From the NCBI GenBank assembly GCA_046074525.1, contig JBJTOK010000030.1, positions 4,845-68,844 on the forward strand: DNA of 64,000 nucleotides, given 5' to 3'. This stretch comes from Flavobacteriales bacterium (lineage in GTDB: Bacteria > Bacteroidota > Bacteroidia > Flavobacteriales_C > GCA-002722245). Positions 1-64,000 of this stretch are shown piece after piece (positions within the stretch are counted from its first letter, which is position 1; each line of letters begins with the position of its first letter). The translations under genes were made by a program, and so were the position numbers. The notes under the pieces are model-generated. The model saw nothing but the letters and a program-made list of their open reading frames with translations. It made no database searches and was not told the DNA's origin.

Positions 1-1
1 T

Positions 2-280
2 AACCTTTTGAAGCAAAAAGGTGCTGAAATCGTTCACCAGGACAACTGGGGCCTAAGGAAACTGGCCTACCCCGTAAAAAAGAAATCAACCGGGTTTTAC
101 CACCTGATTGAGTTCAAAGGCCCAGGTTCAGTAATTGCTGAACTTGAATTAGCTTATAAGCGTGATGAAAGATTGCTGCGTTTCTTAACAGTTAGTCTTG
201 ATGATCATGCTGTAGCTTTCAATGAGAAATTCAGAGGAAAATCTGTAAACAAGTCTAAAAAAGAAGAAGTTAAAGCATAA
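2..280 (+). CDS. rpsF: 30S ribosomal protein S6 (5'-partial, begins before the window)
   Basis: [18 protein letters not shown] and RDERLLRFL motifs; first gene of the S6-S18-L9 operon. Confidence 0.97.
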
Positions 281-285
281 TCATT

Positions 286-552
286 ATGGCAGCAGAATCA
301 GATATCAGATATCTTACGCCTCCTTCAATTGAGGTAAAGAAAGACAAATATTGCCGTTTCAAGAAAGCGAAAATCAAGCACGTGGATTACAAAAATCCTG
401 ATTATTTGATGCGTTTCCTGAACGAACAAGGTAAAGTTCTTCCTAGAAGACTTACCGGTACTTCCCTGAAATTCCAGAGAAAAGTATCTCAATCTATTAA
501 AAGAGCAAGACAATTGGCTTTGTTGCCATTCGTTGCCGATAACTTAAAATAA
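286..552 (+). CDS. rpsR: 30S ribosomal protein S18
   Basis: [21 protein letters not shown] and [12 protein letters not shown] motifs. Confidence 0.98.
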
Positions 553-560
553 GAAGAGCC

Positions 561-1007
561 ATGCAAGTAATCTTAAAAAAAGATATGCAACCGCTTGGAT
601 TCCAAGATGATGTTGTTACAGTGAAGCCGGGTTACGGTAGAAATTACCTGATTCCTCAGGGATACGCTGTTCTGGCTACCGACTCTGCAAAGAAAGTACA
701 TGCAGAGAATGTGAAACAGAGAGCGAAGAAAGACGAAAAAGCTAAAGCTGATGCTAATCAACTGGCTGCTAAATTGCAGGCCCTCACTGTTAAAGTGGGT
801 GCTAAAGCTGGTGAAACTGGTAAAATCTTTGGTTCAGTAATCAACGTTCAGGTGGGTGATGCATTGAAAGCTCAAGGTGTTGAGATAGACAGAAAAACTA
901 TCAAGATCCTTGGCGGTAGCATCAAAACCCTCGGAACTTACGAAGCGGAAGCTAAATTGCACCGTGAAGTAACTGCCAAGTTTTCTTTCGAAGTAATCGC
1001 TGAATAA
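561..1007 (+). CDS. rplI: 50S ribosomal protein L9
   Basis: MQVIL, VKPGYGRNYLIP and GKIFGSV motifs. Confidence 0.98.
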   Translation: MQVILKKDMQPLGFQDDVVTVKPGYGRNYLIPQGYAVLATDSAKKVHAENVKQRAKKDEKAKADANQLAAKLQALTVKVGAKAGETGKIFGSVINVQVGDALKAQGVEIDRKTIKILGGSIKTLGTYEAEAKLHREVTAKFSFEVIAE

Positions 1008-1027
1008 GCGTTTGAAATAAAAAAAGG

Positions 1028-1058
1028 AAAGTCCTGCTGAATTTCAGCGGGACTTTTT
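1028..1058 (+). terminator. Intrinsic terminator of the rpsF-rpsR-rplI operon
   Basis: AAAGTCCTGCTGA-att-TCAGCGGGACTTT hairpin followed by a T tract. Confidence 0.85.
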
Positions 1059-1084
1059 ATTTTTATGCAGCTCACACTGCTGCT

Positions 1085-2092
1085 ATGAAAAAGTTTTTTC
1101 TATTCTTCCTCTTCTCGTATTCTATTTCTTTTGCCCAGGATATTGAAATCACGAATTGGTACAATAATAAGTCTTGTGCTGTAGTAATGACTTTCGACGA
1201 CTGGCTGGAAGGACACGAAAAAATAGTAGTTCCAGCTCTTATTGAAAAGAAATTACCGGCGACCTTTTTTGTAACATTGCAGGGTGCTCAGTGGAAAAGA
1301 AATTTCTTTGATGAAATGCGCAATGCCCAGGCCCATGGATGCGAAATCGCAAATCATACAGTGACGCACCCCAGTCTGACGTCCATCTCTTCCCAAAAAG
1401 CGAAAAGTGAAATTGATAGTGCCCGGAAAATTATCATGGATTCGGTTCCTGGTGCGCAATGCCTCACCTTTGCTTATCCTATGGGTACACGGAACAATGA
1501 AGTTACCGCTATGGTGCAGAAGGAGCATATTGGCGCCCGCAGTGTGAATCCTTTTGATGAAAGAAATATCGTTTATGATTTCGCTACTGATACCATGGAT
1601 TACTACAGGGTAAATACCGTGAGGGTGTGGCACATCGTTACTCTGGAGAAAATTGCCGCTTGGGTGGATTATGCGGAAAAAGGAGGGGGAATGCTGACTT
1701 TCATGATGCATTCTATCTACAACGATAAGATAGCTCAGGGCTGGGATGCCATGCCTGAGGAGTTTTTGAAAGGTATGCTGGATACACTGAAGTCGAGAGA
1801 AGACAAGGTATGGATCACTACTTTTGCCTCGGCCCTTAAATACCATCAGCAGAAAAGAGCCACCCAGGTGAAATTTATCGGAGAGAAAAAGGGAGTGAAA
1901 ACCTATCGTTTGGTATCGGCGCTGAATCCCGAAATCTATAGTCAGCAACTGACGCTCAAAATGAAAAAACCATCATCAGATTGCGATATTCATCAGGGGT
2001 TGAAGAAAATTCCCTATACAATTTCCCCAGATGGACTCTGGATTTACTTTAACGTTGCACCGGATAAGGAGATAAAAATTGAAATTCAATAA
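1085..2092 (+). CDS. Secreted polysaccharide deacetylase (CE4/NodB family)
   Basis: Signal peptide; TFDD, H(T)xxH (NHTVTHP), FAYPMG and MMH motifs. Confidence 0.88.
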   Translation: MKKFFLFFLFSYSISFAQDIEITNWYNNKSCAVVMTFDDWLEGHEKIVVPALIEKKLPATFFVTLQGAQWKRNFFDEMRNAQAHGCEIANHTVTHPSLTSISSQKAKSEIDSARKIIMDSVPGAQCLTFAYPMGTRNNEVTAMVQKEHIGARSVNPFDERNIVYDFATDTMDYYRVNTVRVWHIVTLEKIAAWVDYAEKGGGMLTFMMHSIYNDKIAQGWDAMPEEFLKGMLDTLKSREDKVWITTFASALKYHQQKRATQVKFIGEKKGVKTYRLVSALNPEIYSQQLTLKMKKPSSDCDIHQGLKKIPYTISPDGLWIYFNVAPDKEIKIEIQ

Positions 2093-2119
2093 TACACCAA
2101 AACTAACTCTCTCGCCGAT

Positions 2120-2944
2120 TTATGGAGTAACTACCTTCAGATAATGGTATTCCTCGAACAAGCCTAAATCATCGTAGATCAGTTGTCGGATAGGCAGGTA
2201 GTTTTCTTTATCGACATAGAAAGTGATTTTCTTACAGTAGATATTCGGTATCTTGATTTCTTCTCCTTCATCCAGGTCATCATAGTCGTCTACATTTTCA
2301 CTGTTTTTTTCCAGCATCATGTAATCACTGATCAATAAGCGATTGGCAATGGTGGTGAGCGTTTCACCTTTTTTTACTTTGTAAGTTATATAGGCGAATT
2401 GCGGATAATTGCAGGTCACTGAAAGACATTTTCTTCCCTGCCATTCAACATCACCATCTACTATGCAATAATCCCTGTATTTGTGGCTGATCTTCTGTCC
2501 GAAAGCCGTCATTATTTTTCCAAAATAGCTAAAGCCGATTTCAAAAATAGTGTGGTGTTGTTTTTCGCGGAGCAGTGACCCGTAGGGATCAAGTTTGAGA
2601 GTGACATAAGGAAAGGAGTTAGGTTTTACAATGGCTTTGCCGTCGTTGGCCCCTTGTGTATACAGTAATTCCTTACCTGCTTCGGGACTTATCGTTTTTA
2701 AATAGATTTTAAAAGGATTGTTAGCCATCTTGATTTCGCTGGAGCCAACAGACATTTTTCCATGTATTCTTTCCGATTTGGTGAAGGTGAAAGTCATGGT
2801 GTTGGCTGCTTTGATAGCAGCCAGAGTTTTGTCGATGACATCGGCAACTTTTAGTCCGGGCTTCTCGCTTTTTTCAGCCGGACTGAAGGAAAGCGTTGTG
2901 GCTACAGTGAAAAAGGCTATCAATATTGTCCGTAGGTTTCTCAT
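2120..2944 (-). CDS. DUF1571-like exported protein with a LysM domain
   Basis: Signal peptide; YKVKKGETLTTIA...L..GEEIKIP LysM motif; LolA-like YVDKENYLP and EEYHY C-terminus. Confidence 0.75.
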   Translation of the reverse strand: MRNLRTILIAFFTVATTLSFSPAEKSEKPGLKVADVIDKTLAAIKAANTMTFTFTKSERIHGKMSVGSSEIKMANNPFKIYLKTISPEAGKELLYTQGANDGKAIVKPNSFPYVTLKLDPYGSLLREKQHHTIFEIGFSYFGKIMTAFGQKISHKYRDYCIVDGDVEWQGRKCLSVTCNYPQFAYITYKVKKGETLTTIANRLLISDYMMLEKNSENVDDYDDLDEGEEIKIPNIYCKKITFYVDKENYLPIRQLIYDDLGLFEEYHYLKVVTP

Positions 2945-2988
2945 ATTTGGAGTTCTTCTACGGCAACTTGCTATAATGGATACAGAAC

Positions 2989-3489
2989 TTATTTTTTGCT
3001 TCCCTTTTCTACTTCAGGAATGGATTGGATCACTTTCTCTTTGAGCTGTTCTTTGAAAGAAACAATTCTCTTCAGCACTTCAGCATCTGAAGAACCAATG
3101 ATTTGTGCTGCAAGGATGCCCGCGTTTTTAGCGGCATCCAGCGCTACCGTCCCCACAGGAACTCCATTGGGCATTTGAAGAATTGACAATATTGAATCCC
3201 AACCGTCAATGGAATTGCTTGATTTTATTGGTACTCCAAGCACCGGAAGAGGAGTGAGTGAAGCCACCATGCCCGGAAGATGCGCAGCACCGCCGGCACC
3301 GGCAATGATGACTTTAAGCCCTCTGCCTGCAGCAGATTGAGCGTAGTCGAACATTCTTTCGGGAGTGCGGTGGGCCGACACTACAGTCATTTCAAAAGGA
3401 ATGCCCAGTTCTTTCAATACATCTGCAGCGTCCTGCATAATTCTTAAATCCGACTGGCTGCCCATGATGATTCCTACCTGTGCGTTCAT
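2989..3489 (-). CDS. purE: N5-carboxyaminoimidazole ribonucleotide mutase
   Basis: IMGSQSD, SAHRTP, AGAGGAAHLPGM and QMPNGVPV motifs. Confidence 0.98.
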   Translation of the reverse strand: MNAQVGIIMGSQSDLRIMQDAADVLKELGIPFEMTVVSAHRTPERMFDYAQSAAGRGLKVIIAGAGGAAHLPGMVASLTPLPVLGVPIKSSNSIDGWDSILSILQMPNGVPVGTVALDAAKNAGILAAQIIGSSDAEVLKRIVSFKEQLKEKVIQSIPEVEKGSKK

Positions 3490-4628
3490 GCAATAACTTT
3501 TAAAGTGTCTTTTATAATTTTTGCTTTCTCTTTTGCTTTCTCAAGGTCTTTATCGACTACCGTAACATGCCCCATTTTCCTGAAAGACTTGGTTTCGGAT
3601 TTGCCGTAGATATGAATGTTTACGCCACCTATAGCCATTGCCTTGTCAATGTCCTTATACTTCACATAACCCATGTAATCTTTTTCTCCCAGAAGGTTCA
3701 CCATTACGGAAGGAATGGTGATATCGGTGCTGCCCAGCGGCATGCCTATAAGGCAGCGCAGCAGTTGGTCGTATTGTGAAGTGATGTTGCCTTCTATCGT
3801 CTGGTGGCCGCTGTTGTGAGGTCGCGGAGCAATTTCATTCACCAGCAGTTCATTGTCTTTGCTTAAAAACATTTCCACTGCCAGGATGCCTACCATATCG
3901 AGTTTTGTAATGATCTTTTTCGCTAGCTCCATAGCGGCTTTCTCTACTTCTGTGCTGATGTTGGCTGGTGAAAAGAGAAATTCCACGAGGTTGGCTTCCG
4001 GGTTGAATTCCATTTCAACAGGAGGAAAAGCATTTACTTCGCCATTCTGTCCACGACAGGCGATTACAGAAATCTCCTGTTGTATATCAACGAGTTTTTC
4101 CAGTACACAAAGACCATCAAATGCCTTGCTGAAATCACTTTCACTTCTTAGGATTTGTACGCCTTTACCATCGTAGCCGCCTTTGCGCAGCTTTTGCACG
4201 ATAGGCAATTGATCCTTGAAAAGTTCAAGATCGGCTTTGCCTTCAATCAGGTAAAATTCAGAAGTAGGGAAATTGTTCTCTTTGTAAAAAAGTTTCTGAA
4301 GTCCTTTGTCCTGAACAATTTTAATGGCATGTGGCTGCGGAAAAACCTTGATTCCTTCTTTCTCTAATTGTTCCAGGCCTTCCACACTCACATTCTCAAT
4401 TTCAATGGTCACCACATCGCATTTTTTACCAAAATCGTACACCAGTTTCGCATTGTTGAGGTCGCCCCTGTAAAACCAATTGCTTATTTCCCTGCAGGGA
4501 GCATGGGTGTCGGGATCAATAAAAGCCATTTCCAGATTGTAGCTGTAGGATTTCTGTAATAACATCCGGCCGAGTTGACCACCTCCTAAAACACCTACTT
4601 TTAATCCTTTGTAAAAGGGTTTTTCCAT
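3486..4628 (-). CDS. purK: N5-CAIR synthase (ATP-grasp); likely start is the ATG at 4628
   Basis: GGGQLGRM, GYDGKG, NEIAPRPHNSGH and RKMGH motifs; overlaps purE by 4 nt. Confidence 0.97.
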   Translation of the reverse strand: MEKPFYKGLKVGVLGGGQLGRMLLQKSYSYNLEMAFIDPDTHAPCREISNWFYRGDLNNAKLVYDFGKKCDVVTIEIENVSVEGLEQLEKEGIKVFPQPHAIKIVQDKGLQKLFYKENNFPTSEFYLIEGKADLELFKDQLPIVQKLRKGGYDGKGVQILRSESDFSKAFDGLCVLEKLVDIQQEISVIACRGQNGEVNAFPPVEMEFNPEANLVEFLFSPANISTEVEKAAMELAKKIITKLDMVGILAVEMFLSKDNELLVNEIAPRPHNSGHQTIEGNITSQYDQLLRCLIGMPLGSTDITIPSVMVNLLGEKDYMGYVKYKDIDKAMAIGGVNIHIYGKSETKSFRKMGHVTVVDKDLEKAKEKAKIIKDTLKVIA

Positions 4629-4694
4629 GTGGCCAAAGATAGAAAACAATTGACTTATTTTTGTATATTAGGCGCCTTGTTTTAAACTAACGTT

Positions 4695-5273
4695 ATGCTG
4701 AACATTGTATTATTTGGCCCTCCGGGCGCAGGAAAAGGAACACAATCCACCCGCTTGTTGGAGAAATACGGACTCGTCCACTTGTCGACCGGTGATATTT
4801 TGCGCGCTGAAATGAGCGCTGGTACCGAACTCGGTAATAAAGCCAAAGCCCTGATTGAAAAGGGTGAGCTTGTGCCGGATGAAGTAGTGATTGGTATGAT
4901 AGACAATAAAATCAGCTCCAGCGTCAATAAGAAAGGTTTTATTTTCGATGGTTTCCCGAGAACCACTCCACAAGCCCAGGCTCTGGATGCTCTCCTCAGC
5001 AAAAAAGGCAGCGGTATTTCCTGCATGCTGTCGCTCGAGGTTCCTGAACAGGAGCTCATCGCGCGCTTGCTCGATCGAGGTAAAATCAGCGGAAGAGCCG
5101 ATGACCAGGACCAAAAAACCATTGCTAACCGCATTAAAGTTTATACCGAACAAACTCTGCCGTTGAAAGATTATTACAAGGCTCAGGGCAAACTGGCTTC
5201 CATTGAGGGAGTAGGAACAGTAGATGCTATCTTCGAGGCTTTATGTGATGCTATTGATGGCGTAAGTGCATAA
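4695..5273 (+). CDS. adk: Adenylate kinase (short LID type)
   Basis: GPPGAGKGTQ, STGDILR and FDGFPRT motifs. Confidence 0.97.
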   Translation: MLNIVLFGPPGAGKGTQSTRLLEKYGLVHLSTGDILRAEMSAGTELGNKAKALIEKGELVPDEVVIGMIDNKISSSVNKKGFIFDGFPRTTPQAQALDALLSKKGSGISCMLSLEVPEQELIARLLDRGKISGRADDQDQKTIANRIKVYTEQTLPLKDYYKAQGKLASIEGVGTVDAIFEALCDAIDGVSA

Positions 5274-5292
5274 ACTTTCTAAATCGCTACAT

Positions 5293-5318
5293 AAAAGCTG
5301 CCCCGCGCAGCTTTTTTT
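5293..5318 (+). terminator. Terminator-like hairpin between adk and obgE
   Basis: AAAAGCTG-ccccgcg-CAGCTTTT followed by a T tract. Confidence 0.65.
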
Positions 5319-5342
5319 ATACCTTTGACTTAAATTTTTCCT

Positions 5343-6329
5343 GTGGATACCAACTTTATAGATTACGTAAAAATATGCTGCCGCTCTGGTGCCGGTGGTG
5401 CCGGATCCATGCATTTCCACAGGGATAAGGTGACTTCCAAAGGTGGGCCCGATGGTGGAAATGGAGGGAGAGGTGGGCATATCATCCTGAAAGGAAGTTC
5501 ACAGCACTGGACTTTATTACACCTTAAGTACAGAAAGCACATCATCGCAGAGAATGGCGGGCCAGGCAGTTCCAGTCACAAAACCGGAAAAACCGGTGAA
5601 GATATTATTCTAGAAGTTCCGCTTGGGACTATTGCCAAGGATGCTGAGACCGGTGTGGTGGAATGTGAAATTGTAGAGGACGGTCAGACCTTCATTATTG
5701 CTCCCGGCGGTCGAGGTGGACTGGGAAATTCCAATTTCAAATCGGCTACCAACCAAAATCCCCGCTACCATCAGCCGGGTGAACCAGGCAAGGAAGACTG
5801 GAAGATTTTGGAACTCAAAGTATTGGCGGATGTTGGTTTTGTAGGTTTTCCGAATGCAGGCAAAAGTACCTTGCTATCGGTGATCACCGCCGCAAAACCA
5901 GAAATCGCAGATTATCCATTTACTACTCTTGTGCCTAACCTGGGCATTGTGAAATACGAAGATTACAAATCCTTTGTGGTGGCCGATATTCCGGGTATCA
6001 TCGAAGGAGCGCACGAAGGAAAGGGCCTCGGCCATCGCTTCCTGCGCCATATCGAAAGAAATTCTATTTTGCTTTTCATCATTCCTGCCGACAGTAAGGA
6101 TATCCGCAAGGAATTTGATATCCTGATGAATGAGCTGGAAGAGTACAATCCGGAACTACTCGACAAAAAAGTAGTGCTCGCCATCAATAAATCCGATATG
6201 CTGGATGAGGAACTCAAGCGCGAACTCATGAAGGAGTTGCCAAAAAAAGTGCCGCATGTGTTTATCTCCGCACTTCAGAAAAAAGGATTGGATAAGCTGA
6301 AAGACCTTCTGTGGAAGGAGTTGAAGTAA
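5343..6329 (+). CDS. obgE: GTPase ObgE/CgtA (GTG start)
   Basis: Gly-rich Obg fold; [18 protein letters not shown] and NKSD motifs. Confidence 0.97.
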
Positions 6330-6337
6330 TTCCTGAT

Positions 6338-6400
6338 TTCTCATATATTTCACAGATGTACACAGTTCTAATCTGTTATGATCTGTGAAATCTGTGGGAA
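6338..6400. repeat. Imperfect palindromic intergenic repeat built from CACAGAT/ATCTGTG units
   Basis: ATTTCACAGAT (6347-6357) is the reverse complement of ATCTGTGAAAT (6381-6391); further degenerate units flank it. Confidence 0.6.
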
Positions 6401-6425
6401 AATTTATTTATATCTTTAAAAAATC

Positions 6426-7007
6426 ATGGAAACTATCATTCAATGGGACAGGGACCTTTTCCGGTTCATCAACCAGAATCTGCATTCTGATGCGATGGAT
6501 CTGTTCATGTACTACCTCAGCGAGCGCTGGGTGTGGATTCCTGTTTATGCTTTCCTTACGGCCTGTATTTTTTATGCTTACAAAACCAGGGGCTGGTGGG
6601 TATTTCTAACGGTTCTCCTGCTGATTGCTTCCAGTGATATTATTTCTTCGCAGGTGATTAAAGAATTAGTGCAGCGCCATCGTCCCTGCAGGCCCGAAGT
6701 GGATTTGGGCTTTACGGTAAGGCTCCTGCCCGGAGAAGGTTGTAGCGAATATGGCTTTGTTTCTTCGCATGCCTCCAACTTTTTTGGAATGGCTGTTTTT
6801 TTCTCTCTGCTTTTTTACCGGAGAAATAAATGGTGGCTGTGGGGCGGACTGATTTGCGCCGTTCTTGTGGGCTTTAGCCGCATTTACCTGGGGAAGCATT
6901 ATCCTCTCGATATTATCGGTGGTGCTGTTTTCGGCGCTTGCCTCGCTTTTTTCTGGTACAAGACTTTGGTATGGTTTTTAAACCAAAGAGGATTATCTTT
7001 GTCCTAG
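6426..7007 (+). CDS. PAP2-family membrane phosphatase
   Basis: KxxxxRxRP, (F)VSSHA and SRIYLGKHYPLD motifs; hydrophobic. Confidence 0.92.
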   Translation: METIIQWDRDLFRFINQNLHSDAMDLFMYYLSERWVWIPVYAFLTACIFYAYKTRGWWVFLTVLLLIASSDIISSQVIKELVQRHRPCRPEVDLGFTVRLLPGEGCSEYGFVSSHASNFFGMAVFFSLLFYRRNKWWLWGGLICAVLVGFSRIYLGKHYPLDIIGGAVFGACLAFFWYKTLVWFLNQRGLSLS

Positions 7008-7097
7008 CCTGGCGAAACCTTAACAATACTGTAACTTTAGCCTCGTTTTGAAGTTATACCTTTTCAGGCAAGGTTATTGTGATTTAATTGAACCAGA

Positions 7098-9506
7098 ATG
7101 CACTTGTTTTTCCGCTACATAAATACCCTTATACTCGCCGCTCTGTTTTTATGGAACAGCTCCGTGTACGGGCAATTGCAGGTGGATCATCAGGATGCCA
7201 ACACTCTAGTTCGATCTATCTTACTTTGTCCCCAGATACAGGTTTCCAATTTAAAATTTACCGGAGATCAAAGTATGATTGGCCATTTCAACAGTTCAAA
7301 AGCCAATGTGGGGCTTACTGACGGAATTATCCTTAGCACTGGCGACATACAGGATGCTACAGGTCCCAACGACAGTAAGGGCGCTGGCGCATCGATGGGT
7401 TTAAGTGGCGATGCCGATCTTGATATTATTTCTTCCCCAACACATGATGCTGCTGTTCTTGAGTTTGATTTTGTGGCCATTACCGATTCGGTGGTGATCA
7501 ACTACGTTTTTGCATCGGAGGAATATCTGGAATTTGTGGATATGGGCTTCAATGACGTTTTTGGCTTCTTCCTCAGCGGTCCGGGCATCAATGGCCCCTT
7601 CAGCGGAAATGCAGTAAACATAGCCCTTACTCCCGGTACATCCACTCCTGTGAGTGTGAACACAATTAATGATGTTAAAAACTCCGGCCTTTATATCAAC
7701 AACGGAACGGGTGCTGCGGGTTCTTCGCAATTTACCAGTAATAAAGTGATACAGTTTGATGGATTCACTCGTCCGCTGGCAGCAAGATGTGCTGTTACGC
7801 CCGGTTTGAAATACCATATGAAAATTGCTATTGCCGACGTATCCGATGGTATTTACGATTCGGCGGTATTCCTGGAAGGGGGTAGTTTCTTCTCCAATGA
7901 ATATACTGTGCATGAAATCGCCACCAATCCTAAGGATCAGCTCTACGAAAATTGTGATAGTGTAGTGGTGACTTTCAAGATGAGCCCGTCTAAATTCAAA
8001 ATAGGTAAGCTTCCATTGAAATTCCAGGGAACTGCCACCAATGGTGTTGATTATGCCTTCCTGAAAGATTCGGTGGTCATCAATCCCAACAATGGCATAG
8101 GTACATTGGTGGTAAAGCCACTGAAAGATAATTTTAGCGACAATAACGAAACGCTGGACATCATTCTTAAAAAGTCGGCTTGTAATGAAGATACGCTTCA
8201 TTACCGATTTAAGGATTTGTTGCCAATTACGGTGACCAGTTATGATACATTGTATTGCGGTGGACCAATCACGATTGTGTCCAAATACAGTGGCGGAGCG
8301 AGTCCTGTGCTTACTTGGGCGCTTGATGGAAGCAATCAGAAGACCCTCAATGTGAATCCCGGATGGAATACCAAAGAATATACTTACACTGTCGACGACC
8401 ATTGCGGTCAGGGTCCGATACAAGGAAAAGTAAAAGCTATAGTAAACAACAAAAAACCCAACGCGGGTGCAGATAAGCGTTTTTGCAGCGGTCCGCCGGT
8501 GATTATTGGAGGTGGGGCAACAGTGGGTTATACTTATCAGTGGTCGCCTGTCGCGGGACTCGATAATTCGGCTAGTTCCCAGCCTTCCCTGAGCATCACC
8601 AATACCAGTGGTACCAAAAGCGTAGTGAACTACGTGGTGGAAAGTGACAACGGAATGTGTAAAGCCAAGGATACTGTTGTCGTTACTGTGCTGCCGAATC
8701 CCCTGGCAGTAATTGATCCTCTCACTTATTCGAAATGCCCGATTTTCTTTCTCAACCCGCTGGAACATTCTTCAGTATCCGATTCAGTGGAGTATGTATG
8801 GACTACTTCTGATGGTCAGCAGCAAACAGGGAAAGATGCTCTTCTTTCCTTTGCCAATCCGGGGAGCTACAATGTGTTTCTTACCGTAACCAACTATGGC
8901 TTATGCACCGATGAGGCTGCGGCTCTCAATCATGTAACAATACTTCCCACGCCGGTGGCTTCCTTCACAATGAGCAGCAATGAAGTGAATATGCTCGATC
9001 CCCTGGTTACTTTTGATGGAGCCCCGCTCTTCGCAGATTCCTGCTATATGGATGTTTTCGGTCCGGATGGCCAGTTACTCACCGCATCACCGCTATGCAA
9101 CTTTTCCTATGAAATTCCTGAAACCGGCTACAACAAAGCAGTGCAGTATGTAGTAGCTCAAAATGGTTGCCGGGATACATTGGAGCAGACAATTTATGTA
9201 AAACCCGAATACTTTGTTTATGCTCCCAATGCTTTTACCGTCAATAACGACGGATTGAACGAAAGCTTCAAAGTGTACTATTCATGGGCCATTGAAGATT
9301 TTGAATTTTACATTTACGATCGCTGGGGACATGAAATGTTTCACCAAACAGGCAATGGCTCCGAAGTAAGCTGGGATGGTAAAGCGGCCGATGGTACGCT
9401 GCAGCCGCAAGGGGTGTATGTATACATGTACACTTTCACACGACCTGTTCGAGGTAATTTATCCGAGAAGGTGCGCGAGTACGGTAAGGTTACTCTCGTA
9501 AGATAG
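7098..9506 (+). CDS. T9SS type-B-sorted surface protein (choice-of-anchor L-like N-terminus, PKD/Ig-like repeats, gliding-motility-associated C-terminal domain)
   Basis: YVFASEEY..F...FNDVFGFF domain; C-terminal PNAFTVNNDGLNESF..IYDRWG..WDG..GVYVY. Confidence 0.85.
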   Translation: MHLFFRYINTLILAALFLWNSSVYGQLQVDHQDANTLVRSILLCPQIQVSNLKFTGDQSMIGHFNSSKANVGLTDGIILSTGDIQDATGPNDSKGAGASMGLSGDADLDIISSPTHDAAVLEFDFVAITDSVVINYVFASEEYLEFVDMGFNDVFGFFLSGPGINGPFSGNAVNIALTPGTSTPVSVNTINDVKNSGLYINNGTGAAGSSQFTSNKVIQFDGFTRPLAARCAVTPGLKYHMKIAIADVSDGIYDSAVFLEGGSFFSNEYTVHEIATNPKDQLYENCDSVVVTFKMSPSKFKIGKLPLKFQGTATNGVDYAFLKDSVVINPNNGIGTLVVKPLKDNFSDNNETLDIILKKSACNEDTLHYRFKDLLPITVTSYDTLYCGGPITIVSKYSGGASPVLTWALDGSNQKTLNVNPGWNTKEYTYTVDDHCGQGPIQGKVKAIVNNKKPNAGADKRFCSGPPVIIGGGATVGYTYQWSPVAGLDNSASSQPSLSITNTSGTKSVVNYVVESDNGMCKAKDTVVVTVLPNPLAVIDPLTYSKCPIFFLNPLEHSSVSDSVEYVWTTSDGQQQTGKDALLSFANPGSYNVFLTVTNYGLCTDEAAALNHVTILPTPVASFTMSSNEVNMLDPLVTFDGAPLFADSCYMDVFGPDGQLLTASPLCNFSYEIPETGYNKAVQYVVAQNGCRDTLEQTIYVKPEYFVYAPNAFTVNNDGLNESFKVYYSWAIEDFEFYIYDRWGHEMFHQTGNGSEVSWDGKAADGTLQPQGVYVYMYTFTRPVRGNLSEKVREYGKVTLVR

Positions 9507-9557
9507 TTTGCGCTTTGTGCAGACTTATCCTACATTTACCCCTCAAAATTTTAGCTT

Positions 9558-10679
9558 TTGAAAATCGCATATCTTTCCACATTTTATCCTTTCCGCGGTG
9601 GCATCGCGCAGTTCAATGCATCGCTGTACCGAGCCTTTGAGCAGAAGCATGAAGTGCATGCTTTTACTTTCACGCGCCAGTATCCCGAAATTCTTTTTCC
9701 TGGAAAAACGCAGATGGTGGAAGACAAGGACATTGCCGATAAAATCCCTGCTGAAAGATTGCTCGATACAGTGAATCCTTTCACGGGAAGTATTACTGCT
9801 AAGGCCATCAATAATACACATCCTGATTTACTGGTGATGAAGTACTGGATGCCTTTTTTCGCTCCATCGCTTGGGGCAGTGGCTGCAAAAATGAAGAGTA
9901 AAACCAAGGTGATTGCCATTTTGGACAATGTTATTCCGCACGAAAAACATTTCTATGATATTCCACTTACCGAGTATTTCCTTAAACGTTGCGATGGTTT
10001 TGTGGTGATGAGTGAATCGGTGAGAACAGATCTGCTGAGTCTGCAACCCAAAGCAAAGTGTATTTTACATCAGCATCCTTATTACGATCATTTCGGTGCC
10101 AAGCTGGAAGTGGCTGAAGCCCGCAAAAAATTAGGTATTGGTAAGGAGCAGAAAGTGCTGTTGTTTTTCGGATTTATCCGTGCTTACAAAGGATTGGATA
10201 TTTTACTGGAAGCCTTTAAAAATGCGCCTTCCGACTATACTTTGGTCATTGCCGGAGAGCCCTACGAAGATTTTGAAAAATATCAGCCTGCGCTGGATGC
10301 CTTGAAAGCACAGGGAAAAAACATTATCGACCGCATTCGTTACATCGGTGATCACGAAGTGCCGGAATTGTTTTCGGCGTCGGATGTTTGTGTGTTGTCG
10401 TACAAAAGCGCAACGCAAAGCGGCATTGCTTCTATTGCTATGCATTTCGATTTACCAATGATTGTTACGCCTGTGGGTGGCTTGCCCGAAGAAGTCGATA
10501 ATGGAAAAACAGGGATGGTGACGGAAGAAGTTTCAGCTGGTGCGGTATGGAAATCGGTTGAACAATTTTTCTCTAAAAATCTCAAACCAGTTTTCCAGCA
10601 AAACATTGCTGCTACCAAGCAGGAGCGATCGTGGAAGGTTTTAGCGGATAGGATAGTGGATTTTTCTGAAACACTTTGA
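9558..10679 (+). CDS. Glycosyltransferase family 4 (TTG start)
   Basis: GGIAQF, FFGFIRAYKGLD, SATQSG and VGGLPE motifs of the GT-B fold. Confidence 0.9.
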   Translation: MKIAYLSTFYPFRGGIAQFNASLYRAFEQKHEVHAFTFTRQYPEILFPGKTQMVEDKDIADKIPAERLLDTVNPFTGSITAKAINNTHPDLLVMKYWMPFFAPSLGAVAAKMKSKTKVIAILDNVIPHEKHFYDIPLTEYFLKRCDGFVVMSESVRTDLLSLQPKAKCILHQHPYYDHFGAKLEVAEARKKLGIGKEQKVLLFFGFIRAYKGLDILLEAFKNAPSDYTLVIAGEPYEDFEKYQPALDALKAQGKNIIDRIRYIGDHEVPELFSASDVCVLSYKSATQSGIASIAMHFDLPMIVTPVGGLPEEVDNGKTGMVTEEVSAGAVWKSVEQFFSKNLKPVFQQNIAATKQERSWKVLADRIVDFSETL

Positions 10680-10680
10680 T

Positions 10681-10812
10681 TTACTCATAGCCACTATTAA
10701 TCTCGCTCAGTATATTTCTCGAAGCCCTTTGAGGGTGATGTTTCCCTTGATAATCGTTCCCCAGCGAGAACAATTCCAACAGTTTGATGATCAGTGTTTT
10801 CATGCGTTCCAT
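10681..10812 (-). CDS. Possible unannotated 43-aa small protein MERMKTLIIKLLELFSLGNDYQGKHHPQRASRNILSEINSGYE
   Basis: Translated by hand; ATG preceded by an A-rich leader; fills the gap between the GT gene and purL. Confidence 0.35.
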   Translation of the reverse strand: MERMKTLIIKLLELFSLGNDYQGKHHPQRASRNILSEINSGYE

Positions 10813-10924
10813 TTTATATCAATACGTGCTTGGAATTCGCCTTATTGCACGGGCGTATAAATAACTTTTAAACACCCTCTTTTTTCTCGGGAACAATAGT
10901 TATTTTTACGCTTTCTTGAAAATT

Positions 10925-13165
10925 ATGCAAACAAAAACAGCTCAACCTGCCGTTACTCTGGAAGTCGCGAAATCCGTAGGACTCCTTGAAAGTGAATTCG
11001 AAAAAATCAAATCAATATTAGGGCGTGAACCTAACTTCACTGAACTGAGTATTTTCTCGGTAATGTGGTCGGAACACTGCTCATACAAAAACTCCATCAA
11101 GTGGCTCAAAACCTTGCCACGTAAAGGAAGCAGGATGCTGGTGGAAGCCGGTGAGGAAAATGCGGGCTTGGTGGATATCGGTGAAGGATTGGCCTGCTGT
11201 TTCAAAATAGAATCGCACAATCACCCTTCTGCATTGGAGCCTTACCAAGGGGCTGCAACTGGAGTGGGGGGTATCAACAGAGATATTTTTACAATGGGTG
11301 CGCGCCCTGTAGCCCAGCTCAATTCCCTCCGTTTCGGAAACATTGATTTACCTAGAACAAAATGGCTCGTGAAGGGTGTTGTTTCAGGTATAGGTCACTA
11401 CGGAAATGCTTTCGGTATTCCGGTAGTGGGTGGCGAAGTTTTCTTCGACGATTGCTACAACCAAAATCCACTGGTAAACGCCATGTCGGCGGGAATCATG
11501 AAAGTTGGTGAGACCATTTCAGCGATCTCCAAAGGCGTTGGAAATCCAGTGTTTATCGTTGGTTCAGCAACAGGTAAAGATGGAATTCACGGAGCTACTT
11601 TCGCATCGGAAGACATTACTGAAGATTCTGAAGATAAAATCCCTGCTGTTCAGGTGGGTGATCCTTTCCAGGAAAAATTGTTACTGGAAGCTTCATTGGA
11701 ATTGATTAAAACTGGTGCCGTAGTAGGTATGCAGGATATGGGAGCAGCAGGTATAACCTGTTCTACTTCTGAAATGAGCGCCAAAGGTGAACATGGGATG
11801 GAAGTGCATCTGAACAAAGTTCCGATGCGCCAGGCGAATATGGAGCCTTTTGAAATCTTGTTGTCTGAGTCGCAAGAGCGTATGCTCGTTGTGGTGCACA
11901 AAGGCAGAGAAAAAGAAGTGCTCGATATTTTTGAAAAATGGGATTTGAACTGCGTTGAAATCGGGAAAGTAACCGAGGGCAACCGACTGAAATATTATTT
12001 CCACGGCGAACTTGTAGCCGATGTGCCTGCGGGTGACTTAGTGTTGGGTGGTGGCGCTCCGGTATACGACAGGGAATACAAGGAACCTGCGTATTATGCC
12101 GAATCCAAGAAGTTCAATATCGATCAGGTGAAAGAACCTTTAAACCTTCAGGAAGTGGCCGAAAAGATGATCAACCTGCCTAACATCGCATCTAAGAGAT
12201 GGGTGATTGAGCAGTACGATTCTATGGTGGGAACAGGAAATATGAGTACGAATTGTCCGACTGATGCGGGCATTTTCAATATCAAAGGAACCAACAAAGC
12301 ATTGGCGTTAACAGTAGATTGCAACTCACGTTACGTAAATGCCGATCCTGAAATTGGTACTGCCATTGCAGTTTCCGAGGCAGCAAGAAACATCGTGGTA
12401 TCGGGCGGTGAGCCTACAGCCATCACCAACTGCCTTAACTTTGGAAATCCATACGTGCCTGAAGTTTACTGGCAATTCGTTGGTGCTATTAAAGGGATGG
12501 GCGCTGCCTGTACAAAATTTGGTACTCCGGTGACCGGCGGTAACGTATCTTTCTACAACCAATCGAATATCGATGGAAAAGTAATACCTGTTTTCCCAAC
12601 GCCAACCATCGGTATGCTGGGCGTGGTAGACGATAAGAGCAACATCACTACCTTGTCTTTCCAGAAAAAAGGAGATTTGATTTTCTTGCTTGGTAAATCC
12701 GTTGATGATATTTCTTCATCAGAATACCTTGCAAATATCCAGGGCGTGAAACTTTCACCAGCGCCGTATTTCAACCTCGATGAAGAATACGAATTGCAGC
12801 AAACAGTGAAAAAACTCATCCAGGCCGATGTGCTGGAATCGGCTCACGACGTGGCCGATGGTGGGTTATTCATCGCCTTGTTTGAATCTTGCTTGCAGTA
12901 TGAATTAGGTTTTGATGTTACATTGCCTATCGAGTTCCGCAGAGATGCTTTCCTCTTTGGTGAAGCACAATCGAGAGTAGTAGTATCTATCAGTGAAGAA
13001 AATCATGATGCCTTCCTTAAGTTATTGGACGATTCAAAAGTTCCGCATACTTTGCTTGGCCATGTGACTAAAGGAGAATTGAGGGTGGATGACGAAAGTT
13101 ACGGCTTTATCGATGAGTTGAAACCTCAGTTCCAGAACGCTTTGGGCGATAAACTGAACAATTAA
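10925..13165 (+). CDS. purL: Phosphoribosylformylglycinamidine synthase subunit PurL (small type, needs PurQ/PurS)
   Basis: [24 protein letters not shown] and LSESQERM motifs; no glutaminase domain. Confidence 0.97.
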
Positions 13166-13176
13166 TAAGTCATACT

Positions 13177-13875
13177 ATGAAAAATAAGTTTTGGCTGCTC
13201 GGCTTGTGTCTAGTTGTATTGGCTTCCTGCAAAAAGGAAAGTCAGGATGATGATAAAAAAGACGAGGACAACAACGTCACTTGTGATAAAGTGTGGACAG
13301 TCAAAACTTCAGTAGGTGCAACGGTTAGCGCATCCATCGCCGATGGAGCCCTTGCTTTGTCTTCTACCAATACGGCATCAGGGTTGGTGCCACTCACCGT
13401 TTATCAAAATGGCATTAGCGGTGATTTTGAGTTAACTTTTTCTTTTGAAAATTTCCAGTCGGTTAGCGGTGCAGGTGGCTATATTCAACTCGCCGTTACT
13501 GATACTTTAGGCAGCACGGGTAACAGGTGCACAGCGGGTATCGGTACTTTGCCTGTCACCGGCATCAGTGCCGTTGTGGATTCTACAGGAGGCGACAATT
13601 CTCATATTGTTATTAAAAACAGCACTTCTACCAGTGGTTCCTTCAATATGAAAAGAGTGGGTAGCCTGATAACAGTGACCACCATCGCGGGCACAGATAC
13701 TGCAAAAGTGAGTTCTTCTTTTTCCACGAAAGCCTTGCAATTTGGCTTTCAGCTGGGCAACAGCAATGTTGCAGCGGTGAGTGGAGTAACGTCTATCAAG
13801 ATCACCGACTTCACCATTGTCAATGGTGGAGGTACAGTGAAATCTGATAAATTCGATTGCTCTTCGCTGAAATAA
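13177..13875 (+). CDS. Hypothetical lipoprotein (Ser/Thr-rich, beta-rich)
   Basis: Lipobox LASC followed by a K-rich/acidic export signal. Confidence 0.7.
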   Translation: MKNKFWLLGLCLVVLASCKKESQDDDKKDEDNNVTCDKVWTVKTSVGATVSASIADGALALSSTNTASGLVPLTVYQNGISGDFELTFSFENFQSVSGAGGYIQLAVTDTLGSTGNRCTAGIGTLPVTGISAVVDSTGGDNSHIVIKNSTSTSGSFNMKRVGSLITVTTIAGTDTAKVSSSFSTKALQFGFQLGNSNVAAVSGVTSIKITDFTIVNGGGTVKSDKFDCSSLK

Positions 13876-13921
13876 AGATACTTTTGCTGAGCTGCAGGGT
13901 CCTAATTAATTGATGTTGTAC

Positions 13922-16900
13922 ATGAAAAAGTTTATCCTTCTTACCTTTTCCATTCTTTTACTTTTTGTTTTTTGTGCACAGGCACAGACTTCCACAGTTG
14001 AAAATACGCTTCTCTGGCGTATCAGCGGTAAAGGAGTGAAAACTTCTTATTTATATGGAACCATGCACGTTCGTGATGCGCGTGCTTTTGACTTTGCCGA
14101 TTCGGTGCTCGTCGCTTTCGGTAGTTGTGAAAGCTACGCTACCGAAGTCCACCCCGACAGTTTGAACCAGATTCTCTTTGGTACACTGGAAAAAAAACTC
14201 AGCAAAAAATTTTTTGACGATTACGACGACGATGATTTCATCAATAGTTTAGGTAAAGAAAAATACGATGAAATTGACCGCAAAATGCAGCGGGAATCAG
14301 GTATCAGTCTGAACCAGCTCAAAAGTAAAAATCCGCGCTACATCCGCTCTCTGTTGAGCGAAGTGGAAAATGAAAAAGATTCTAAACCGGTTTTTCTCGA
14401 CCTCTATCTTTTTGATATGGCCGGTGGTGAAAACAAAACGGTTTACGGACTGGAATCGATGCAGGGCACGCAAAAAACGCTCTCCGCATTGAAGCTGAGC
14501 ACCCGTGAGCATTACGAAATGGAAGTAGGGGCGATAGATAAAATCCGCTCTATGGAAAACCTCATTAATTATTACCATGATAATGATTTACAGGCGGTGG
14601 AGGAATTGTTCAACGACACTACCTTATTTGATTTGCAGTACAGAAAAGTATTGCTCGATAACAGGAATGTCATCATGGCGCACAGCATTGATACGATCAT
14701 TCACCAGAAAAGCAGTTTTATTGCAGTGGGTTGTGCGCATTTACCAGGTCAATATGGACTCATTACTTTGCTTCGCAAGATGGGATTCACTGTTGAGCCT
14801 GTTATGCCTGCGAGAACCGGAAAAGCAGCGGTTTATCCTATTAAATTGCGTGAGCTGGAATGGCAGGACATGAAGGATACACTTTCCGGTTACACCATTA
14901 GCTATCCCGGAAAACCTTATCCGGTGAAGGTTCCATACACTGCTTCTGATATGTATTGCTATAATGATCTGGGCAAGGGTATTGTATTGTTCAGCTACGG
15001 TATCGTTTCAGGAAAAGACGACAATTCCCTGAGTGAAAAAGTACTGATGCGAATGGTGAAGCAGAAATCGGGGAAGATCCTGCTGAAGAAAAATATCACT
15101 GTTCAAAAAAAAGAAGCGCTCTATGCCGAATTGGAAATGAGTGGCTATCAGTACAAAATTGTGCTGCTTAATAATGAAGGCGTACTGTATATGCTCATGG
15201 GAGGCGCAGAAGATGAACAGCTCACTGCAGGCTTGTTTCAGAAGTTCGTCGATTCGTTCAGGTTTAGTGAAATGGCACGTAAAGACTGGACTGATTATTC
15301 TTCCGAGCGTGATGCCTTTGCAGTGCGTTTTCCCGGTACGCCTACCATGCGCGAAATGGATGCTTCCAACATGAAAGTGCGCATGTACCTGTCGAGTAAC
15401 CAATCGGCTAACGCAGCCTACATTGTACAATGCATGGATCTTGACAATGGCAAGTACAACAGCGATGATTCACTGATGCTAAAGACCATTGGCGACAATG
15501 TTGCTGCGAGCTTAGGGAAAGTGAAAATCTCTTCTGACAGATATGGAAGCATTGGTGACTATCCGGCGCGATTTATCGATATAGAGACGAAATCCATCAA
15601 CTACCGTTTTGTCAATATTTTACGTCTTAATAGAATTTACAATCTCATCATTACTTATAGTGGGGCGAACAAGGATGAAACCGATGCCTTTATTTCTTCT
15701 TTTTCCTTTGCTCCTTTTGCTGAACCGCAATCACATAAAATTTCGGATGAAGGCTTGCCTTTTAGTTTGAGTGTACCATTTAAGGCCGATGCCGACACCA
15801 CCCGATATAATGATAAAGGCGTGCTGGAAGAATATTCCTGGGAAGGCAACGACGAAAACAGTTCGGGTTTGTACATGGTGAATTACAGAAAATACTCCTC
15901 GCTGTATTCCTTAAGCGATAGCGCTTTTCAGGCAATGATCAAGGAGATGTACGTAGAGGAAAATGATTCACTGGTTTCCGAAAAAAAGACGGAATTGACA
16001 GGCGCTGTGCGCTACGATTTCATGTTCGATATTCCTAGCAGCCATGTCCGTAAAAAAACAGCACACATCCTGAAAGGAAATGTATTGTTATCGACGGTGG
16101 TCTATTACGTTCCTGAACAAAGTACTTCACCAGCTTTTGCTGATTTTGTCAATGATGTTACTTTCAACGATAAGCTGATTACAGGCAATCTTTTCAGCGA
16201 TAAGAAAGAAGCATTGAAAAAAGAATTGACCAAGCCTACGCTGAAAGCGGAAGAAATTAAGAAATCGATTGAAACAACAGAATGGAAAGACGAGGACAGT
16301 GATTTCCTGGTGTCGCTGCTTTCCAAAAAATATGAAGATGACAGTCTGGATTATTATTCCGTAAAGACCGAGCTTTATGCGGCTTTGAAAGAGATAGACC
16401 ATAAGAAAGTAACGCCGAAGCTGCAGAAAATGTACCAGGGCTTGAGTAATAGTGACAGAAAACGTGCATTGAGATATTTGGCTTCGACAAAGGAGATGGA
16501 GGCACTTACTTTCATGAAAGAAGCCCTGCTCAATCATTCTGTTTCGTATTCCCAGGCCTATGAATTCAGCGGACTATTGTATGAGTTTAATGATTCTGTG
16601 GAGTTGGTGCAAAAGATATATCCGGCTTTGTTGCCTTTGATTACCGATACCTTCACCTGTCGTTCCATGTATTCTACCTATAGACTGGCACTAGACAGCG
16701 GGTGGATCAATCTGTCGGATTTCAGTGCTTACAGTAGTGATATCCAGAAAAGGTTTATGGAAGATATCAATGAAGTTCTCGCGCAAAAAGATGTGGATCC
16801 GGAAGCTTATATTCCTTATTGGCTTAGTAATGGCGTGGATCTCGTGTATGCTTTGCAGTTGCACAATGAAAGCATCAATGCTAAAGTAAAAGACGTTGCC

Positions 16901-17404
16901 ACTAGTTACAGTGATGATGATTTCAACTATCACATGGTAAAGGAATTTCTCATCGCCGGATTGCCGCTGGAAGAGAAAACAAAGACAAGTATATTCAATA
17001 ACCAGTTTTATCAGTACGATATGTTTTTCGCATTGTATGCAAAGAATAAACATCAGCTATTGCCTGCGAAATACCAGGATTCCCTGCTGCTTGCCGAAAG
17101 TGAACTGTTTGTGGAATTGAATTATGAATATGAATTCACGCCTGATGATATGCGTTTCGTGAAGAAAAAAACCATTGAGTATGAAGGCGGGCAGGTGGAT
17201 GTCTATCTTTTCAAGATTCTCGTGAAAGATACTGATGCGAAATTCTGGTATTACGGCATCTCAGGAGGCTATGAAAAAAATAATTTCCGCGGAGGAAGGA
17301 AGGTCTATCTCACGGGGATGGACTGGTCTACCGACAAAGAATTGAAAGGCTTAAAAGAAGAAGAAATCATTGATCGTCTTGTTTATCCCGATAAATATTA
17401 TTGA
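13922..17404 (+). CDS. TraB/GumN-family protein with a long multidomain C-terminal extension
   Basis: LLWRISG, SYLYGTMH, GLES, RNVIM and FIAVGCAHL motifs; signal peptide. Confidence 0.85.
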   Translation: MKKFILLTFSILLLFVFCAQAQTSTVENTLLWRISGKGVKTSYLYGTMHVRDARAFDFADSVLVAFGSCESYATEVHPDSLNQILFGTLEKKLSKKFFDDYDDDDFINSLGKEKYDEIDRKMQRESGISLNQLKSKNPRYIRSLLSEVENEKDSKPVFLDLYLFDMAGGENKTVYGLESMQGTQKTLSALKLSTREHYEMEVGAIDKIRSMENLINYYHDNDLQAVEELFNDTTLFDLQYRKVLLDNRNVIMAHSIDTIIHQKSSFIAVGCAHLPGQYGLITLLRKMGFTVEPVMPARTGKAAVYPIKLRELEWQDMKDTLSGYTISYPGKPYPVKVPYTASDMYCYNDLGKGIVLFSYGIVSGKDDNSLSEKVLMRMVKQKSGKILLKKNITVQKKEALYAELEMSGYQYKIVLLNNEGVLYMLMGGAEDEQLTAGLFQKFVDSFRFSEMARKDWTDYSSERDAFAVRFPGTPTMREMDASNMKVRMYLSSNQSANAAYIVQCMDLDNGKYNSDDSLMLKTIGDNVAASLGKVKISSDRYGSIGDYPARFIDIETKSINYRFVNILRLNRIYNLIITYSGANKDETDAFISSFSFAPFAEPQSHKISDEGLPFSLSVPFKADADTTRYNDKGVLEEYSWEGNDENSSGLYMVNYRKYSSLYSLSDSAFQAMIKEMYVEENDSLVSEKKTELTGAVRYDFMFDIPSSHVRKKTAHILKGNVLLSTVVYYVPEQSTSPAFADFVNDVTFNDKLITGNLFSDKKEALKKELTKPTLKAEEIKKSIETTEWKDEDSDFLVSLLSKKYEDDSLDYYSVKTELYAALKEIDHKKVTPKLQKMYQGLSNSDRKRALRYLASTKEMEALTFMKEALLNHSVSYSQAYEFSGLLYEFNDSVELVQKIYPALLPLITDTFTCRSMYSTYRLALDSGWINLSDFSAYSSDIQKRFMEDINEVLAQKDVDPEAYIPYWLSNGVDLVYALQLHNESINAKVKDVATSYSDDDFNYHMVKEFLIAGLPLEEKTKTSIFNNQFYQYDMFFALYAKNKHQLLPAKYQDSLLLAESELFVELNYEYEFTPDDMRFVKKKTIEYEGGQVDVYLFKILVKDTDAKFWYYGISGGYEKNNFRGGRKVYLTGMDWSTDKELKGLKEEEIIDRLVYPDKYY

Positions 17405-17405
17405 T

Positions 17406-17963
17406 ATGGAAACAGCCAGCAGCACCCGTCGCATATACAATCCTATACAAAAGGACTATGTTACTTTCCTCAAAACTTCTGATGAAACCAACGGACAATG
17501 TACATTGGTTGAAGTGGAACTCGCGCCGCAAGGTGGAGTAGGAGTACATTTCCATAAAACTTATTCTGAAAAATTCGATTGCCTTGAAGGGGAATTGAAG
17601 GTACAGCTGGGCAAAAAAAATCACACGCTTATGCCGTCGCAAAGCGCTGTGGCCGAGCCTTACATCAATCATCGTTTTTTTAATACTTCTGATAAGGTTT
17701 GTAAATTCCGTGTAGAGCTTCGTCCGGCCAGTAAAGGCTTTGAGCAAGCTTTGCAAATCGGTTATGGTTTGGCGCAGGATGGTTTGACAAAGAAAAATGG
17801 CTTTCCTAAGGATAAGCTGGCGCTCGCCTGGCTCTTCGATATCAGTGAAAGTAATTTGCCTGGCTGGATGAGTGTTTTTGAATGGATATTGAGGAAGCAA
17901 TCTAAAAAGGCTGTGGAGAAAGGGGTTGATAAAAAGTTGATTGAGAAGTATGTGAGATTTTAA
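17406..17963 (+). CDS. Cupin domain protein
   Basis: HFHKTYSEKF..LEGEL and HRFFN metal-binding motifs; ATG just after the upstream stop. Confidence 0.85.
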   Translation: METASSTRRIYNPIQKDYVTFLKTSDETNGQCTLVEVELAPQGGVGVHFHKTYSEKFDCLEGELKVQLGKKNHTLMPSQSAVAEPYINHRFFNTSDKVCKFRVELRPASKGFEQALQIGYGLAQDGLTKKNGFPKDKLALAWLFDISESNLPGWMSVFEWILRKQSKKAVEKGVDKKLIEKYVRF

Positions 17964-18823
17964 AACAACACCTTGCATTGTGGCATCAGCGCCCTCAATA
18001 TTTCAATTTCACCTGCCGGGATTTTGTTGCCCCGTAAATCAAGTATTTCCAGGTTTTTCATGCTGGCCAGCGTTTCGGGAGCTGAGGTGAGGAGGTTGTC
18101 CTTCAGCGACAGTGATTTCAATTCCTGCATTTCAAATAAGGCTTCTGGTAAGGTTTCTATCTTATTGCCTTCCAGCACCAGCGTCTGTAATTCTTTCAGA
18201 TTGCTTATCATCATGGAGATTTTCCTGATTTTACATGACACCAGATACACTTCTTTGAGATGGACACAATTGGTTACTGTGCGTGGAAAGCCCATCAGAT
18301 TGGTATTGTAGATGGTCAGTGATTTCAACTGCGGAAGCTGAGAAAGTACTGAGCTTACGCGAAATGTATCGGCTTCATTGCTTTGTATTTCCAGGGTGTG
18401 CAGACTTTGCAGGCCAATCATTTCTTTGGGCAAACTATCCAAAGAGGTTTGAAAAAGCTTTAATACCAATAAATTCCGCCATCCGCCGATTTCTGCAGGC
18501 AGGAGCTGCAAAGGATTTTGTCCGCTCTGGAAGTAAAGCAAACTATTCAAAATACCAATTTCGGCAGGTAAATGGGTGAGGTTGTTGTTTTGCAATACAA
18601 GCACCTGTAAATGACTAAGCTTATCAATTCTTCCTATGTCTTTGCTCAAATCCTGGTTATCCGCTTTCAGTTTGTAAACCTCATCTTCAGATTTCATAGC
18701 TTCTGTAAAGGATTCAAACGTTTTGGTTTGAAAGGGTCCGTATTTTTCAAAAGGGTTTTCGGCTTCCTGCGCATGCGCGCAAGATGCCAGCAAACTAAAA
18801 ATGAGGAGCAGATGCTGTTTCAT
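17960..18823 (-). CDS. Secreted leucine-rich repeat protein
   Basis: Repeated LxxLxLxxNxLxxLPxxI units; signal peptide. Confidence 0.9.
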   Translation of the reverse strand: MKQHLLLIFSLLASCAHAQEAENPFEKYGPFQTKTFESFTEAMKSEDEVYKLKADNQDLSKDIGRIDKLSHLQVLVLQNNNLTHLPAEIGILNSLLYFQSGQNPLQLLPAEIGGWRNLLVLKLFQTSLDSLPKEMIGLQSLHTLEIQSNEADTFRVSSVLSQLPQLKSLTIYNTNLMGFPRTVTNCVHLKEVYLVSCKIRKISMMISNLKELQTLVLEGNKIETLPEALFEMQELKSLSLKDNLLTSAPETLASMKNLEILDLRGNKIPAGEIEILRALMPQCKVLF

Positions 18824-18949
18824 GAGACCCTTAATTTAATAAGTTCTTAACACATTCCGTTTAAATAATTTTGCCAGGTACTTACAGGAAAAATAATTTG
18901 CTTCCCTATTTTTGATTTGCGTAAATTGCACAAATTTCATTAAGTACCC

Positions 18950-19813
18950 ATGAGACAGCTGAAAATTACCAAGTCTATTACCAACAGGGATAGCATTACA
19001 TTAGATAAGTACTTACAGGAGATTGGTAAAGTGACTCTCATTTCATCTGAAGAAGAAGTTGAGTTAGCTGTGAAGATCAGGAATGGGGATACAGAAGCTC
19101 TGGAGCGCCTCACTACCGCCAACCTCCGTTTCGTGGTTTCTGTGGCGAAACAATATCAGAATCAAGGCTTGTCTCTTCCCGATTTAATTAACGAAGGGAA
19201 TCTCGGTTTGATCAAAGCTGCACAAAGATTTGATGAAACAAGAGGTTTTAAATTTATATCCTACGCCGTTTGGTGGATCCGCCAGTCGATTATTGCTGCT
19301 ATTGCTGATCAAAGCCGTATGGTGCGTTTGCCTCTGAACAAAGTGGGCAACCTTACAAAAATCAAAAAAGGGATCTCTGACCTGGAACAAAGACTGGAGA
19401 GAGAGCCAACAGTAGAAGAAATTGCCGAGGCGGTAGAAATGGAGATTGACGAAGTTGTAGGTGCTATCAGCATCTCTGGCCGTCATACTTCGCTTGACGC
19501 GCCTTTCCAGGAAGGGGAAGACCACGGTTTGATTGACATTATTCAAAACGATGATTCACCAACTGCCGACAGGAAACTGATTTCCGAGTCACTGCATGCT
19601 GAGATACAAAGATCACTCTCTACATTGACCGAGCGTGAAGCCGACGTTTTAAGAATGTTTTTCGGTATCGGATTGCCCCACGCCTATACGCTGGAGGAGA
19701 TTGGTAACAAGCACGGACTTACAAGGGAACGCGTGCGACAGATTAAGGAAAAGGCTATTCGCCGACTGAAACATCACACCAAGAGTAAATTGTTAAGATC
19801 TTACTTGGGTTAG
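18950..19813 (+). CDS. rpoD: RNA polymerase sigma factor, RpoD/SigA family (Bacteroidota type without region 1.1)
   Basis: [40 protein letters not shown] and TRERVRQI motifs; primary factor versus paralog not resolved. Confidence 0.9.
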
Positions 19814-19832
19814 CCCATAATTAAATTTCCTG

Positions 19833-19866
19833 AAAAGCCGGTCGTTCAGCAACGATCGGCTTTTTT
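19833..19866 (+). terminator. Intrinsic terminator of rpoD
   Basis: AAAAGCCGGTCGTT-cagc-AACGATCGGCTTTT followed by a T tract. Confidence 0.85.
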
Positions 19867-20045
19867 ACTTAGTTGCATATACGTAAAAAGACGTATTCTT
19901 ATGATTCTCACTATCAGTATTTTGTGTGTTTTTATCTACGGAAACGAAATAATTGCAAAACGAATCATTCTTGAAAACATTATGCTTTAAAAATCGTTTC
20001 TTTCCTAGAAAAATTGGGCTCTGAATAAAAAAACTTAAAAAAAAA

Positions 20046-20078
20046 TTTGCATTCATAAGGAAACGTAGTGTACATTTG
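20046..20078 (+). promoter_or_regulatory. Bacteroidota housekeeping promoter (-33 TTTG / -7 TAnnTTTG)
   Basis: TTTG at 20046-20049, 21-nt spacer, TACATTTG at 20071-20078. Confidence 0.7.
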
Positions 20079-20082
20079 CGCC

Positions 20083-20247
20083 ACTAGGTTAAAGTTGTAA
20101 GGCACTTTATGTTTTCAGACCGAAATCGTTCTTTCTATTACTCAAGTTGTAAGCTAAATAATAGGCTGAAATGAATAGTGTCTTATAAAGTTGTTTATTG
20201 TTTTTATCCCTCTAAAAAGCCACCTGCCCCACAGGTGGCTTTTTTTT
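20083..20247 (+). ncRNA. Candidate structured small RNA (~165 nt)
   Basis: Lies between a consensus promoter and a strong terminator; long stem with G:U pairs; no convincing ORF. Confidence 0.5.
20214..20247 (+). terminator. Intrinsic terminator
   Basis: AAAAAGCCACCTG-cccca-CAGGTGGCTTTTT followed by T8. Confidence 0.85.
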
Positions 20248-20284
20248 AAACTATTTTCTTCTGCCTTAGTCTTACCTTTAACTT

Positions 20285-23044
20285 ATGAATCTCAAAACAC
20301 GTATTCTGCTTTTCATTTTATCCCTTCCTGGTTATTTGATTGCACAGCAATACGTTTTAAAGGGCTTTATTGCTGATAGCAGTGAGCATGCTGTGCCAGC
20401 GGAAGTTTCTCTATATATAATGGATTCCATGACTTATAAGGTCAATACCGATTCCACTGGTTTCTTTGAAGTAAAAGTGAAAAGCGGAATGTACCTGCTC
20501 AATATTCAGTCGCCGGCATTTAAGGACTATCAGAGGAGTGTGAATGTGCAATCCGATACTAATCTTCAGAAAATTTACCTCCGGCCCAATGGCGTTAAGG
20601 AAATTAAAATCATCAGGGCTCCCGGCGTTGCGCAAAAAGGAGATACCACACAGTACAGTGCCAAAGCCTATAAAACCAATCCCGACGCCAGTGCTGAAGA
20701 CCTCGTGAAGAAAATGCCGGGCATCACCATTGAGAATGGAACTGTAAAGGCTCAGGGGGAAGAGGTAAAGAACGTGACGGTGGATGGCAAAGTGTTTTTT
20801 GGCGATGATGCAAACATCGCATTGAAAAATCTCTCAGCTGATATGATAGATAAAGTGGAGGTTTTTGACCAGTGGAGCGATCAGGCTCAGTTTACGGGTT
20901 TTGATGATGGCAACTCACAGAAAGCAATCAATATAGTTACCAAATCGCAGACGAAGAACGGTACTTTCGGAAAGCTCTATGGGGGATACGGTGCTGACAA
21001 TCGTTACCAGGCCGGGGGAACTTTGAACCTCTTTAATAAGCACCGCAGATTTTCTCTTTTGGGTATGAGTAACAACATCAACCAGCAAAATTTTTCGATG
21101 CAGGATATTCTTGCTGCTACAGGAGGATCGGCACCTATGCCCGGTCGCGGCGGAGGAAATAGTCCTGCAAATAATTTCCTCCAGCCCTCGCAATCGGGCA
21201 TCACTTCGGTGAATTCCTTTGGGATCAATTACAGTGATCAATGGAGCAAAAAGATGAAGGTAACAGCCAGTTATTTTTTTACCAATTCCAGCAATGTGAA
21301 CCAGCAGAATTTGTCGCGACAGTTTTTTTCTCCCAATGACAGCAGCTTGTATTACGATGAAATTGGCGATTACAACAACGCTTCCTTCAATCATCGCATC
21401 AATGCCAAGCTGGAGTATGCGATGGATACCATGAATTCCTTCATCTTTACTCCAAATATCAGTTTCCAGAATGGCTTTGTGAACAACGGTATCCAGGGAC
21501 AAAATTCTCTTATGCAGAGTATCCTGTACACCAGATCGCAAAATACTTATGAAAGCGAAAGCAATGGCTACCGCATTTCCAATGAATTGTTATACCGACA
21601 TAAATTTCAAAAAAAGGGAAGAACACTTTCTTTAAGTGTTAAGAATGATTTGAATAGCAAAAGCGCTGACAATACTCTCAAGGCGCTAAACACCTATTAC
21701 CTTACATCCGTGATCGATACGCTGGATCAGCTCAGTAAGCAGTATGCGCCCGGTGAAAGTTATATTGCCAATGCCACCTACACCGAGCCACTGGGCAGAA
21801 TATCGCAACTGATGTTGAATTACAAAGCGGCTTATAGCAGCAGTACTTCATTGGTGGAAACCAATCATTATGATTTCAATACTCAGGAATATTCTGTATT
21901 TGATACTACTTTGTCCAGTCGCCTCCAAAGCAATTACCTCACGTACCAGCCCGGCTTGGCTTATCGTGTGAACATCAAGAAAGTCAATGCTTCTGTAGGA
22001 ATGGATTACCAAAGGGTGCACATGTTCAACACACAAGCGCTGCCATATTCATCGGAAGTCAGTCGCACTTTTGAAAGTCTCCTGCCCAATGCAATGTTGC
22101 GGGTGAAGTTCTCTTCAAAAAGCAATATCCGTTTGTTCTACCGTACACAAATCAATTTGCCTTCTGTGAATCAATTGCAGGAAGTGTGGAACAACTCCAA
22201 TCCTTTGTTATTGTACACCGGTAATTCGGCCTTGAAGGCGCAATACGCCAACAACGTGAATTTGAGATACACCTATACCGATCCTTCCACTTCCCGCAGT
22301 TTTATGGTGTTTGCGAATATTAATTCTACCCATAACTATGTAACTAATGCTACCGAAGTGATGCTTAATGATACCATAATGGATGACGGAAAGGCATTGC
22401 AAAAAGGAACGCGTATTACCATGCCGGTGAATATGGGTGGTTACTGGAGTGCCCGATCGCACTGGGTTTTCAGTACGCCGGTTAAAAAGCTGAAATCGAA
22501 TTTCAGTTCGGCTAGCGGATTTAATTATTCTTCAATTCCTGCTTTGGTGAACAAGCAGAAAAGCTTTTCCGATTCTTATACCATGATGGAAGGACTTAAT
22601 TTATCGAGCAATATCAGCGAGAAAATAGATTTTACTATATCCACAACCGCCAATTACAATATTGTGCGCAATACTTTGCAGAACACGAATTACAATTACT
22701 TCTACCTGCTGTCTTCTTTCAAGATGTCGTATACTTTCTGGAAAGGAATGGTGCTGCAAACCGATGTAAACCATACCTACTACACTGGGCTGGGCCAGAA
22801 CTTTAACCTCAATTACTTCTTGTGGAATGCTGCTTTGGCGAAGAAACTCTTCAAGGGAGATGCCGGCGAAATAAAGGTTTCGGTGTTTGATATCCTGAAA
22901 CAAAACAACAGCGTTTCTCGAACAGTGAGCGATACTTACGTGGATGACTTGAGAAACGTGGTGCTGCAGCAATATTTCATGCTCACCTTCACGTATAAAA
23001 TCAAGAAAATTGCAGCGACCGATGAGATTCCTGCCAAGCAATAG
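20285..23044 (+). CDS. TonB-dependent-receptor-like outer membrane beta-barrel protein
   Basis: Signal peptide; carboxypeptidase-regulatory-like N-terminus; KGDTTQY..EDLVKKMPG..VDGKVFFGDD plug; C-terminal YFMLTFTY strand. Confidence 0.85.
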   Translation: MNLKTRILLFILSLPGYLIAQQYVLKGFIADSSEHAVPAEVSLYIMDSMTYKVNTDSTGFFEVKVKSGMYLLNIQSPAFKDYQRSVNVQSDTNLQKIYLRPNGVKEIKIIRAPGVAQKGDTTQYSAKAYKTNPDASAEDLVKKMPGITIENGTVKAQGEEVKNVTVDGKVFFGDDANIALKNLSADMIDKVEVFDQWSDQAQFTGFDDGNSQKAINIVTKSQTKNGTFGKLYGGYGADNRYQAGGTLNLFNKHRRFSLLGMSNNINQQNFSMQDILAATGGSAPMPGRGGGNSPANNFLQPSQSGITSVNSFGINYSDQWSKKMKVTASYFFTNSSNVNQQNLSRQFFSPNDSSLYYDEIGDYNNASFNHRINAKLEYAMDTMNSFIFTPNISFQNGFVNNGIQGQNSLMQSILYTRSQNTYESESNGYRISNELLYRHKFQKKGRTLSLSVKNDLNSKSADNTLKALNTYYLTSVIDTLDQLSKQYAPGESYIANATYTEPLGRISQLMLNYKAAYSSSTSLVETNHYDFNTQEYSVFDTTLSSRLQSNYLTYQPGLAYRVNIKKVNASVGMDYQRVHMFNTQALPYSSEVSRTFESLLPNAMLRVKFSSKSNIRLFYRTQINLPSVNQLQEVWNNSNPLLLYTGNSALKAQYANNVNLRYTYTDPSTSRSFMVFANINSTHNYVTNATEVMLNDTIMDDGKALQKGTRITMPVNMGGYWSARSHWVFSTPVKKLKSNFSSASGFNYSSIPALVNKQKSFSDSYTMMEGLNLSSNISEKIDFTISTTANYNIVRNTLQNTNYNYFYLLSSFKMSYTFWKGMVLQTDVNHTYYTGLGQNFNLNYFLWNAALAKKLFKGDAGEIKVSVFDILKQNNSVSRTVSDTYVDDLRNVVLQQYFMLTFTYKIKKIAATDEIPAKQ

Positions 23045-23170
23045 AAACTTTATTTGCGTTTTCCGGTTTAAATAACCTCAACATTTTTCCTTTATCTGTG
23101 GGCTTGTATGCTAAAATTGTTATTTTTGGTTGCGTCTCGCAAGAGGTATTAAAAACAAAACACTTACTAT

Positions 23171-25441
23171 ATGGCTTTTGACATTGACATGATTAAGGCG
23201 GTTTACGCCAAGTTCCCTTCCAGAGTAAACACTGCAAGAAAGGTAGTCGGGAAACCTTTAACCCTCACCGAAAAAATATTGTACGCCCACTTGTGGCAAG
23301 GGGATGCGACTGAAGCTTACGGTCGGGGAAAGTCTTACGTAGATTTCGCTCCGGATCGTATTGCCTGCCAGGATGCTACCGCACAAATGGCGTTGTTGCA
23401 ATTCATGCATGCCGGAAAAAGTAAGGTGGCTGTACCTACTACAGTTCACGCCGATCACTTGATTCAAGCCAAGCTGGGAGCCAAACAGGATTTGAGCTCA
23501 TCAGCTATTACCAATAAAGAAGTTTTCGATTTCTTAAGCGCTGTATCCAACAAATACGGCATCGGTTTCTGGAAACCGGGTGCTGGTATCATTCACCAGG
23601 TAGTATTGGAAAATTATGCTTTTCCTGGCGGTATGATGATTGGTACCGACTCCCACACTGTTAACGCAGGTGGTTTAGGTATGGTGGCCATCGGTGTTGG
23701 TGGTGCTGACGCGGTGGATGTTATGGCAGGTATGGCCTGGGAATTGAAATTCCCTAAACTCATCGGTGTGAAACTCACTGGTAAGATGAATGGCTGGACA
23801 GCCTCTAAAGACGTTATTTTGAAAGTAGCCGGTATCCTTACTGTAAAAGGTGGAACAGGTTGTATCGTTGAATATTTCGGCGAAGGTGCGCAATCACTGA
23901 GCTGTACAGGTAAAGGAACCATCTGTAACATGGGTGCTGAAATTGGAGCTACCACTTCTACTTTCGGTTACGATGAAGCCATGGAAAGATACCTGCGCTC
24001 TACCGGCCGTAACGATGTGGCTGATGCTGCTAACGCTGTAAAAGAGCATTTGACTGCCGACCCTGAAGTGTATGCAAACCCTGAAAAATATTTCGACCAG
24101 GTGATTGAAATCAACCTGAGCGAACTCGAGCCACATGTAAATGGTCCATTTACTCCCGACAGAGCTACGCCTATTTCTAAATTGAAAGAGGAAGCTGTAG
24201 CCAACGGATGGCCATTGAAAATTGAGTGGGGCCTCATCGGTTCTTGTACCAACTCTTCTTATGAAGATTTGTCGAGAGCTGCTTCTATCGCCACACAAGC
24301 CGTGAACAAAGGTTTGAAAACCAAAGCAGAATTTGGTATCAACCCTGGTTCTGAACAAGTGCGCTACACTGCCGAGAGAGATGGATTACTTGCTCCTTTC
24401 GAGAAAGTAAATGCTACTTTGTTTACCAATGCCTGCGGACCATGTATCGGTCAGTGGGATCGTGCAGGTGCCGACAAGAAAGAAAAAAATACCATCATCC
24501 ACTCCTTCAACAGAAACTTCGCGAAGCGTGCCGATGGTAACCCGAATACTTATGCTTTCGTGGCTTCCCCTGAAATTGTTGCCGCTCTGGCCATTGCAGG
24601 TGACCTCGGATTCAATCCATTGAAAGATACTTTAACCAACGATAAAGGAGAACAAGTAAAATTGGAAGCTCCGAAGGGAGACGAGTTACCAGCAAAAGGA
24701 TTTGCTGTGGAAGATAACGGTTACCAGGCTCCTGCAGCTGACGGTTCTAAAGTAGTAGTAAGCGTGGATGCTAAATCTGATCGTTTACAATTGCTCGCTC
24801 CATTTGCTCCATGGAACAAGAAAAACATTACAGGTGCGAAACTCCTGATTAAAGCGAAAGGAAAATGTACTACCGACCACATCTCTATGGCTGGTCCATG
24901 GTTGAAATTCCGCGGTCACCTGGATAATATTTCCAACAACTGCCTGATCGGTGCGGTGAATGCTTTCAGCGACGAAACCAATAAGGTGAAAAACCAACTC
25001 ACTGGTGCTTACGGCGAAGTTCCGGCTGTAGCCCGTGCTTACAAAGCAGCTGGTGTCCCTTCTATCGTTGTTGGTGATGAAAACTACGGTGAAGGTTCTT
25101 CAAGAGAGCACGCTGCAATGGAGCCGCGTCACTTAGGTACAGTAGCGGTATTGGTGCGTTCTTTCGCCCGTATCCACGAAACCAACCTGAAGAAACAAGG
25201 TATGTTGGCTCTGACTTTCGCTAATCCTGTGGATTACGATAAGATCCAGGAAGATGATACTATTGATTTCCTCGACCTTGAGCAATTCGCTCCGGGCAAG
25301 CCACTGACTTTAAAATTCACGCATGCCAACGGTACTGCTGATGAGATCAAGTGCAACCACACTTACAACGATAGTCAGATCGGCTGGTTCGTTGCGGGTT
25401 CTGCACTCAACCTTATCGCTGCTGAAGCTGCGAAGAACTAA
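23171..25441 (+). CDS. Aconitate hydratase (mitochondrial-like type)
   Basis: [38 protein letters not shown] and GSSREHA motifs. Confidence 0.97.
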
Positions 25442-25461
25442 GAATAGAATTCTTGTCAATG

Positions 25462-25494
25462 AAAAAATCCGCTGGTGAAACCAGCGGATTTTTT
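25462..25494 (+). terminator. Intrinsic terminator after aconitase
   Basis: AAAAAATCCGCTGGT-gaa-ACCAGCGGATTTTTT. Confidence 0.9.
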
Positions 25495-25636
25495 ATATGT
25501 GAAAGATGGGCTGAGTAAAAAATTCCCATTTTTTTTGCTTTTTGCTATGCAAAAAAATTATTTTTGCCCCCCCAGATAAGAATTTGTAATTGATATTTCC
25601 GCCACAAACATTATTAATCATTTTAATTCATTTGTT

Positions 25637-26284
25637 ATGAAACTGAAAAAAGTTTTTTTCTCCATTTTCTTTTTTTCCTTCCTAATTGTATCTGCACAAG
25701 ATGCAAATTCTTTTTTCTCATCTTTAATACGCTCAAGAGGATACACTTATATTTATACTAACGGATCCATTACAAACCCCAGCCCGACAGGGGATTTTTG
25801 TTTAGGTACTTCTTTGTTTGGGTTTGAGTATGGTCTAAGGAAGAATATTAAGGATCTGGATGCGAACAATGCAATTTCTGTGGGTTTATATCCTTCAGTG
25901 CACGCCAGCTATTTTGTTGGCAATGTCTTGGGATTTGGCTCTATTAGTATACCGCTTTTGGTAGAGTATAATCATGGAAATGTTTCTTCCTGGGAAGCGG
26001 ATATGGACAAGGGCTTTGTATTAGGATTGGGGCTTGATTTCAGAGTAGCGCCTCTGTTTGTTCGTACTTATGATTTAGCCTCAACCGACATTCGCCGAGC
26101 TTACCTTCAAGGTTTAGGGAAGGTAGGATATAGGTATTGGGGAAGAGATAATAAACCGAGAGAAATCAGTTTGCGTATTGGAGCAGGATTTGTTTCGCAG
26201 GATATTTCAGAAGAGGACTATTTCTTTAGTTCAGCCAGGTCTCTTAGCGCTGAATTGTACTGGACAAAATACCTCAATTACTAA
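25637..26284 (+). CDS. Hypothetical outer-membrane beta-barrel-like protein
   Basis: Signal peptide, alternating aromatic/Gly strands, terminal Tyr. Confidence 0.6.
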   Translation: MKLKKVFFSIFFFSFLIVSAQDANSFFSSLIRSRGYTYIYTNGSITNPSPTGDFCLGTSLFGFEYGLRKNIKDLDANNAISVGLYPSVHASYFVGNVLGFGSISIPLLVEYNHGNVSSWEADMDKGFVLGLGLDFRVAPLFVRTYDLASTDIRRAYLQGLGKVGYRYWGRDNKPREISLRIGAGFVSQDISEEDYFFSSARSLSAELYWTKYLNY

Positions 26285-26289
26285 AAAGG

Positions 26290-26982
26290 ATGAGAAAGAG
26301 CATATTTTGCTTCAGCTTGATTCTATTGATATGCATTGCTCCAATGTTTGCGGGTGAGGATTCACCTGATTTCAAGAATCGCTTTATCAGATCTTGGTCG
26401 ATAACTCCTTTTTCATCTTTTAATGCAAGCCCTATTGGAGAATGCCCAGTAAATGTGGATTCAAAAGGCTATATTTCTCCCACGTTTACAATTAACGGCA
26501 TATGGTATCATCACCACTTCCGCTATAATTTACATGAGTTTAATTCAGAGAATGCAATTGGATTGAATGTTGCTCCAAGTGTGGGCCTGGTCGCCTGCTT
26601 GAATACAAATGTTGACGGTGTGGGAGTAGGACATTTTACTTTTCCTTTGTACGTCAGTTATGAAACTGGTGCAGGATCCACTTATGCTTCGGAAAAAGAT
26701 TTAGGATATTCCTTCGGTTTAGGATTGGAATATCATTTATTGCCTTTTTTCTTTGCGGGGAGTATTAATGAAAGTCGTGCAGAGTACGCTAACAGAAGTT
26801 TTTTAGTTCCTGTGCTCACCTTTTCTTCAAGGAAGTGGGCGGAGAATTCAGCACACCTGATTTCAAGAAATTTCAAATTTGGAATATTGCCTTACAGCTA
26901 TATGAATTATGACGAAATGCGAAAGGTAAATTCGGTTGTGTTTACGTTTAATTTTTCGTTTGGGACATTTTTAAGGTACTAA
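26290..26982 (+). CDS. Hypothetical outer-membrane beta-barrel-like protein, probable paralog of the upstream gene
   Basis: Shares NAI.....P, P...Y..G..S.....D.G...GLGL and a terminal (Y/F)L.Y pattern with 25637-26284. Confidence 0.6.
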   Translation: MRKSIFCFSLILLICIAPMFAGEDSPDFKNRFIRSWSITPFSSFNASPIGECPVNVDSKGYISPTFTINGIWYHHHFRYNLHEFNSENAIGLNVAPSVGLVACLNTNVDGVGVGHFTFPLYVSYETGAGSTYASEKDLGYSFGLGLEYHLLPFFFAGSINESRAEYANRSFLVPVLTFSSRKWAENSAHLISRNFKFGILPYSYMNYDEMRKVNSVVFTFNFSFGTFLRY

Positions 26983-26985
26983 GAA

Positions 26986-28950
26986 ATGAGAAAAGAGCTT
27001 CTTTTTTTTGTAATTATTATTTTTTGTTTATTCAATTCTCTAGCTTTTGCTCAGTCCTTAAGTGTTGCTGAAAGGGTAGAAAAAGGTAAAAAACTCCGGG
27101 AAAAATATCCTAACGAAGAATGCGTTTCGCCTGAAGCGAGCATTGAAATTTCTTTTGAAATGGGTTTGCCCAGCAGCGCTCGCAATAAATCGGAACTGGA
27201 CCAGGATGGTGCCTTGCAAAGCACTATAAAGACCAGCTGCAGCTTGGTGGCATTAAAGGACAATACACTGTTTAAAGAGCAAGTTTTTTATGGTGATTAC
27301 TCGACAGTAAATTCTATACTGCATTTTGACGAGAATAAAAGAAGGGCGTACGTTGTAGAAAATGATTTCGCATACGAGGATAATAATATTTTTAGTAATG
27401 ATCTTCGCTATAAAGAGTTCAGTTTTGCTTTAGGTTCCTTAGGCACAGAGTCAAGCTATCAGATAAAAGAAACCTATAAGGATGTGAAATATGTAACTAA
27501 ATTTTTCTTTCACGATAAATTCTTCACTGAGAAAAAGACAATTATTATTGATGTTCCCGACTGGATGGAAGTGGAAATCCGTGAATTTAATTTTCAGGGG
27601 TATACAATTACGCATAGCCAAAAAACGATGACAGTAAAATCTGCATCATTTACCCGCCATGAGTACAGGGCTGAAAATCTGAATAAAATGGAAATGGAAA
27701 AGAATGGAGTTAATCCTTCATTTACTTATCCTCATATAGTAATCATTTCAAAATCCTATAGTTTAAAGGGAGAAAAGCACGCCCTTATAGGTTCTGTTGA
27801 TGATTTATATGGCTGGTACTCTTCCCTTACAAAGGATTTGAATTATAGCGATACTTCTTATATTAATAAAACAGCAGAAATCATCAAAAATTGCAAGTCT
27901 GATGAAGAAAGAATTAAAACCATTTATTACTGGGTTCAGGATAATATAAAGTATATCGCCTTTGAGTCAGGACTGGCTGGATTTCGACCTATGGAAGCAC
28001 ATTTGGTTTACAAAAACCGATATGGCGATTGCAAGGGAATGGCTAACCTGCTTAAGGCTATGTTAATGAGCGCTGGTTTTGACGCCCGGCTGACCTGGAT
28101 AGGAACCGCTGATATTCCTTATGATTATTCTCTTCCTTCGCTTTGTGTGGACAATCACATGATATGTAGTTTAAAGTACAAAGGCAAATGGTATTTCCTT
28201 GATGGAACAGAAAAATACCAAAATTTTGGATCCAACGCTTTTCGAATAAGAGGTCGACAGGTATTGATAGAAAATCCTGACAAAAAAGCATTTGTAGAAT
28301 CTGTTCCCACAGAGTATGGTATTTCAGATTTACAAACCAGAAAAATTAATGTAACAGTATCCGGAACCAAACTTATTGGAAAGGCGGACATCGTTTTTTC
28401 GGGTGAGCAAAAAAATGGCTTTCTATATTATAAAAATTATGTGAGTAAGGATGATGAAAAAAAAGTGAATAAGATGATTTTTGCGAATAACGATCCTTCC
28501 ATTACGGTTACAAATTTGGAGTGTATGAACTGTAATCAAAGAGATTCGGCTCTTAAATTCAACTATAGTTTTGAAGCGGAGAATAAAGTCAATGAATTTG
28601 ATCATGAGTTATATATTGACTTTGATCTTGATAAGGAATTTGTTGGTTTTGAAAAGGACACCAATAGGATCAGTAATTTGTCTTTTCACGAGTACATAGA
28701 TATAAAAACACAAATAATCATCACCATTCCTGCTGGGTATAAAGTAAAACACTTGCCAGTACCTGTATTATATAATGAAGATGAATTTACTGTATTTACC
28801 CATGTTGAGAATAAGCAGGGAAAGCTGGTGTATAATAAGGAAATCAGAATTCCGAAAGGAGTGATTACTGTAGCCAAATACGCTGAGTTTGAAGCTGCAA
28901 TGGATGAATTAAAAACGTTTTATAAGGATCAAATAATTTTTGAAAAATGA
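26986..28950 (+). CDS. DUF3857/transglutaminase-like domain protein
   Basis: IYYWVQDNIKY, YGDCKGMANL (Cys), DNHMIC (His) and FLDGT (Asp) triad. Confidence 0.88.
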   Translation: MRKELLFFVIIIFCLFNSLAFAQSLSVAERVEKGKKLREKYPNEECVSPEASIEISFEMGLPSSARNKSELDQDGALQSTIKTSCSLVALKDNTLFKEQVFYGDYSTVNSILHFDENKRRAYVVENDFAYEDNNIFSNDLRYKEFSFALGSLGTESSYQIKETYKDVKYVTKFFFHDKFFTEKKTIIIDVPDWMEVEIREFNFQGYTITHSQKTMTVKSASFTRHEYRAENLNKMEMEKNGVNPSFTYPHIVIISKSYSLKGEKHALIGSVDDLYGWYSSLTKDLNYSDTSYINKTAEIIKNCKSDEERIKTIYYWVQDNIKYIAFESGLAGFRPMEAHLVYKNRYGDCKGMANLLKAMLMSAGFDARLTWIGTADIPYDYSLPSLCVDNHMICSLKYKGKWYFLDGTEKYQNFGSNAFRIRGRQVLIENPDKKAFVESVPTEYGISDLQTRKINVTVSGTKLIGKADIVFSGEQKNGFLYYKNYVSKDDEKKVNKMIFANNDPSITVTNLECMNCNQRDSALKFNYSFEAENKVNEFDHELYIDFDLDKEFVGFEKDTNRISNLSFHEYIDIKTQIIITIPAGYKVKHLPVPVLYNEDEFTVFTHVENKQGKLVYNKEIRIPKGVITVAKYAEFEAAMDELKTFYKDQIIFEK

Positions 28951-31250
28951 GACATCTCACGGCAATAATTTTTATTCTGGCATTTTTAATGCCGATAGTT
29001 GGTTTTACCCAAACCCCAAAAAAAACTCAGTCTGAGCTTCGGCAGGAAATGTTGGCGAAAAAGAAGGAAACTGTGGCTTATGCTTCCGAAAAGCCTGAGT
29101 TCAAGATCAATCAGGCGCCTGATAAATGGAAAAATGAGTCGGCAGTCATTCTAGCAGAAGAATATAAATATGAATACGATTTTAAATCGCATAAGGATGG
29201 GAATATGAATCAGATAAGCAATCTGATTTTTAAAGAAAAAGTAAGAAAAAGGATTCTTATCCAAGACAAAATGGCTTTGGAGCACTTTTCACAATTTTAT
29301 TTTTACGGGAACACAGATGAAAAATTCATACATATCATTAAACCTGACGGGAGAGTAATTTCGGTGGATATGAAAGCTGCCGTGAAAGTTGAGTCGGACA
29401 TCCCTGGCTACTATACTTCTTACGCTATGGCAAAGCACAAGTATGAAAAATTAGCCGTTGCAGAATTGGAAGTGGGAGATATTATTGATTATAGTTTTTC
29501 TGACATGGCAGATTACGAATACATGGCCAGTACCCATACCTACCTGGATTATCCTGCCATTGTCGTTCCGTTGAAGTCGAAGTACCCAATGATGTATCAG
29601 AATATCGAGTTCCATATGGAAAGGACAAACTTCCTTACTACCAGAAGTCTGAATGGTGCACCTTCTATTCAGCAAAGACCTGAATCCGATAGAAAGTATA
29701 GTGATTATTTTATTGAATCCCGCGATGTTGAAAGGAAGAATGCAGAGCCATGGGATTATCAATTGTTGGAAGATCCTATTATTAAGTTTCAGGTGGTTTA
29801 TTGTATGCTTGCCAAAAGAAAGGAAATCCCTATGTTTTTCCCTCCAGAGAAGATCGGAGAGCTGAAAAAGGATATCACTCTTGATGAAATCAAGTTAAAG
29901 ATAAATGAGTGTTTGAATTCAATGAGTTTGAGATATTCGGCCATTGCTGTGCAAGATGCAGAAGCAATAATTAACCTAATGAAACGAACTCATCCGGACG
30001 TTGTCGATCAGCAAACTTACTTGAAGTATGCTTATTATATGTATAGGAATATGAAACTTAATCCCCTAAAAATGTATGGTTCATTCAATCCTTATATGGC
30101 TATTTACGATGCCCAGGGAATGAGTCCTTATCTTTCCATGTATGGTCAGGGGACAATCAATGAATTTGAATTTCTGGAAATGGTAAAGGCAATCTGTAAA
30201 AGAAAGAAATGGGATTGCCGAGTAGGAATTGGTATTCCACGCGAATTAGGGAAAATCGAAAACATTATTTCTATGTATGACCTTGAGTTTTTTCCTGTTG
30301 TGGATGGCATAGCTATTTTTAAAGGTACCAGTTATAGTTTGTACTCGGGATCGAAGGAATACCTTGATGGAACAAAGGCTTATTTAATAAAAAACAATCG
30401 GAATGCAAAAGTGATTGAATTTGATGACTACGAAATCAATAAGACCACCTTCACTGATAACGTTGCTGAAGATATCTATACTGTTAATTTGGACCTGACT
30501 AATTTAATGACCACTGTGAGAGATTCTTCTGTTACTGGTGGTTATTGCAATGAGTTGAATCGAGAGGTTATATTTAGTAATGAAGACATTTGGGCAAATG
30601 AAAACGAGATTACCGGAGAAAGAAAGGCAGCAGAGAAAACCAGCAAGAATAAGTCGGCCAGCGGTGGTAATAAAAAAAGAGAAGAAGAAAGAAAACGAAT
30701 AGAGGATGAAGCGAAGGAAACAAAAAGAAAGGAAAAGCTAGATAAATTAAAATCTTTGATCGAAGAGGATGGCCTGGTAGTGGATAAGATGCTTGATTTT
30801 ACTTTGTGTAAAGATGGAAGATCTGAACTGAATCCTAATAGGATATATACAACCTCCTACGTCTTGAAAGACCTTTTAAGCAGAGTAGGAAGCAATTATT
30901 TGTTGAATGTTGGGAAAATAATAGGCGAACAATATATTGTTAAAGAGGAAAATATTTCCCGCGTCAATAATATACATATTGATTACGCTGTTTCATATAA
31001 AAATAGGGTAGAAGTTATTATTCCTTATGGTTACACAGTTAGTGGTTTTGATAAGTTGATTCAGAAGGTAGACAATGATTATTTGTCCTTTGAGGTAAAG
31101 GCCAAAGTTGAAAATGGAAAGTTGATCATTGAAACCGAGAAAATATACAAACAAAAAGATTTCGCTAAAGAAAACTGGTCGGAAATGTGCAAGTCGTTAA
31201 AAGCTGCACAGAATTTTAACGAAGCAAAAGTCATGCTTAAGAAGCTTTAG
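28947..31250 (+). CDS. DUF3857-domain protein without a recognisable catalytic triad
   Basis: ESAVIL, IIKPDG, LEVGDIIDY and C-terminal IPYGYTV motifs; overlaps the upstream gene by 4 nt. Confidence 0.78.
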   Translation: MRHLTAIIFILAFLMPIVGFTQTPKKTQSELRQEMLAKKKETVAYASEKPEFKINQAPDKWKNESAVILAEEYKYEYDFKSHKDGNMNQISNLIFKEKVRKRILIQDKMALEHFSQFYFYGNTDEKFIHIIKPDGRVISVDMKAAVKVESDIPGYYTSYAMAKHKYEKLAVAELEVGDIIDYSFSDMADYEYMASTHTYLDYPAIVVPLKSKYPMMYQNIEFHMERTNFLTTRSLNGAPSIQQRPESDRKYSDYFIESRDVERKNAEPWDYQLLEDPIIKFQVVYCMLAKRKEIPMFFPPEKIGELKKDITLDEIKLKINECLNSMSLRYSAIAVQDAEAIINLMKRTHPDVVDQQTYLKYAYYMYRNMKLNPLKMYGSFNPYMAIYDAQGMSPYLSMYGQGTINEFEFLEMVKAICKRKKWDCRVGIGIPRELGKIENIISMYDLEFFPVVDGIAIFKGTSYSLYSGSKEYLDGTKAYLIKNNRNAKVIEFDDYEINKTTFTDNVAEDIYTVNLDLTNLMTTVRDSSVTGGYCNELNREVIFSNEDIWANENEITGERKAAEKTSKNKSASGGNKKREEERKRIEDEAKETKRKEKLDKLKSLIEEDGLVVDKMLDFTLCKDGRSELNPNRIYTTSYVLKDLLSRVGSNYLLNVGKIIGEQYIVKEENISRVNNIHIDYAVSYKNRVEVIIPYGYTVSGFDKLIQKVDNDYLSFEVKAKVENGKLIIETEKIYKQKDFAKENWSEMCKSLKAAQNFNEAKVMLKKL

Positions 31251-31271
31251 AATAGTAGAAATGTTTAATGG

Positions 31272-31303
31272 AAATCCGTTGGTGTTTACCAGCGGATTTT
31301 TTT
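31272..31303 (+). terminator. Intrinsic terminator, near copy of the one after aconitase
   Basis: AAATCCGTTGGT-gttt-ACCAGCGGATTT followed by a T tract. Confidence 0.85.
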
Positions 31304-31349
31304 GTTTGCTAACGGCTAGAATTGATAGAGCTTAAGATGGATAAGGTTA

Positions 31350-31778
31350 TTATTGCCTTTTCTTTTTTCTCCAAGTAATAACTACGTTAACAAGAAACAG
31401 CAGCAACCCCACAATATGAGCACAAAGTGCAACAGTGATAAACTCATTGATCAGCTCTACCTCGATGATTTTTTGCACATGTATAAAATGGATAAAACCG
31501 ATAAGAGGATTAAACAGGAAAAGGACCGCTGAAAGAAAATGAAGAAAAGCCAGCAGCAGGTTAAAAGACTGTTTTTTGAGGAAGCTTATCAGCCAGTATA
31601 AAAAGCCCTGTATTCCTGCCCATAAAGCAAAAAAGTAAAACAAATGGCCTTCACTTATTATGAAATAAGTGTCGTGTACATTGATGTCGAAAGCACCATC
31701 ACTAGCATTATAGCCTGTAAACACCAGGAAAAGTGCTAACAATGCAAACCAAATCTCGGGCAGTTTTACAAATCTCAT
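31350..31778 (-). CDS. Small membrane protein resembling a cytochrome c oxidase subunit I segment
   Basis: Four hydrophobic segments; DINVHDTYFII resembles the CoxI D..LHDTY(F)VV motif. Confidence 0.65.
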   Translation of the reverse strand: MRFVKLPEIWFALLALFLVFTGYNASDGAFDINVHDTYFIISEGHLFYFFALWAGIQGFLYWLISFLKKQSFNLLLAFLHFLSAVLFLFNPLIGFIHFIHVQKIIEVELINEFITVALCAHIVGLLLFLVNVVITWRKKKRQ

Positions 31779-31871
31779 GGATAGCTAAAGTAATTATTCC
31801 TTTTTTTTCCTGTTTTTGTGCAGGCGCAAAACCAAGGTATTTTTTTATATTAGATTCAAAATCTTGGAGTT

Positions 31872-32549
31872 ATGAAAAAGAATTTTGTTTTCTTTCTGTT
31901 GGTTGTTTTCCTCGGTAATGTACAAGCGCAGGGTTTTATAAAGGCAGGATGGGGCATTCGCTCCATGCACATGGAAGCCCTTGACATTGTTATCAATAGC
32001 TACAACGACAGTCGTACATGGCTGGATGAAAAAATGCCTTATATCAATTACACCAACGGTTATTCCATAGGCTTTGGATTTATGAGTGAAAAAAGAGAAT
32101 TCTCGCTTTCGCACATCGGAAACTGGCGAACGGTAAGCGCTTCGGGAATACAACCGGCGAACAGCACTTTTGCTCAACGCGACCTTTATTTGCGTTACAA
32201 TCAATTTCAAATGCCTATCATTTGGTATCCTTCAGGAGGAAAGTTGGGAATAGGTGCTTCTGTTGACGTAGGCTATCTCCGTTTTAAAACAAAATTAACC
32301 GGGCAAAATGAGTACGATGCTGTACAAAAGGACTTAAAAGTTGGCAGCAGCCTTCTCCTGAAGTTTATTACCAGCAAGGAAAAGCCCGGATTGTCGTTTA
32401 CACTCAGTTTACATACTCCTTATTTCGCCACTGATTTTTACACCCTGGATACTAAACTTAATCCCGTAGATAGCTACTACACCGGCGAAAAGGGAAATCC
32501 TGTCCAAATTGGATTTACAATGGAGTATTATCTGATAATGAAGAATTGA
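31872..32549 (+). CDS. Hypothetical exported protein, probably an outer membrane beta-barrel
   Basis: Signal peptide ending AQA; amphipathic strands. Confidence 0.6.
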   Translation: MKKNFVFFLLVVFLGNVQAQGFIKAGWGIRSMHMEALDIVINSYNDSRTWLDEKMPYINYTNGYSIGFGFMSEKREFSLSHIGNWRTVSASGIQPANSTFAQRDLYLRYNQFQMPIIWYPSGGKLGIGASVDVGYLRFKTKLTGQNEYDAVQKDLKVGSSLLLKFITSKEKPGLSFTLSLHTPYFATDFYTLDTKLNPVDSYYTGEKGNPVQIGFTMEYYLIMKN

Positions 32550-32670
32550 ATTTTCTCTCAATTCGCATTTAATATGTGATTTTTGTTAGCATCTGCTGAA
32601 AAGGAATTTCCTGCAAAAAGTTTTTTATTTATTTCATTTGCTCGCCAATTAAATAATAAAATTCTGTTAC

Positions 32671-32904
32671 ATGAAAAATACTGAAGAGGGAATAATTCCT
32701 GAAGAAATAATTATGGATAAAATTTACTTTATCTGCGGACAAAAAGTAATGCTGGATAATGATCTGGCTGCTTTATATGATGTAGAGACAATGCAGCTTA
32801 AGCGACAAGTAAGACGCAATATTGAACGCTTTCCTAAGGATTTTATGTTTGAGTTGACTCAGGAGGAACTCAATAACTTGAGGTCGCAAATTGCGACCTC
32901 ATAA
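32671..32904 (+). pseudogene. ORF6N-domain gene, 5' part, interrupted by an integrative element
   Basis: GQKVMLDNDLAALYDVET..LKRQVRRNIERFPKDFMFEL...LRSQIATS, followed by a stop supplied by the element end. Confidence 0.9.
32878..32901. repeat. Left att core (palindromic)
   Basis: TGAGGTCGCAA-A-TTGCGACCTCA, perfect 11-bp arms. Confidence 0.88.
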
Positions 32905-32925
32905 AACCTATGGAGCGGCTTGATA

Positions 32926-32956
32926 AATCAAGGGATTAGGCTTATTCAAGGGCTTG
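32926..32956 (+). promoter_or_regulatory. Two IHF-like host-factor sites between the att core and the arm sites
   Basis: AATCAAgggaTTA matches WATCAANNNNTTR; ATTCAAgggcTTG has 1 mismatch. Confidence 0.45.
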
Positions 32957-32957
32957 A

Positions 32958-32979
32958 GAGTAACAAAGGGGTAACAAAA
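32958..32979 (+). repeat. Putative integrase arm-type sites (left)
   Basis: GAGTAACAAAGGGGTAACAAAA, 20/22 identical to 38190-38211; tandem GTAACA at 11-bp spacing. Confidence 0.7.
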
Positions 32980-33049
32980 AGTGCAGAACCGGGGCTAATT
33001 AGCCCGAAACTACTCAGTTTTATGCTCCTTTGGGTTTACCTATCTTGAG

Positions 33050-33355
33050 CTATTCCAATGCTTTTCCACGAAAAACAAGAAATTCTGTTGAGCCAAAGCC
33101 AACACCATGTTCAAGTCCTTTTACTTGGCAAATTTTACCATTCTCTAAACATGGTGTTATTCTCGCAAACAATGTGTCTCCCTCTTGAAATCTTGCGCCA
33201 CTTGAAGGTTTCCGCTTATTGCTTGGAAAACAAAATTTATTTCCATCCTGTAAATCCTTCATCTCAACAAATGAATATTCTTCATTTCCCCTTAAAGAAA
33301 CGGTTGGGCTGATTTGTACAAAATCGGAAAACTTATATTCCTTCCACTCACTCAT
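33050..33355 (-). pseudogene. hsdS: Truncated type I R-M specificity subunit (101 aa, part of TRD1 only)
   Basis: [27 protein letters not shown] and GFGSTEFLV motifs; stops long before the normal ~400-aa length. Confidence 0.85.
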
Positions 33356-34986
33356 TTTTCATTTTGTATTCGTTCAACATCTCTCTCAATATCCTGCAAC
33401 ACGAAATTATAGACGGTTTCTACAATGGATTCTATTTCTTGCGCCGTAAGTTGCTCGTGATACAACTTTTTTATGAATGGTTGTTGGTTGTTGTAGTTGA
33501 CCAATGCGAACCCATACCAATAGGTTTCAATTTTAAAATTGATTTGAAATCCTGAACCAATATCTGCTGTACCGGCTTTTTTTAAGCCGAATAAGCGATA
33601 AGAGAAATACAATTCAAAATTGTTTTTTAAAAATTGTTCGTCTTTCCATCCCTCGGCCAACTGGCTTATGTCGGTGATATTCTTTTCTTTTCCCTGCCAT
33701 TGACAAGTACACGAATAAAATAACTCTTTAACGTCTTTCATTCCTTTAAGCAAGGCTTGATAAAGGGGAAGCACGCTTTTATCAATTATTTCAAATAAAA
33801 TAGCGGTAGTGGCAGTTTGTTTAATACCGTCACCTTTTAGTTGCGCCAATTTTTCTTTTAAAGAATCAAAGCGCTTTTGAGAAGGACTTTTTAGTTCTTC
33901 GTACTCTTTTTCAATTTCGGCTTCCAGTTCTTCAACAGTGGGTAGTTCGCCACGAATATTTTGAGGCAAGAGTTCATTAATCTTGTATTCGGCAATACCG
34001 ATTGGCTTAGAAGAATCACGCAAAGCATATTCCACTACCAAGCCATCTTTGGTTTTGCAAAGAATTAAACCAATGGATTTTTCATCGTCTTTTTGTTTCA
34101 GGTGTTCATCGGCAAGGTTGAGATAAAACTCCATTTTGCCCTTATACTCCGGCTTGAACTCATCTATTTTTAAATCAATAATGATATATCTTTTCAAGCG
34201 GGTGTGGTAAAAAAGTAAGTCGAAAAAATACTCTCGTTCGCCAATCATCACTTTGTATTGTCTTCCCATGAAGGCGAAATGTTGCCCCAACTCCAGTAAA
34301 AACTTTGTGAGTTGATTCATGAGAGCATCTTCCAAATCACGTTCTTTGGCCTCTTTACCGAGATAGATGAATTCAAACTTGTAAGGGTCTTTAAATAATT
34401 GTTGAACCAGTTCGGATTGTTCAGGAGCAATAGTATTTTTAAAATTGCTTGTTATTTTTCCAACTCTTTGGTGTAAACCACCCTCAATTTGATGCACCAT
34501 TACATCGCGGCTCCATCCATTTTGTATGGTTTCCTGTACATAAAACAAGCGAGTTTCTTTGTCTTTAACCTTATCGAGCAGGGTGGTGTGGTGATACCAG
34601 CTTAATTTTGCAAGCGATTCCTGCAAAATCATAACATTTTGAATATCAGTTCTTTGTAATTTTGCAGGCGTGCCCTGCAAAATTGGTAATGTATCGATAT
34701 TTCCCAATTCGGGGTAGGCAAGAGCAAAATCTCTCATGTATCTCAGGTTACGTTGAGAAAAGCCTTTCATATCGGGAAATTCCGTTGATAGGTCTTTTGA
34801 AAGCTGCACTACAACCTTTGCTCCCCAGCCTTTTGTTTTTTCTTGAGCAGAAACAATCATACCGACTTCCCAATACAGTTTTAACAGCTCAACATTGACC
34901 GTAATAGCCGCCTTTGTGCGAGCTTGCCGTATCTTTTCCTTGAGGGTGTTTAATATGTTGATATAATCAGGATGCAATAGGCTCAT
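33352..34986 (-). CDS. YhcG/DUF1016 PD-(D/E)xK nuclease-domain protein with a C-terminal extension
   Basis: LYWEVG, GWG, GFSQRNL..MR.F, LSWYHH, KDPY.FEF, DLLFYH and IDLK motifs. Confidence 0.92.
34603..34684. repeat. Two tandem palindromic sites ATTTTGCA-N9-TGCAAAAT, 54 bp apart, inside yhcG
   Basis: 34603-34629 versus 34657-34683: 23/27 identical, and each site is an inverted repeat. Confidence 0.75.
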
Positions 34987-36556
34987 ATTGAATTTTTTTC
35001 AAGTTGTTTTGAATACGCTTGCTTAATTCGGCTTCTTCGGCAATTTGAGCATCCAATTCTGCTTTCAGTTTGTTAAAGCGTTCGGCGAAATTAAAATCAT
35101 CTTCATCATCAGGCAGCCCAATGTACCTGCCGGGCGTAAGTACATAGTTGAGTGCTTTTACTTCGGCAATGCTTGCACTTTTGCAAAAACCTTGTATATC
35201 CTCATACTTGCCTTCGCCAGTGCGCCAGTTGTGGTACGTTCCGGCAATATCGGTAATATCATCTTTGCTTAAATCGCGGTTTTTACGACTAATTAAATGC
35301 CCGTGATTGCGGGCATCAATAAACAGGATTTCGCCCTTGCGCTGTTTTTTATCTCGGCGAATAAACCACAAACAAGCGGGTATCTGTGTATTGAGAAACA
35401 ACTTGGTAGGCAAGTTCACAATGCAATCAATCAAATCTTTTTCGATAAGAGCCTTGCGAATTTCTCCTTCGTTATTGGTTTTGGTGGTTAATGAACCTTT
35501 GGAAAGAACAAAGCCCGCCATCCCCGTTGGAGCTAAGTGATAGAGGAAATGTTGTATCCACGCATAGTTGGCATTGCCTGTTGGCGGCACTAATTTTTCG
35601 CCCAAAACGCTCCAACGGGCATCGCCTTGTAATAATTCGCCACTCCAATCGCTATCGTTGAACGGTGGATTGGCAATGATATAATCGGCCTTTACATCCT
35701 TATGGGCATCGTTTAAAAAGCTGCCTTCGTTATTCCACTTCACGTTGCTGCTGTCAATTCCACGAATAGATAAATTCATTTTTGCCAACCGCCACGTAGT
35801 TTGGTTGCTTTCCTGACCGTAAATACTAATGCGGTCTTTTGGATTAACATTGAGTTTTCCTTTGTTGTGTTTTTTGTAATAATCCTGATGCGATTGAATA
35901 AATTTTTCACTTTGCGCGAACATACCGCCGCTACCACAGCATGGGTCGAACACGCGCCCCTCATAAGGTTCGAGCATTGATACTAACAAGCGCACTACGC
36001 AGGCAGGCGTATAGAATTGTCCGCCCTTTTTGCCTTCGGCCAATGCAAACTCACCTAAGAAATATTCAAACACCTGACCCAACACATCTTTGCTTTGCGC
36101 TTCTTTAGTACCAATTACAGAAGTGCTTATCAAATCAATTAAAGCTCCCAAGCTTTGTTTATCAAGCTTTTCCTGCGCATATACTTTGGGTAATACTCCT
36201 TTGAGTGACGGATTATCTTTTTCAATAGCGTCCATTGCTTCGTCAATCAACTTTCCGATGATAGGTTGTTTGGCATTGGCTTGTAGATTTTCCCATCGGG
36301 ATTCTTTAGGAACGAAAAAAACTTTCTCGGCAAGGTATTCGTTTTTGTCTTCAGGGTCGGCTCCTTCGTATTGTCCTTTGCCTTCTTTTAAAGTATTGTA
36401 TAATTCATTGAAAGCATCGGAGATATATTTTAAGAATATCAAACCTAAAGCCACGTGCTTATATTCCGCAGCATCCATGTTTTTGCGGAGTTTATCAGCG
36501 GCCTTCCAAAGTTTCTTTTCTAAGGCTTCTTCAACTGCTTCTTTTTTCTTTGCCAT
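34967..36556 (-). CDS. hsdM: Type I restriction-modification DNA methyltransferase subunit M
   Basis: [29 protein letters not shown] and NPPF motifs. Confidence 0.96.
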
Positions 36557-36638
36557 TTACTCTTTTTTAAAATCGCATAAATATAAATGTAATTACTATG
36601 GGAATTACTCGCTGTTGAAAACAAATCATTCGTAGTTA

Positions 36639-38069
36639 TCACATTGTGTTTCTGGGGTCTATCATGGTTTTATTGGGTTGTTTTTCTTGAGTGGAAAACA
36701 CCTGAAACTCCGTACCTCTTGGATGATAACGGTTTTTGCTGGTGATAGCAACGCCATCTTCAACTTTAGCGGCAATATCGGTATCATGAATAATCTCCTG
36801 CGATCCGCGCATTTTGCCGTCTTTAGTGGATTGTGATATGGTGATGAATCCCGATTGCGGGTAGTGTTCTCGTAGTTCTCTCAAGCGTGGCGCATCAATC
36901 TTAAGAGTGTCGAGACTGTCAATGAAAATAAAATGAAATTTATCGTTCGGATTCGGCAGGGCTTTAACCGCATTGGTTTTTCTTTGGTCTCTTACGTGGG
37001 CATATATCTGTGTTGCACTGATACTTTTATGCCCAAGTAGTTTCGATACCGTCCATAAATCACCTTCGGGGCTATTTTCCAAAACATTGGTGGCGAAGGT
37101 GTGCCGCCCAGTATGAAAGTGCATTCGCGGTTTTTCTATCCCTGCTGCTTCAGCCCATAGTTTTAAAGAATAAGAAACCTTTTTATAAATTTTATCTGTT
37201 CCTTCTATTTCCTTCGCTTTCGGGAAAACGAAGAGGCTTTTGTCTTTGTTTTTCTCTTGTTCTTTTTTCCGCTCTTGCAATATTTCAACGGCTTGAGGAG
37301 AAAGCGGAAGGTATTCTATATCCTCCGTTTTTTCCTGCTCAAAATAAATAAACCATTCTTCCTGCCCATCAATCATTTTGGTAATGATTTCCGACCAGCG
37401 CAGCGGATTAACGTCACTCCAACGAAGTCCTGTAAAGCAGGAAAACAAGTAAGCCTGTTTATATTGAACTTCTATGTTATAAGGGGTTTCCCATAATTTT
37501 TGTAGTTCATCAATCGTAAAGGCACTACGAAAGATCGGTTTTAGTTTTAATCTTTCGTGACGGGGAATTTTTCGCATAGGATTTACATATATAATGTCCT
37601 TCCTCACTGCTTCCTCCAAAGCGGTGAAAATTGTTTTTAGGTAATAAATGGTACAGTTGTTACTCACCCTGTTAAGCATGAATTTACTGAACTCTTTAAT
37701 CCAATCGGGGTTTATGGAATGAAAAGGAATAAGTTTGCCATTGGCAAAAGTTTGGAGGTGCTTCAAAGTTTTTAGGTTATTGCGTTGATTCGCCTGCTTC
37801 CCTTTGGCGTAGGTTTCAAACCAAGCTATAAAATCAGCTTTGCGTTTGCTTTTGTCTTGAAGCCCGTTGTCCTGAACAATCAATTCATTTTCTCGCTGCG
37901 ACCTGATTTGTTGAGCAAGCTTTCTTTTTTCTTTGTCCTGCTCGGTCGGACGGTTTTTGTTGATGCAAATGTTTAGAAACTCGTAGCGGCGTTTCTTGTT
38001 GTGGTAAATGTCGAGGTAAAAGGATACTTGACCATTTCCCAACTTTTTTTCTCTCAAATAAACTCCCAT
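36639..38069 (-). CDS. Tyrosine recombinase/integrase (Arm-DNA-binding, SAM-like and catalytic domains) fused to the C-terminal half of a RecA/RadA-like ATPase
   Basis: TGLRWSD (R), QEKT (K), HTGRH, LLGH and TQIY (Y) all present; tail FIFIDSL...ITISQSTKDGKMRGS..IIHDTD. Confidence 0.9.
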   Translation of the reverse strand: MGVYLREKKLGNGQVSFYLDIYHNKKRRYEFLNICINKNRPTEQDKEKRKLAQQIRSQRENELIVQDNGLQDKSKRKADFIAWFETYAKGKQANQRNNLKTLKHLQTFANGKLIPFHSINPDWIKEFSKFMLNRVSNNCTIYYLKTIFTALEEAVRKDIIYVNPMRKIPRHERLKLKPIFRSAFTIDELQKLWETPYNIEVQYKQAYLFSCFTGLRWSDVNPLRWSEIITKMIDGQEEWFIYFEQEKTEDIEYLPLSPQAVEILQERKKEQEKNKDKSLFVFPKAKEIEGTDKIYKKVSYSLKLWAEAAGIEKPRMHFHTGRHTFATNVLENSPEGDLWTVSKLLGHKSISATQIYAHVRDQRKTNAVKALPNPNDKFHFIFIDSLDTLKIDAPRLRELREHYPQSGFITISQSTKDGKMRGSQEIIHDTDIAAKVEDGVAITSKNRYHPRGTEFQVFSTQEKQPNKTMIDPRNTM

Positions 38070-38127
38070 AACACATGGTTTTAAAGGTTTAACAATATCC
38101 TTTCAAGCCCCATATTAAAAGCCTTTC

Positions 38128-38177
38128 GGGACTTTTGTTGGGGACTTTTGTTGGGTACTTGAAGGTTCATGAACCTT
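38128..38177. repeat. Tandem 13-bp repeats plus a palindrome upstream of the integrase
   Basis: GGGACTTTTGTTG x2 (38128-38153) plus partial GGTACTT; AAGGTTCATGAACCTT palindrome at 38162-38177. Confidence 0.65.
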
Positions 38178-38189
38178 TGAAAACTATTG

Positions 38190-38211
38190 GAGTAACACAC
38201 GGGTAACAAAA
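38190..38211 (+). repeat. Putative integrase arm-type sites (right)
   Basis: GAGTAACACACGGGTAACAAAA, matches 32958-32979. Confidence 0.7.
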
Positions 38212-38317
38212 ACCCGCAAAACCCTTCGATTTAGACCAAATTAGGCATAAATCGAAAATGTCGTAACTATTTGAAAATAAGACTTTAACTTGATTTAGTT
38301 AGCTTTTCCTTTGTTTT

Positions 38318-38341
38318 TTGCGGTCGCAATTTGCGACCTCA
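38318..38341. repeat. Right att core (palindromic)
   Basis: TTGCGGTCGCAA-T-TTGCGACCTCA, 22/24 identical to the left core. Confidence 0.88.
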
Positions 38342-38634
38342 AGTTGGGGAGGTATTCGTCATCTCCCCATGGCTTTCACCGAACAAGGAGTAGCAATGCT
38401 TTCCAGCGTATTGAACAGCAAAAAGCCATTGAAGTAAATATTCAAATCATTCGAATTCTTACACGAATGAGGGAAATGATGCTTACACATAAAGACATTT
38501 TATTGAAGCTTGAACAAATGGAAAAACAAGTTGCAGAAAATCGTAAAGACGTTCTGTATATATTCGACTTGCTTAAGAAATTGGTACAGCAATCTAATGA
38601 ACCACGGACCAAGATTGGATATAAATTATCTTAA
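38321..38634 (+). pseudogene. ORF6N-domain gene, 3' part (frame change at the A5 run 38420-38424)
   Basis: Reading from 38321 gives [35 protein letters not shown]; the -1 frame continues [16 protein letters not shown]...KIGY. Confidence 0.88.
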
Positions 38635-39546
38635 TTACTTCAAATAACTCAACACGCTATCCTTCATCATCTTCGCAATTTTCCTATTTCCCTCCGCTGT
38701 AAGATGCATACTGTCAAAACTAAAATCATCCATGTTTTCGATGGCATCCGACAAAGAAATGTATTTCACTTTTCCCTTGAATTTTTGGGCAATTAATTGT
38801 CGCACCAGTTTCTGCTGAATACTGTTGTAGCTTTTTGGCTGACAAACATAAAAAGTCTTGATGTTATTAGTGCTTAGATAAGTCAGTGTTTGCTCAAGGT
38901 AGTTCAGATATTCTCCGTAAGGTTTTTTATTGTTGAGGTATAAAGTCTGCGCTAGAGAATCGTTCTCTGTAAAATATTTAGACAGGGTATTTTTCAGTGC
39001 AACGGAATTCGGATTTCGTTTATCGAATACAGGTTTGCTCACTATATTTTCCGGTGTATTCCATAGTGTGTACTTGTCTTTCAGATAAAACCACAAAATA
39101 GTTTTGTATCCAAAAGCAGAGAATAGAAGATCACCGCCGCGGAAATTACTTAAATTGAAATCTTTAGGATTCCTGTCGTTGTATCCATCGTAAAGAATTG
39201 CAGCATCGTACTGGAGATAATCATAGTATTCTACATCGTGCGAAATACCGTAAATGCCTTGTCCGTTTGCCCCCAGGTTGGCGACGGTGAAGTTGCCTTT
39301 TTCAGCCAGTTCATGCTGAAGATAGAAGGGATAACTTTCGTCTTTGTTTAAGAGATAACCAAAGGTAGTACTACCACCGAAACAGGCAATGCGGTATTCA
39401 TTGCCTTCTTTATCGCCCAGGATTTCTCCCCTGTAGCCTTCGGTGTTGAAAGCCTGCGGCAGACGGTAATGTAAATAATAATCGGCGCTGAAAAGAAGCA
39501 CAAGAAAAATGCCGAGAGCGATGCTTATATTTTTGAATGAAAGCAT
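38635..39546 (-). CDS. SGNH/GDSL hydrolase family protein with an N-terminal membrane anchor
   Basis: FGGSTTFG, NLGANG, GYND and DSMHLTAEGN blocks. Confidence 0.85.
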   Translation of the reverse strand: MLSFKNISIALGIFLVLLFSADYYLHYRLPQAFNTEGYRGEILGDKEGNEYRIACFGGSTTFGYLLNKDESYPFYLQHELAEKGNFTVANLGANGQGIYGISHDVEYYDYLQYDAAILYDGYNDRNPKDFNLSNFRGGDLLFSAFGYKTILWFYLKDKYTLWNTPENIVSKPVFDKRNPNSVALKNTLSKYFTENDSLAQTLYLNNKKPYGEYLNYLEQTLTYLSTNNIKTFYVCQPKSYNSIQQKLVRQLIAQKFKGKVKYISLSDAIENMDDFSFDSMHLTAEGNRKIAKMMKDSVLSYLK

Positions 39547-39561
39547 GCTCCCGGCATTGTA

Positions 39562-41199
39562 TTATTTGTTCGCTTTGAAGAAAGCAATGAGTCCGTTGGT
39601 GGAACTGTCGTGACTGGTGATTTTATCTGCCGACTTCAATTCAGGTAAAATCTGGTTCGCCAGCTGTTTCCCCAATTCAACACCCCACTGATCGAAAGCA
39701 TTTACATTCCAGATAATACTTTGTACATAGATTTTGTGCTCGTACATTGCTACTAAACTGCCTAATGTAGCAGGAGTGAGTTTCTTGAAGAAAATAGTGT
39801 TGGTCGGACGGTTACCTGTGAATACTTTGTGCGGCAACAGGTCCTTAATATCTTTTTCATCCATTCCTGCTTTTACCAGTTCTGCTTTGGCTTCATCTGG
39901 CGTTTTTCCTTTCATCAGCGCTTCTGTTTGCGCGAAGAAATTCGACATTAATTTTTCGTGGTGGTCGCCAATAGGATTTTGTGATTGTACCGGAGCAAGG
40001 AAATCGCAAGGAATCAATTTAGTTCCCTGGTGAATCAATTGGTAGAAAGCGTGCTGACCATTGGTGCCAGGTTCTCCCCAGATGATCGGTCCGGTAGAAT
40101 AATCAATGATGTCGCCTACTTTCGTTACGCCTTTTCCGTTGCTCTCCATATCACCCTGCTGGAAATAAGCGGCAAAACGGTGCATGTATTGATCGTAAGG
40201 CAAAATAGCATGTGAATCGGCTTCAAAGAAATTGTTGTACCATACACCCAGCATCGCCAGGATTACCGGTACGTTTTTCTCGAAATCAGCAGTACGGAAA
40301 TGCTCGTCCATATCGTGCGCACCTTGCAGCAGTCCTTCAAAATTCTCAAATCCGATGTAAACGGCAATCGATAAGCCAATCGCCGACCACAGTGAATATC
40401 TTCCGCCAACCCAGTCCCAGAATTCAAACATATTGTTGGTATCGATACCAAAGGCGCTAACCGCTTTTGCATTCGTTGATAAAGCCACGAAATGCTTTGC
40501 GACCGCACTTTCATCTTTCGCTGTTTTCAAAAACCATGCTTTTGCTGTTTCAGCGTTGGTAAGGGTTTCCTGAGTGGTGAAAGTTTTTGAAGCAACGATA
40601 AACAAGGTGGTTTCAGGATTTACTTTTTTCAATGCTTCGGCGATGTGTGTGCCATCAACGTTGGATACAAAATGAATGTTTAATCCTTGCTGAGCGTACG
40701 GCTTTAAAGCCTCTGTCACCATGTACGGCCCCAAATCCGATCCGCCAATTCCAATGTTTACAATATCAGTGATGGATTTTCCGGTGTAGCCTTTCCAGTT
40801 GCCGGAACGTACCTTTTCACAAAAAGCTTTCATCTTCTGCAAAACAGCATTGATGCCTGGCATCACATCTTCGCCATCTACTAAAACCGGACGGTTGGAT
40901 CGGTTACGCAATGCAGTATGCAACACTGCTCTTTTTTCAGTGTTGTTGATTTTCTTGCCCGAGAACATGTCTTCAATTCCGCGTTTCAATCCAGCCTCTC
41001 TTGCCAGCTCCATCAGCAATTTGAAAGTATCGGCAGTGATCCGGTTTTTGGAATAATCAACCAGTATATCTTTGAACTGCGTGGAGAAATTTTCGAAGCG
41101 TTTTGCATCCTGCGTGAAATAATCGCGCAAATGATCATTTTTTACTTTGTTGTAATGCTCTTGTAATTGGCTCCAGACTGGAAGTTCAGTGTGTTTCAT
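39562..41199 (-). CDS. pgi: Glucose-6-phosphate isomerase
   Basis: [29 protein letters not shown] and [10 protein letters not shown] motifs. Confidence 0.98.
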
Positions 41200-41277
41200 A
41201 TATGTATTTTTTAAAAAACGGATTCAAAAAAATTACCCCCGACTGCAATAATATCATTTTTTACTTAATTTGTTTTT

Positions 41278-42114
41278 ATGGAAAGCACATTCTTACAAGC
41301 GATTGAAGGTAAACTCAATGTGAAAATTGGAAAGGCTATTCCCGTATCAGGAGGATCAATCAATGCTGCGTATTGCATCATTACAGACAAGGGAAAGTTT
41401 TTTGTAAAGTGTAATTCCGCTTCCCGCTATCCGGGAATGTTTGAAAAAGAGGCGGGGGGACTTCGTTTGCTGGCTTCCTCTGCTGCAATAGCATTGCCTG
41501 AAATAGTGTTGGAGGATGAATCGTTTTTGGTGTTGAAATGGGTAGAAGTGGGTCGGCGCAAAAGCAATTTTTATGAGATTTTCGGCCGACAACTTGCCGA
41601 AATGCACCGCTTTTCTAGTGCAAATTTCGGGTTGGATCATGATAATTATATTGGTTCATTGCAGCAAAAAAATGATTGGAAAAAATCGTGGACTGAGTTT
41701 TTTATTACCTGCCGCATCGAGCCCCTGCTGGAAAGTGCGAAGCAGCATCCATCGGGCATTCAAAAGAACTTGGCATCTCTTTACAAGCAATTGGATAATA
41801 TTTTTCCTGTTGAGAAGCCTGCCTTATTGCACGGTGATTTATGGAGTGGAAACTATATGGTCAACGAAACAGGGAATCCTTTGCTGATAGATCCTGCGGT
41901 GTATTTTGGACATCGCGAAATGGACATCGCTATGACCACTCTTTTCGGTCGCTGTGATGATGCTTTTTACCAAAGCTATCACAACGCTTATCCATTGCAC
42001 CCTGGTTGGGAAGAACGCATTGATATTTGTAACTTGTACCCTTTATTGGTTCATGTCAATTTATTCGGCCGCAGTTATTGGTCGGGAGTAGAAAATATAT
42101 TAAATCGATTTTAA
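41278..42114 (+). CDS. Fructosamine kinase family protein
   Basis: GGSIN, FFVK, LLHGDLWSGN and IDPAVYFGHREMD motifs. Confidence 0.93.
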   Translation: MESTFLQAIEGKLNVKIGKAIPVSGGSINAAYCIITDKGKFFVKCNSASRYPGMFEKEAGGLRLLASSAAIALPEIVLEDESFLVLKWVEVGRRKSNFYEIFGRQLAEMHRFSSANFGLDHDNYIGSLQQKNDWKKSWTEFFITCRIEPLLESAKQHPSGIQKNLASLYKQLDNIFPVEKPALLHGDLWSGNYMVNETGNPLLIDPAVYFGHREMDIAMTTLFGRCDDAFYQSYHNAYPLHPGWEERIDICNLYPLLVHVNLFGRSYWSGVENILNRF

Positions 42115-42765
42115 ATGTCACAGCAAGCAATAGATCCTAAAGAACTGGCTAAAAACCTGCGCAAACCCGAAGGTGATTTTGGTAAAAAAATTGGTGAATT
42201 CATGAATAAGGGAAATGCCTTTTCTTACGAAAAAATGAAAAAGCACTTGGCTTTGCAGGGAAAACCCAATTTGCTGGAAATTGGCTTTGGTAATGGCTTT
42301 ACTTCAAAGGAAATTATGCAGCAAAGCAATTATTCCGGATTAGATTATTCGGCCGATATGGTGCAGCAGGCTGAAATTCACTGTGCTGATGAAATCAAAA
42401 AAGGAGCGAAACTATTTTGTGGTGATATTCATCAAATGCCTTTTGCCGACGAGGTTTTCGATGTGGTTTTCACTATTAACACTACATATTTCTGGGATAA
42501 ACCTGAGCAGGCTTTGAGTGAGTTGAGAAGAGTGATTAAACCTGGTGGCAGATTGCTTATAGGCATGCGCACAAAAGAAGATATGGATACTTTGTCAGAG
42601 ATTACCCAAAATGGATTCATCATCCGTCCACTCCCGGTGGTAGAGGATTTGCTGAGGAAGGGTGGCTTCAAGAATGTTCAATATACGGTTTACTCCGATC
42701 CTGTGGCGGAAAGACCCGATGGGAAAGTAATTCAGCTGCACAGTGTGGTCTTTGAGGCGAGTTAG
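42115..42765 (+). CDS. Class I SAM-dependent methyltransferase
   Basis: LEIGFGNG, GLDYS and RVIKPGG motifs. Confidence 0.9.
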   Translation: MSQQAIDPKELAKNLRKPEGDFGKKIGEFMNKGNAFSYEKMKKHLALQGKPNLLEIGFGNGFTSKEIMQQSNYSGLDYSADMVQQAEIHCADEIKKGAKLFCGDIHQMPFADEVFDVVFTINTTYFWDKPEQALSELRRVIKPGGRLLIGMRTKEDMDTLSEITQNGFIIRPLPVVEDLLRKGGFKNVQYTVYSDPVAERPDGKVIQLHSVVFEAS

Positions 42766-42811
42766 ACATCACATCAATATTTTTCCTATATTCAATTTCT
42801 ATTTTTACACG

Positions 42812-43261
42812 ATGAGGTTGCTTGTCCCTATATTGCTGCTTATGCTGTTCATTGCTTCCTGCGCTGAACCCGAGGACTGTGAGCGCATCAATAAAACTTC
42901 CGATTGCCTTCCATACAACAACTGCAACATCCTGGAAAACTGGAAACTCAATAAAGTTGAAAAGCAATATACTTCTGCCCAGGATACTTTTACAAAGCCT
43001 TATTTAAAACAGGATTTGCTTTTGGTGTATGCCGATGGCTCCCTGCAATTGCGACTTGATAATATTTTGTCGCCTCTTGATAGATGGTCCTTTGCTTCCT
43101 GCCAGGAGTTGAAATTGTCTTCCTCCGCTTCCGATACTACTTTAACACTCCGAATCAATAAAATGGAGGCTGAGGCGATGCAATGGGAGTATACGTCAAC
43201 CGAAACAGATAGCATTGCGACATGGAAGGTGGTGAATACTTTCTATTATTCCCGACTCTGA
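42812..43261 (+). CDS. Hypothetical lipoprotein (lipocalin-like)
   Basis: Lipobox IASC; ILENWKL motif; likely ATG at 42812. Confidence 0.6.
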   Translation: MRLLVPILLLMLFIASCAEPEDCERINKTSDCLPYNNCNILENWKLNKVEKQYTSAQDTFTKPYLKQDLLLVYADGSLQLRLDNILSPLDRWSFASCQELKLSSSASDTTLTLRINKMEAEAMQWEYTSTETDSIATWKVVNTFYYSRL

Positions 43262-43325
43262 TTTTACCTTTTCCTGACGGATTCCCCGGATTATTTTCTC
43301 AATTTTACCTCGCTAAAATTTTATC

Positions 43326-44348
43326 ATGTCCCTGCAAAACGATCTCATCATCCGTGCCGCTAAAGGCGAAAAAGTAGAAAGAACTCCAGTTTGGCTCATG
43401 CGCCAGGCCGGTCGTATCCTCAAAGAATACCGCGATGTACGCGAAAAACTCTCCGGCTTCAAGGAGCTGGTGGAAACTCCCGAACTCGCAGCCGAAGTAA
43501 CTATCCAGCCGGTTGATATCCTTGGTGTGGATGCCGCCATTATTTTCTCGGATATCCTGGTGATTCCCGAAGCTATGGGATTGACTTACCAGATGCTGGA
43601 AAATAAGGGGCCGTGGTTCGAAAAAACCATTAAAACACAAGCAGATATTGATCGCCTTATCGTTCCCAACCCTTACGAGAAATTGAGCTATACGCTGGAT
43701 GCCATCAAAATCACGAAAAAGGAATTGGCCGGACGAGTGCCGGTGATTGGCTTTGCCGGTGCGCCCTGGACGATCTTCTCTTACATGATAGAGGGCAGTG
43801 GCAGCAAAACTTTCTCGAAATCGAAAAAGATGCTGTATACCAATCCAGCATTATCACATAGTTTACTCGATAAAATCACGCAATCCACTATTCTTTATCT
43901 CAAGGCACAAATTGCTTCGGGAGCGGATATGGTGCAGGTTTTTGATAGCTGGGCGGGTATCTTGTCGCCAGAACAATACCGTGAATTTTCACTGCGCTAT
44001 ATTTCCCAAATCTGTGATGCGATTACCGAAGTGCCTGTGACCGTTTTTGCCAAAGGCGCTTTTTTCGCCAGGGAAGAAATGAGCCAGCTGAAATGCAATA
44101 CTATTGGTCTCGACTGGAATATGGACATTGCTGAATCGCGCAAATTGATTGGTCCGGATAAAACTTTGCAAGGTAATATGGATCCTTGCGCTTTGTATGG
44201 TTCGTTTGATGATATCAAAAAACAAACACGCGTTATGCTTGATCAGTTCAAGGGTTCCCGTCATATTGCTAACCTGGGCCATGGTTTATATCCTGATACA
44301 AATCCTGATGCGGTGAGATGTTTTATTGATACGGTGAAAGAGTATTGA
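43326..44348 (+). CDS. hemE: Uroporphyrinogen decarboxylase
   Basis: [25 protein letters not shown] and NLGHG motifs. Confidence 0.98.
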
Positions 44349-44381
44349 GGATTTATTTGAAGTGATGTTAGACTTCAATAT

Positions 44382-44912
44382 TTGAAAACAAATCAGGCAT
44401 ATCAATTACTAGGACTTTCGCCCGGCAGTGATCTTGCGGCTGTTAAGAAAGCCTACCGCAAAAAAGCGAAAGAAAACCATCCCGATGTCAACAAGCATCC
44501 CGATGCGCAAGTTCGCTTTGTGGAGATCAATGAAGCCTACGAATTTTTAGTGAAGCAGCTTACCGGCGCGCCTTTTACTACGTATAAAATCCCGAAGCAT
44601 CGTCAACCAAAGCCATCAAAAGCATGGACGCCCCAGGATCGCCGTCGCGCAGGAAGAAGAGCTACTCAGTATTCGGCTTATCATTATGAAAGATTTGAAG
44701 AGGCTCTTTATGACAATGCTTTAGAGAGGATTTTTAATAAATACCGCAAAGTGGCAGAGCTTTTCATCATTATATCCGTGATAGGTTTTTATGTAGGCAC
44801 TTTGGTGATACCGGTCGTTCAAATCGGAATAGGAGGCATCTTCGTCTGGGTGGGCATTATGGTGGTTACCGCTCCTTTTCACAGAACTTTGTATCAGTAT
44901 TTCAAAAAATAA
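44382..44912 (+). CDS. DnaJ-domain membrane protein (TTG start)
   Basis: VKKAYRK..HPD..F.EINEAYE J-domain; two C-terminal TM helices. Confidence 0.85.
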   Translation: MKTNQAYQLLGLSPGSDLAAVKKAYRKKAKENHPDVNKHPDAQVRFVEINEAYEFLVKQLTGAPFTTYKIPKHRQPKPSKAWTPQDRRRAGRRATQYSAYHYERFEEALYDNALERIFNKYRKVAELFIIISVIGFYVGTLVIPVVQIGIGGIFVWVGIMVVTAPFHRTLYQYFKK

Positions 44913-44954
44913 TGTTTTTTCCTTTTCCTATATTTATCCACTTATTTACTTAAA

Positions 44955-45548
44955 ATGACAGCAAGTTCACTCCATTCCGCACTGGCATTAATTGATGAAG
45001 AAAATGCCAAAGATCCCAATCACGAATTTTCTGAAGGAAAAAATCATCCGAAGGAATTATTGTATTCGGAAAGAATGCACCGCAAACTGCTGGAGTTTTA
45101 TCCTTTGGCACCTGAAACATTGATCATCGCTGCAAGAGCGCAGCATATCTGTCGATGGAAAATGCCGAGGGAGTCGTATCCGATGACACGTGTGGGCTAT
45201 TTGCAATGGAGAGAAAAACTAAAAAAAAATCATGCAGAAACAACGGCAGGTATCCTCGCAAAAGTGGGCTATGATGAAACGTTTATCCACCGTGTTTCTT
45301 TCCTCATAGAAAAGAAAGCCCTCAAGAAGGATTCCGAAACCCAAGTGCTGGAAGATGTGGTGTGCCTGGTTTTCCTGGAGCATTATTTGCAGCCCTTTGT
45401 AGAAAAGCATGCTGCTGATAAAGAGAAGCTCAAAAACATCATCGTGAAAACCTGGAACAAAATGTCGGACAATGGCCACAGCGAAGCATTGAAGATTGCC
45501 TATGTTCCTGCTACTCTGGAGTTGATCAAGGAAGCCTTATGCCTCTAG
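44955..45548 (+). CDS. DUF4202 family protein
   Basis: DPN, ELLYSERM, ARAQHI.RW..PR..YP..R.GY..WR and LEDVVCLVFL motifs. Confidence 0.85.
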   Translation: MTASSLHSALALIDEENAKDPNHEFSEGKNHPKELLYSERMHRKLLEFYPLAPETLIIAARAQHICRWKMPRESYPMTRVGYLQWREKLKKNHAETTAGILAKVGYDETFIHRVSFLIEKKALKKDSETQVLEDVVCLVFLEHYLQPFVEKHAADKEKLKNIIVKTWNKMSDNGHSEALKIAYVPATLELIKEALCL

Positions 45549-45562
45549 TCTTTCAGGAATTT

Positions 45563-47812
45563 CTATTGCTTCATTACCTTCTGCTGCAAAACTTCCCCGT
45601 CAATGGTCATCTGCAACAAGTAAGCGCCATTGGACAAGCTTTCTGTCGACAAAACGAATTGTGTATCACCGGCAGAGATTTGTTGCGTGAGCACTTCCTG
45701 TCCGAGAATATCATACACAGTCATTTTTGCGCTACTGAAATTCGCAGGCAATACAATGGTTAACGCAGTGCTAAACGGATTGGGATACACATTTACATTT
45801 TGTGTGTTTTCTTTCTTGCCTGTTGCACCTCCACAAATATTTACAGTATTCTCAACACAGTAATCCACATTGGTTTGATCGGCATTTTGCGGAGTGAGAT
45901 CTACCTGATGAACAGCAGTTTTTCCTATACCGGGAAGATCCAGATTTACCTTGTAATTGCCCATCGGCAGGTTGTTGAACTGATAGAAGCCATTGGCGTC
46001 GGTTTTCACCATTTTCACCGATGCAGAAGGTGGAATTTTATCGAGGATGATATCGAGTCCGGGAATAGGGTCATTGGTTTTAAAACTTCCGTCGGAATAA
46101 ACATAGCCACTGATAGAGCCTGTATCGCTGCTTATTTTTTCCATCCGGATTACATCGATATCAACAGTGGTATATTTTCCTGAATCGGGTTGAAAAAATA
46201 TCGCTTTCTCCCAATCCATAACTGTTCCGTTGTAAGTAGGAATAAGGTCAGGATACACAGTTTCAGAAGGAATCACTTTCAAAATGTAATTTCTCTGAAC
46301 GAAATTTTCTATTTGGTAGTGGCCGTAGATGTCGATTTCCTGTTCATCAACAATATCAAATATTTTATTGTTGGAAACATCGGCATACAGAATCACCTTC
46401 CCGGCTTTTACGGTATCTTTTCCACAGAAAATGGTTCCTTTAAGAAAGGCTACTGGATTTCCTTTGTACACATATTCATCGGCACCGTAATAAGGTTGTT
46501 TGTCGCGCAGCTCCTTGTCGCAGTCCTCAGGATAAGAGTTATTGTCGTTGAACGAACTGATCAAGGTGTCTTGCGCTGATGCAAGGCGCAGAGTGGTCAT
46601 GTCATCATCAATGAACGAAATTTTGTCCACTTCAACGCCACTTTTGTCATAACCTCTTTCCTTCCAGTCGCTGAAGGAAAATACCTCAAGGTTCGGACAA
46701 AAGGTGTTTTGTGACGAAAAGTATGCATTGTTATCGATGATAATGTCCTGGTTGGAATATACAGAATAATAAGGGTTTTGTTGACTGATACAAAGGTTAT
46801 TTCGGATGTCTAAAGCACTGTCACTGCTTAATGAGATTAACTGATTGCCTTCTGCATATTCGGTGGAAAGGAAGGAGTTGTGGTACACATATGCACCTTT
46901 TGTTCCCATAAGGTTGAGCGCATTGCCTTTCGCCACCACGCGGTTGTTGTAAATTTTGATGTTGTTGCTTTTTCCATCTGTACTCATGCAGTAACCAAGG
47001 TCGATATTTCCTTTGTTGCTGTAGTTATTGTGAATTTTAATGCTTTTGCTGGCCAGCACCTGGTAAAGGGAAATGGCGTAATACTGTTCATTGCTATAAA
47101 TAGCGTTATTGTATATATCCATGTTGTCCGCCATGTAAGCATTGATACTGGAGTAATTGGCATTTTTAAAAGTATTGTTGCTGATGGTGATATTGGCATC
47201 GTAGTGACCCATATAATCTCCGCAAATATTAATGGCCATGTATCCTCCGTAAAAGGTGTTTTTATCGAAGCGTATGTTGTCATTGTATCCTTCGGAATTG
47301 GTTCCTGCGATGCAGGTATTCCCTTCTCCCTGCGCTATAATGATCGGTTTAACAATTGGCGCAACGAATTTGTTGCCGATGAATTGAATCATTGCCGATT
47401 TGCGGAGACAAACCTGCTGATAATATTGTTGTCCGGTAGTAACAAAAGAAAGATTTTGAATGGTGATACCGAAAGTTGAATCGAGTTTTACAAGATAATT
47501 GTCGGCACTGCCATCAGCGGTGTACTGAATCACCACATCATTATTGTTGCCGCTTTCTGATTCAAGGGTAATAACATCCGAAAAAGAAGCTCTTTTAATG
47601 TCCCTGATTACAAAATTTTCCGGATAGAATCCTGAACGTACTTTCAGGGTTACGCTACCGCCAACGCCTTTTTCATACAGGGAATCAAAAGCTTCGCGGA
47701 TAGATTTAAAATCAGAGTCTTTTCCGCCGATGTAATAAGTTCCGGCGGGATAAACGGCGTATGCAGATACACAGAATACTGTGAGGATGAGGAGTAGTGA
47801 TATTTTTTTCAT
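45563..47812 (-). CDS. T9SS type-A-sorted protein with a right-handed beta-helix and Ig-like domains
   Basis: Signal peptide; Asn-rich I.NN repeats; C-terminal VYPNPF...YDILGQ...LSNGAYLL. Confidence 0.88.
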   Translation of the reverse strand: MKKISLLLILTVFCVSAYAVYPAGTYYIGGKDSDFKSIREAFDSLYEKGVGGSVTLKVRSGFYPENFVIRDIKRASFSDVITLESESGNNNDVVIQYTADGSADNYLVKLDSTFGITIQNLSFVTTGQQYYQQVCLRKSAMIQFIGNKFVAPIVKPIIIAQGEGNTCIAGTNSEGYNDNIRFDKNTFYGGYMAINICGDYMGHYDANITISNNTFKNANYSSINAYMADNMDIYNNAIYSNEQYYAISLYQVLASKSIKIHNNYSNKGNIDLGYCMSTDGKSNNIKIYNNRVVAKGNALNLMGTKGAYVYHNSFLSTEYAEGNQLISLSSDSALDIRNNLCISQQNPYYSVYSNQDIIIDNNAYFSSQNTFCPNLEVFSFSDWKERGYDKSGVEVDKISFIDDDMTTLRLASAQDTLISSFNDNNSYPEDCDKELRDKQPYYGADEYVYKGNPVAFLKGTIFCGKDTVKAGKVILYADVSNNKIFDIVDEQEIDIYGHYQIENFVQRNYILKVIPSETVYPDLIPTYNGTVMDWEKAIFFQPDSGKYTTVDIDVIRMEKISSDTGSISGYVYSDGSFKTNDPIPGLDIILDKIPPSASVKMVKTDANGFYQFNNLPMGNYKVNLDLPGIGKTAVHQVDLTPQNADQTNVDYCVENTVNICGGATGKKENTQNVNVYPNPFSTALTIVLPANFSSAKMTVYDILGQEVLTQQISAGDTQFVLSTESLSNGAYLLQMTIDGEVLQQKVMKQ

Positions 47813-47946
47813 TTTGGTGCCTTAGAAAGTTGCGTAAAGGTATGAAAAACAGGCGTTGACACAAAAAAATAATGAATCGATGAATCGGGAAATAAGTTCA
47901 GGATCTATTGGGCAATTATTATATCTTTAAATCCAAATCTTACTTC

Positions 47947-49404
47947 ATGAATAATCCCGTTGTTCCTTTATTGCAAGCACAGGAACTAGACTTAAAATCC
48001 GTTGCTCTACAAAAGAATGCCTCTCTGTTCACACTGTATTATTCTATTGGAACCAATCTCTCTGCTCAGGAGAAAGTGGAAGAAACAAAAGCTACAGTCG
48101 CTCAGAGAGCTGCTTTAAAAGAACAAAGTGATACTACTGCTCAGGTTGCTGATGACCTTCTTGCTATTGCAATATCTGCGAAGCAGTATCAACAGCAGTT
48201 GGCGACGGACATGGCGGCCTATATGGATAAAATGCAAAGCGCCACTTCTGCAATGATCGAACTAGCGGGTGAAATAGGTAGTTTGCGTTCAATTATGACC
48301 GCTGCCGATTACGGTGAGTTGAGTGAGCAAGGCAATGAAGTTGGCGAAGTAATCAATACTGCAGCATATAAAGCAGAGGAGCTTTTAAAAATGTCAATGG
48401 ATGCTCATGTTTCCGCAGCGCAGCTCAGTACTTCTGTTATTTTGGATTCAGCAAAAAGCATTCATTCATCAGCAAGAAATATTCAGCAAAAAGCTGCGCA
48501 GGAGTTTGAAGAAGCCACACAAATGCTGTTTGCGAATGAAGCACGAATTTTACAGAGCCGTGAAGCAGAAAGGAAATCGGAAAATAATTTTAAGATCCTG
48601 AATGCTATTTACAAAAGCTCAAAGGAGGCTTATTTCCTTGCCAATAAAAGATTCAATGTTAATTTGGAAGTGCAGGTAGCGTCCGCAGAAAGTTTCGGTG
48701 TTTCTTTCTCAGCTTTTTCGGTCCCTGTAGAAAATTATTATTTGTTACTGGTTAAGGAGGTCAGGAAAAGCACATTTTCTCTTGATGTTGCGGAAGGACT
48801 GTTGCAACAAAATCATCCTTGCGTGCTCACAGTTCCCGGAACAAAGAAGAAAAACTTGTTGCTTGATATTAAAAATCTCGCCGGCTTGAAAGACAGTGAT
48901 GGCGATGACATCACGCAGGGCATTAGTTATGTTGTGTTTGTGCTGGTTCAGCCCAGGGCAGACTATCAGAAAAAGATCAGCGATTTCAGTATGTTGCTTT
49001 CGGCGCCATCCCCTGTTTTTGAATTGCTTCATGTGTTGCCGAAGGCTCTGTTTAAAAAACAGGAAATCAGCAAAGGCATACAGGGAAAAATCATACAGTT
49101 CAAGGTTGAAAATTCGGCGTTCGGCATGCAGCACCGTTGTATTTTTTTGCCTCTGAAAAATGAAGTTCTGCAAAGAGTATTCAATAGGGATTTGGCCATG
49201 CAAGTGCCGTCGTATGTTGATGCAAGGAAAACTGCTGCGACATGGGAAGTTAGCGTCACTGATGATACCAGCGATTGTTTTGGGGATTTGTTGCAATCGG
49301 GACAGCAATATTATCCTCTCATTTTTTCTTATGTGGATGCTTCGGAGGCTTGTATGAGCGCATTGTCCGATTACGCTTCTGTTCCGGTTTATACTCATCA
49401 ATAA
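47947..49404 (+). CDS. Hypothetical protein: Ala-rich helical N-terminal half plus two beta-rich repeats
   Basis: Long ORF with no signal peptide; likely ATG at 47947. Confidence 0.7.
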   Translation: MNNPVVPLLQAQELDLKSVALQKNASLFTLYYSIGTNLSAQEKVEETKATVAQRAALKEQSDTTAQVADDLLAIAISAKQYQQQLATDMAAYMDKMQSATSAMIELAGEIGSLRSIMTAADYGELSEQGNEVGEVINTAAYKAEELLKMSMDAHVSAAQLSTSVILDSAKSIHSSARNIQQKAAQEFEEATQMLFANEARILQSREAERKSENNFKILNAIYKSSKEAYFLANKRFNVNLEVQVASAESFGVSFSAFSVPVENYYLLLVKEVRKSTFSLDVAEGLLQQNHPCVLTVPGTKKKNLLLDIKNLAGLKDSDGDDITQGISYVVFVLVQPRADYQKKISDFSMLLSAPSPVFELLHVLPKALFKKQEISKGIQGKIIQFKVENSAFGMQHRCIFLPLKNEVLQRVFNRDLAMQVPSYVDARKTAATWEVSVTDDTSDCFGDLLQSGQQYYPLIFSYVDASEACMSALSDYASVPVYTHQ

Positions 49405-49410
49405 TGTGCC

Positions 49411-50145
49411 ATGAAAGATATAGAAAAAGAAATCCAGGATATGACTGCAGCTTCTGCAAAAGCGCAAAAGAAAGTGGAACAACAGCAAGAAGTTGTCAAT
49501 ACTCTTAGCCAAAAACTAAACGATACAGGTAGTCGGCTTGCAGTGGCCGATGCCAATAAAGAGAGCGCTTTAAGCACTAAAAACAGTGCAGATCAATTGC
49601 TGTTGGGAGTGGTTACTCTTAAGCAGAATATTCAGTTGTTTTCTACTGCTCTGCCCTTGCTGGCAAAACAAACAGATTACCTGCAATCAAAAATGAAAGC
49701 GTTGTTTGATCAGCTGCAGTATTCCTTTGGATTGCTGGTTAAACTTGTCAATGTGGTTTTACGAAAGAAAGCACAGAATCCTTTGATTTCCGACGAGTTG
49801 GTGGTTATAGCAGGCAAAGCTGTCAATAACGCCAATAATGTTTTGGCATTGATGATGGAAGCAATGCATTCTCTTGCGGCAGTGCATCCTGTAAATATGA
49901 ATCTGCAGGCTATTGCTGCAGAAGGGAAAGCTCAAAGCTTTACTTTTTTATCTGCAAATGAAGTCTTAGTGGATTTATCGGCTGCTGCTTATGACGATGC
50001 TCAAGAGGCATACACCAAAGCAAGTCAAACAAACGCAATAGTAAAAAAGAAGGTGAATGTTGAAACAATGGTGCTGAATAATGAACAAGCGAATTTGCAA
50101 TCGTTGCAGGCAGGATTGGCTGCGATGATGAGTGCGGTGAAATAA
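49411..50145 (+). CDS. Hypothetical Ala-rich coiled-coil protein
   Basis: Heptad-like helical sequence; starts 6 nt after the previous gene. Confidence 0.7.
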   Translation: MKDIEKEIQDMTAASAKAQKKVEQQQEVVNTLSQKLNDTGSRLAVADANKESALSTKNSADQLLLGVVTLKQNIQLFSTALPLLAKQTDYLQSKMKALFDQLQYSFGLLVKLVNVVLRKKAQNPLISDELVVIAGKAVNNANNVLALMMEAMHSLAAVHPVNMNLQAIAAEGKAQSFTFLSANEVLVDLSAAAYDDAQEAYTKASQTNAIVKKKVNVETMVLNNEQANLQSLQAGLAAMMSAVK

Positions 50146-50214
50146 CTTGTGTATTTCCATACCTTATTCGTTTGTTTTCATTCTTCCAGATATTTTTTCA
50201 GAACTTAGCAGCCA

Positions 50215-51366
50215 ATGGAAAACATGTACGATGTGCTCATTATTGGTGGCGGACCTGCAGGAGCGGCTTGTGCTTTGGCTTTGCAGGGGAGCGGACTCCA
50301 TGTGGCGCTGGCCGATAAGGAGAGTTTTCCGCGTGACAAAGTATGCGGTGATGCCATTCCCGGCGCTTCTTTCAAAGCTATCGATAAAATCAATTCCAAC
50401 TGGGGTAAGAAGTTGCGTGAACATGCCGATAGCCATCTTATCACTGCTTCCAAAGCCTATGTACCCAACGGAAAATCCTTTGCCATCAATTGGACTGGAT
50501 TTAGCTACAACAGCAAGAGAATCAGTTTCGACAATTGTTTGATGGATCTGGTAAAAACCGAAACCAAAACAGAGGTTTTTTCCGGTAAAAGACTCAAATC
50601 GGTTTCGGTGCAGAAGGATGGAGTAGATTGTAATTTCCATGATGGATCTTCTTGTAAAACCAAAGTGCTCATTGGTTGCGATGGCGCCAATTCAGTAGTG
50701 AAGCGCTCGGTTCTTGCCAGCAGCATTGCTGATAAATATTCCTGTGCTGCGGTGCGTGTGTATGTGAAAGGAATAAAAGAAATGCAGAAAGGTGTGAATG
50801 AATTTTTTTACCTGAAAGATTATTTGCCTGGTTACTTCTGGATTTTTCCTCTCGACAATGGTGCAGCCAACGTAGGTTTTGGAATGTTAAAGAATACTCA
50901 CGACACAAAAGAAAGCGTGAACCTGCGTGAAACCATGGAGAAAATAATGCGCTCTGATCCGCAACTTTCACCGCGGTTTAAAGACGCGGAGTTCCTCGAT
51001 GATATAAAAGGCTTTAGTTTGCCAATGTATTTCAAGCGCAAAAAAGTATCTGCCGATAGAATTCTGTTATGCGGCGATGCTGCATCACTGATTGATCCTG
51101 CTATGGGGCATGGCATTGATAAGGCCATCTGGAGTGGATATTACGCTGCCCAGCAGGTGAAAGAATGCTTTGCCAAAAAGGATTTTTCTGCCACTCAAAT
51201 GAGTCGGTACGATAGAGCACTCTACAAAAAAATCGGCTTCGAGCTCGAAAGAAGTCGTTGGAGCATGGCCATTATCAATCGCTTTCCTTCAGCAGTGAAT
51301 GTGCTGGCGTTGATGGCCAAGCGGCAAGGATTTTTGCAATGGGTGGTGAGGGTGTTTAAGGTGTAG
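50215..51366 (+). CDS. Geranylgeranyl reductase-family FAD-dependent oxidoreductase
   Basis: IGGGPAG, FPRDKVCGD, GCDGANS, GYFWIFP and GDAASLIDP..GHGI motifs. Confidence 0.9.
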   Translation: MENMYDVLIIGGGPAGAACALALQGSGLHVALADKESFPRDKVCGDAIPGASFKAIDKINSNWGKKLREHADSHLITASKAYVPNGKSFAINWTGFSYNSKRISFDNCLMDLVKTETKTEVFSGKRLKSVSVQKDGVDCNFHDGSSCKTKVLIGCDGANSVVKRSVLASSIADKYSCAAVRVYVKGIKEMQKGVNEFFYLKDYLPGYFWIFPLDNGAANVGFGMLKNTHDTKESVNLRETMEKIMRSDPQLSPRFKDAEFLDDIKGFSLPMYFKRKKVSADRILLCGDAASLIDPAMGHGIDKAIWSGYYAAQQVKECFAKKDFSATQMSRYDRALYKKIGFELERSRWSMAIINRFPSAVNVLALMAKRQGFLQWVVRVFKV

Positions 51367-51418
51367 CGATTTCGTTTTTTAATATCTTTGGTTCGCGCAG
51401 AACTAAACCTTACTGATT

Positions 51419-52513
51419 ATGAAATTGTTTTCTATCCCTTTACTTTCTATTTTGATTAGTACTACCGTCTTTGCTAACGATGGAGCGTATTTTGCTTCAG
51501 GCAATCAACTGATCCCGATTTCCGAGACGAAAGTTAGTGTGAAGAAGGAAATCCTGACCATCAGGAAAGTTAAAAATGAGCTGATTGAAGTGATAGTGTA
51601 TTACGAGTTTTTCAATCCTGAAGATGAGAAAACAATTACTGTGGGTTTTGAAGCCTTCTCTCCTTATGGCGATGTAGATGGTCATCCAGCCAATGGTAGG
51701 CATCCGTATATGTATAATTTCACGGTGCTCAATAATGACAAAATTTTACCCTACAAGGTTGCCTATGTGCAGGATACTGCTTACCGTAAGGATAAAAGTA
51801 TCCAAAGCAAGAGTTTGAAAGAGATTACAGAAGGCATACAGGCCGAAAATTACGTGAGTTTCGATTACGTGTATTATTTCGATGCGACTTTTAAAAAAGG
51901 ACTCAATATTATCAAGCATACTTACAATTACAAGCTGTCCAATTCTATTGCCTACAACTACGATTTTAAATATATATTAACCGCTGCCAATCGCTGGGCG
52001 AACAAGCAAATTGATGATTTTACATTGATTGTGGATATGGGTGAATTTGAAGCATTCAACATAAGTGCTAGCTTTTTTAAGGATGAAAAAAACTGGATCA
52101 TTAACGGTGAAGGTAAAACGAAGTATTTTCCTCTTGATAGTACCTTGGAGAAGGAAAGAGCAGCCATATTGTTTATGGTGAAAAAAGGCAATCTCATTTT
52201 TCAACAAAAAAATTTCAGACCTACCGGGGAGCTTTTTATTTATTCTTTCCAGCAGTATATAGCGTCTCAGGTTCATGAGTTTTCTTTGCCTTTCTCCTAT
52301 TATCAAGAGGATAGAATAGAAGATCCAAAAAATGATTTTGAAAAAAAGGTATTGCGTAATTTGCCTTTTGCCCGAAGAGGCTATGTCTTCAAGTCGCAGG
52401 ATTTGCAGGACTACTACTCAAAAATAGAATGGTACATGCCGGATCCAAATTATATCCCTACACTTGAAGGGTTGACCGATACCGAAAAAGCATGGGTAGG
52501 AAAGTTTAAATGA
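51419..52513 (+). CDS. YARHG-domain secreted protein
   Basis: Signal peptide; C-terminal LRNLPFARRGYVFKS.DL..YY...WY.P. Confidence 0.85.
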   Translation: MKLFSIPLLSILISTTVFANDGAYFASGNQLIPISETKVSVKKEILTIRKVKNELIEVIVYYEFFNPEDEKTITVGFEAFSPYGDVDGHPANGRHPYMYNFTVLNNDKILPYKVAYVQDTAYRKDKSIQSKSLKEITEGIQAENYVSFDYVYYFDATFKKGLNIIKHTYNYKLSNSIAYNYDFKYILTAANRWANKQIDDFTLIVDMGEFEAFNISASFFKDEKNWIINGEGKTKYFPLDSTLEKERAAILFMVKKGNLIFQQKNFRPTGELFIYSFQQYIASQVHEFSLPFSYYQEDRIEDPKNDFEKKVLRNLPFARRGYVFKSQDLQDYYSKIEWYMPDPNYIPTLEGLTDTEKAWVGKFK

Positions 52514-53343
52514 TGATTATGAGTTTTATACTAAATGCTTTCTGGGTTGCAATTGTAGTAGCTTTCTTTTCATGCAATAATGCTGATGAAGTTAGGTCAT
52601 CACCTGTTGTAGCGGCTTCATCTAGTCCTTCCAAAACCGGTTCAGCTGAAAAGAAAATTATAGATAGCATTGTTTATGATGAATATATATATCCTTGTGA
52701 TACAACCTATCCTGCACGGTTGCTTGTGCCTGGTAATTTTCATGAAGATGAAGTGGAGGAAAACGCAGCGAAAGAAAAATGGATGGGTGTATTCAAATGC
52801 AGGAAAAGTTATTATGTGGCTAAAGCTGCAATTGAAACTTCACGAATTAATGATATTGTTGATGAGCCTGACCAACAAACTGGCTGGCATGTTAAAGTAT
52901 TGCATGCTGATACAGCCTTGTTTATTGTTTCAGGAATAGATCTTGCTCCTGGAAAAGTAAGGGATATACAGTTTCCTGAGTATGTATGGCCTGGAGATTC
53001 TGTTGTTTTTGAGTACAATGGTAAAGGCTATAAGCTTTTTGCAAAAGGCAATAAGGAATTAGCATCCACTGGTTGGTATAATGTGTGGAATTATAAATTG
53101 TACTTGACACGCGTGGAAGCAGGAAAGGAAAATACAGAATTACTGGTTTCGCAGCCAAATTTCAGTGATGCGATGACCTCTGTACTTTTTGTGGGGGATG
53201 TGGATGGCGATGGTTACATCGATTTATTGCTTGATACTTCAAGGCATTATAACATGCAAAGCCATACTTTGTATTTAACGAAACCTGCTGAAGATGGGAA
53301 AATTTTCAAGGTTGTGGCAAGGCACATCACTACAGGGTGTTAA
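52510..53343 (+). CDS. Hypothetical lipoprotein
   Basis: Lipobox FFSC; C-terminal GDVDGDGYIDLLL (FG-GAP-like Ca-binding loop). Confidence 0.7.
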   Translation: MMIMSFILNAFWVAIVVAFFSCNNADEVRSSPVVAASSSPSKTGSAEKKIIDSIVYDEYIYPCDTTYPARLLVPGNFHEDEVEENAAKEKWMGVFKCRKSYYVAKAAIETSRINDIVDEPDQQTGWHVKVLHADTALFIVSGIDLAPGKVRDIQFPEYVWPGDSVVFEYNGKGYKLFAKGNKELASTGWYNVWNYKLYLTRVEAGKENTELLVSQPNFSDAMTSVLFVGDVDGDGYIDLLLDTSRHYNMQSHTLYLTKPAEDGKIFKVVARHITTGC

Positions 53344-53987
53344 ATTTTTGATTTCAAATGCTCCGGCAATGCAATCCCTTTACTAAACTGATCGGCAATG
53401 GGTGTTAATCGTTTGGATGGAATAGGAATCAAACCCGACCAGATTGGTAATTTCGTTATTTCGCTTTCTTCGCTGTAAGGCATTCCACTGCGTGTTTTTG
53501 CCGAAGCTTCCGAAATGTCAAAACGGATGAGCATGGTTTTATCCACTTCGCTTTTCTTCATCGGACGCAGATAATCCCAGCTTCCAGGCACTACTTTTTC
53601 GGTGAGCAATTTGAAAAATTCGGCTTTTGAATCGTAATCATCTATCACTTCACTTTTAGAAAAAATAGTCACTGAACGATAATTCACTGAATGATCAAAA
53701 GCTGATTTTGCGATCACCAGTTCATCGGCAAGCATTATGGAAATGCATACTGATGTGCCGGTATTCAAGGCACGCAGGAAATGACTGCCTACCGAACCAT
53801 GGATATATAATTTATTTTCATTTCTGACGAAGGAAGTAGGAATGGCAAAAGGTTCATTGTTGCTGACATAAGAAATGGTGCAAAACAATGCTTCGTCCAG
53901 GATGGAATAAATCACCTGCTCATCATAACTTGCGCGTTGATTGGCGTAGCGACTTGGCGTAGTTCGGTTGTTTTTTTGAAAAGTCAT
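53340..53987 (-). CDS. Pyridoxamine 5'-phosphate oxidase family flavin-binding protein
   Basis: RASYD, LYIHGS, SAFDHSVNYRSV and PIWSG motifs. Confidence 0.9.
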   Translation of the reverse strand: MTFQKNNRTTPSRYANQRASYDEQVIYSILDEALFCTISYVSNNEPFAIPTSFVRNENKLYIHGSVGSHFLRALNTGTSVCISIMLADELVIAKSAFDHSVNYRSVTIFSKSEVIDDYDSKAEFFKLLTEKVVPGSWDYLRPMKKSEVDKTMLIRFDISEASAKTRSGMPYSEESEITKLPIWSGLIPIPSKRLTPIADQFSKGIALPEHLKSKI

Positions 53988-54096
53988 ACAAGTAAGTTTA
54001 CAGGGCGAAGCTACAATTTATGCTGAAATTTTTCCGATCTGTTACCTTTTCAATTTCCTGCATTTAGCAGGTATTATCCACCCAAAAAGTTAGCTT

Positions 54097-55380
54097 ATGA
54101 AGAGAATACTATTATCCGCATTGTTTCTTTGCATTGCATACTTTGCCTTTGCACAGGAAAGAAGAGTGAATCTGATGTTTAAAGTCGGACAAATTGAACT
54201 TTCTCCCGAGCAAAAGAAAGAACTGAGCGATTTGTCGAAAAAGGTGAAGCTGAGCGACGCTGTAACTATTTTCCCTTTGACATACGACAGTATTTTTGAT
54301 CGGCTCACTTATGCAACAATTGCCGATAAACAAGCGGCAGAAATAGTGAAATACGCTGAAACTCTTGGGTTTTCCCTGAAAGGTACAGTGGTGAATTTTC
54401 CAAGTAGTTATAAAGGTCGCAGTGTGAGTGTGCATTTGCGCTGGAATGGCCCCTTGAAAATTGCCCATTTTCCCGAAAAACCCTCGCAGTTTTTCAATAT
54501 CGATCCCAATAGGGATACAGTGCTCAAAGGCCTGGAAGGTACTGAGATTTATTTGAAAGCAGGGTGTTTGCAGACTAAAAATCCGGTTACGGTTGAACTC
54601 AAGGAGTTCTATTCTTCCGCCGATTATATAAAAAGTGATTTGCCCACGATCAGCAACGGGAAAATGCTGCAATCGGGTGGAGTGATTTATCTCAACGCAA
54701 AAGAAACCGAACAGGGAAAACAAGTGAATATTGATCCGCAAAGCAGTATTGGTGTTGATTTCACCATGGATAAAAATGATCCTGCCATGCAGATTTTTGT
54801 TAAGGATCCTAATTCTCCCAACGAGATGAACTGGGTATTGCCTGCCCAGCTCAAACCGAAAGAAAGTTGGCAAATGACAGAAACAACGTATGATGCGCGG
54901 GGCAGGGTTATTTCCTCCAACACTTATAAATCGCGCGAAGAATGGGAAAAACATTTGAAAGACGAGGAGGCGATAAAACTAAAGAAGATAAATGAATTGG
55001 CGGTAAAAACCGGACAACCGAAGTCGGATGTGATTTTGCAGGTCAATAATTTCGGATTTATCAACTGCGATAAGTTTTCTAATGAGACTATGATTCCTTT
55101 AGAAGTAAGCGTGGATAACCAGTATTCTGCTAAATTCTATCTTGTTTTTAAGGATATAAAATCAGTGATGCATGGTTATCCAACGGAAGCCGGTACAGAT
55201 GTTTCTTTCGGTTCGGTACCTAAAAACAGAAAAGCTACACTGGTGGCCATTGCTTTTGTAGACAAGCAGGCATACTATTACAGTCAGGATATTACCATTG
55301 GAACAACTGCTGTCAATAAAATTGTACTTCAACCGGTTGAAGAAAGCTTTATGAATCAGCAGATATCAATGATTAAGTAG
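54097..55380 (+). CDS. Hypothetical exported protein
   Basis: Signal peptide; VELKEFYS..D.I...L.T.SNG.ML.SGG and GFINCD motifs of an uncharacterised Bacteroidota-type domain. Confidence 0.7.
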   Translation: MKRILLSALFLCIAYFAFAQERRVNLMFKVGQIELSPEQKKELSDLSKKVKLSDAVTIFPLTYDSIFDRLTYATIADKQAAEIVKYAETLGFSLKGTVVNFPSSYKGRSVSVHLRWNGPLKIAHFPEKPSQFFNIDPNRDTVLKGLEGTEIYLKAGCLQTKNPVTVELKEFYSSADYIKSDLPTISNGKMLQSGGVIYLNAKETEQGKQVNIDPQSSIGVDFTMDKNDPAMQIFVKDPNSPNEMNWVLPAQLKPKESWQMTETTYDARGRVISSNTYKSREEWEKHLKDEEAIKLKKINELAVKTGQPKSDVILQVNNFGFINCDKFSNETMIPLEVSVDNQYSAKFYLVFKDIKSVMHGYPTEAGTDVSFGSVPKNRKATLVAIAFVDKQAYYYSQDITIGTTAVNKIVLQPVEESFMNQQISMIK

Positions 55381-55434
55381 ATAGGTTTAATAGGATGGAG
55401 AAGTAATCTTATATTTGCTTTCCAATCCTGAATT

Positions 55435-56277
55435 ATGTTTGAAACAAAAGATACAGCGGAATATTACAATACTACCCAAGTGCACTATGAGCAATGGTGG
55501 AATCTGGGAGACACATTGTCGCTGCATTACGGTATCTGGGATAAAGACACGAAATCGTTTGCCGATTCATTGAAAAACACCAACCGGGTTTTGATGGAAA
55601 ATGCCAGGATTGAGGATGGAGACCGTGTTTTAGATGCTGGTTGTGGGGTAGGTGGCGCTATATTTTTTATGCTCAGTCAGAAAAAGATACAGGCCACAGG
55701 GATTACCTTAAGCGAAAAGCAAATTCGCTATGCCCGTTCAAAAGCCCTGGAGTTCAAGGTAGAGCAGCAGGCCCGTTTTGAACAGATGAGTTATACGCAA
55801 ACTACTTTCCCTGATGAAAGCTTCGATGTGATATGGGCATGTGAAAGCATTTGCCATTGCACTGCTAAGGAGGATTTCATGAAGGAAGCCTACCGCTTGC
55901 TGAAGAAAGGTGGCCGACTTATTTTATGCGATTATTTCCTTGTGGATGAGGAACAAAAAGATCCCAAAAGATACATTCAAACGTGGCTGGATACCTGGAC
56001 CATCACCAAAATCGTCACCAGCGAAAGATTTGTGCAGGGACTTGAGAGCAATGGTTTTAAAAATGTAAAAGTGCAGGATTACACCTCGCAGATTCAAAAA
56101 AGTGCTCGCCGGATGTATCTTGCCGGGTTAGCGGGCGCCTTGCCGTCTATCATCTATAATGTTCTTCATCCCCGCGCTTCCCGCTTTGCCAAAACGCATT
56201 ACAAAGGCGCTTTGTACCAATACCGTGCGCTTAAAGCCAATCTTTGGCGCTGGAAAATTGTTTCTGCCGAAAAATAA
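55435..56277 (+). CDS. SAM-dependent methyltransferase (tocopherol/sterol methyltransferase-like)
   Basis: LHYGIW, VLDAGCGVGG, GITLS..Q and FDVIWACES..H motifs. Confidence 0.88.
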   Translation: MFETKDTAEYYNTTQVHYEQWWNLGDTLSLHYGIWDKDTKSFADSLKNTNRVLMENARIEDGDRVLDAGCGVGGAIFFMLSQKKIQATGITLSEKQIRYARSKALEFKVEQQARFEQMSYTQTTFPDESFDVIWACESICHCTAKEDFMKEAYRLLKKGGRLILCDYFLVDEEQKDPKRYIQTWLDTWTITKIVTSERFVQGLESNGFKNVKVQDYTSQIQKSARRMYLAGLAGALPSIIYNVLHPRASRFAKTHYKGALYQYRALKANLWRWKIVSAEK

Positions 56278-56412
56278 GCATCAACATTAGCTACTTGCTG
56301 CATTTCAAGAGTCTATTCCTACTTTTCCAAGGTTGTATGTTATCATCATTGTTGCGTATTAATTTTGATAAGGAATATGATTATTTCATTATTTATCAGA
56401 CCTTTGCACCCT

Positions 56413-58272
56413 ATGAAAACAAAAGTGGAGATACTCGCCCCTGCCAAAAATTGTGAGCAGGGGATGGCAGCCATCAATGCCGGTGCTGATGCTGTATACA
56501 TTGGTGCGCCGCAGTTCAGCGCCCGTTCCAATGCGCATAACTCGCTGGAGGATGTGGCTCAAATGGTGGAATATGCGCATCTTTTCAAGGCCCAGGTATT
56601 TGTGGTGATAAACACTATTCTTTACGATAACGAGCTGGAAACCTGTCGCCAGATGATTTACGATCTGTACAAAATTGGTGTGGATGCCCTGATTGTGCAG
56701 GATATGGCGATTATGGAAATGGAATTGCCTCCTATTGTGATTCATGCCAGTACGCAGGCGAACAACCGCGATCCTAAACATGTTAAATTTCTCGCTGATG
56801 CAGGGATGAAGCGTGTGGTTCTGGCGCGTGAACTCAATTTACATCAGATCCGCGAAATCCGTGAAGCTACACCTGTTGAGCTGGAGTTTTTTGTTACGGG
56901 TGCACTGTGTGTGTCGTTCAGTGGTAATTGTTACATGAGTGTGGCCAATGGCGAGCGCAGTGCCAATCGTGGTTCTTGTGCACAAAACTGTCGGTTACCT
57001 TATTCTCTTATTGATGGCAATGGTGATGTGCTGATTGAAAACAGCCACTTGTTGTCCATCAAGGATCTGGATCTCAGCGATCAATTGCCCGATCTGATTG
57101 AAGCAGGAGTTACTTCCTTTAAAATTGAAGGTCGGTTGAAGGATGTAGTGTACGTTAAAAACAACGTGTCTTACCTTCGTAAAAAGCTGGATGAATTCCT
57201 GGAAGGCAATGAAAAATACGAGAAAGCATCATCAGGAAAAACGTATCATAACTTTGATCCCGAACTGGGCAGAAGCTTTAATCGTGGATATACCGATTAT
57301 TTCCTCAACGAAAGAAAAGCGAAAATAGGCTCGTGGGAGAGTCCGAAATCCAAAGGACAAATCATTGGCAAGCTCCTTCGCGTAAACGAATACGCCTACG
57401 AAATTGAAAATGCGGATAAGCTCAATAATGGCGACGGACTTTATTTCCTTAACCCAGCCGGTGAAGGCGATGGTGTGTTGGTGAATAAAGTGGATGGCAA
57501 CTGGGTGTATCCTAACGTGATGAAGGAAGTGGAAGTAGGTACGCTTATCTCCCGCAATAGCGACGCAGCCTTCAATCGATTGGTGGAAAGGGAGGACAGT
57601 GCCGTTCGCAAAATAAGCACGCGTTTCCTGCTCACCGAAACGAACAAAGGATTTCGTTTGCAGGTGACCGATGAAGATGGTTATGTGAGTGTTGCTGAAT
57701 TCGAGCATCCGAAAGAGCGCACGAAAAATAATCAGTCGATAATCTCTAATATTCAAACCAACCTTAACAAAACAGGAGGCACGCCTTATATCGCTGAGGA
57801 GATAGTGGTAGAGTTCAGCGACAACTGGTTTTTGCCGATATCAAAAATCAATGAATTGCGTCGTACAGCGCTGGAGCAACTCACACAAATCCGCATCAAG
57901 AATTACCACCGCGAAGAATTTGCTATTCCTAAAACCGATCATCCTTATCCTTCAAAGGAATTGGATTTCATGCACAACGTAGCCAACCATATGGCTCGTA
58001 AATTCTATGAGCGTCATGGCGTGGAGAAAATTGAGAAGGCTTTTGAATTGCAGTGGGATCCGGGAAAATCACGCGTAATGACAACGAAGTACTGTGTGAA
58101 ATACGAACTTGGTAAATGTCCGAAATACCATAAAGATACGCTCGGTACTAAACTCAAGGAACCGCTCACGTTGAAGCATGGCACCAACGAATACAAATTG
58201 CAGTTTAAATGCAAGCCTTGCGAAATGGAGATTTGGGAGAAGGATGCGGAGTTGGAATACGAAGAGGATTAA
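56413..58272 (+). CDS. U32 family peptidase-like protein with DUF3656 (RlhA-like rRNA hydroxylation factor)
   Basis: EILAPA, GADAVYIG, HASTQ, GALCVSFSGNC, NRGSCAQNCR and KIEGRLK motifs. Confidence 0.9.
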   Translation: MKTKVEILAPAKNCEQGMAAINAGADAVYIGAPQFSARSNAHNSLEDVAQMVEYAHLFKAQVFVVINTILYDNELETCRQMIYDLYKIGVDALIVQDMAIMEMELPPIVIHASTQANNRDPKHVKFLADAGMKRVVLARELNLHQIREIREATPVELEFFVTGALCVSFSGNCYMSVANGERSANRGSCAQNCRLPYSLIDGNGDVLIENSHLLSIKDLDLSDQLPDLIEAGVTSFKIEGRLKDVVYVKNNVSYLRKKLDEFLEGNEKYEKASSGKTYHNFDPELGRSFNRGYTDYFLNERKAKIGSWESPKSKGQIIGKLLRVNEYAYEIENADKLNNGDGLYFLNPAGEGDGVLVNKVDGNWVYPNVMKEVEVGTLISRNSDAAFNRLVEREDSAVRKISTRFLLTETNKGFRLQVTDEDGYVSVAEFEHPKERTKNNQSIISNIQTNLNKTGGTPYIAEEIVVEFSDNWFLPISKINELRRTALEQLTQIRIKNYHREEFAIPKTDHPYPSKELDFMHNVANHMARKFYERHGVEKIEKAFELQWDPGKSRVMTTKYCVKYELGKCPKYHKDTLGTKLKEPLTLKHGTNEYKLQFKCKPCEMEIWEKDAELEYEED

Positions 58273-58306
58273 AGATTGTTAGCAGAATTAAGGTCATAAA
58301 TAACCC

Positions 58307-58705
58307 ATGGAAAGAATAGAATTTTTGAAACTACTGTGGAGAAAAGCATTTAAGCCGATTTTGATATTGCTTACAGTAATCTGGTTCATTCAATTTTTGT
58401 TGAATGCCTATATTGAAAATGGTGCTGAACGCTTGTTTGTATTTCTTATTTTAATCATATTGATTGTTTTTCTGGTTGCTCATTTTACCGGAGAAATTTT
58501 TCGTTCGGCTTTAAGGAAAATAAAGCTTTCTGATGGCATGAAGACGAAGTTGGAAATTGCTCGACAACTGGGAAATTATTTTGTGAGTTTGGCCCTTGGT
58601 GCCTCTCTTTACATGTTATGGAAAGAGGATATTTTTCTCGTTTGTATTTTTCTCGGCGCAATTTTGATTGATAAGATCAGTTCGCTTTCGGTAAAAGCGG
58701 AGTAG
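58307..58705 (+). CDS. Hypothetical membrane protein
   Basis: Four hydrophobic segments; ATG start. Confidence 0.65.
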   Translation: MERIEFLKLLWRKAFKPILILLTVIWFIQFLLNAYIENGAERLFVFLILIILIVFLVAHFTGEIFRSALRKIKLSDGMKTKLEIARQLGNYFVSLALGASLYMLWKEDIFLVCIFLGAILIDKISSLSVKAE

Positions 58706-58735
58706 TAAATCTCTCTTTGCCGATAAAGTTAAGTG

Positions 58736-58975
58736 TGGGTATCCCTCTCCTCCGAGAGGTGATGACCCAGATTAAAGCAAATCCCTTTTCTTATTATGAA
58801 TGCCCCGCGCGGGTGAAGCCATCGTGAGCCGCAATGCATGCAGCTGTGGTGTGCTTGACCTGCATTCTTATGAAGCGTATTCTTAACCAATTAACAGCCG
58901 TAGGCATTGCGGCTCGTAGTAGGTAAATTCTTGTCTTGCCTTAATCTGGGTCATTACCCTCCGAGAGGATACCCA
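58736..58975. repeat. 240-bp nested inverted-repeat element (REPIN/MITE-like or structured RNA)
   Basis: Outer IRs 58736-58780 / 58936-58975 share ATGACCCAGATTAA; inner IRs 58826-58847 / 58894-58915 share GAGCCGCAATGC. Confidence 0.7.
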
Positions 58976-58979
58976 ATTA

Positions 58980-59687
58980 CTATTTCAACTCATAACTCAC
59001 ATTCAGCATTAATGTTTTTGTGCAAGAGCCAATTCGGTTGACATTATTCGCGTAATAGTAGTTGTAATCCACTGTATAGTTCCCTTCTATATAGGCCACC
59101 TGTTCATTCATGGAAACAACTTCTCCCAGTTTTTTTCCTGTAAGGGTCTCCAGTTTATTGGCTTTGGCGCGGGCTTTTTCCAGGGCCAATTCCAACAATT
59201 CATTTTCTATTTTAATCATACTTTCCTTGCTGAACATAGGTTGAGCATGGATGTAGATGACGCCGTTGAGTCGAAGGGCAACAAATACTTTTTCCAATTC
59301 TTTTGTTGTTTTTACTTCGAAGGAAATGGTTTTGCTTAACTCTCTTTTTTGCGTTCCGTTGTAGTTGCCGTTGTATGCCATTCCATTACTATGCACATAA
59401 GTTTCCTGCACATTGACGATTTGAATTGTGTTGGCTTTTACATTTAATTCTTCCAGTTTTTTAGTGATGTTTTGTTCCACTTCAGTAATGGTGATGACAG
59501 TGGCTTTCTGGTTGTTGGGATCAATGTTTTCGTGTTCTTTAATGCTTACGTTCACTTTGAAATAATCGGGCGTAAAATCTTTGGATACATCAGATGAAAT
59601 AACAGCAGTGTTAGGATTTACTTTTGTGTCTTGCGCAACAACTGCAGCACTTGACAATATCAACAGAGATAAGATTAACTTTTTCAT
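58980..59687 (-). CDS. SIMPL (DUF541) domain protein
   Basis: Signal peptide; PD..., ALEKARAKA..L....G.KLGEVVSM.E, terminal V.YEL. Confidence 0.8.
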   Translation of the reverse strand: MKKLILSLLILSSAAVVAQDTKVNPNTAVISSDVSKDFTPDYFKVNVSIKEHENIDPNNQKATVITITEVEQNITKKLEELNVKANTIQIVNVQETYVHSNGMAYNGNYNGTQKRELSKTISFEVKTTKELEKVFVALRLNGVIYIHAQPMFSKESMIKIENELLELALEKARAKANKLETLTGKKLGEVVSMNEQVAYIEGNYTVDYNYYYANNVNRIGSCTKTLMLNVSYELK

Positions 59688-59757
59688 GATAAATGATTTT
59701 AGTGTTTACTACTGAATCATGAAAAAGTGAAAAGGTAACCCGGGGAAATGAAGATTT

Positions 59758-60321
59758 TTATTTAATGCAATCTGCCTGCACTATTTTATTTCTCCATTGA
59801 ATCCAGTATTCCTGTAGTCCTTCGGGAGTGGTTTTGAGATCACTGATGTTTAATTTCTCTCCTTGTGCCAAAGCCTTTTGTAATTGTTTTTTTCTTTCTT
59901 CCAGCGCCGGAGTGTGGGCCCATCCGCCCACATGATCAAAGGAAGTATAAGCCTCACATTTGTTATTCACTCTTTGAAAAGGAACAGAAAGTGTATATCG
60001 CACTTTTCCTGATCCCATTCCTTCCGTACTCATTTTTATTCCTGAAAAATTGACGCTAGAATATTTTTCTTCAGCATACAATTTCTTCAAGATATCGCCC
60101 ACCGTATCGCACATTTTGTTGGAGAATTGGTGGGCCACATCGGAGCTTCTGATGAATTCCGGACCTTCATAGCTTCCTGTGCACATGGAATCATTACAAA
60201 CAATGCTGGAAGTGTTATTTTCTTTTTTTGACAAAGGAGGGTTCTCCCTGTGTATTGATTCTGGCGAAGAACAGGCTGCAATGGTAAGCAATATGCTGAG
60301 AAGTATTGTAATGTGTTTCAT
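59758..60321 (-). CDS. Hypothetical lipoprotein
   Basis: Lipobox IAAC; several Cys residues. Confidence 0.7.
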   Translation of the reverse strand: MKHITILLSILLTIAACSSPESIHRENPPLSKKENNTSSIVCNDSMCTGSYEGPEFIRSSDVAHQFSNKMCDTVGDILKKLYAEEKYSSVNFSGIKMSTEGMGSGKVRYTLSVPFQRVNNKCEAYTSFDHVGGWAHTPALEERKKQLQKALAQGEKLNISDLKTTPEGLQEYWIQWRNKIVQADCIK

Positions 60322-60548
60322 TTTATTTAATATTCATGAAATGAGATTTTGTTACAATTATTTAAATCAAAAACCTGGTGCCAAAGCTCTCAAGCCCATG
60401 TTCAATACAGTCAAGCCGTTTTGATCATCCTCCTCCCATTCAAAGCGGTTGTTTGCCGATAATGAATGCTTAATCTTTCACTTACAGCGATTGAACGATT
60501 TTACTTGTTTTTTCAATGGATTTGTTATCTTCCTTAAGCGGGTAACAA

Positions 60549-60884
60549 CTAATTTTCTTTCGAAAATATATCCTTGTCCCATTTACGGAATTCGTAATAT
60601 TTGCTTTTGGGTTCTCCCGTCCAGCCATTGATTCCTTTTTTCCTTGGTAAATAATATCCGTGTATGAGGATCAGCGGAACGATGAAACTTGAAAGAAATA
60701 GCATGGCGGCTATCCTGCCCAGGAAAACAGAAATGCAACAAACTATTAAAAGCGTTAAAAGATATTTTCCAACTCTCCGGATTTTAGGTGTCCGTTCTTC
60801 AAAATGCCCCATCAAAATATTGCCTAAAGCGAAGATGATACTGACGATTGCAATTTCAAACCAGAGTGATTCGGTTGTCCACAT
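60549..60884 (-). CDS. Small hypothetical membrane protein
   Basis: Three TM segments; GHFEERTP and GINGWTGEPK..YY..R.W motifs. Confidence 0.7.
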   Translation of the reverse strand: MWTTESLWFEIAIVSIIFALGNILMGHFEERTPKIRRVGKYLLTLLIVCCISVFLGRIAAMLFLSSFIVPLILIHGYYLPRKKGINGWTGEPKSKYYEFRKWDKDIFSKEN

Positions 60885-60927
60885 ATTTGTTTTTTTGTTT
60901 AAGATTATCCTTCATAGCCTTGAGCTT

Positions 60928-61281
60928 CTACTTCCTCAAAATCTTCTCCATTGTTTTCCCCTTTGCCAATTCGTCGATCAGCTTATCCAGATAACGAACC
61001 TTTTGTACGAGTTTATCTTCGATATCTTCCACGCGATAGCCGCAAATTACACCGGTTATTTTTGAAGCATTTTCATTGAGTTGTGGCGCCTGTGCGAAGA
61101 AGGTTTCAAAATCGGTTTTTTTGTCGATTTGCTGTTGCAAGGTTTTTTGATTGTAGCCCGTCAGCCAAAAAATAATGGTGTCCACTTCTTCTTTTGTACG
61201 ACCTTTTTTCTCCACCTTGGTAAGGTATAAAGGATAAACAGAGGCAAAGGGCATTTTGTATACGCGGGCGATATTTTTCAT
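60928..61281 (-). CDS. DUF2200 family protein
   Basis: [26 protein letters not shown] and [13 protein letters not shown] motifs. Confidence 0.92.
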
Positions 61282-61509
61282 TTTATCAAAGATAGGTACA
61301 ACACTAATTTATAAAATTAGCCTTTATCAGTATTTGAGAATAAGGGTTTCCATCATTTATTTCTTCCATAATGTTTTAATCAATAATTCATTTGCTGCAT
61401 ATGATTCACTATGTCATTTTTAATTCTCACTTCATTTCTTACCCAAAGTCAAGGAATTTAAGTGTTGTGGCAAGCTAGCTTTGATTTATTAATTGTAATT
61501 CTTGATAAA

Positions 61510-61899
61510 ATGAAAGCGAAAAAAGATTTACTCACCTATTTATGGTTGTTTCTTGTTCTTAATTACTTGTATTGCGATGTGGTTGGGTTGATGGACGCCA
61601 ATTTATTGAGTCAGTATTTAAAAGGATCTGTAAATGGTGTGGCGATTTCGGCAGACTTTTTATTTAGCGCATCGGTATTGATGGAGCTTCCCATTGGCAT
61701 GGTACTTATTTCAAAATTATCACCTTATAAAATCAATAGGATGGCCAATATGATTGTAAGTTTTTTAATGACAAGTGTACAAGTCACCACTTTGTTTTTA
61801 GGGAAACCCACCTCATATTATATATTCTTTTCAGTGATTGAAGTGGCCACGTCTGTAGCCATATTCATGATTTCCCTGAAGTGGAAAAACGAAAATTGA
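61510..61899 (+). CDS. DUF6326-like small membrane protein
   Basis: LWLFLVLNYLYCD..., LMELP..M..., YYIFF..IE; likely ATG at 61510. Confidence 0.7.
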   Translation: MKAKKDLLTYLWLFLVLNYLYCDVVGLMDANLLSQYLKGSVNGVAISADFLFSASVLMELPIGMVLISKLSPYKINRMANMIVSFLMTSVQVTTLFLGKPTSYYIFFSVIEVATSVAIFMISLKWKNEN

Positions 61900-61927
61900 A
61901 ACATCAACAATTATTAATTATCTACTT

Positions 61928-62569
61928 ATGAAAGCAACAGTTATTTCTTTAAGAATTCTTTATCCATTGTGGGCTATTGTTGGAATGTTTAGTTTGCTGT
62001 ATGTTCCATCTCAATTGGTGGACTTCAATGATCCTTTGCTCACGGCAAAGGAAATTGGGGCCAATGAGCTGCTTTTCCGAGTGGGGATTATGGGGAGCTT
62101 GGTCACTCAATTGCTTTTCATTTTAATTGCCTGGCTGTTGGGACAATTGTTTAATAACACAAGTAAAAAAGCGGTGCAGTGGATGCTCATTTTATCTTTT
62201 ATCAGTGTGCCGATGGCAATGTTTAATGAGTTAAATCATGTTGCAGCATTGTTAAACATTGCGGATCCATCCCGAATGCTGTTCTTTTTAAAGCTTCATC
62301 AGATGGGGATTAATATTGCCTCTTTTTTCTGGGGATTATGGCTTTTTCCGCTGGGCAATCTCATTTACAAATCAGGCGCTGTTCCTAAATGGATAGGCGC
62401 AACAGTGATGATAGCAGGATTAGGGTATTTCTGTGCTGCATTGATCAAGATTGTTTTTCCTAACGCTACGGCTTTATTACCCGTTTTTGAGGCTTGTACT
62501 TTTGGCGAAGTATTATGGATGTTGTGGCTGACAATAGTGGGGACCAAGAAGAGCTGGATTCCAGTCTAG
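61928..62569 (+). CDS. DUF4386 family membrane protein
   Basis: LFRVGI, FFWGLWLFPLG.L.YKSG..PKWIG and GEVLWMLWL motifs. Confidence 0.8.
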   Translation: MKATVISLRILYPLWAIVGMFSLLYVPSQLVDFNDPLLTAKEIGANELLFRVGIMGSLVTQLLFILIAWLLGQLFNNTSKKAVQWMLILSFISVPMAMFNELNHVAALLNIADPSRMLFFLKLHQMGINIASFFWGLWLFPLGNLIYKSGAVPKWIGATVMIAGLGYFCAALIKIVFPNATALLPVFEACTFGEVLWMLWLTIVGTKKSWIPV

Positions 62570-63174
62570 CTCTTTTTTACTATACGTTTTCTAATTCGGC
62601 TCAAAGATTCGGCAGTAACACCAAGAAAACTGGCAATTTGATGCAGGGGCACTCTGTTGAATAATTCAGGGCGGTTTTCCAGTAAATCCTGGTATCGTTC
62701 TTCGGCACTTGAAGTGATGAATTTTGTCATCTCGTCCTGATAGGTTCCGGTATGCTTTTCAACTTCGGCCCTGATGACCGATCTTAATCGAGGAATTAAT
62801 TGACACATTTCTTCTTCAAGAGAGGAAGTACCAATGGTTAAAATGCAATCTTCGACACAAATCAAGTTGTGTGTTGCTTTTGATTTAGTGGTGGCACTGG
62901 TGAATGAATTAACGGGTTGGCCTTCTGTGTAAAATGCGGTGGATTTTTCTTCGCCGTTCTTAATAATGAATTCTCTAACACATCCCTGTAAAACCAAATA
63001 ACAGTGCTTAGCCACTTCACCTTCTTTGAGTAAATAACTTCCTTTTTTAAATGCTTTAATAGTGGAGTTGTCTACAATCAATTGGATTTCCTCTTTGCTT
63101 AGCATGGCATCAAAGCGCGACAAAAACTGCAGAAGCAAGAGTTTCATTTCTGGTAATGTATCGTTTTTTTTCAT
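62566..63174 (-). CDS. Crp/Fnr family transcriptional regulator
   Basis: KKG..LLKEGEV, GCVR, AEERY..LL..RP and IASFLGVT.ESLSRIR motifs. Confidence 0.92.
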   Translation of the reverse strand: MKKNDTLPEMKLLLLQFLSRFDAMLSKEEIQLIVDNSTIKAFKKGSYLLKEGEVAKHCYLVLQGCVREFIIKNGEEKSTAFYTEGQPVNSFTSATTKSKATHNLICVEDCILTIGTSSLEEEMCQLIPRLRSVIRAEVEKHTGTYQDEMTKFITSSAEERYQDLLENRPELFNRVPLHQIASFLGVTAESLSRIRKRIVKKS

Positions 63175-63184
63175 TGCGGATTAA

Positions 63185-63730
63185 TTATTTTCTGATGTAA
63201 TGACTTTGTACCATTTCTCCCAGGAATACTTCGGTTTTTACATGGTGAAAAGTTAAGTGTTGATCCAATTCACCAAATAAGGGGCTGCCGCCGCCCAATA
63301 ATACTGGGATGGTGGTGATGATCATTTCATCAATCAGGCCTTCTTTCAGCAAACTTTGGATGGTGTTCCCGCCATCTATATACAGTTGCTGATGACCAAG
63401 TGCGTTCAATTGTGCCAACACTTCTTTTGCAGTGCCTTTAACCAATTGTACTTTGCCTTTTGCCTTTTCGGGAACCTTGTTCAGGGTAGTGCTCCATACA
63501 AAAACAGGTTTAGTGTAAGGCCATTCAATGTCAAAACCACAAACTGTTTCAAAGCTATTACGGCCCATAAGTAAGGCATCAATTCCATTCATAAATTGTC
63601 CATATCCCGCATCTTCGTGTAGAGGGTTAGGTATGCTGTGCAGCCAATCCAATCCACCGTTTTTGTCGGCAATAAAGCCATCCAGACTTTTTGCGATAAA
63701 CACCTTGTTTTTCCTTTCGTTCATGAGCAT
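63185..63730 (-). CDS. Dihydrofolate reductase family (RibD C-terminal-like) protein
   Basis: FIAKSLDGFIA, LMGRNSFE, YIDGG and LIDE...T.IPVLLGGG motifs. Confidence 0.9.
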   Translation of the reverse strand: MLMNERKNKVFIAKSLDGFIADKNGGLDWLHSIPNPLHEDAGYGQFMNGIDALLMGRNSFETVCGFDIEWPYTKPVFVWSTTLNKVPEKAKGKVQLVKGTAKEVLAQLNALGHQQLYIDGGNTIQSLLKEGLIDEMIITTIPVLLGGGSPLFGELDQHLTFHHVKTEVFLGEMVQSHYIRK

Positions 63731-63877
63731 TAGCTTTGAGAAATAAAGATAGTATTTATGCTTTGTGTTCGGGTTTTAATAAAATATTTTTCTGCGGAGT
63801 AGGGGTATTTTATTTTAATCTTGTCATAACTTAAGAGAACAATATTGGTAAGTTATCTTTGAGTAGAAAGACGGCTG

Positions 63878-64000
63878 ATGCATTTAGATACAAAAGAACA
63901 GTGGAGCGCTATACAACAAGGCAGTGTCAAGGCTTTTGAAGTTTTGTTCAAAATGCTTTATGCCCCCTTGTGTCGCCATGCTTTCCTTATTTTGAAAGAT
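63878..64000 (+). CDS. ECF-type RNA polymerase sigma-70 factor (3'-partial, runs out of the window)
   Basis: Translated by hand as MHLDTKEQWSAIQQGSVKAFEVLFKMLYAPLCRHAFLILKD, a typical ECF region 2 start; TATCTTTG -7 box at 63854. Confidence 0.7.
   Translation, partial: MHLDTKEQWSAIQQGSVKAFEVLFKMLYAPLCRHAFLILKD

Follow-up and report, generated by a model that had tools for sequence, protein, structure and literature searches.

Symmetric stems of tRNA genes serve as sites for several integrases, and tRNA- and tmRNA-stem integrases as well as Tn7, which inserts at the glmS 3' end, target host-conserved sequences, the tRNA targets being naturally symmetric. IntDOT, which together with NBU-type tyrosine integrases typifies a group of Bacteroidota integrative/mobilizable elements, tolerates heterology in the coupling sequence. 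Gene-interrupting elements can constitute regulatory switches, as exemplified by phi10403S in comK, skin in sigK, SPbeta in spsM and the nifD/fdxN elements, and integron attC sites, recombination sites which flank cassettes, are imperfect palindromes with a conserved structure and a variable sequence.

The window, a stretch of 64,000 nucleotides from a Flavobacteriales bacterium (contig JBJTOK010000030.1, positions 4,845 to 68,844), contains an ORF6N (PF10543) gene interrupted at 32890/38330 by a 5,440-bp element, as seen by direct reading of the sequence. A previous sequence-only reading had described the split gene with 24-nt terminal repeats, a TAA set by the element end directly after the motif LRSQ(I/F)ATS and, upon joining of the flanks, a perfect palindrome with 15-bp arms, which is borne out by direct reading and by Pfam matches of both gene halves.

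32671 to 32904, plus strand: ORF6N 5' part, 77 codons (77 aa) ending in ...NLRSQIATS; PF10543 profile 2-62, E 2.7e-25; the TAA at 32902-32904 is contributed by the element end
38330 to 38437, plus strand: ORF6N 3' part in the original frame, 35 codons followed by a premature TAA; PF10543 profile 60-86
38425 to 38634, plus strand: rest of the ORF6N 3' part (AIEVNIQII...KIGYKLS) in another frame, within the ORF 38311-38634; HMM columns 100-171
32875 to 32907, no strand: attL, with host arm 32875-32889, centre A 32890 and element arm 32891-32907 (TTGCGACCTCATAAAAC)
38313 to 38345, no strand: attR, with element arm 38313-38329 (GTTTTTTGCGGTCGCAA), centre T 38330 and host arm 38331-38345
32960 to 32980, plus strand: arm-type repeat GTAACAAAGGGGTAACAAAAA near attL, candidate integrase arm site, from repeat analysis and pattern search (G000:C30:37804-37824)
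38192 to 38212, plus strand: arm-type repeat GTAACACACGGGTAACAAAAA near attR, from repeat analysis, conserved upstream of integrase relatives

The 24-nt repeats (32878-32901 and 38318-38341) are identical at 22 of 24 positions with a spacing of 5440 bp, and the host flank arms 32875-32889 and 38331-38345 are perfect 15-nt reverse complements around a single W, comprising 31 bases in all. As attL and attR are each near-palindromic in themselves (inverted repeat of 33 nt, 94%), a feature missed by the previous reading, the terminal repeats are direct and inverted at once. The core GGTCGCAAWTTGCGACC is found at the two junctions only in the 3.69-Mb genome (0 matches of a control pattern). The attL junction, which as single-stranded DNA folds with -11.5 kcal/mol (z -8.5), is spanned by contigs of runs X1 and X2, and attR is covered by X1 and X4 contigs with zero differences. 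Arm-type repeats are present at both element ends and also upstream of integrase relatives. Besides the central base, A in attL versus T in attR, one arm position differs, so the data do not fix the exact crossover; it would have taken place inside the 24 bp common to both repeats, the non-matching central base remaining as coupling-type heterology. The reconstructed attP, GTTTTTTGCGGTCGCAA-W-TTGCGACCTCATAAAAC, is a near-copy of the ORF6N palindrome, which suggests that a pre-existing, conserved and symmetric ORF6N site would have been taken as attB by the island.

The uninterrupted palindrome resides within intact orthologous ORF6N genes of congeneric genomes (G001:C7, G003:C34, G006:C116 and G007:C19), and in G003 and G006 the pgi segment that lies next to the split gene here is found a few kb away from the intact gene. 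The intact ortholog matches PADLOC PDC-S05 over its full length (E 8.8e-68). ORF6N is predicted to adopt a DNA-binding fold with a long C-terminal helix, with weak PDB matches to the winged-helix-like Dachshund/Ski domains, and in the predicted structure the palindrome-coded segment is a helix end followed by a loop, where residues 75-78 have pLDDT values below 50.

Probably, then, the island inserted site-specifically at the dyad of a conserved, structure-constrained palindrome in an ORF6N copy that is now decayed. A small integrative island with a Bacteroidota-type tyrosine integrase and defence-type cargo would have recombined into the dyad of the 31-bp palindrome of an ORF6N/PDC-S05 gene, an event that its integrase would have catalysed. 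The island consists of the following genes.

33050 to 33355, minus strand: hsdS (Type I specificity subunit) fragment, 101 aa, N-terminal part only; PADLOC Specificity_I, E 1.1e-20, profile 12-113 of 571; no match in a Pfam search
33352 to 34986, minus strand: DUF1016_N and YhcG PDDEXK nuclease protein, 544 aa, by Pfam, the domain assignments leaving the C-terminal ~180 aa uncovered; PADLOC candidate PDC-S02, E 1.2e-138
34967 to 36556, minus strand: HsdM, Type I restriction-modification methylase subunit, 529 aa; PF02384, E 1.6e-105; PF12161; TIGR00497 below its cut-off
36945 to 38069, minus strand: tyrosine integrase proper, aa 1-375, with Arm-DNA-bind_5, Phage_int_SAM_5 and the Phage_integrase catalytic domain
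36639 to 36944, minus strand: ~100 codons fused to the integrase 3' end; tblastn, 59-72% identity to an ATPase C-terminus in G026:C5 and G026:C19

The integrase ORF (36639-38069, minus strand) matches PF17293, PF13102 and PF00589, with positions 4-171 of 172 of the catalytic-domain profile covered, and carries the stretches GLRWSD, HTGRHTF, LLGHKS and QIYAH, which we take to be the R/HxxR/H/Y catalytic set. Matches to XerC/XerD/IntI-type structures are weak only, and the protein scores far below integron-integrase cut-offs. The ORF is, as the sequence-only reading had missed, about 90 aa longer than its relatives, whose open frames comprise 384-389 aa. The additional codons derive from the C-terminus of a 488-aa AAA/KaiC-like ATPase that relatives encode 3.7-4 kb downstream of their integrase (by Pfam, L080:13721-15187) and thus represent a deletion scar. 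Full relatives of the island carry this ATPase and an HTH_17 excisionase-like (Xis-like) gene, which is absent here, as are mobilisation genes. As judged from its sequence, the island is degenerate, with its integrase fused and the excisionase-like gene missing. With its fused C-terminus the integrase may be inactive, in which case a paralogous integrase could have acted in trans to insert the island; integrases with 52-56% identity are encoded at the contig ends C33 and C66.

Not only the island has decayed. Compared with the paralog G000:C47 and the G001 ortholog, the ORF6N 3' half has lost 1 nt in an A5 run (38420-38424), a frameshift visible in contigs from two runs that creates the stop at 38435-38437, so that precise excision would yield an ORF of 108 aa instead of the about 176 aa of the full gene. 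Of the previous proposal that the joined flanks are in frame, the continuation of the frame from 38330 stands, but the frameshift further downstream had been overlooked. That excision switches the DNA-binding protein back on is contradicted for this locus by this truncated product together with the absent HTH_17 gene and the fused integrase. Neither an excised or circular form nor an empty site of the same strain appears in the contigs, a type of data that carries no weight for or against excision. An operating on/off switch at this locus is unlikely, and the insertion is an old, probably fixed disruption of the ORF6N gene in the source genome.

The previous reading had also considered ORF6N genes as dedicated landing pads of an integrase family, with the palindrome as a dedicated attB and the gene toggled by insertion and excision. 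The element lies precisely on the dyad, its attP copies the ORF6N site, and an integrase-less 11.8-kb relative on G000:C69 possesses the same kind of att core, located at the centre of a palindrome with arms of at least 50 nt. A second, independent insertion at the ORF6N palindrome core, the only further one found, is present on the metagenome contig L199, where the insert brings a replacement ORF6N 3' half and toxin-antitoxin-like cargo. Furthermore, ORF6N breakpoints cluster at the motif (among 128 tabulated matches, 12 of the N-type stop at profile positions 63-75 and 6 of the C-type begin at 48-62), and the motif is duplicated or triplicated in frame in L195, L210 and L315. However, neither an ORF6N fragment nor a palindrome of this kind lies within about 10 kb of any of the 16 integrase relatives (38-62% identity), whose att cores are also unlike that of the island, the element-arm pattern occurs in no other element among 201 genomes, and the L199 insert lacks an integrase. 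Equally, the 13 other truncated ORF6N loci, among which split genes beside related integrases had been expected, show no integrase-like match within about 8 kb and have whole palindromes with breaks beside the dyad, not at it. With excision unable to restore the present copy, the excisionase-like gene missing and no evident gain for a host gene in keeping a site for its own disruption, dedicated landing pads are decidedly improbable.

The main result is that the palindrome is a family-wide feature of ORF6N genes at the nucleic acid level. In a column-based test of 177 unique ORF6N genes (47 from genomes, 78 metagenomic and 52 viral), pairing extends on average to 12.54 of 15 positions compared with 5.79 expected for the same proteins under family codon usage, so palindromy holds at synonymous positions; 148 of the 177 genes lie above all 200 codon resamplings, and this site is the top palindrome centre of the whole gene (runner-up 7.26, median 3.79). 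In a tool-based test of 144 distinct 35-mers, where the centre was chosen per gene, which favours pairing, a bias that the column-based test does not have, and where shuffle counts overstate significance as the sequences are related, 89.2% of cells pair versus 69.6% in shuffles (0 of 500 reach this value), with a covariation score of 0.483 versus 0.148, 28-43% pairing in slid-partner controls and changes on both sides in 13 of 14 pairs. The palindrome consists of ~11-14-bp arms around a 7-nt centre, mostly CAAWTTG, upheld by compensatory substitutions even in another frame. In 7 ORF6N genes (5 distinct sequences), cores of the type GGTC(A/G)CAAWTTG(T/C)GACC persist although the reading frame has changed, and encode EVVANCDHL, ELVTNCDQL or ELVPIWHQF. 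It is strongly supported by these sequence comparisons that the palindrome is a nucleic-acid-level feature of nearly all ORF6N genes and not a by-product of the LRSQ(I/F)ATS peptide; that the protein motif is really a DNA site, as initially proposed, agrees with palindromy outlasting changes in amino acids and reading frame and with the insertion of the element exactly at the dyad.

A palindrome without function might perpetuate itself by template-switch (quasi-palindrome) mutation, by which one arm takes over the changes of the other, in a tolerant protein loop, fragile and attractive to recombinases. The coded segment is indeed a low-confidence loop in which many sequences and lengths, and even a second reading frame, are accommodated, and rearrangements cluster around the palindrome. 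Nevertheless, the palindrome occurs in 169 of 169 evaluated unique genes, be they of genomic, metagenomic or viral origin (at least 9 of 14 pairs, the centre again chosen per gene), and in a Thermodesulfovibrionales MAG, at one fixed place within the gene; rare codons such as AGG are retained where they pair, one-codon insertions occur symmetrically in both arms, and independent copies exist outside genes, which makes lack of function the least credible of the readings.

As a strong stem with pairing maintained through covariation, the palindrome might alternatively form an mRNA hairpin governing translation, processing or stability of a possibly toxic defence protein, with some of the upstream copies possibly located in the 5' UTR. 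This is improbable, as G-U wobble pairs are rare (about 1-2% of cells in the tool-based test; 60 sense G:T versus 107 A:C and 269 other mismatches in the column-based test), the centre base is A in 97 and T in 79 genes, as expected of a strand-symmetric DNA site, an Rfam search of the palindrome gave no match, and downstream and tandem upstream copies are hard to explain.

Such extra copies precede 20 of 168 ORF6N genes and follow 8 of 167, versus 3 in 730 kb of background; the upstream copies, within 300 nt and often in pairs 27-64 bp apart at ~100x the background rate, resemble operators. Together with the fairly conserved half-site TTGAGGTCRCAA and the predicted DNA-binding fold of ORF6N with its long C-terminal helix and weak Dachshund/Ski matches, they could point to an operator or roadblock for a dimeric DNA-binding protein, in the simplest case ORF6N itself, with autoregulation or looping through upstream and internal sites, a putative site that the integrase merely exploited. 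We regard this as rather unlikely, since upstream copies accompany 12% of genes only, whereas the internal palindrome is present in nearly all. Moreover, in 150 distinct 31-mers the arms of each co-vary strictly and upstream half-sites are barely closer to the internal site of their own gene (6.94/10) than to random sites (6.38/10; n=16), with which intrastrand pairing is more consistent than recognition of a shared sequence. Our best guess, put forward tentatively, is that the native role is that of a hairpin- or cruciform-forming DNA site of recombination or rearrangement, ranked before the protein-bound operator or roadblock and, last, the mRNA hairpin.

With respect to defence, the intact ORF6N ortholog and the DUF1016 cargo gene resemble the PADLOC candidates PDC-S05 and PDC-S02, respectively. 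In E. coli B, T7, T5 and T4 plated less well with one PDC-S05 representative, described with a Virulence_RhuM domain (10.1101/2024.09.26.614923); bearing this domain, it may differ from the ORF6N-only protein, which is a candidate defence protein by profile match, and the portions of the preprint drawn on here make no mention of the palindrome.

In architecture, the island can be likened to IntDOT/NBU-type elements, with an integrase composed of Arm-DNA-bind_5, SAM_5 and catalytic domain beside one end, arm-type repeats near both ends and a short shared core with a non-identical central position. Unlike those, its target is a perfect palindrome in a protein-coding gene and not a tRNA 3' end or GTANNTTTGC-type site, its attP is a near-palindrome of the target's own sequence, and it comprises 5.4 kb only, with a fused integrase and neither mobilisation nor Xis-like genes. 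As with phi10403S, skin, SPbeta and the nifD/fdxN elements, the island lies inside a coding sequence without bringing a substitute gene half, and a precise join of its flanks is in frame, but excision would leave a 108-aa frameshifted product and the excisionase-like gene is missing. ORF6N palindromes share with integron attC sites conservation in structure with variability in sequence, and the L199 insert is cassette-like in having no integrase of its own; on the other hand, the island has no IntI-type integrase, attI or cassette promoter, and the ORF6N sites are 31 bp long, near-perfect, without known extrahelical bases and intragenic. Finally, the island, like tRNA/tmRNA integrases and Tn7, exploits a sequence that the host conserves for reasons of its own; here, however, this symmetric sequence lies within a coding gene whose protein does not account for the conservation of the site, and insertion destroys the gene instead of restoring it.

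The insertion in the window targets a palindrome that lies within the coding sequence of an ORF6N (PF10543) gene and that is a family-wide DNA feature, kept by compensatory changes and independent of the reading frame. At the locus itself the gene is interrupted at its LRSQ(I/F)ATS motif by a 5,440-bp element, all genes of which lie on the minus strand:

32671-32904, ORF6N 5' part, 77 codons, ending in NLRSQIATS, profile positions 2-62
32878-32901 and 38318-38341, 24-nt junction repeats, 22 of 24 nt identical, spacing 5440 bp
33352-34986, minus strand, DUF1016/YhcG PDDEXK protein, 544 aa, matching the PADLOC candidate defence gene PDC-S02
within the element, minus strand, hsdM, element cargo
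within the element, minus strand, Type I specificity subunit (hsdS) fragment, N-terminal, 101 aa
within the element, minus strand, tyrosine integrase with Arm-DNA-bind_5, Phage_int_SAM_5 and a complete catalytic domain
from 38330, ORF6N 3' part, in-frame restart, profile positions 60-86

The N-terminal part reaches 88.9 bits against PF10543 (cut-off 27.8), and the C-terminal part 27.4 bits in the search of the window, slightly below the cut-off, and 31.6 bits, above it, in the genome-wide profile search. Direct reading of the junctions agrees with the sequence-only reading in the split gene, the terminal repeats and the palindrome formed on joining, and shows that the TAA stop of the 5' part is contributed by the inserted DNA. 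As the outer flanks are reverse complements of each other without a mismatch (32875-32889 and 38331-38345), their precise join yields a palindrome with 15-bp arms around a single W. Both junctions are also individually near-palindromic, with a shared core and inverted core-type arms, and the sites at the element ends form inverted repeats. Inversion of the element was considered and rejected, as the inverted order gives no ORF6N reading frame while the direct join does. The 17-nt core does not occur beyond the two junctions in the 3.69-Mb genome, and Rfam and tRNA scans of 31-40 kb detected neither a tRNA gene nor an Rfam family at the insertion site.

That the DNA was inserted is seen in four congeneric genomes (G001:C7, G003:C34, G006:C116 and G007:C19), which carry an intact ORF6N gene with a continuous palindrome; in all four the homologues of the two halves meet at the palindrome with an overlap. 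The pgi segment that flanks ORF6N in the window lies a few kb from the intact gene in G003 and G006, and synteny is thus only partial. The reconstructed attP, GTTTTTTGCGGTCGCAA-W-TTGCGACCTCATAAAAC, is a near-palindrome that matches the target across 24 bp. Four runs from a single freshwater study were compared as Logan contigs, of which those of X1 and X2 span attL; no contig of the four runs joins 32901 to 38342, the empty site, or shows a circle, contigs being blind to rare forms. Short contigs of runs X1 and X4 with the palindrome in other flanks derive from other ORF6N-like loci and do not represent the empty site of this strain.

As a mobile element, the insert is nothing out of the ordinary, an integrative island in decay. 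The catalytic profile PF00589 is covered from 4 to 171 of 172 positions in its integrase (E 9.2e-26), with the stretches GLRWSD, HTGRHTF, LLGHKS and QIYAH at aa 214, 319, 344 and 354, which we take to correspond to the catalytic residues. An IntI-type integrase is not indicated, the two integron-integrase models scoring 46 and 31 bits where their cut-offs stand at 265 and 435. A 21-nt repeat, GTAACAnnnGGGTAACAAAAA, is found about 60-125 bp inward from each element end and also upstream of integrase relatives, a placement as expected for arm-type sites, for which the repeats are candidates. The cargo does not amount to a complete Type I restriction-modification set within the element, comprising only hsdM and the 101-aa hsdS fragment. 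The DUF1016/YhcG protein is 544 aa long in the window and 352 aa in its relative from G026, another genome of the class; its final approximately 180 aa have no Pfam match, and an imperfect 27-31-nt direct and inverted repeat (TAATTTTGCA.GCG…CCTGCAAAAT) lies within the gene at 34603-34684.

Of 401 genomes of the class, 15 contain relatives of the integrase, 17 matches in all (38-62% identity), and a separate search of a contig collection added six distant matches (26-43% identity). The open frames of the relatives are mostly 384-389 aa long, compared with 476 aa in the window, where the final 100 aa have their homologue in the C-terminal end of an AAA/KaiC-like ATPase of 488 aa, encoded 3.7-4 kb downstream of the integrase on two contigs of G026 (C5 and C19). 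On C19 a 299-aa protein and an excisionase-like HTH_17 protein are encoded between integrase and ATPase, and the ATPase is followed by DUF1016 and a methylase. The element in the window contains no recombination directionality factor or excisionase, the stretch bearing HTH_17 on C19 being deleted; the comparison indicates that the excisionase-like gene and most of the ATPase were lost by a deletion that fused the frames.

Excision was also proposed to switch the ORF6N gene back on, which is contradicted by the 3' half of the gene. Judged against every homolog, its A5 run at 38420-38424 is short by 1 nt, the frame stops at 38435-38437 and the remaining gene continues in another frame, so that the precise join of the flanks encodes 108 aa instead of about 176 aa. 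Contigs from X1 and X4, two runs of the one freshwater study, agree with the window throughout the region of the frameshift. The frameshift, the loss of the excisionase-like gene and the fusion of the integrase together make the copy in the window look old and probably fixed, and not a working switch.

The palindrome extends far beyond this locus. ORF6N matches occur in 180 of the 401 genomes of the class, a tally to which the unpublished genomes G111 and G195 contribute their matches only, and ORF6N is also present in viral and metagenomic contigs. Genes from the genomes, 80 metagenome contigs and 80 viral contigs were aligned to an HMM built from 24 proteins, and codons were read at 11 motif columns. 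Averaged over the 177 unique genes, 12.54 of the 15 positions around the centre are paired, compared with 5.79 of 15 upon resampling of synonymous codons for the same peptides with the codon usage of the family, and 148 of the 177 genes lie above all 200 resamplings; the palindromy at synonymous positions for which the sequence-only reading had asked is thus real. When the centre is moved along the whole gene, the runner-up to the motif reaches 7.26 and the median is 3.79.

What is conserved is the structure and not the sequence, with 150 distinct 31-mers among the 177 genes. Pairs 4, 5, 7, 8, 10, 11 and 13 each exist in two to four Watson-Crick versions, and the paired changes frequently replace the amino acids of both arms together (NL..SS, NW..SN, SL..LK, SS..LK, and R/K/M opposite ACC/ACT/ACA). 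A pair-counting tool applied to 144 distinct 35-mers found 89.2% of cells paired, compared with 69.6% in shuffles, a level reached by 0 of 500 shuffles of sequences that are related to one another, and a covariation of 0.483 compared with 0.148; controls with slid partners gave 28-43% pairing, and 13 of 14 pairs have changed on both sides. The centre was picked per gene in this set, a choice of which the column-based test is free. All 169 evaluated unique genes possess at least 9 of 14 pairs, and 153 at least 11. Arms of 10-11 bp are kept by the paralog in the same genome and by a viral group with a non-palindromic 7-nt centre, which identifies the arms, rather than the centre, as the constant feature. 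As a Thermodesulfovibrionales MAG carries the palindrome, it is not confined to the class of the window.

The palindrome even survives a change of reading frame. Seven genes, five of them distinct, carry the same palindrome DNA, e.g. GAGGTGGTCGCAAATTGCGACCACCTC, with the centre at codon position 2, such that the peptides EVVANCDHL, ELVTNCDQL or ELVPIWHQF replace LRSQIATS, while the ORF6N domain is conserved on both sides; some of these genes have one extra codon per arm, a symmetric insertion. At least in part, then, the highly conserved LRSQIATS block of the Pfam family is a signal at the nucleic-acid level, and the suggestion that the protein motif is in fact a DNA-level site is upheld by the pairing beyond codon resampling and by the second frame. 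An AlphaFold model of the G001 protein, with a mean pLDDT of 75.7, places the segment at the end of helix 64-73 and in a loop, where residues 75-78 fall below a pLDDT of 50; as modelled, the protein would offer little reason for conservation of the motif. No sequence relative of ORF6N was found in the PDB, and Foldseek gave weak Dachshund/Ski-like matches (E at least 0.065).

With respect to the native role, wobble pairs are rare. Mismatches in the column test of the 177 genes comprise 60 sense G:T, 107 A:C and 269 others, GU/UG accounts for about 1-2% of cells in the pair-counting tool, and the centre base is A in 97 and T in 79 genes. The rarity of wobble and the balance of A and T at the centre fit a strand-symmetric DNA element and not an mRNA hairpin. 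Of 168 genes, 20 have palindromes of the same kind in the 300 nt upstream, frequently paired at a distance of 27-64 bp, and 8 of 167 genes have them downstream, compared with a background of 3 palindromes in 730 kb in the rest of the same loci. These flanking copies look like putative operators. The upstream half-sites, however, agree with the internal site of their own gene barely more than with random sites (6.94 compared with 6.38 of 10 positions, n=16). That each site keeps its own self-complementarity points to intrastrand pairing as a hairpin or cruciform, and we lean towards a hairpin- or cruciform-type DNA site that may act in recombination or regulation.

Whether an integrase family uses ORF6N genes as dedicated landing pads, with a switch attached, can be judged from the surroundings of integrases and of broken ORF6N genes. 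The window element itself speaks for this proposal, as do an insertion at the palindrome core of the metagenome contig L199 and the ORF6N-like core of an integrase-less, 11.8-kb relative of the element in the same genome (G000:C69:17122-29076, about 4120-16080 of locus L093). Yet no ORF6N fragment or CAAWTTG palindrome, CAAWTTG being the usual 7-nt centre, is located next to any of 16 integrase relatives, the presumed att cores of which are different sequences; the element-arm pattern flags no other element in 201 genomes of the class, where outside the window's own genome it finds only ordinary ORF6N-associated palindromes, or in the viral collection; and none of 13 truncated ORF6N loci has an integrase-like match within about 8 kb. 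Dedicated landing pads for an integrase family are not borne out, and the proposal as a whole appears very improbable. The seven matches of the arm pattern in viral contigs were discarded, as all represent an unrelated gene start (MKQLLKSQIATTEN...) without integrase or ORF6N. In the viral contigs L288-L293 an unrelated gene starts with MKQLLKSQIATTENQ…, its DNA carrying GTCGCAAWTTGCGAC, and the core and the SQIAT peptide thus also occur at the N-terminus of another protein family.

The relative on C69 has ends and an arm repeat homologous to those of the window element and a core of the same type (GTGTTTTGAGGTCACAA.../...TGTGACCGCATAAAAC), and is inserted at the centre of a palindrome unrelated to ORF6N, with arms of at least 50 nt that are 96% complementary. 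Integrase paralogs of 52-56% identity are found at contig ends of the same genome (G000:C33:6-866, C66:83820-84356, C34 and C72; loci L095 and L096). They share the upstream arm repeat of the element and have a different presumed att core, which adjoins a hairpin-rich repeat (…GAAGCAACCT…AGGTTGCTTC…); probably, they belong to a multi-copy element that breaks the assembly. Elsewhere in the window, strong GC-rich palindromes at 1042 and 25478 (13/14 pairs), followed by T runs, look like ordinary intrinsic terminators.

Integrases aside, the palindrome region is a hot spot of rearrangement in ORF6N. In the full table of 128 matches for 131 genomes, which holds three partial rows of G111, 12 N-type rows end at profile positions 63-75 and 6 C-type rows start at 48-62, counts that include the two halves from the window and one unpublished G111 row (C275, 48-84, C-type). 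At the 13 truncated loci the breaks fall immediately next to the palindromes, which are complete; in two of these loci an internal deletion reaches from the motif to the C-terminal end, and one gene contains the motif three times in tandem. Two or three tandem palindrome motifs, in frame within one open frame, are seen in L315 (G081:C4:92287-92610), L195 and L210, the latter two being in-frame motif duplications; the first copy in L210 has an arm resembling the element-side arm (…ATGACCGCA…). In L199 a 2.3-kb insert with toxin-antitoxin-type genes starts at the palindrome core and supplies a replacement 3' half of ORF6N, with no integrase or recombinase in the 12.4 kb covered. About ten CAAWTTG-type palindromes lie within 4 kb of this contig (5860-9760), together with two ORF6N genes and a spare 3' half, and the toxin-antitoxin-like genes NTP_transf_2, DUF2442 and DUF2281 between the ORF6N parts; the layout resembles a cassette array. 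In locus L130 (4125-5120) an intact ORF6N gene is followed after 130 nt by a 3' half of the other-frame subtype, which starts at its complete palindrome and is preceded by a copy of the upstream region of the first gene, as if a deletion had occurred between upstream and internal palindromes. Short ORF6N proteins in databases, many of which end at or just after the motif, were not counted as insertions, as they come mostly from short contigs and the palindrome can break assemblies.

The intact ortholog of the split gene matches the PADLOC candidate defence gene PDC-S05 over its whole length (E 8.8e-68). In a preprint (10.1101/2024.09.26.614923), a representative of PDC-S05 is reported to lower the plating of T7, T5 and T4 on E. 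coli B; as the tested representative is described there with a RhuM domain, the plating result may not transfer. With its defence-type cargo and a PDC-S05 gene as target, the island has disrupted a candidate defence gene. No mention of the palindrome was found in the accessible portion of the ORF6N and PDC-S05 literature, supplements aside, and a search of the KilA-N literature for palindrome, integrase and attB found nothing.

Cumulatively, it appears that a second code, other than that for protein, is written at a constant position of a whole, widely distributed gene family, in the form of a DNA palindrome so strong that it governs the choice of amino acids. Should it be a recombination or regulatory site, it would provide a handle on how genes of defence islands are regulated or shuffled and on how integrases choose targets inside genes. 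For annotation, this is a warning that conservation of a peptide motif can reflect selection at the DNA level and that the label 'defence-associated' can arise from a gene being an insertion hot spot.

A bolder reading, which we consider doubtful, is that the 31-bp palindrome, conserved in structure, is a hairpin-type site of DNA recombination universal to ORF6N/PDC-S05 genes and at their core, attC- or dif-like and located inside the gene, for insertion, swapping and deletion of cassettes, alternative gene halves and islands with defence cargo; ORF6N/PDC-S05 genes would then be nucleation points of defence islands, which would explain their 'defence-associated' score. Integrases of the IntDOT type tolerate heterology of the coupling sequence, and the central five bases of the C69 relative, which differ between its two junctions, resemble such heterology. 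The ORF6N palindromes, conserved in structure but not in sequence, are in this respect like the attC sites of integrons.

Follow-up and report, generated by a model that had tools for sequence, protein, structure and literature searches.

The window, by which we mean the whole 64,000-nt stretch of DNA analyzed, contains a 5.4-kb element that carries a tyrosine integrase, hsdM, yhcG and a 101-aa ORF matching no family. The yhcG gene (33352-34986, minus strand) encodes a 544-aa DUF1016 protein with matches above cut-off to PF17761 (136 bits) and PF06250 (200 bits), and is PADLOC candidate PDC-S02. Its start is overlapped by the type I restriction-modification methyltransferase gene hsdM (34967-36556, minus strand), with which it probably shares an operon; hsdR is absent from the element. 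The integrase (36639-38069, minus strand) has arm-binding, SAM-like and catalytic domains. The 101-aa ORF (33050-33355) follows yhcG and is cut off at the left end of the element; it presumably resembles the start of an HsdS. The left junction of the element (32878-32902) is a palindrome at the end of the 5′ half of an ORF6N gene (32671 onward), and the right junction (38318-38342) is a near-copy of it that opens the 3′ half of ORF6N, which is frameshifted and extends to 38634. The junction palindromes are 25 bp long and alike at 22 of 25 positions, and the two halves of the gene match ORF6N profile positions 2-63 and 54-86. The claim made in the preliminary description of this DNA, that the flanking ORF6N gene was split at its own palindrome, is thus upheld, and the split looks like a single event. 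GTAACA repeats lie inside both ends of the element, and arm-type repeats occur only at these ends.

The pattern ATTTTGCA-N9-TGCAAAAT occurs exactly twice in the window, at 34605-34629 and 34659-34683, 54 bp apart, against an expected count of 0.00 in 100 shuffles; a third copy is absent elsewhere in the 3.69-Mb genome. Both units lie in frame in yhcG. The first in gene order (unit 1, 34659-34683; half-site TTTTGCA) encodes ILQGTPAKL, residues 102-110, and falls in a low-confidence linker of the AlphaFold model (pLDDT <50 at residues 100-110). The other (unit 2, 34605-34629) encodes ILQESLAKL, residues 120-128, and occupies the canonical place of the family, its 7-bp arm stopping 6 nt before the Trp130 codon. 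Judged from the comparisons below, each is a likely YhcG binding site. The pattern search of window and genome confirmed the pair as it was originally described, identical arms included, but the spacers, which had been called different, are still identical at 5 of 9 nt and partly self-complementary. Consecutive pairs number 11 in the 34659 unit and 8 plus 1 in the 34605 unit. Single perfect 8+9+8 palindromes are not rare (210 in the source genome); what is beyond chance is the pair together with its family-wide conservation, not one such palindrome alone. Between the units is the IHF-like motif ATTCAAAATGTTA (34632-34644, minus strand), which the preliminary description had pointed out and which is one mismatch away from the consensus. 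The window holds 111 such matches against 127 expected, and the motif was found in only 3 of 30 inter-unit segments of the family arrays, so that it is a chance match and no part of the system. Four DNA read runs from one study, one of them possibly of the source, contained no joint or inversion at the yhcG palindromes, which weighs neither way.

YhcG consists of an N-terminal DUF1016_N domain (residues 15-174), with a predicted ParB/KorB-like DNA-binding fold, followed by a PD-(D/E)XK nuclease domain of NucS/EndoMS-like fold (YhcG_C, residues 195-349; match to NucS/EndoMS at Z 8.9). The extra 180 C-terminal amino acids (33352-33890) have no Pfam or NCBIfam match; two relatives, L082 and L083, likewise have long open frames (551 and 592 aa). 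In the AlphaFold model, helices 57-69 and 78-90 form a helix-turn-helix with residues 79, 82 and 83 at the start of the second helix, the first palindromic unit is disordered, and a helix (130-139) begins at W130. The codons for Q78-R79-N80-L81-R82-Y83, at the start of the predicted recognition helix, lie at 34738-34755 (minus strand), and those for W130-Y131 at 34594-34599 (minus strand). Fold searches were performed with a single-unit N-terminal model of the relative L030 (pLDDT 92). The top VIA matches (Z 6.2-4.9) included Spo0J (1vz0; Z 6.2, rmsd 2.5, 89 residues aligned), ParB-parS (6s6h; Z 6.2, rmsd 5.2, 103 aligned), KorB (8qa8; 5.3), SopB (5.0) and StbA, and Foldseek returned Noc-NBS (6y93) with probability 0.93 and TM 0.52. 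These matches are middling, with Z of 5-6 and Foldseek E above 0.3, and Raf1 and unrelated helical proteins rank among them; a PDB sequence search with the family profile gave nothing below E 0.3. The N-terminal CTPase domain of ParB is absent: Pfam gives only DUF1016_N and YhcG_C, and the first 52 residues are modeled as one long helix. In Caulobacter ParB, according to the available text of PMC7383237, specificity is set by R173 and G201: an early recognition-helix arginine and, 28 positions further on, a residue of a second helix, as we propose for YhcG. The distance from R79 to Y131 is likewise 28 residues in 70 of 135 genes, and from this shared spacing, rather than from a residue-level alignment, R79 and Y131 may correspond to R173 and G201.

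For the family-wide analysis 180 genes were anchored, drawn from 80 GTDB loci, 401 genomes of the phylum and 2 viral loci, while 16 without an anchor were dropped; at <80% identity they left 135 representatives. Genes of the yhcG type are present in 135 of the 401 genomes of the phylum, and among viral contigs at 2 loci only. In most of the genes examined, an odd-centered palindrome of 23-25 bp lies in frame within the DUF1016_N coding region, with one half of that region on either side of it. A perfect in-frame 7+9+7 palindrome (7/7 arms) was found in 79/135 genes, against a mean of 1.2 and a maximum of 4 in 200 rounds of synonymous recoding; with arms of at least 6/7 the count was 108/135 (recoded mean 12.7, maximum 21). 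Even among the 27 genes below that cut, most pair at 8-9 of 11 positions. The palindrome is carried by Bacteroidota, Cyanobacteriota, Pseudomonadota, Deinococcota and methanogenic archaea, among others. One unit is present in 81 genes, two in 19 and three in 8, the multi-unit genes being mostly from this phylum. Both arms change together, giving 32 kinds of perfect half-site, and the inner positions 8, 9 and 10, which were not selected on, pair in 124, 130 and 105 of 143 units. The 25 bp can be read as 9+7+9, but pairing runs to within 1-3 bp of the center. There are 89 kinds of spacer in the 143 units, and nine spacer pairs are exact reverse complements of each other. Thus the copy-number variation, arm conservation at the DNA level (silent positions included) and spacer hypervariability that the preliminary description had proposed to look for in yhcG homologs are all present. 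Units read in a second frame inside yhcG were seen in L066, L074 and L095. Arrays of differing half-sites, only some of which fit the current helix, were seen in L346 (a Segatella plasmid), L085, L087, L090 and L215, and these are possibly a record of specificity switches. Allele-matched copies outside the gene were found at only 2 of 40 loci (control 0), namely at -3110 in L039 and at -309 in L069, and none in the source genome; this is too few to call such copies promoter operators.

The bases of the site vary together with residues of the protein that the gene encodes. When 276 alignment columns were ranked by mutual information against each half-site base, residue 79 was the top predictor of position 5 (z 9.4): with R79 the base is G in 68/71 cases, and without it in 2/37. 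Positions 9 and 10 are best predicted by residue 131 (z 6) and position 7 by residues 83 and 82; for position 3, residue 82 is the runner-up. No helix residue stands out as partner of positions 4 and 6, where the top columns are V59 and D65, and residue 83 adds nothing at position 6. Independent pairs were taken from a tree built without the helix and linker sequence. On this tree the traits change 25 and 22 times, and for residue 79 with position 5, 14.8 of 16 independent pairs agree, with 0.2 opposite (sign test, p 1.2e-4). The association of G131 with inner AC gave p 0.012, and the residue-82 rules had too few independent pairs (p 0.06). In leave-one-out prediction the residue outperformed the nearest relative at position 5 (92 vs 64 of 108), position 9 (88 vs 63 of 102) and position 10 (74 vs 59 of 83). 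The codon for residue 131 is 9 nt from the canonical unit, and linkage may therefore inflate its signal. The left-arm position-5 base is four-fold silent, and it is G in 70/73 units with R79 and in 2/38 without, against a background of about 21%. Units off the canonical place also follow the rule in 56 of 65 cases (R with G 36, R with another base 6, non-R with G 3, non-R with another base 20). Together, the tracking of residue 79 by a silent base and the obedience of displaced units argue against a contact inside the protein.

A held-out set of 16 previously unused plasmid genes from four phyla, picked from 40 listed matches, obeyed the 79/5 rule in 15/16 cases (R79 with G 7/7, non-R with non-G 8/9). 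The sole miss is L346, a mixed array in which the middle unit alone fits; the residue-131 rule missed twice in this set. The window's units agree with the rules at four positions (R79-G5, R82-T3, Y83-CA, Y131-G9). Three further genes share these residues, and one or more units of each have this half-site as well. Exceptions are L044, L066 and mixed arrays such as L085 and L346. By covariation, then, this is a palindromic site with bases that depend on residues of the recognition helix (79, 82 and 83 with positions 5, 3 and 7) and of a second helix (131 with inner positions 8-10).

The same design was found in two further families. In ORF6N genes a 25-bp palindrome, read in one or the other of two frames, lies just after the helix in 41/48 genes (null 0.14); the base at site position 9 is determined by a single helix residue in 44/44 cases (E-G, Q-A, R/K-C), a small sample. 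RhuM genes, again a small sample, carry a palindrome in 22/26 cases (null 0.72) with similar residue-base rules. One ORF6N gene, L335, contains a pair of units that share a core but are read in different frames. The split ORF6N gene of the window (32671-32902 and 38318-38634) breaks its own rule: its helix Arg elsewhere predicts GC at positions 8-9, and both junction palindromes have CG. Perhaps the host site was overwritten by the element, or the halves, of which the 3′ one is frameshifted, have decayed.

We interpret the palindromes as probable binding sites of YhcG itself, placed within the stretch that encodes its DNA-binding domain; working from sequence comparison, we put the probability of this reading at roughly 0.7. 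Through these sites YhcG would most likely limit its own expression. The two-fold site implies a dimer, and it is probable that a YhcG dimer binds its own gene. Residues 79, 82 and 83 of the recognition helix, in an N-terminal domain predicted to fold like the DNA-binding domain of ParB, KorB and Noc, would read the outer arm, and residue 131 in the second helix would read the inner bases. Given binding, the odds are slightly in favor of bound YhcG blocking transcription about 300 nt into its own gene. As a rule, a protein bound at one intragenic site obstructs transcription only weakly. With a roadblock, a potentially harmful nuclease could cap its own dose behind any promoter at which the mobile gene lands, here the hsdM operon; extra copies, as in the window, would increase occupancy and leave some latitude during a change of specificity in protein and site. 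Template switching is a mechanism that operates at palindromes, and the symmetric arm changes and inverted centers probably stem from it. The context fits cargo in need of dose control: the gene is a PADLOC candidate, hsdM-like genes flank 14 of 80 yhcG loci, and, in the available text of PMC9881135, DUF1016 and RhuM are enriched beside phase-variable restriction genes, with programmed-inversion targets such as hsdS.

The preliminary description had proposed instead that the yhcG palindromes are integrase attachment sites, whether nested recombination targets, scars, an attB array or decoys, which let mobile elements stack in cargo genes. The 9+7+9 length and shape do fit a tyrosine-recombinase core, which has two inverted arms around an overlap of 6-8 bp, and the ORF6N palindrome of the window served as an insertion site. 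Orphan 3′ yhcG fragments start exactly at the palindrome, upstream of another yhcG, in one related set (L097, L111, L132), a 5′ fragment ends near a palindrome in L147, and the few out-of-frame units noted above can be counted on the same side; the site may now and then be a deletion breakpoint. However, among 40 truncated yhcG candidates from the 401 genomes (20 C-terminal or short-frame and 20 N-terminal-only, among 150 matches listed per search), none had an integrase element inserted at its palindrome, the integrase of the window being the sole query and several contigs being short. These genes were broken by frameshift, by deletion or by an IS lying away from the palindrome. For ORF6N the corresponding count was 0/15, with no related integrase there. 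Upstream ends of 28 integrase relatives and 3 more lay in neither yhcG nor ORF6N palindromes. These ends, taken at 29 loci (the window's own included) and at 2 copies in its own genome, showed other repeats and tRNA genes, with no yhcG among them; a metagenome scan for integrase targets gave 1 locus. Close relatives of the integrase (55-62%) abut repeats or tRNA genes at G000:C33 (866-1500) and C66 (83170-83820), and short repeated palindromic sequences or tRNA genes are likewise abutted at L157, L158, L160, L161, L153 and L163. We take these repeats to be REP-like, and it seems that integrases of this clade have core sites adapted to various abundant repeats. Attachment sites of the attP type were not found around the yhcG units, where IHF-like motifs are at chance level and arm-type repeats are lacking. 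Finally, the palindrome follows the helix residues of YhcG; nothing would cause the target of an integrase to do so, and the attachment-site idea does not account for this covariation. Of the two observations by which the proposal was to be judged, palindromy is indeed conserved at silent sites, which it survives, but integrase insertions there are missing from the 40 truncated candidates, and we consider an attachment-site role very improbable. The wider scheme that linked yhcG with ORF6N describes a real pattern, extending to RhuM, but its common cause is most likely self-recognition and not the stacking of landing pads.

Three further alternatives accept or dispute the binding itself. The intragenic site could be a DNA antidote or dock that holds the nuclease inactive, a self-immunity like that of BstA and aba, with loss of the site or a mimic on invading DNA releasing the nuclease as a defense that guards the restriction operon. 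All the covariation evidence applies equally to this idea, as do the PADLOC assignment, the hsdM-like neighbors and the enrichment beside inversion targets, and cognate DNA-protein immunity pairs are described for BstA in the available text of PMC8585504. Against it, 1-3 sites per genome could bind no more than a few molecules of the protein, in trans aba required a high copy number, and the word palindrome does not occur in the text available from that paper. We regard docking as rather unlikely, and a transcriptional roadblock as more likely than nuclease docking or self-immunity. A self-perpetuating quasi-palindrome would need no binding: template switching would keep the arms complementary and invert or duplicate the unit, and the residue-79 link would be intraprotein co-evolution or linkage. 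The nine reverse-complement spacer pairs and the inner positions that stay paired while varying speak for it, and the right-arm position-5 base does alter the amino acid (Ala/Gly/Asp). Yet the rule holds in 31 genes with the palindrome off the structured position and in extra linker copies, the ORF6N rule holds across two reading frames, the outer arm follows distant helix residues and not the adjacent residue 131, and it would take more than mutation to hold the feature in one position across archaea and many phyla of bacteria; we give this explanation hardly any credence. The least probable reading is an mRNA hairpin controlling translation or stability. Strong stems are present in nearly all genes, but on the sense strand G:U mismatches are not above A:C (G:T vs A:C in the DNA, 32 vs 35 at position 11 and 4 vs 13 at position 10), and it is sequence, not pairing alone, that tracks the helix residues. 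Inner positions that pair without a G:T excess point to symmetry of double-stranded DNA and not to a hairpin in mRNA.

If the palindromes are YhcG binding sites, the nearest known systems are ParB/Spo0J-parS, Noc-NBS and KorB-OB (6s6h, 6y93, 1vz0, 1r71), which share with YhcG the palindromic site and, as far as modeling indicates, the DNA-binding fold. Unlike them, YhcG has no CTPase domain, no ParA partner was seen, and it is fused to a PD-(D/E)XK nuclease; its 23-25-bp odd-centered site lies in its own gene only (outside copies at 2/40 loci), doubles as coding sequence for part of the binding domain and exists in dozens of specificities. Single cases are known in which a protein has its binding site within its own gene. 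A parS lies inside B. subtilis spo0J. The ori iterons of phage lambda lie in gene O, in the stretch that encodes the linker of their own binding protein, but these are direct-repeat iterons of a replication origin; lacO2 and galOI are intragenic operators bound by the protein of another gene. Controller (C) proteins of type II restriction-modification systems regulate their own operon, which includes a nuclease gene, by way of tandem palindromes, the C-boxes. These lie upstream of a separate small gene, whereas in YhcG binder and nuclease are one protein with sites in its frame. We know of no family-wide residue-base code with the palindrome inside the binding domain's own codons. The attB sites of tyrosine integrases in coding genes are likewise palindromic DNA within frames, although no insertions were seen at the yhcG site. 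BstA/aba resembles YhcG, according to the available text of PMC8585504, in joining a defense-type protein with an HTH-type domain to a cognate DNA element in its own locus, with variant-specific elements. It differs in that aba is 63 bp long, has terminal direct repeats and overlaps the gene start, and BstA is KilA-N-like; direct binding is not shown in the text available from that paper either. Rickettsia palindromic elements are also in-frame palindromic DNA, but they are described in the available text of PMC4316617 as scattered selfish inserts of 100-150 nt, in contrast to the position-locked 25-bp unit of yhcG. No description of the yhcG palindrome was found in the main texts of the full-text articles searched, and the available portions of PMC13371061, PMC10111431 and PMC12988329 hold nothing bearing on it.

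On balance we lean towards regarding YhcG/DUF1016, ORF6N and RhuM, unrelated families of mobile DNA-binding proteins from defense islands, as 'self-addressed' genes. Each would encode, inside its own DNA-binding domain, the palindrome that its product recognizes, following a code from residue to base that can be read off and that allows dozens of orthogonal specificities. Such a site would make the gene a promoter-independent self-limiting or self-immune cassette, arrays would log specificity switches, and integrases would occasionally exploit the palindromes. If this is true, it gives a first concrete activity and target to a widespread uncharacterized family, and also to ORF6N and RhuM, and each target could be tested with a 25-bp oligonucleotide read from the gene itself. 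One stretch of DNA would then be both an operator and part of the code for the binding domain, a constraint that is rarely considered. The natural protein-site pairs would form a large ready data set for rules of protein-DNA recognition, from which orthogonal repressor-operator pairs could also be drawn, and they hint at the way in which toxic cargo genes may stay safe behind foreign promoters.
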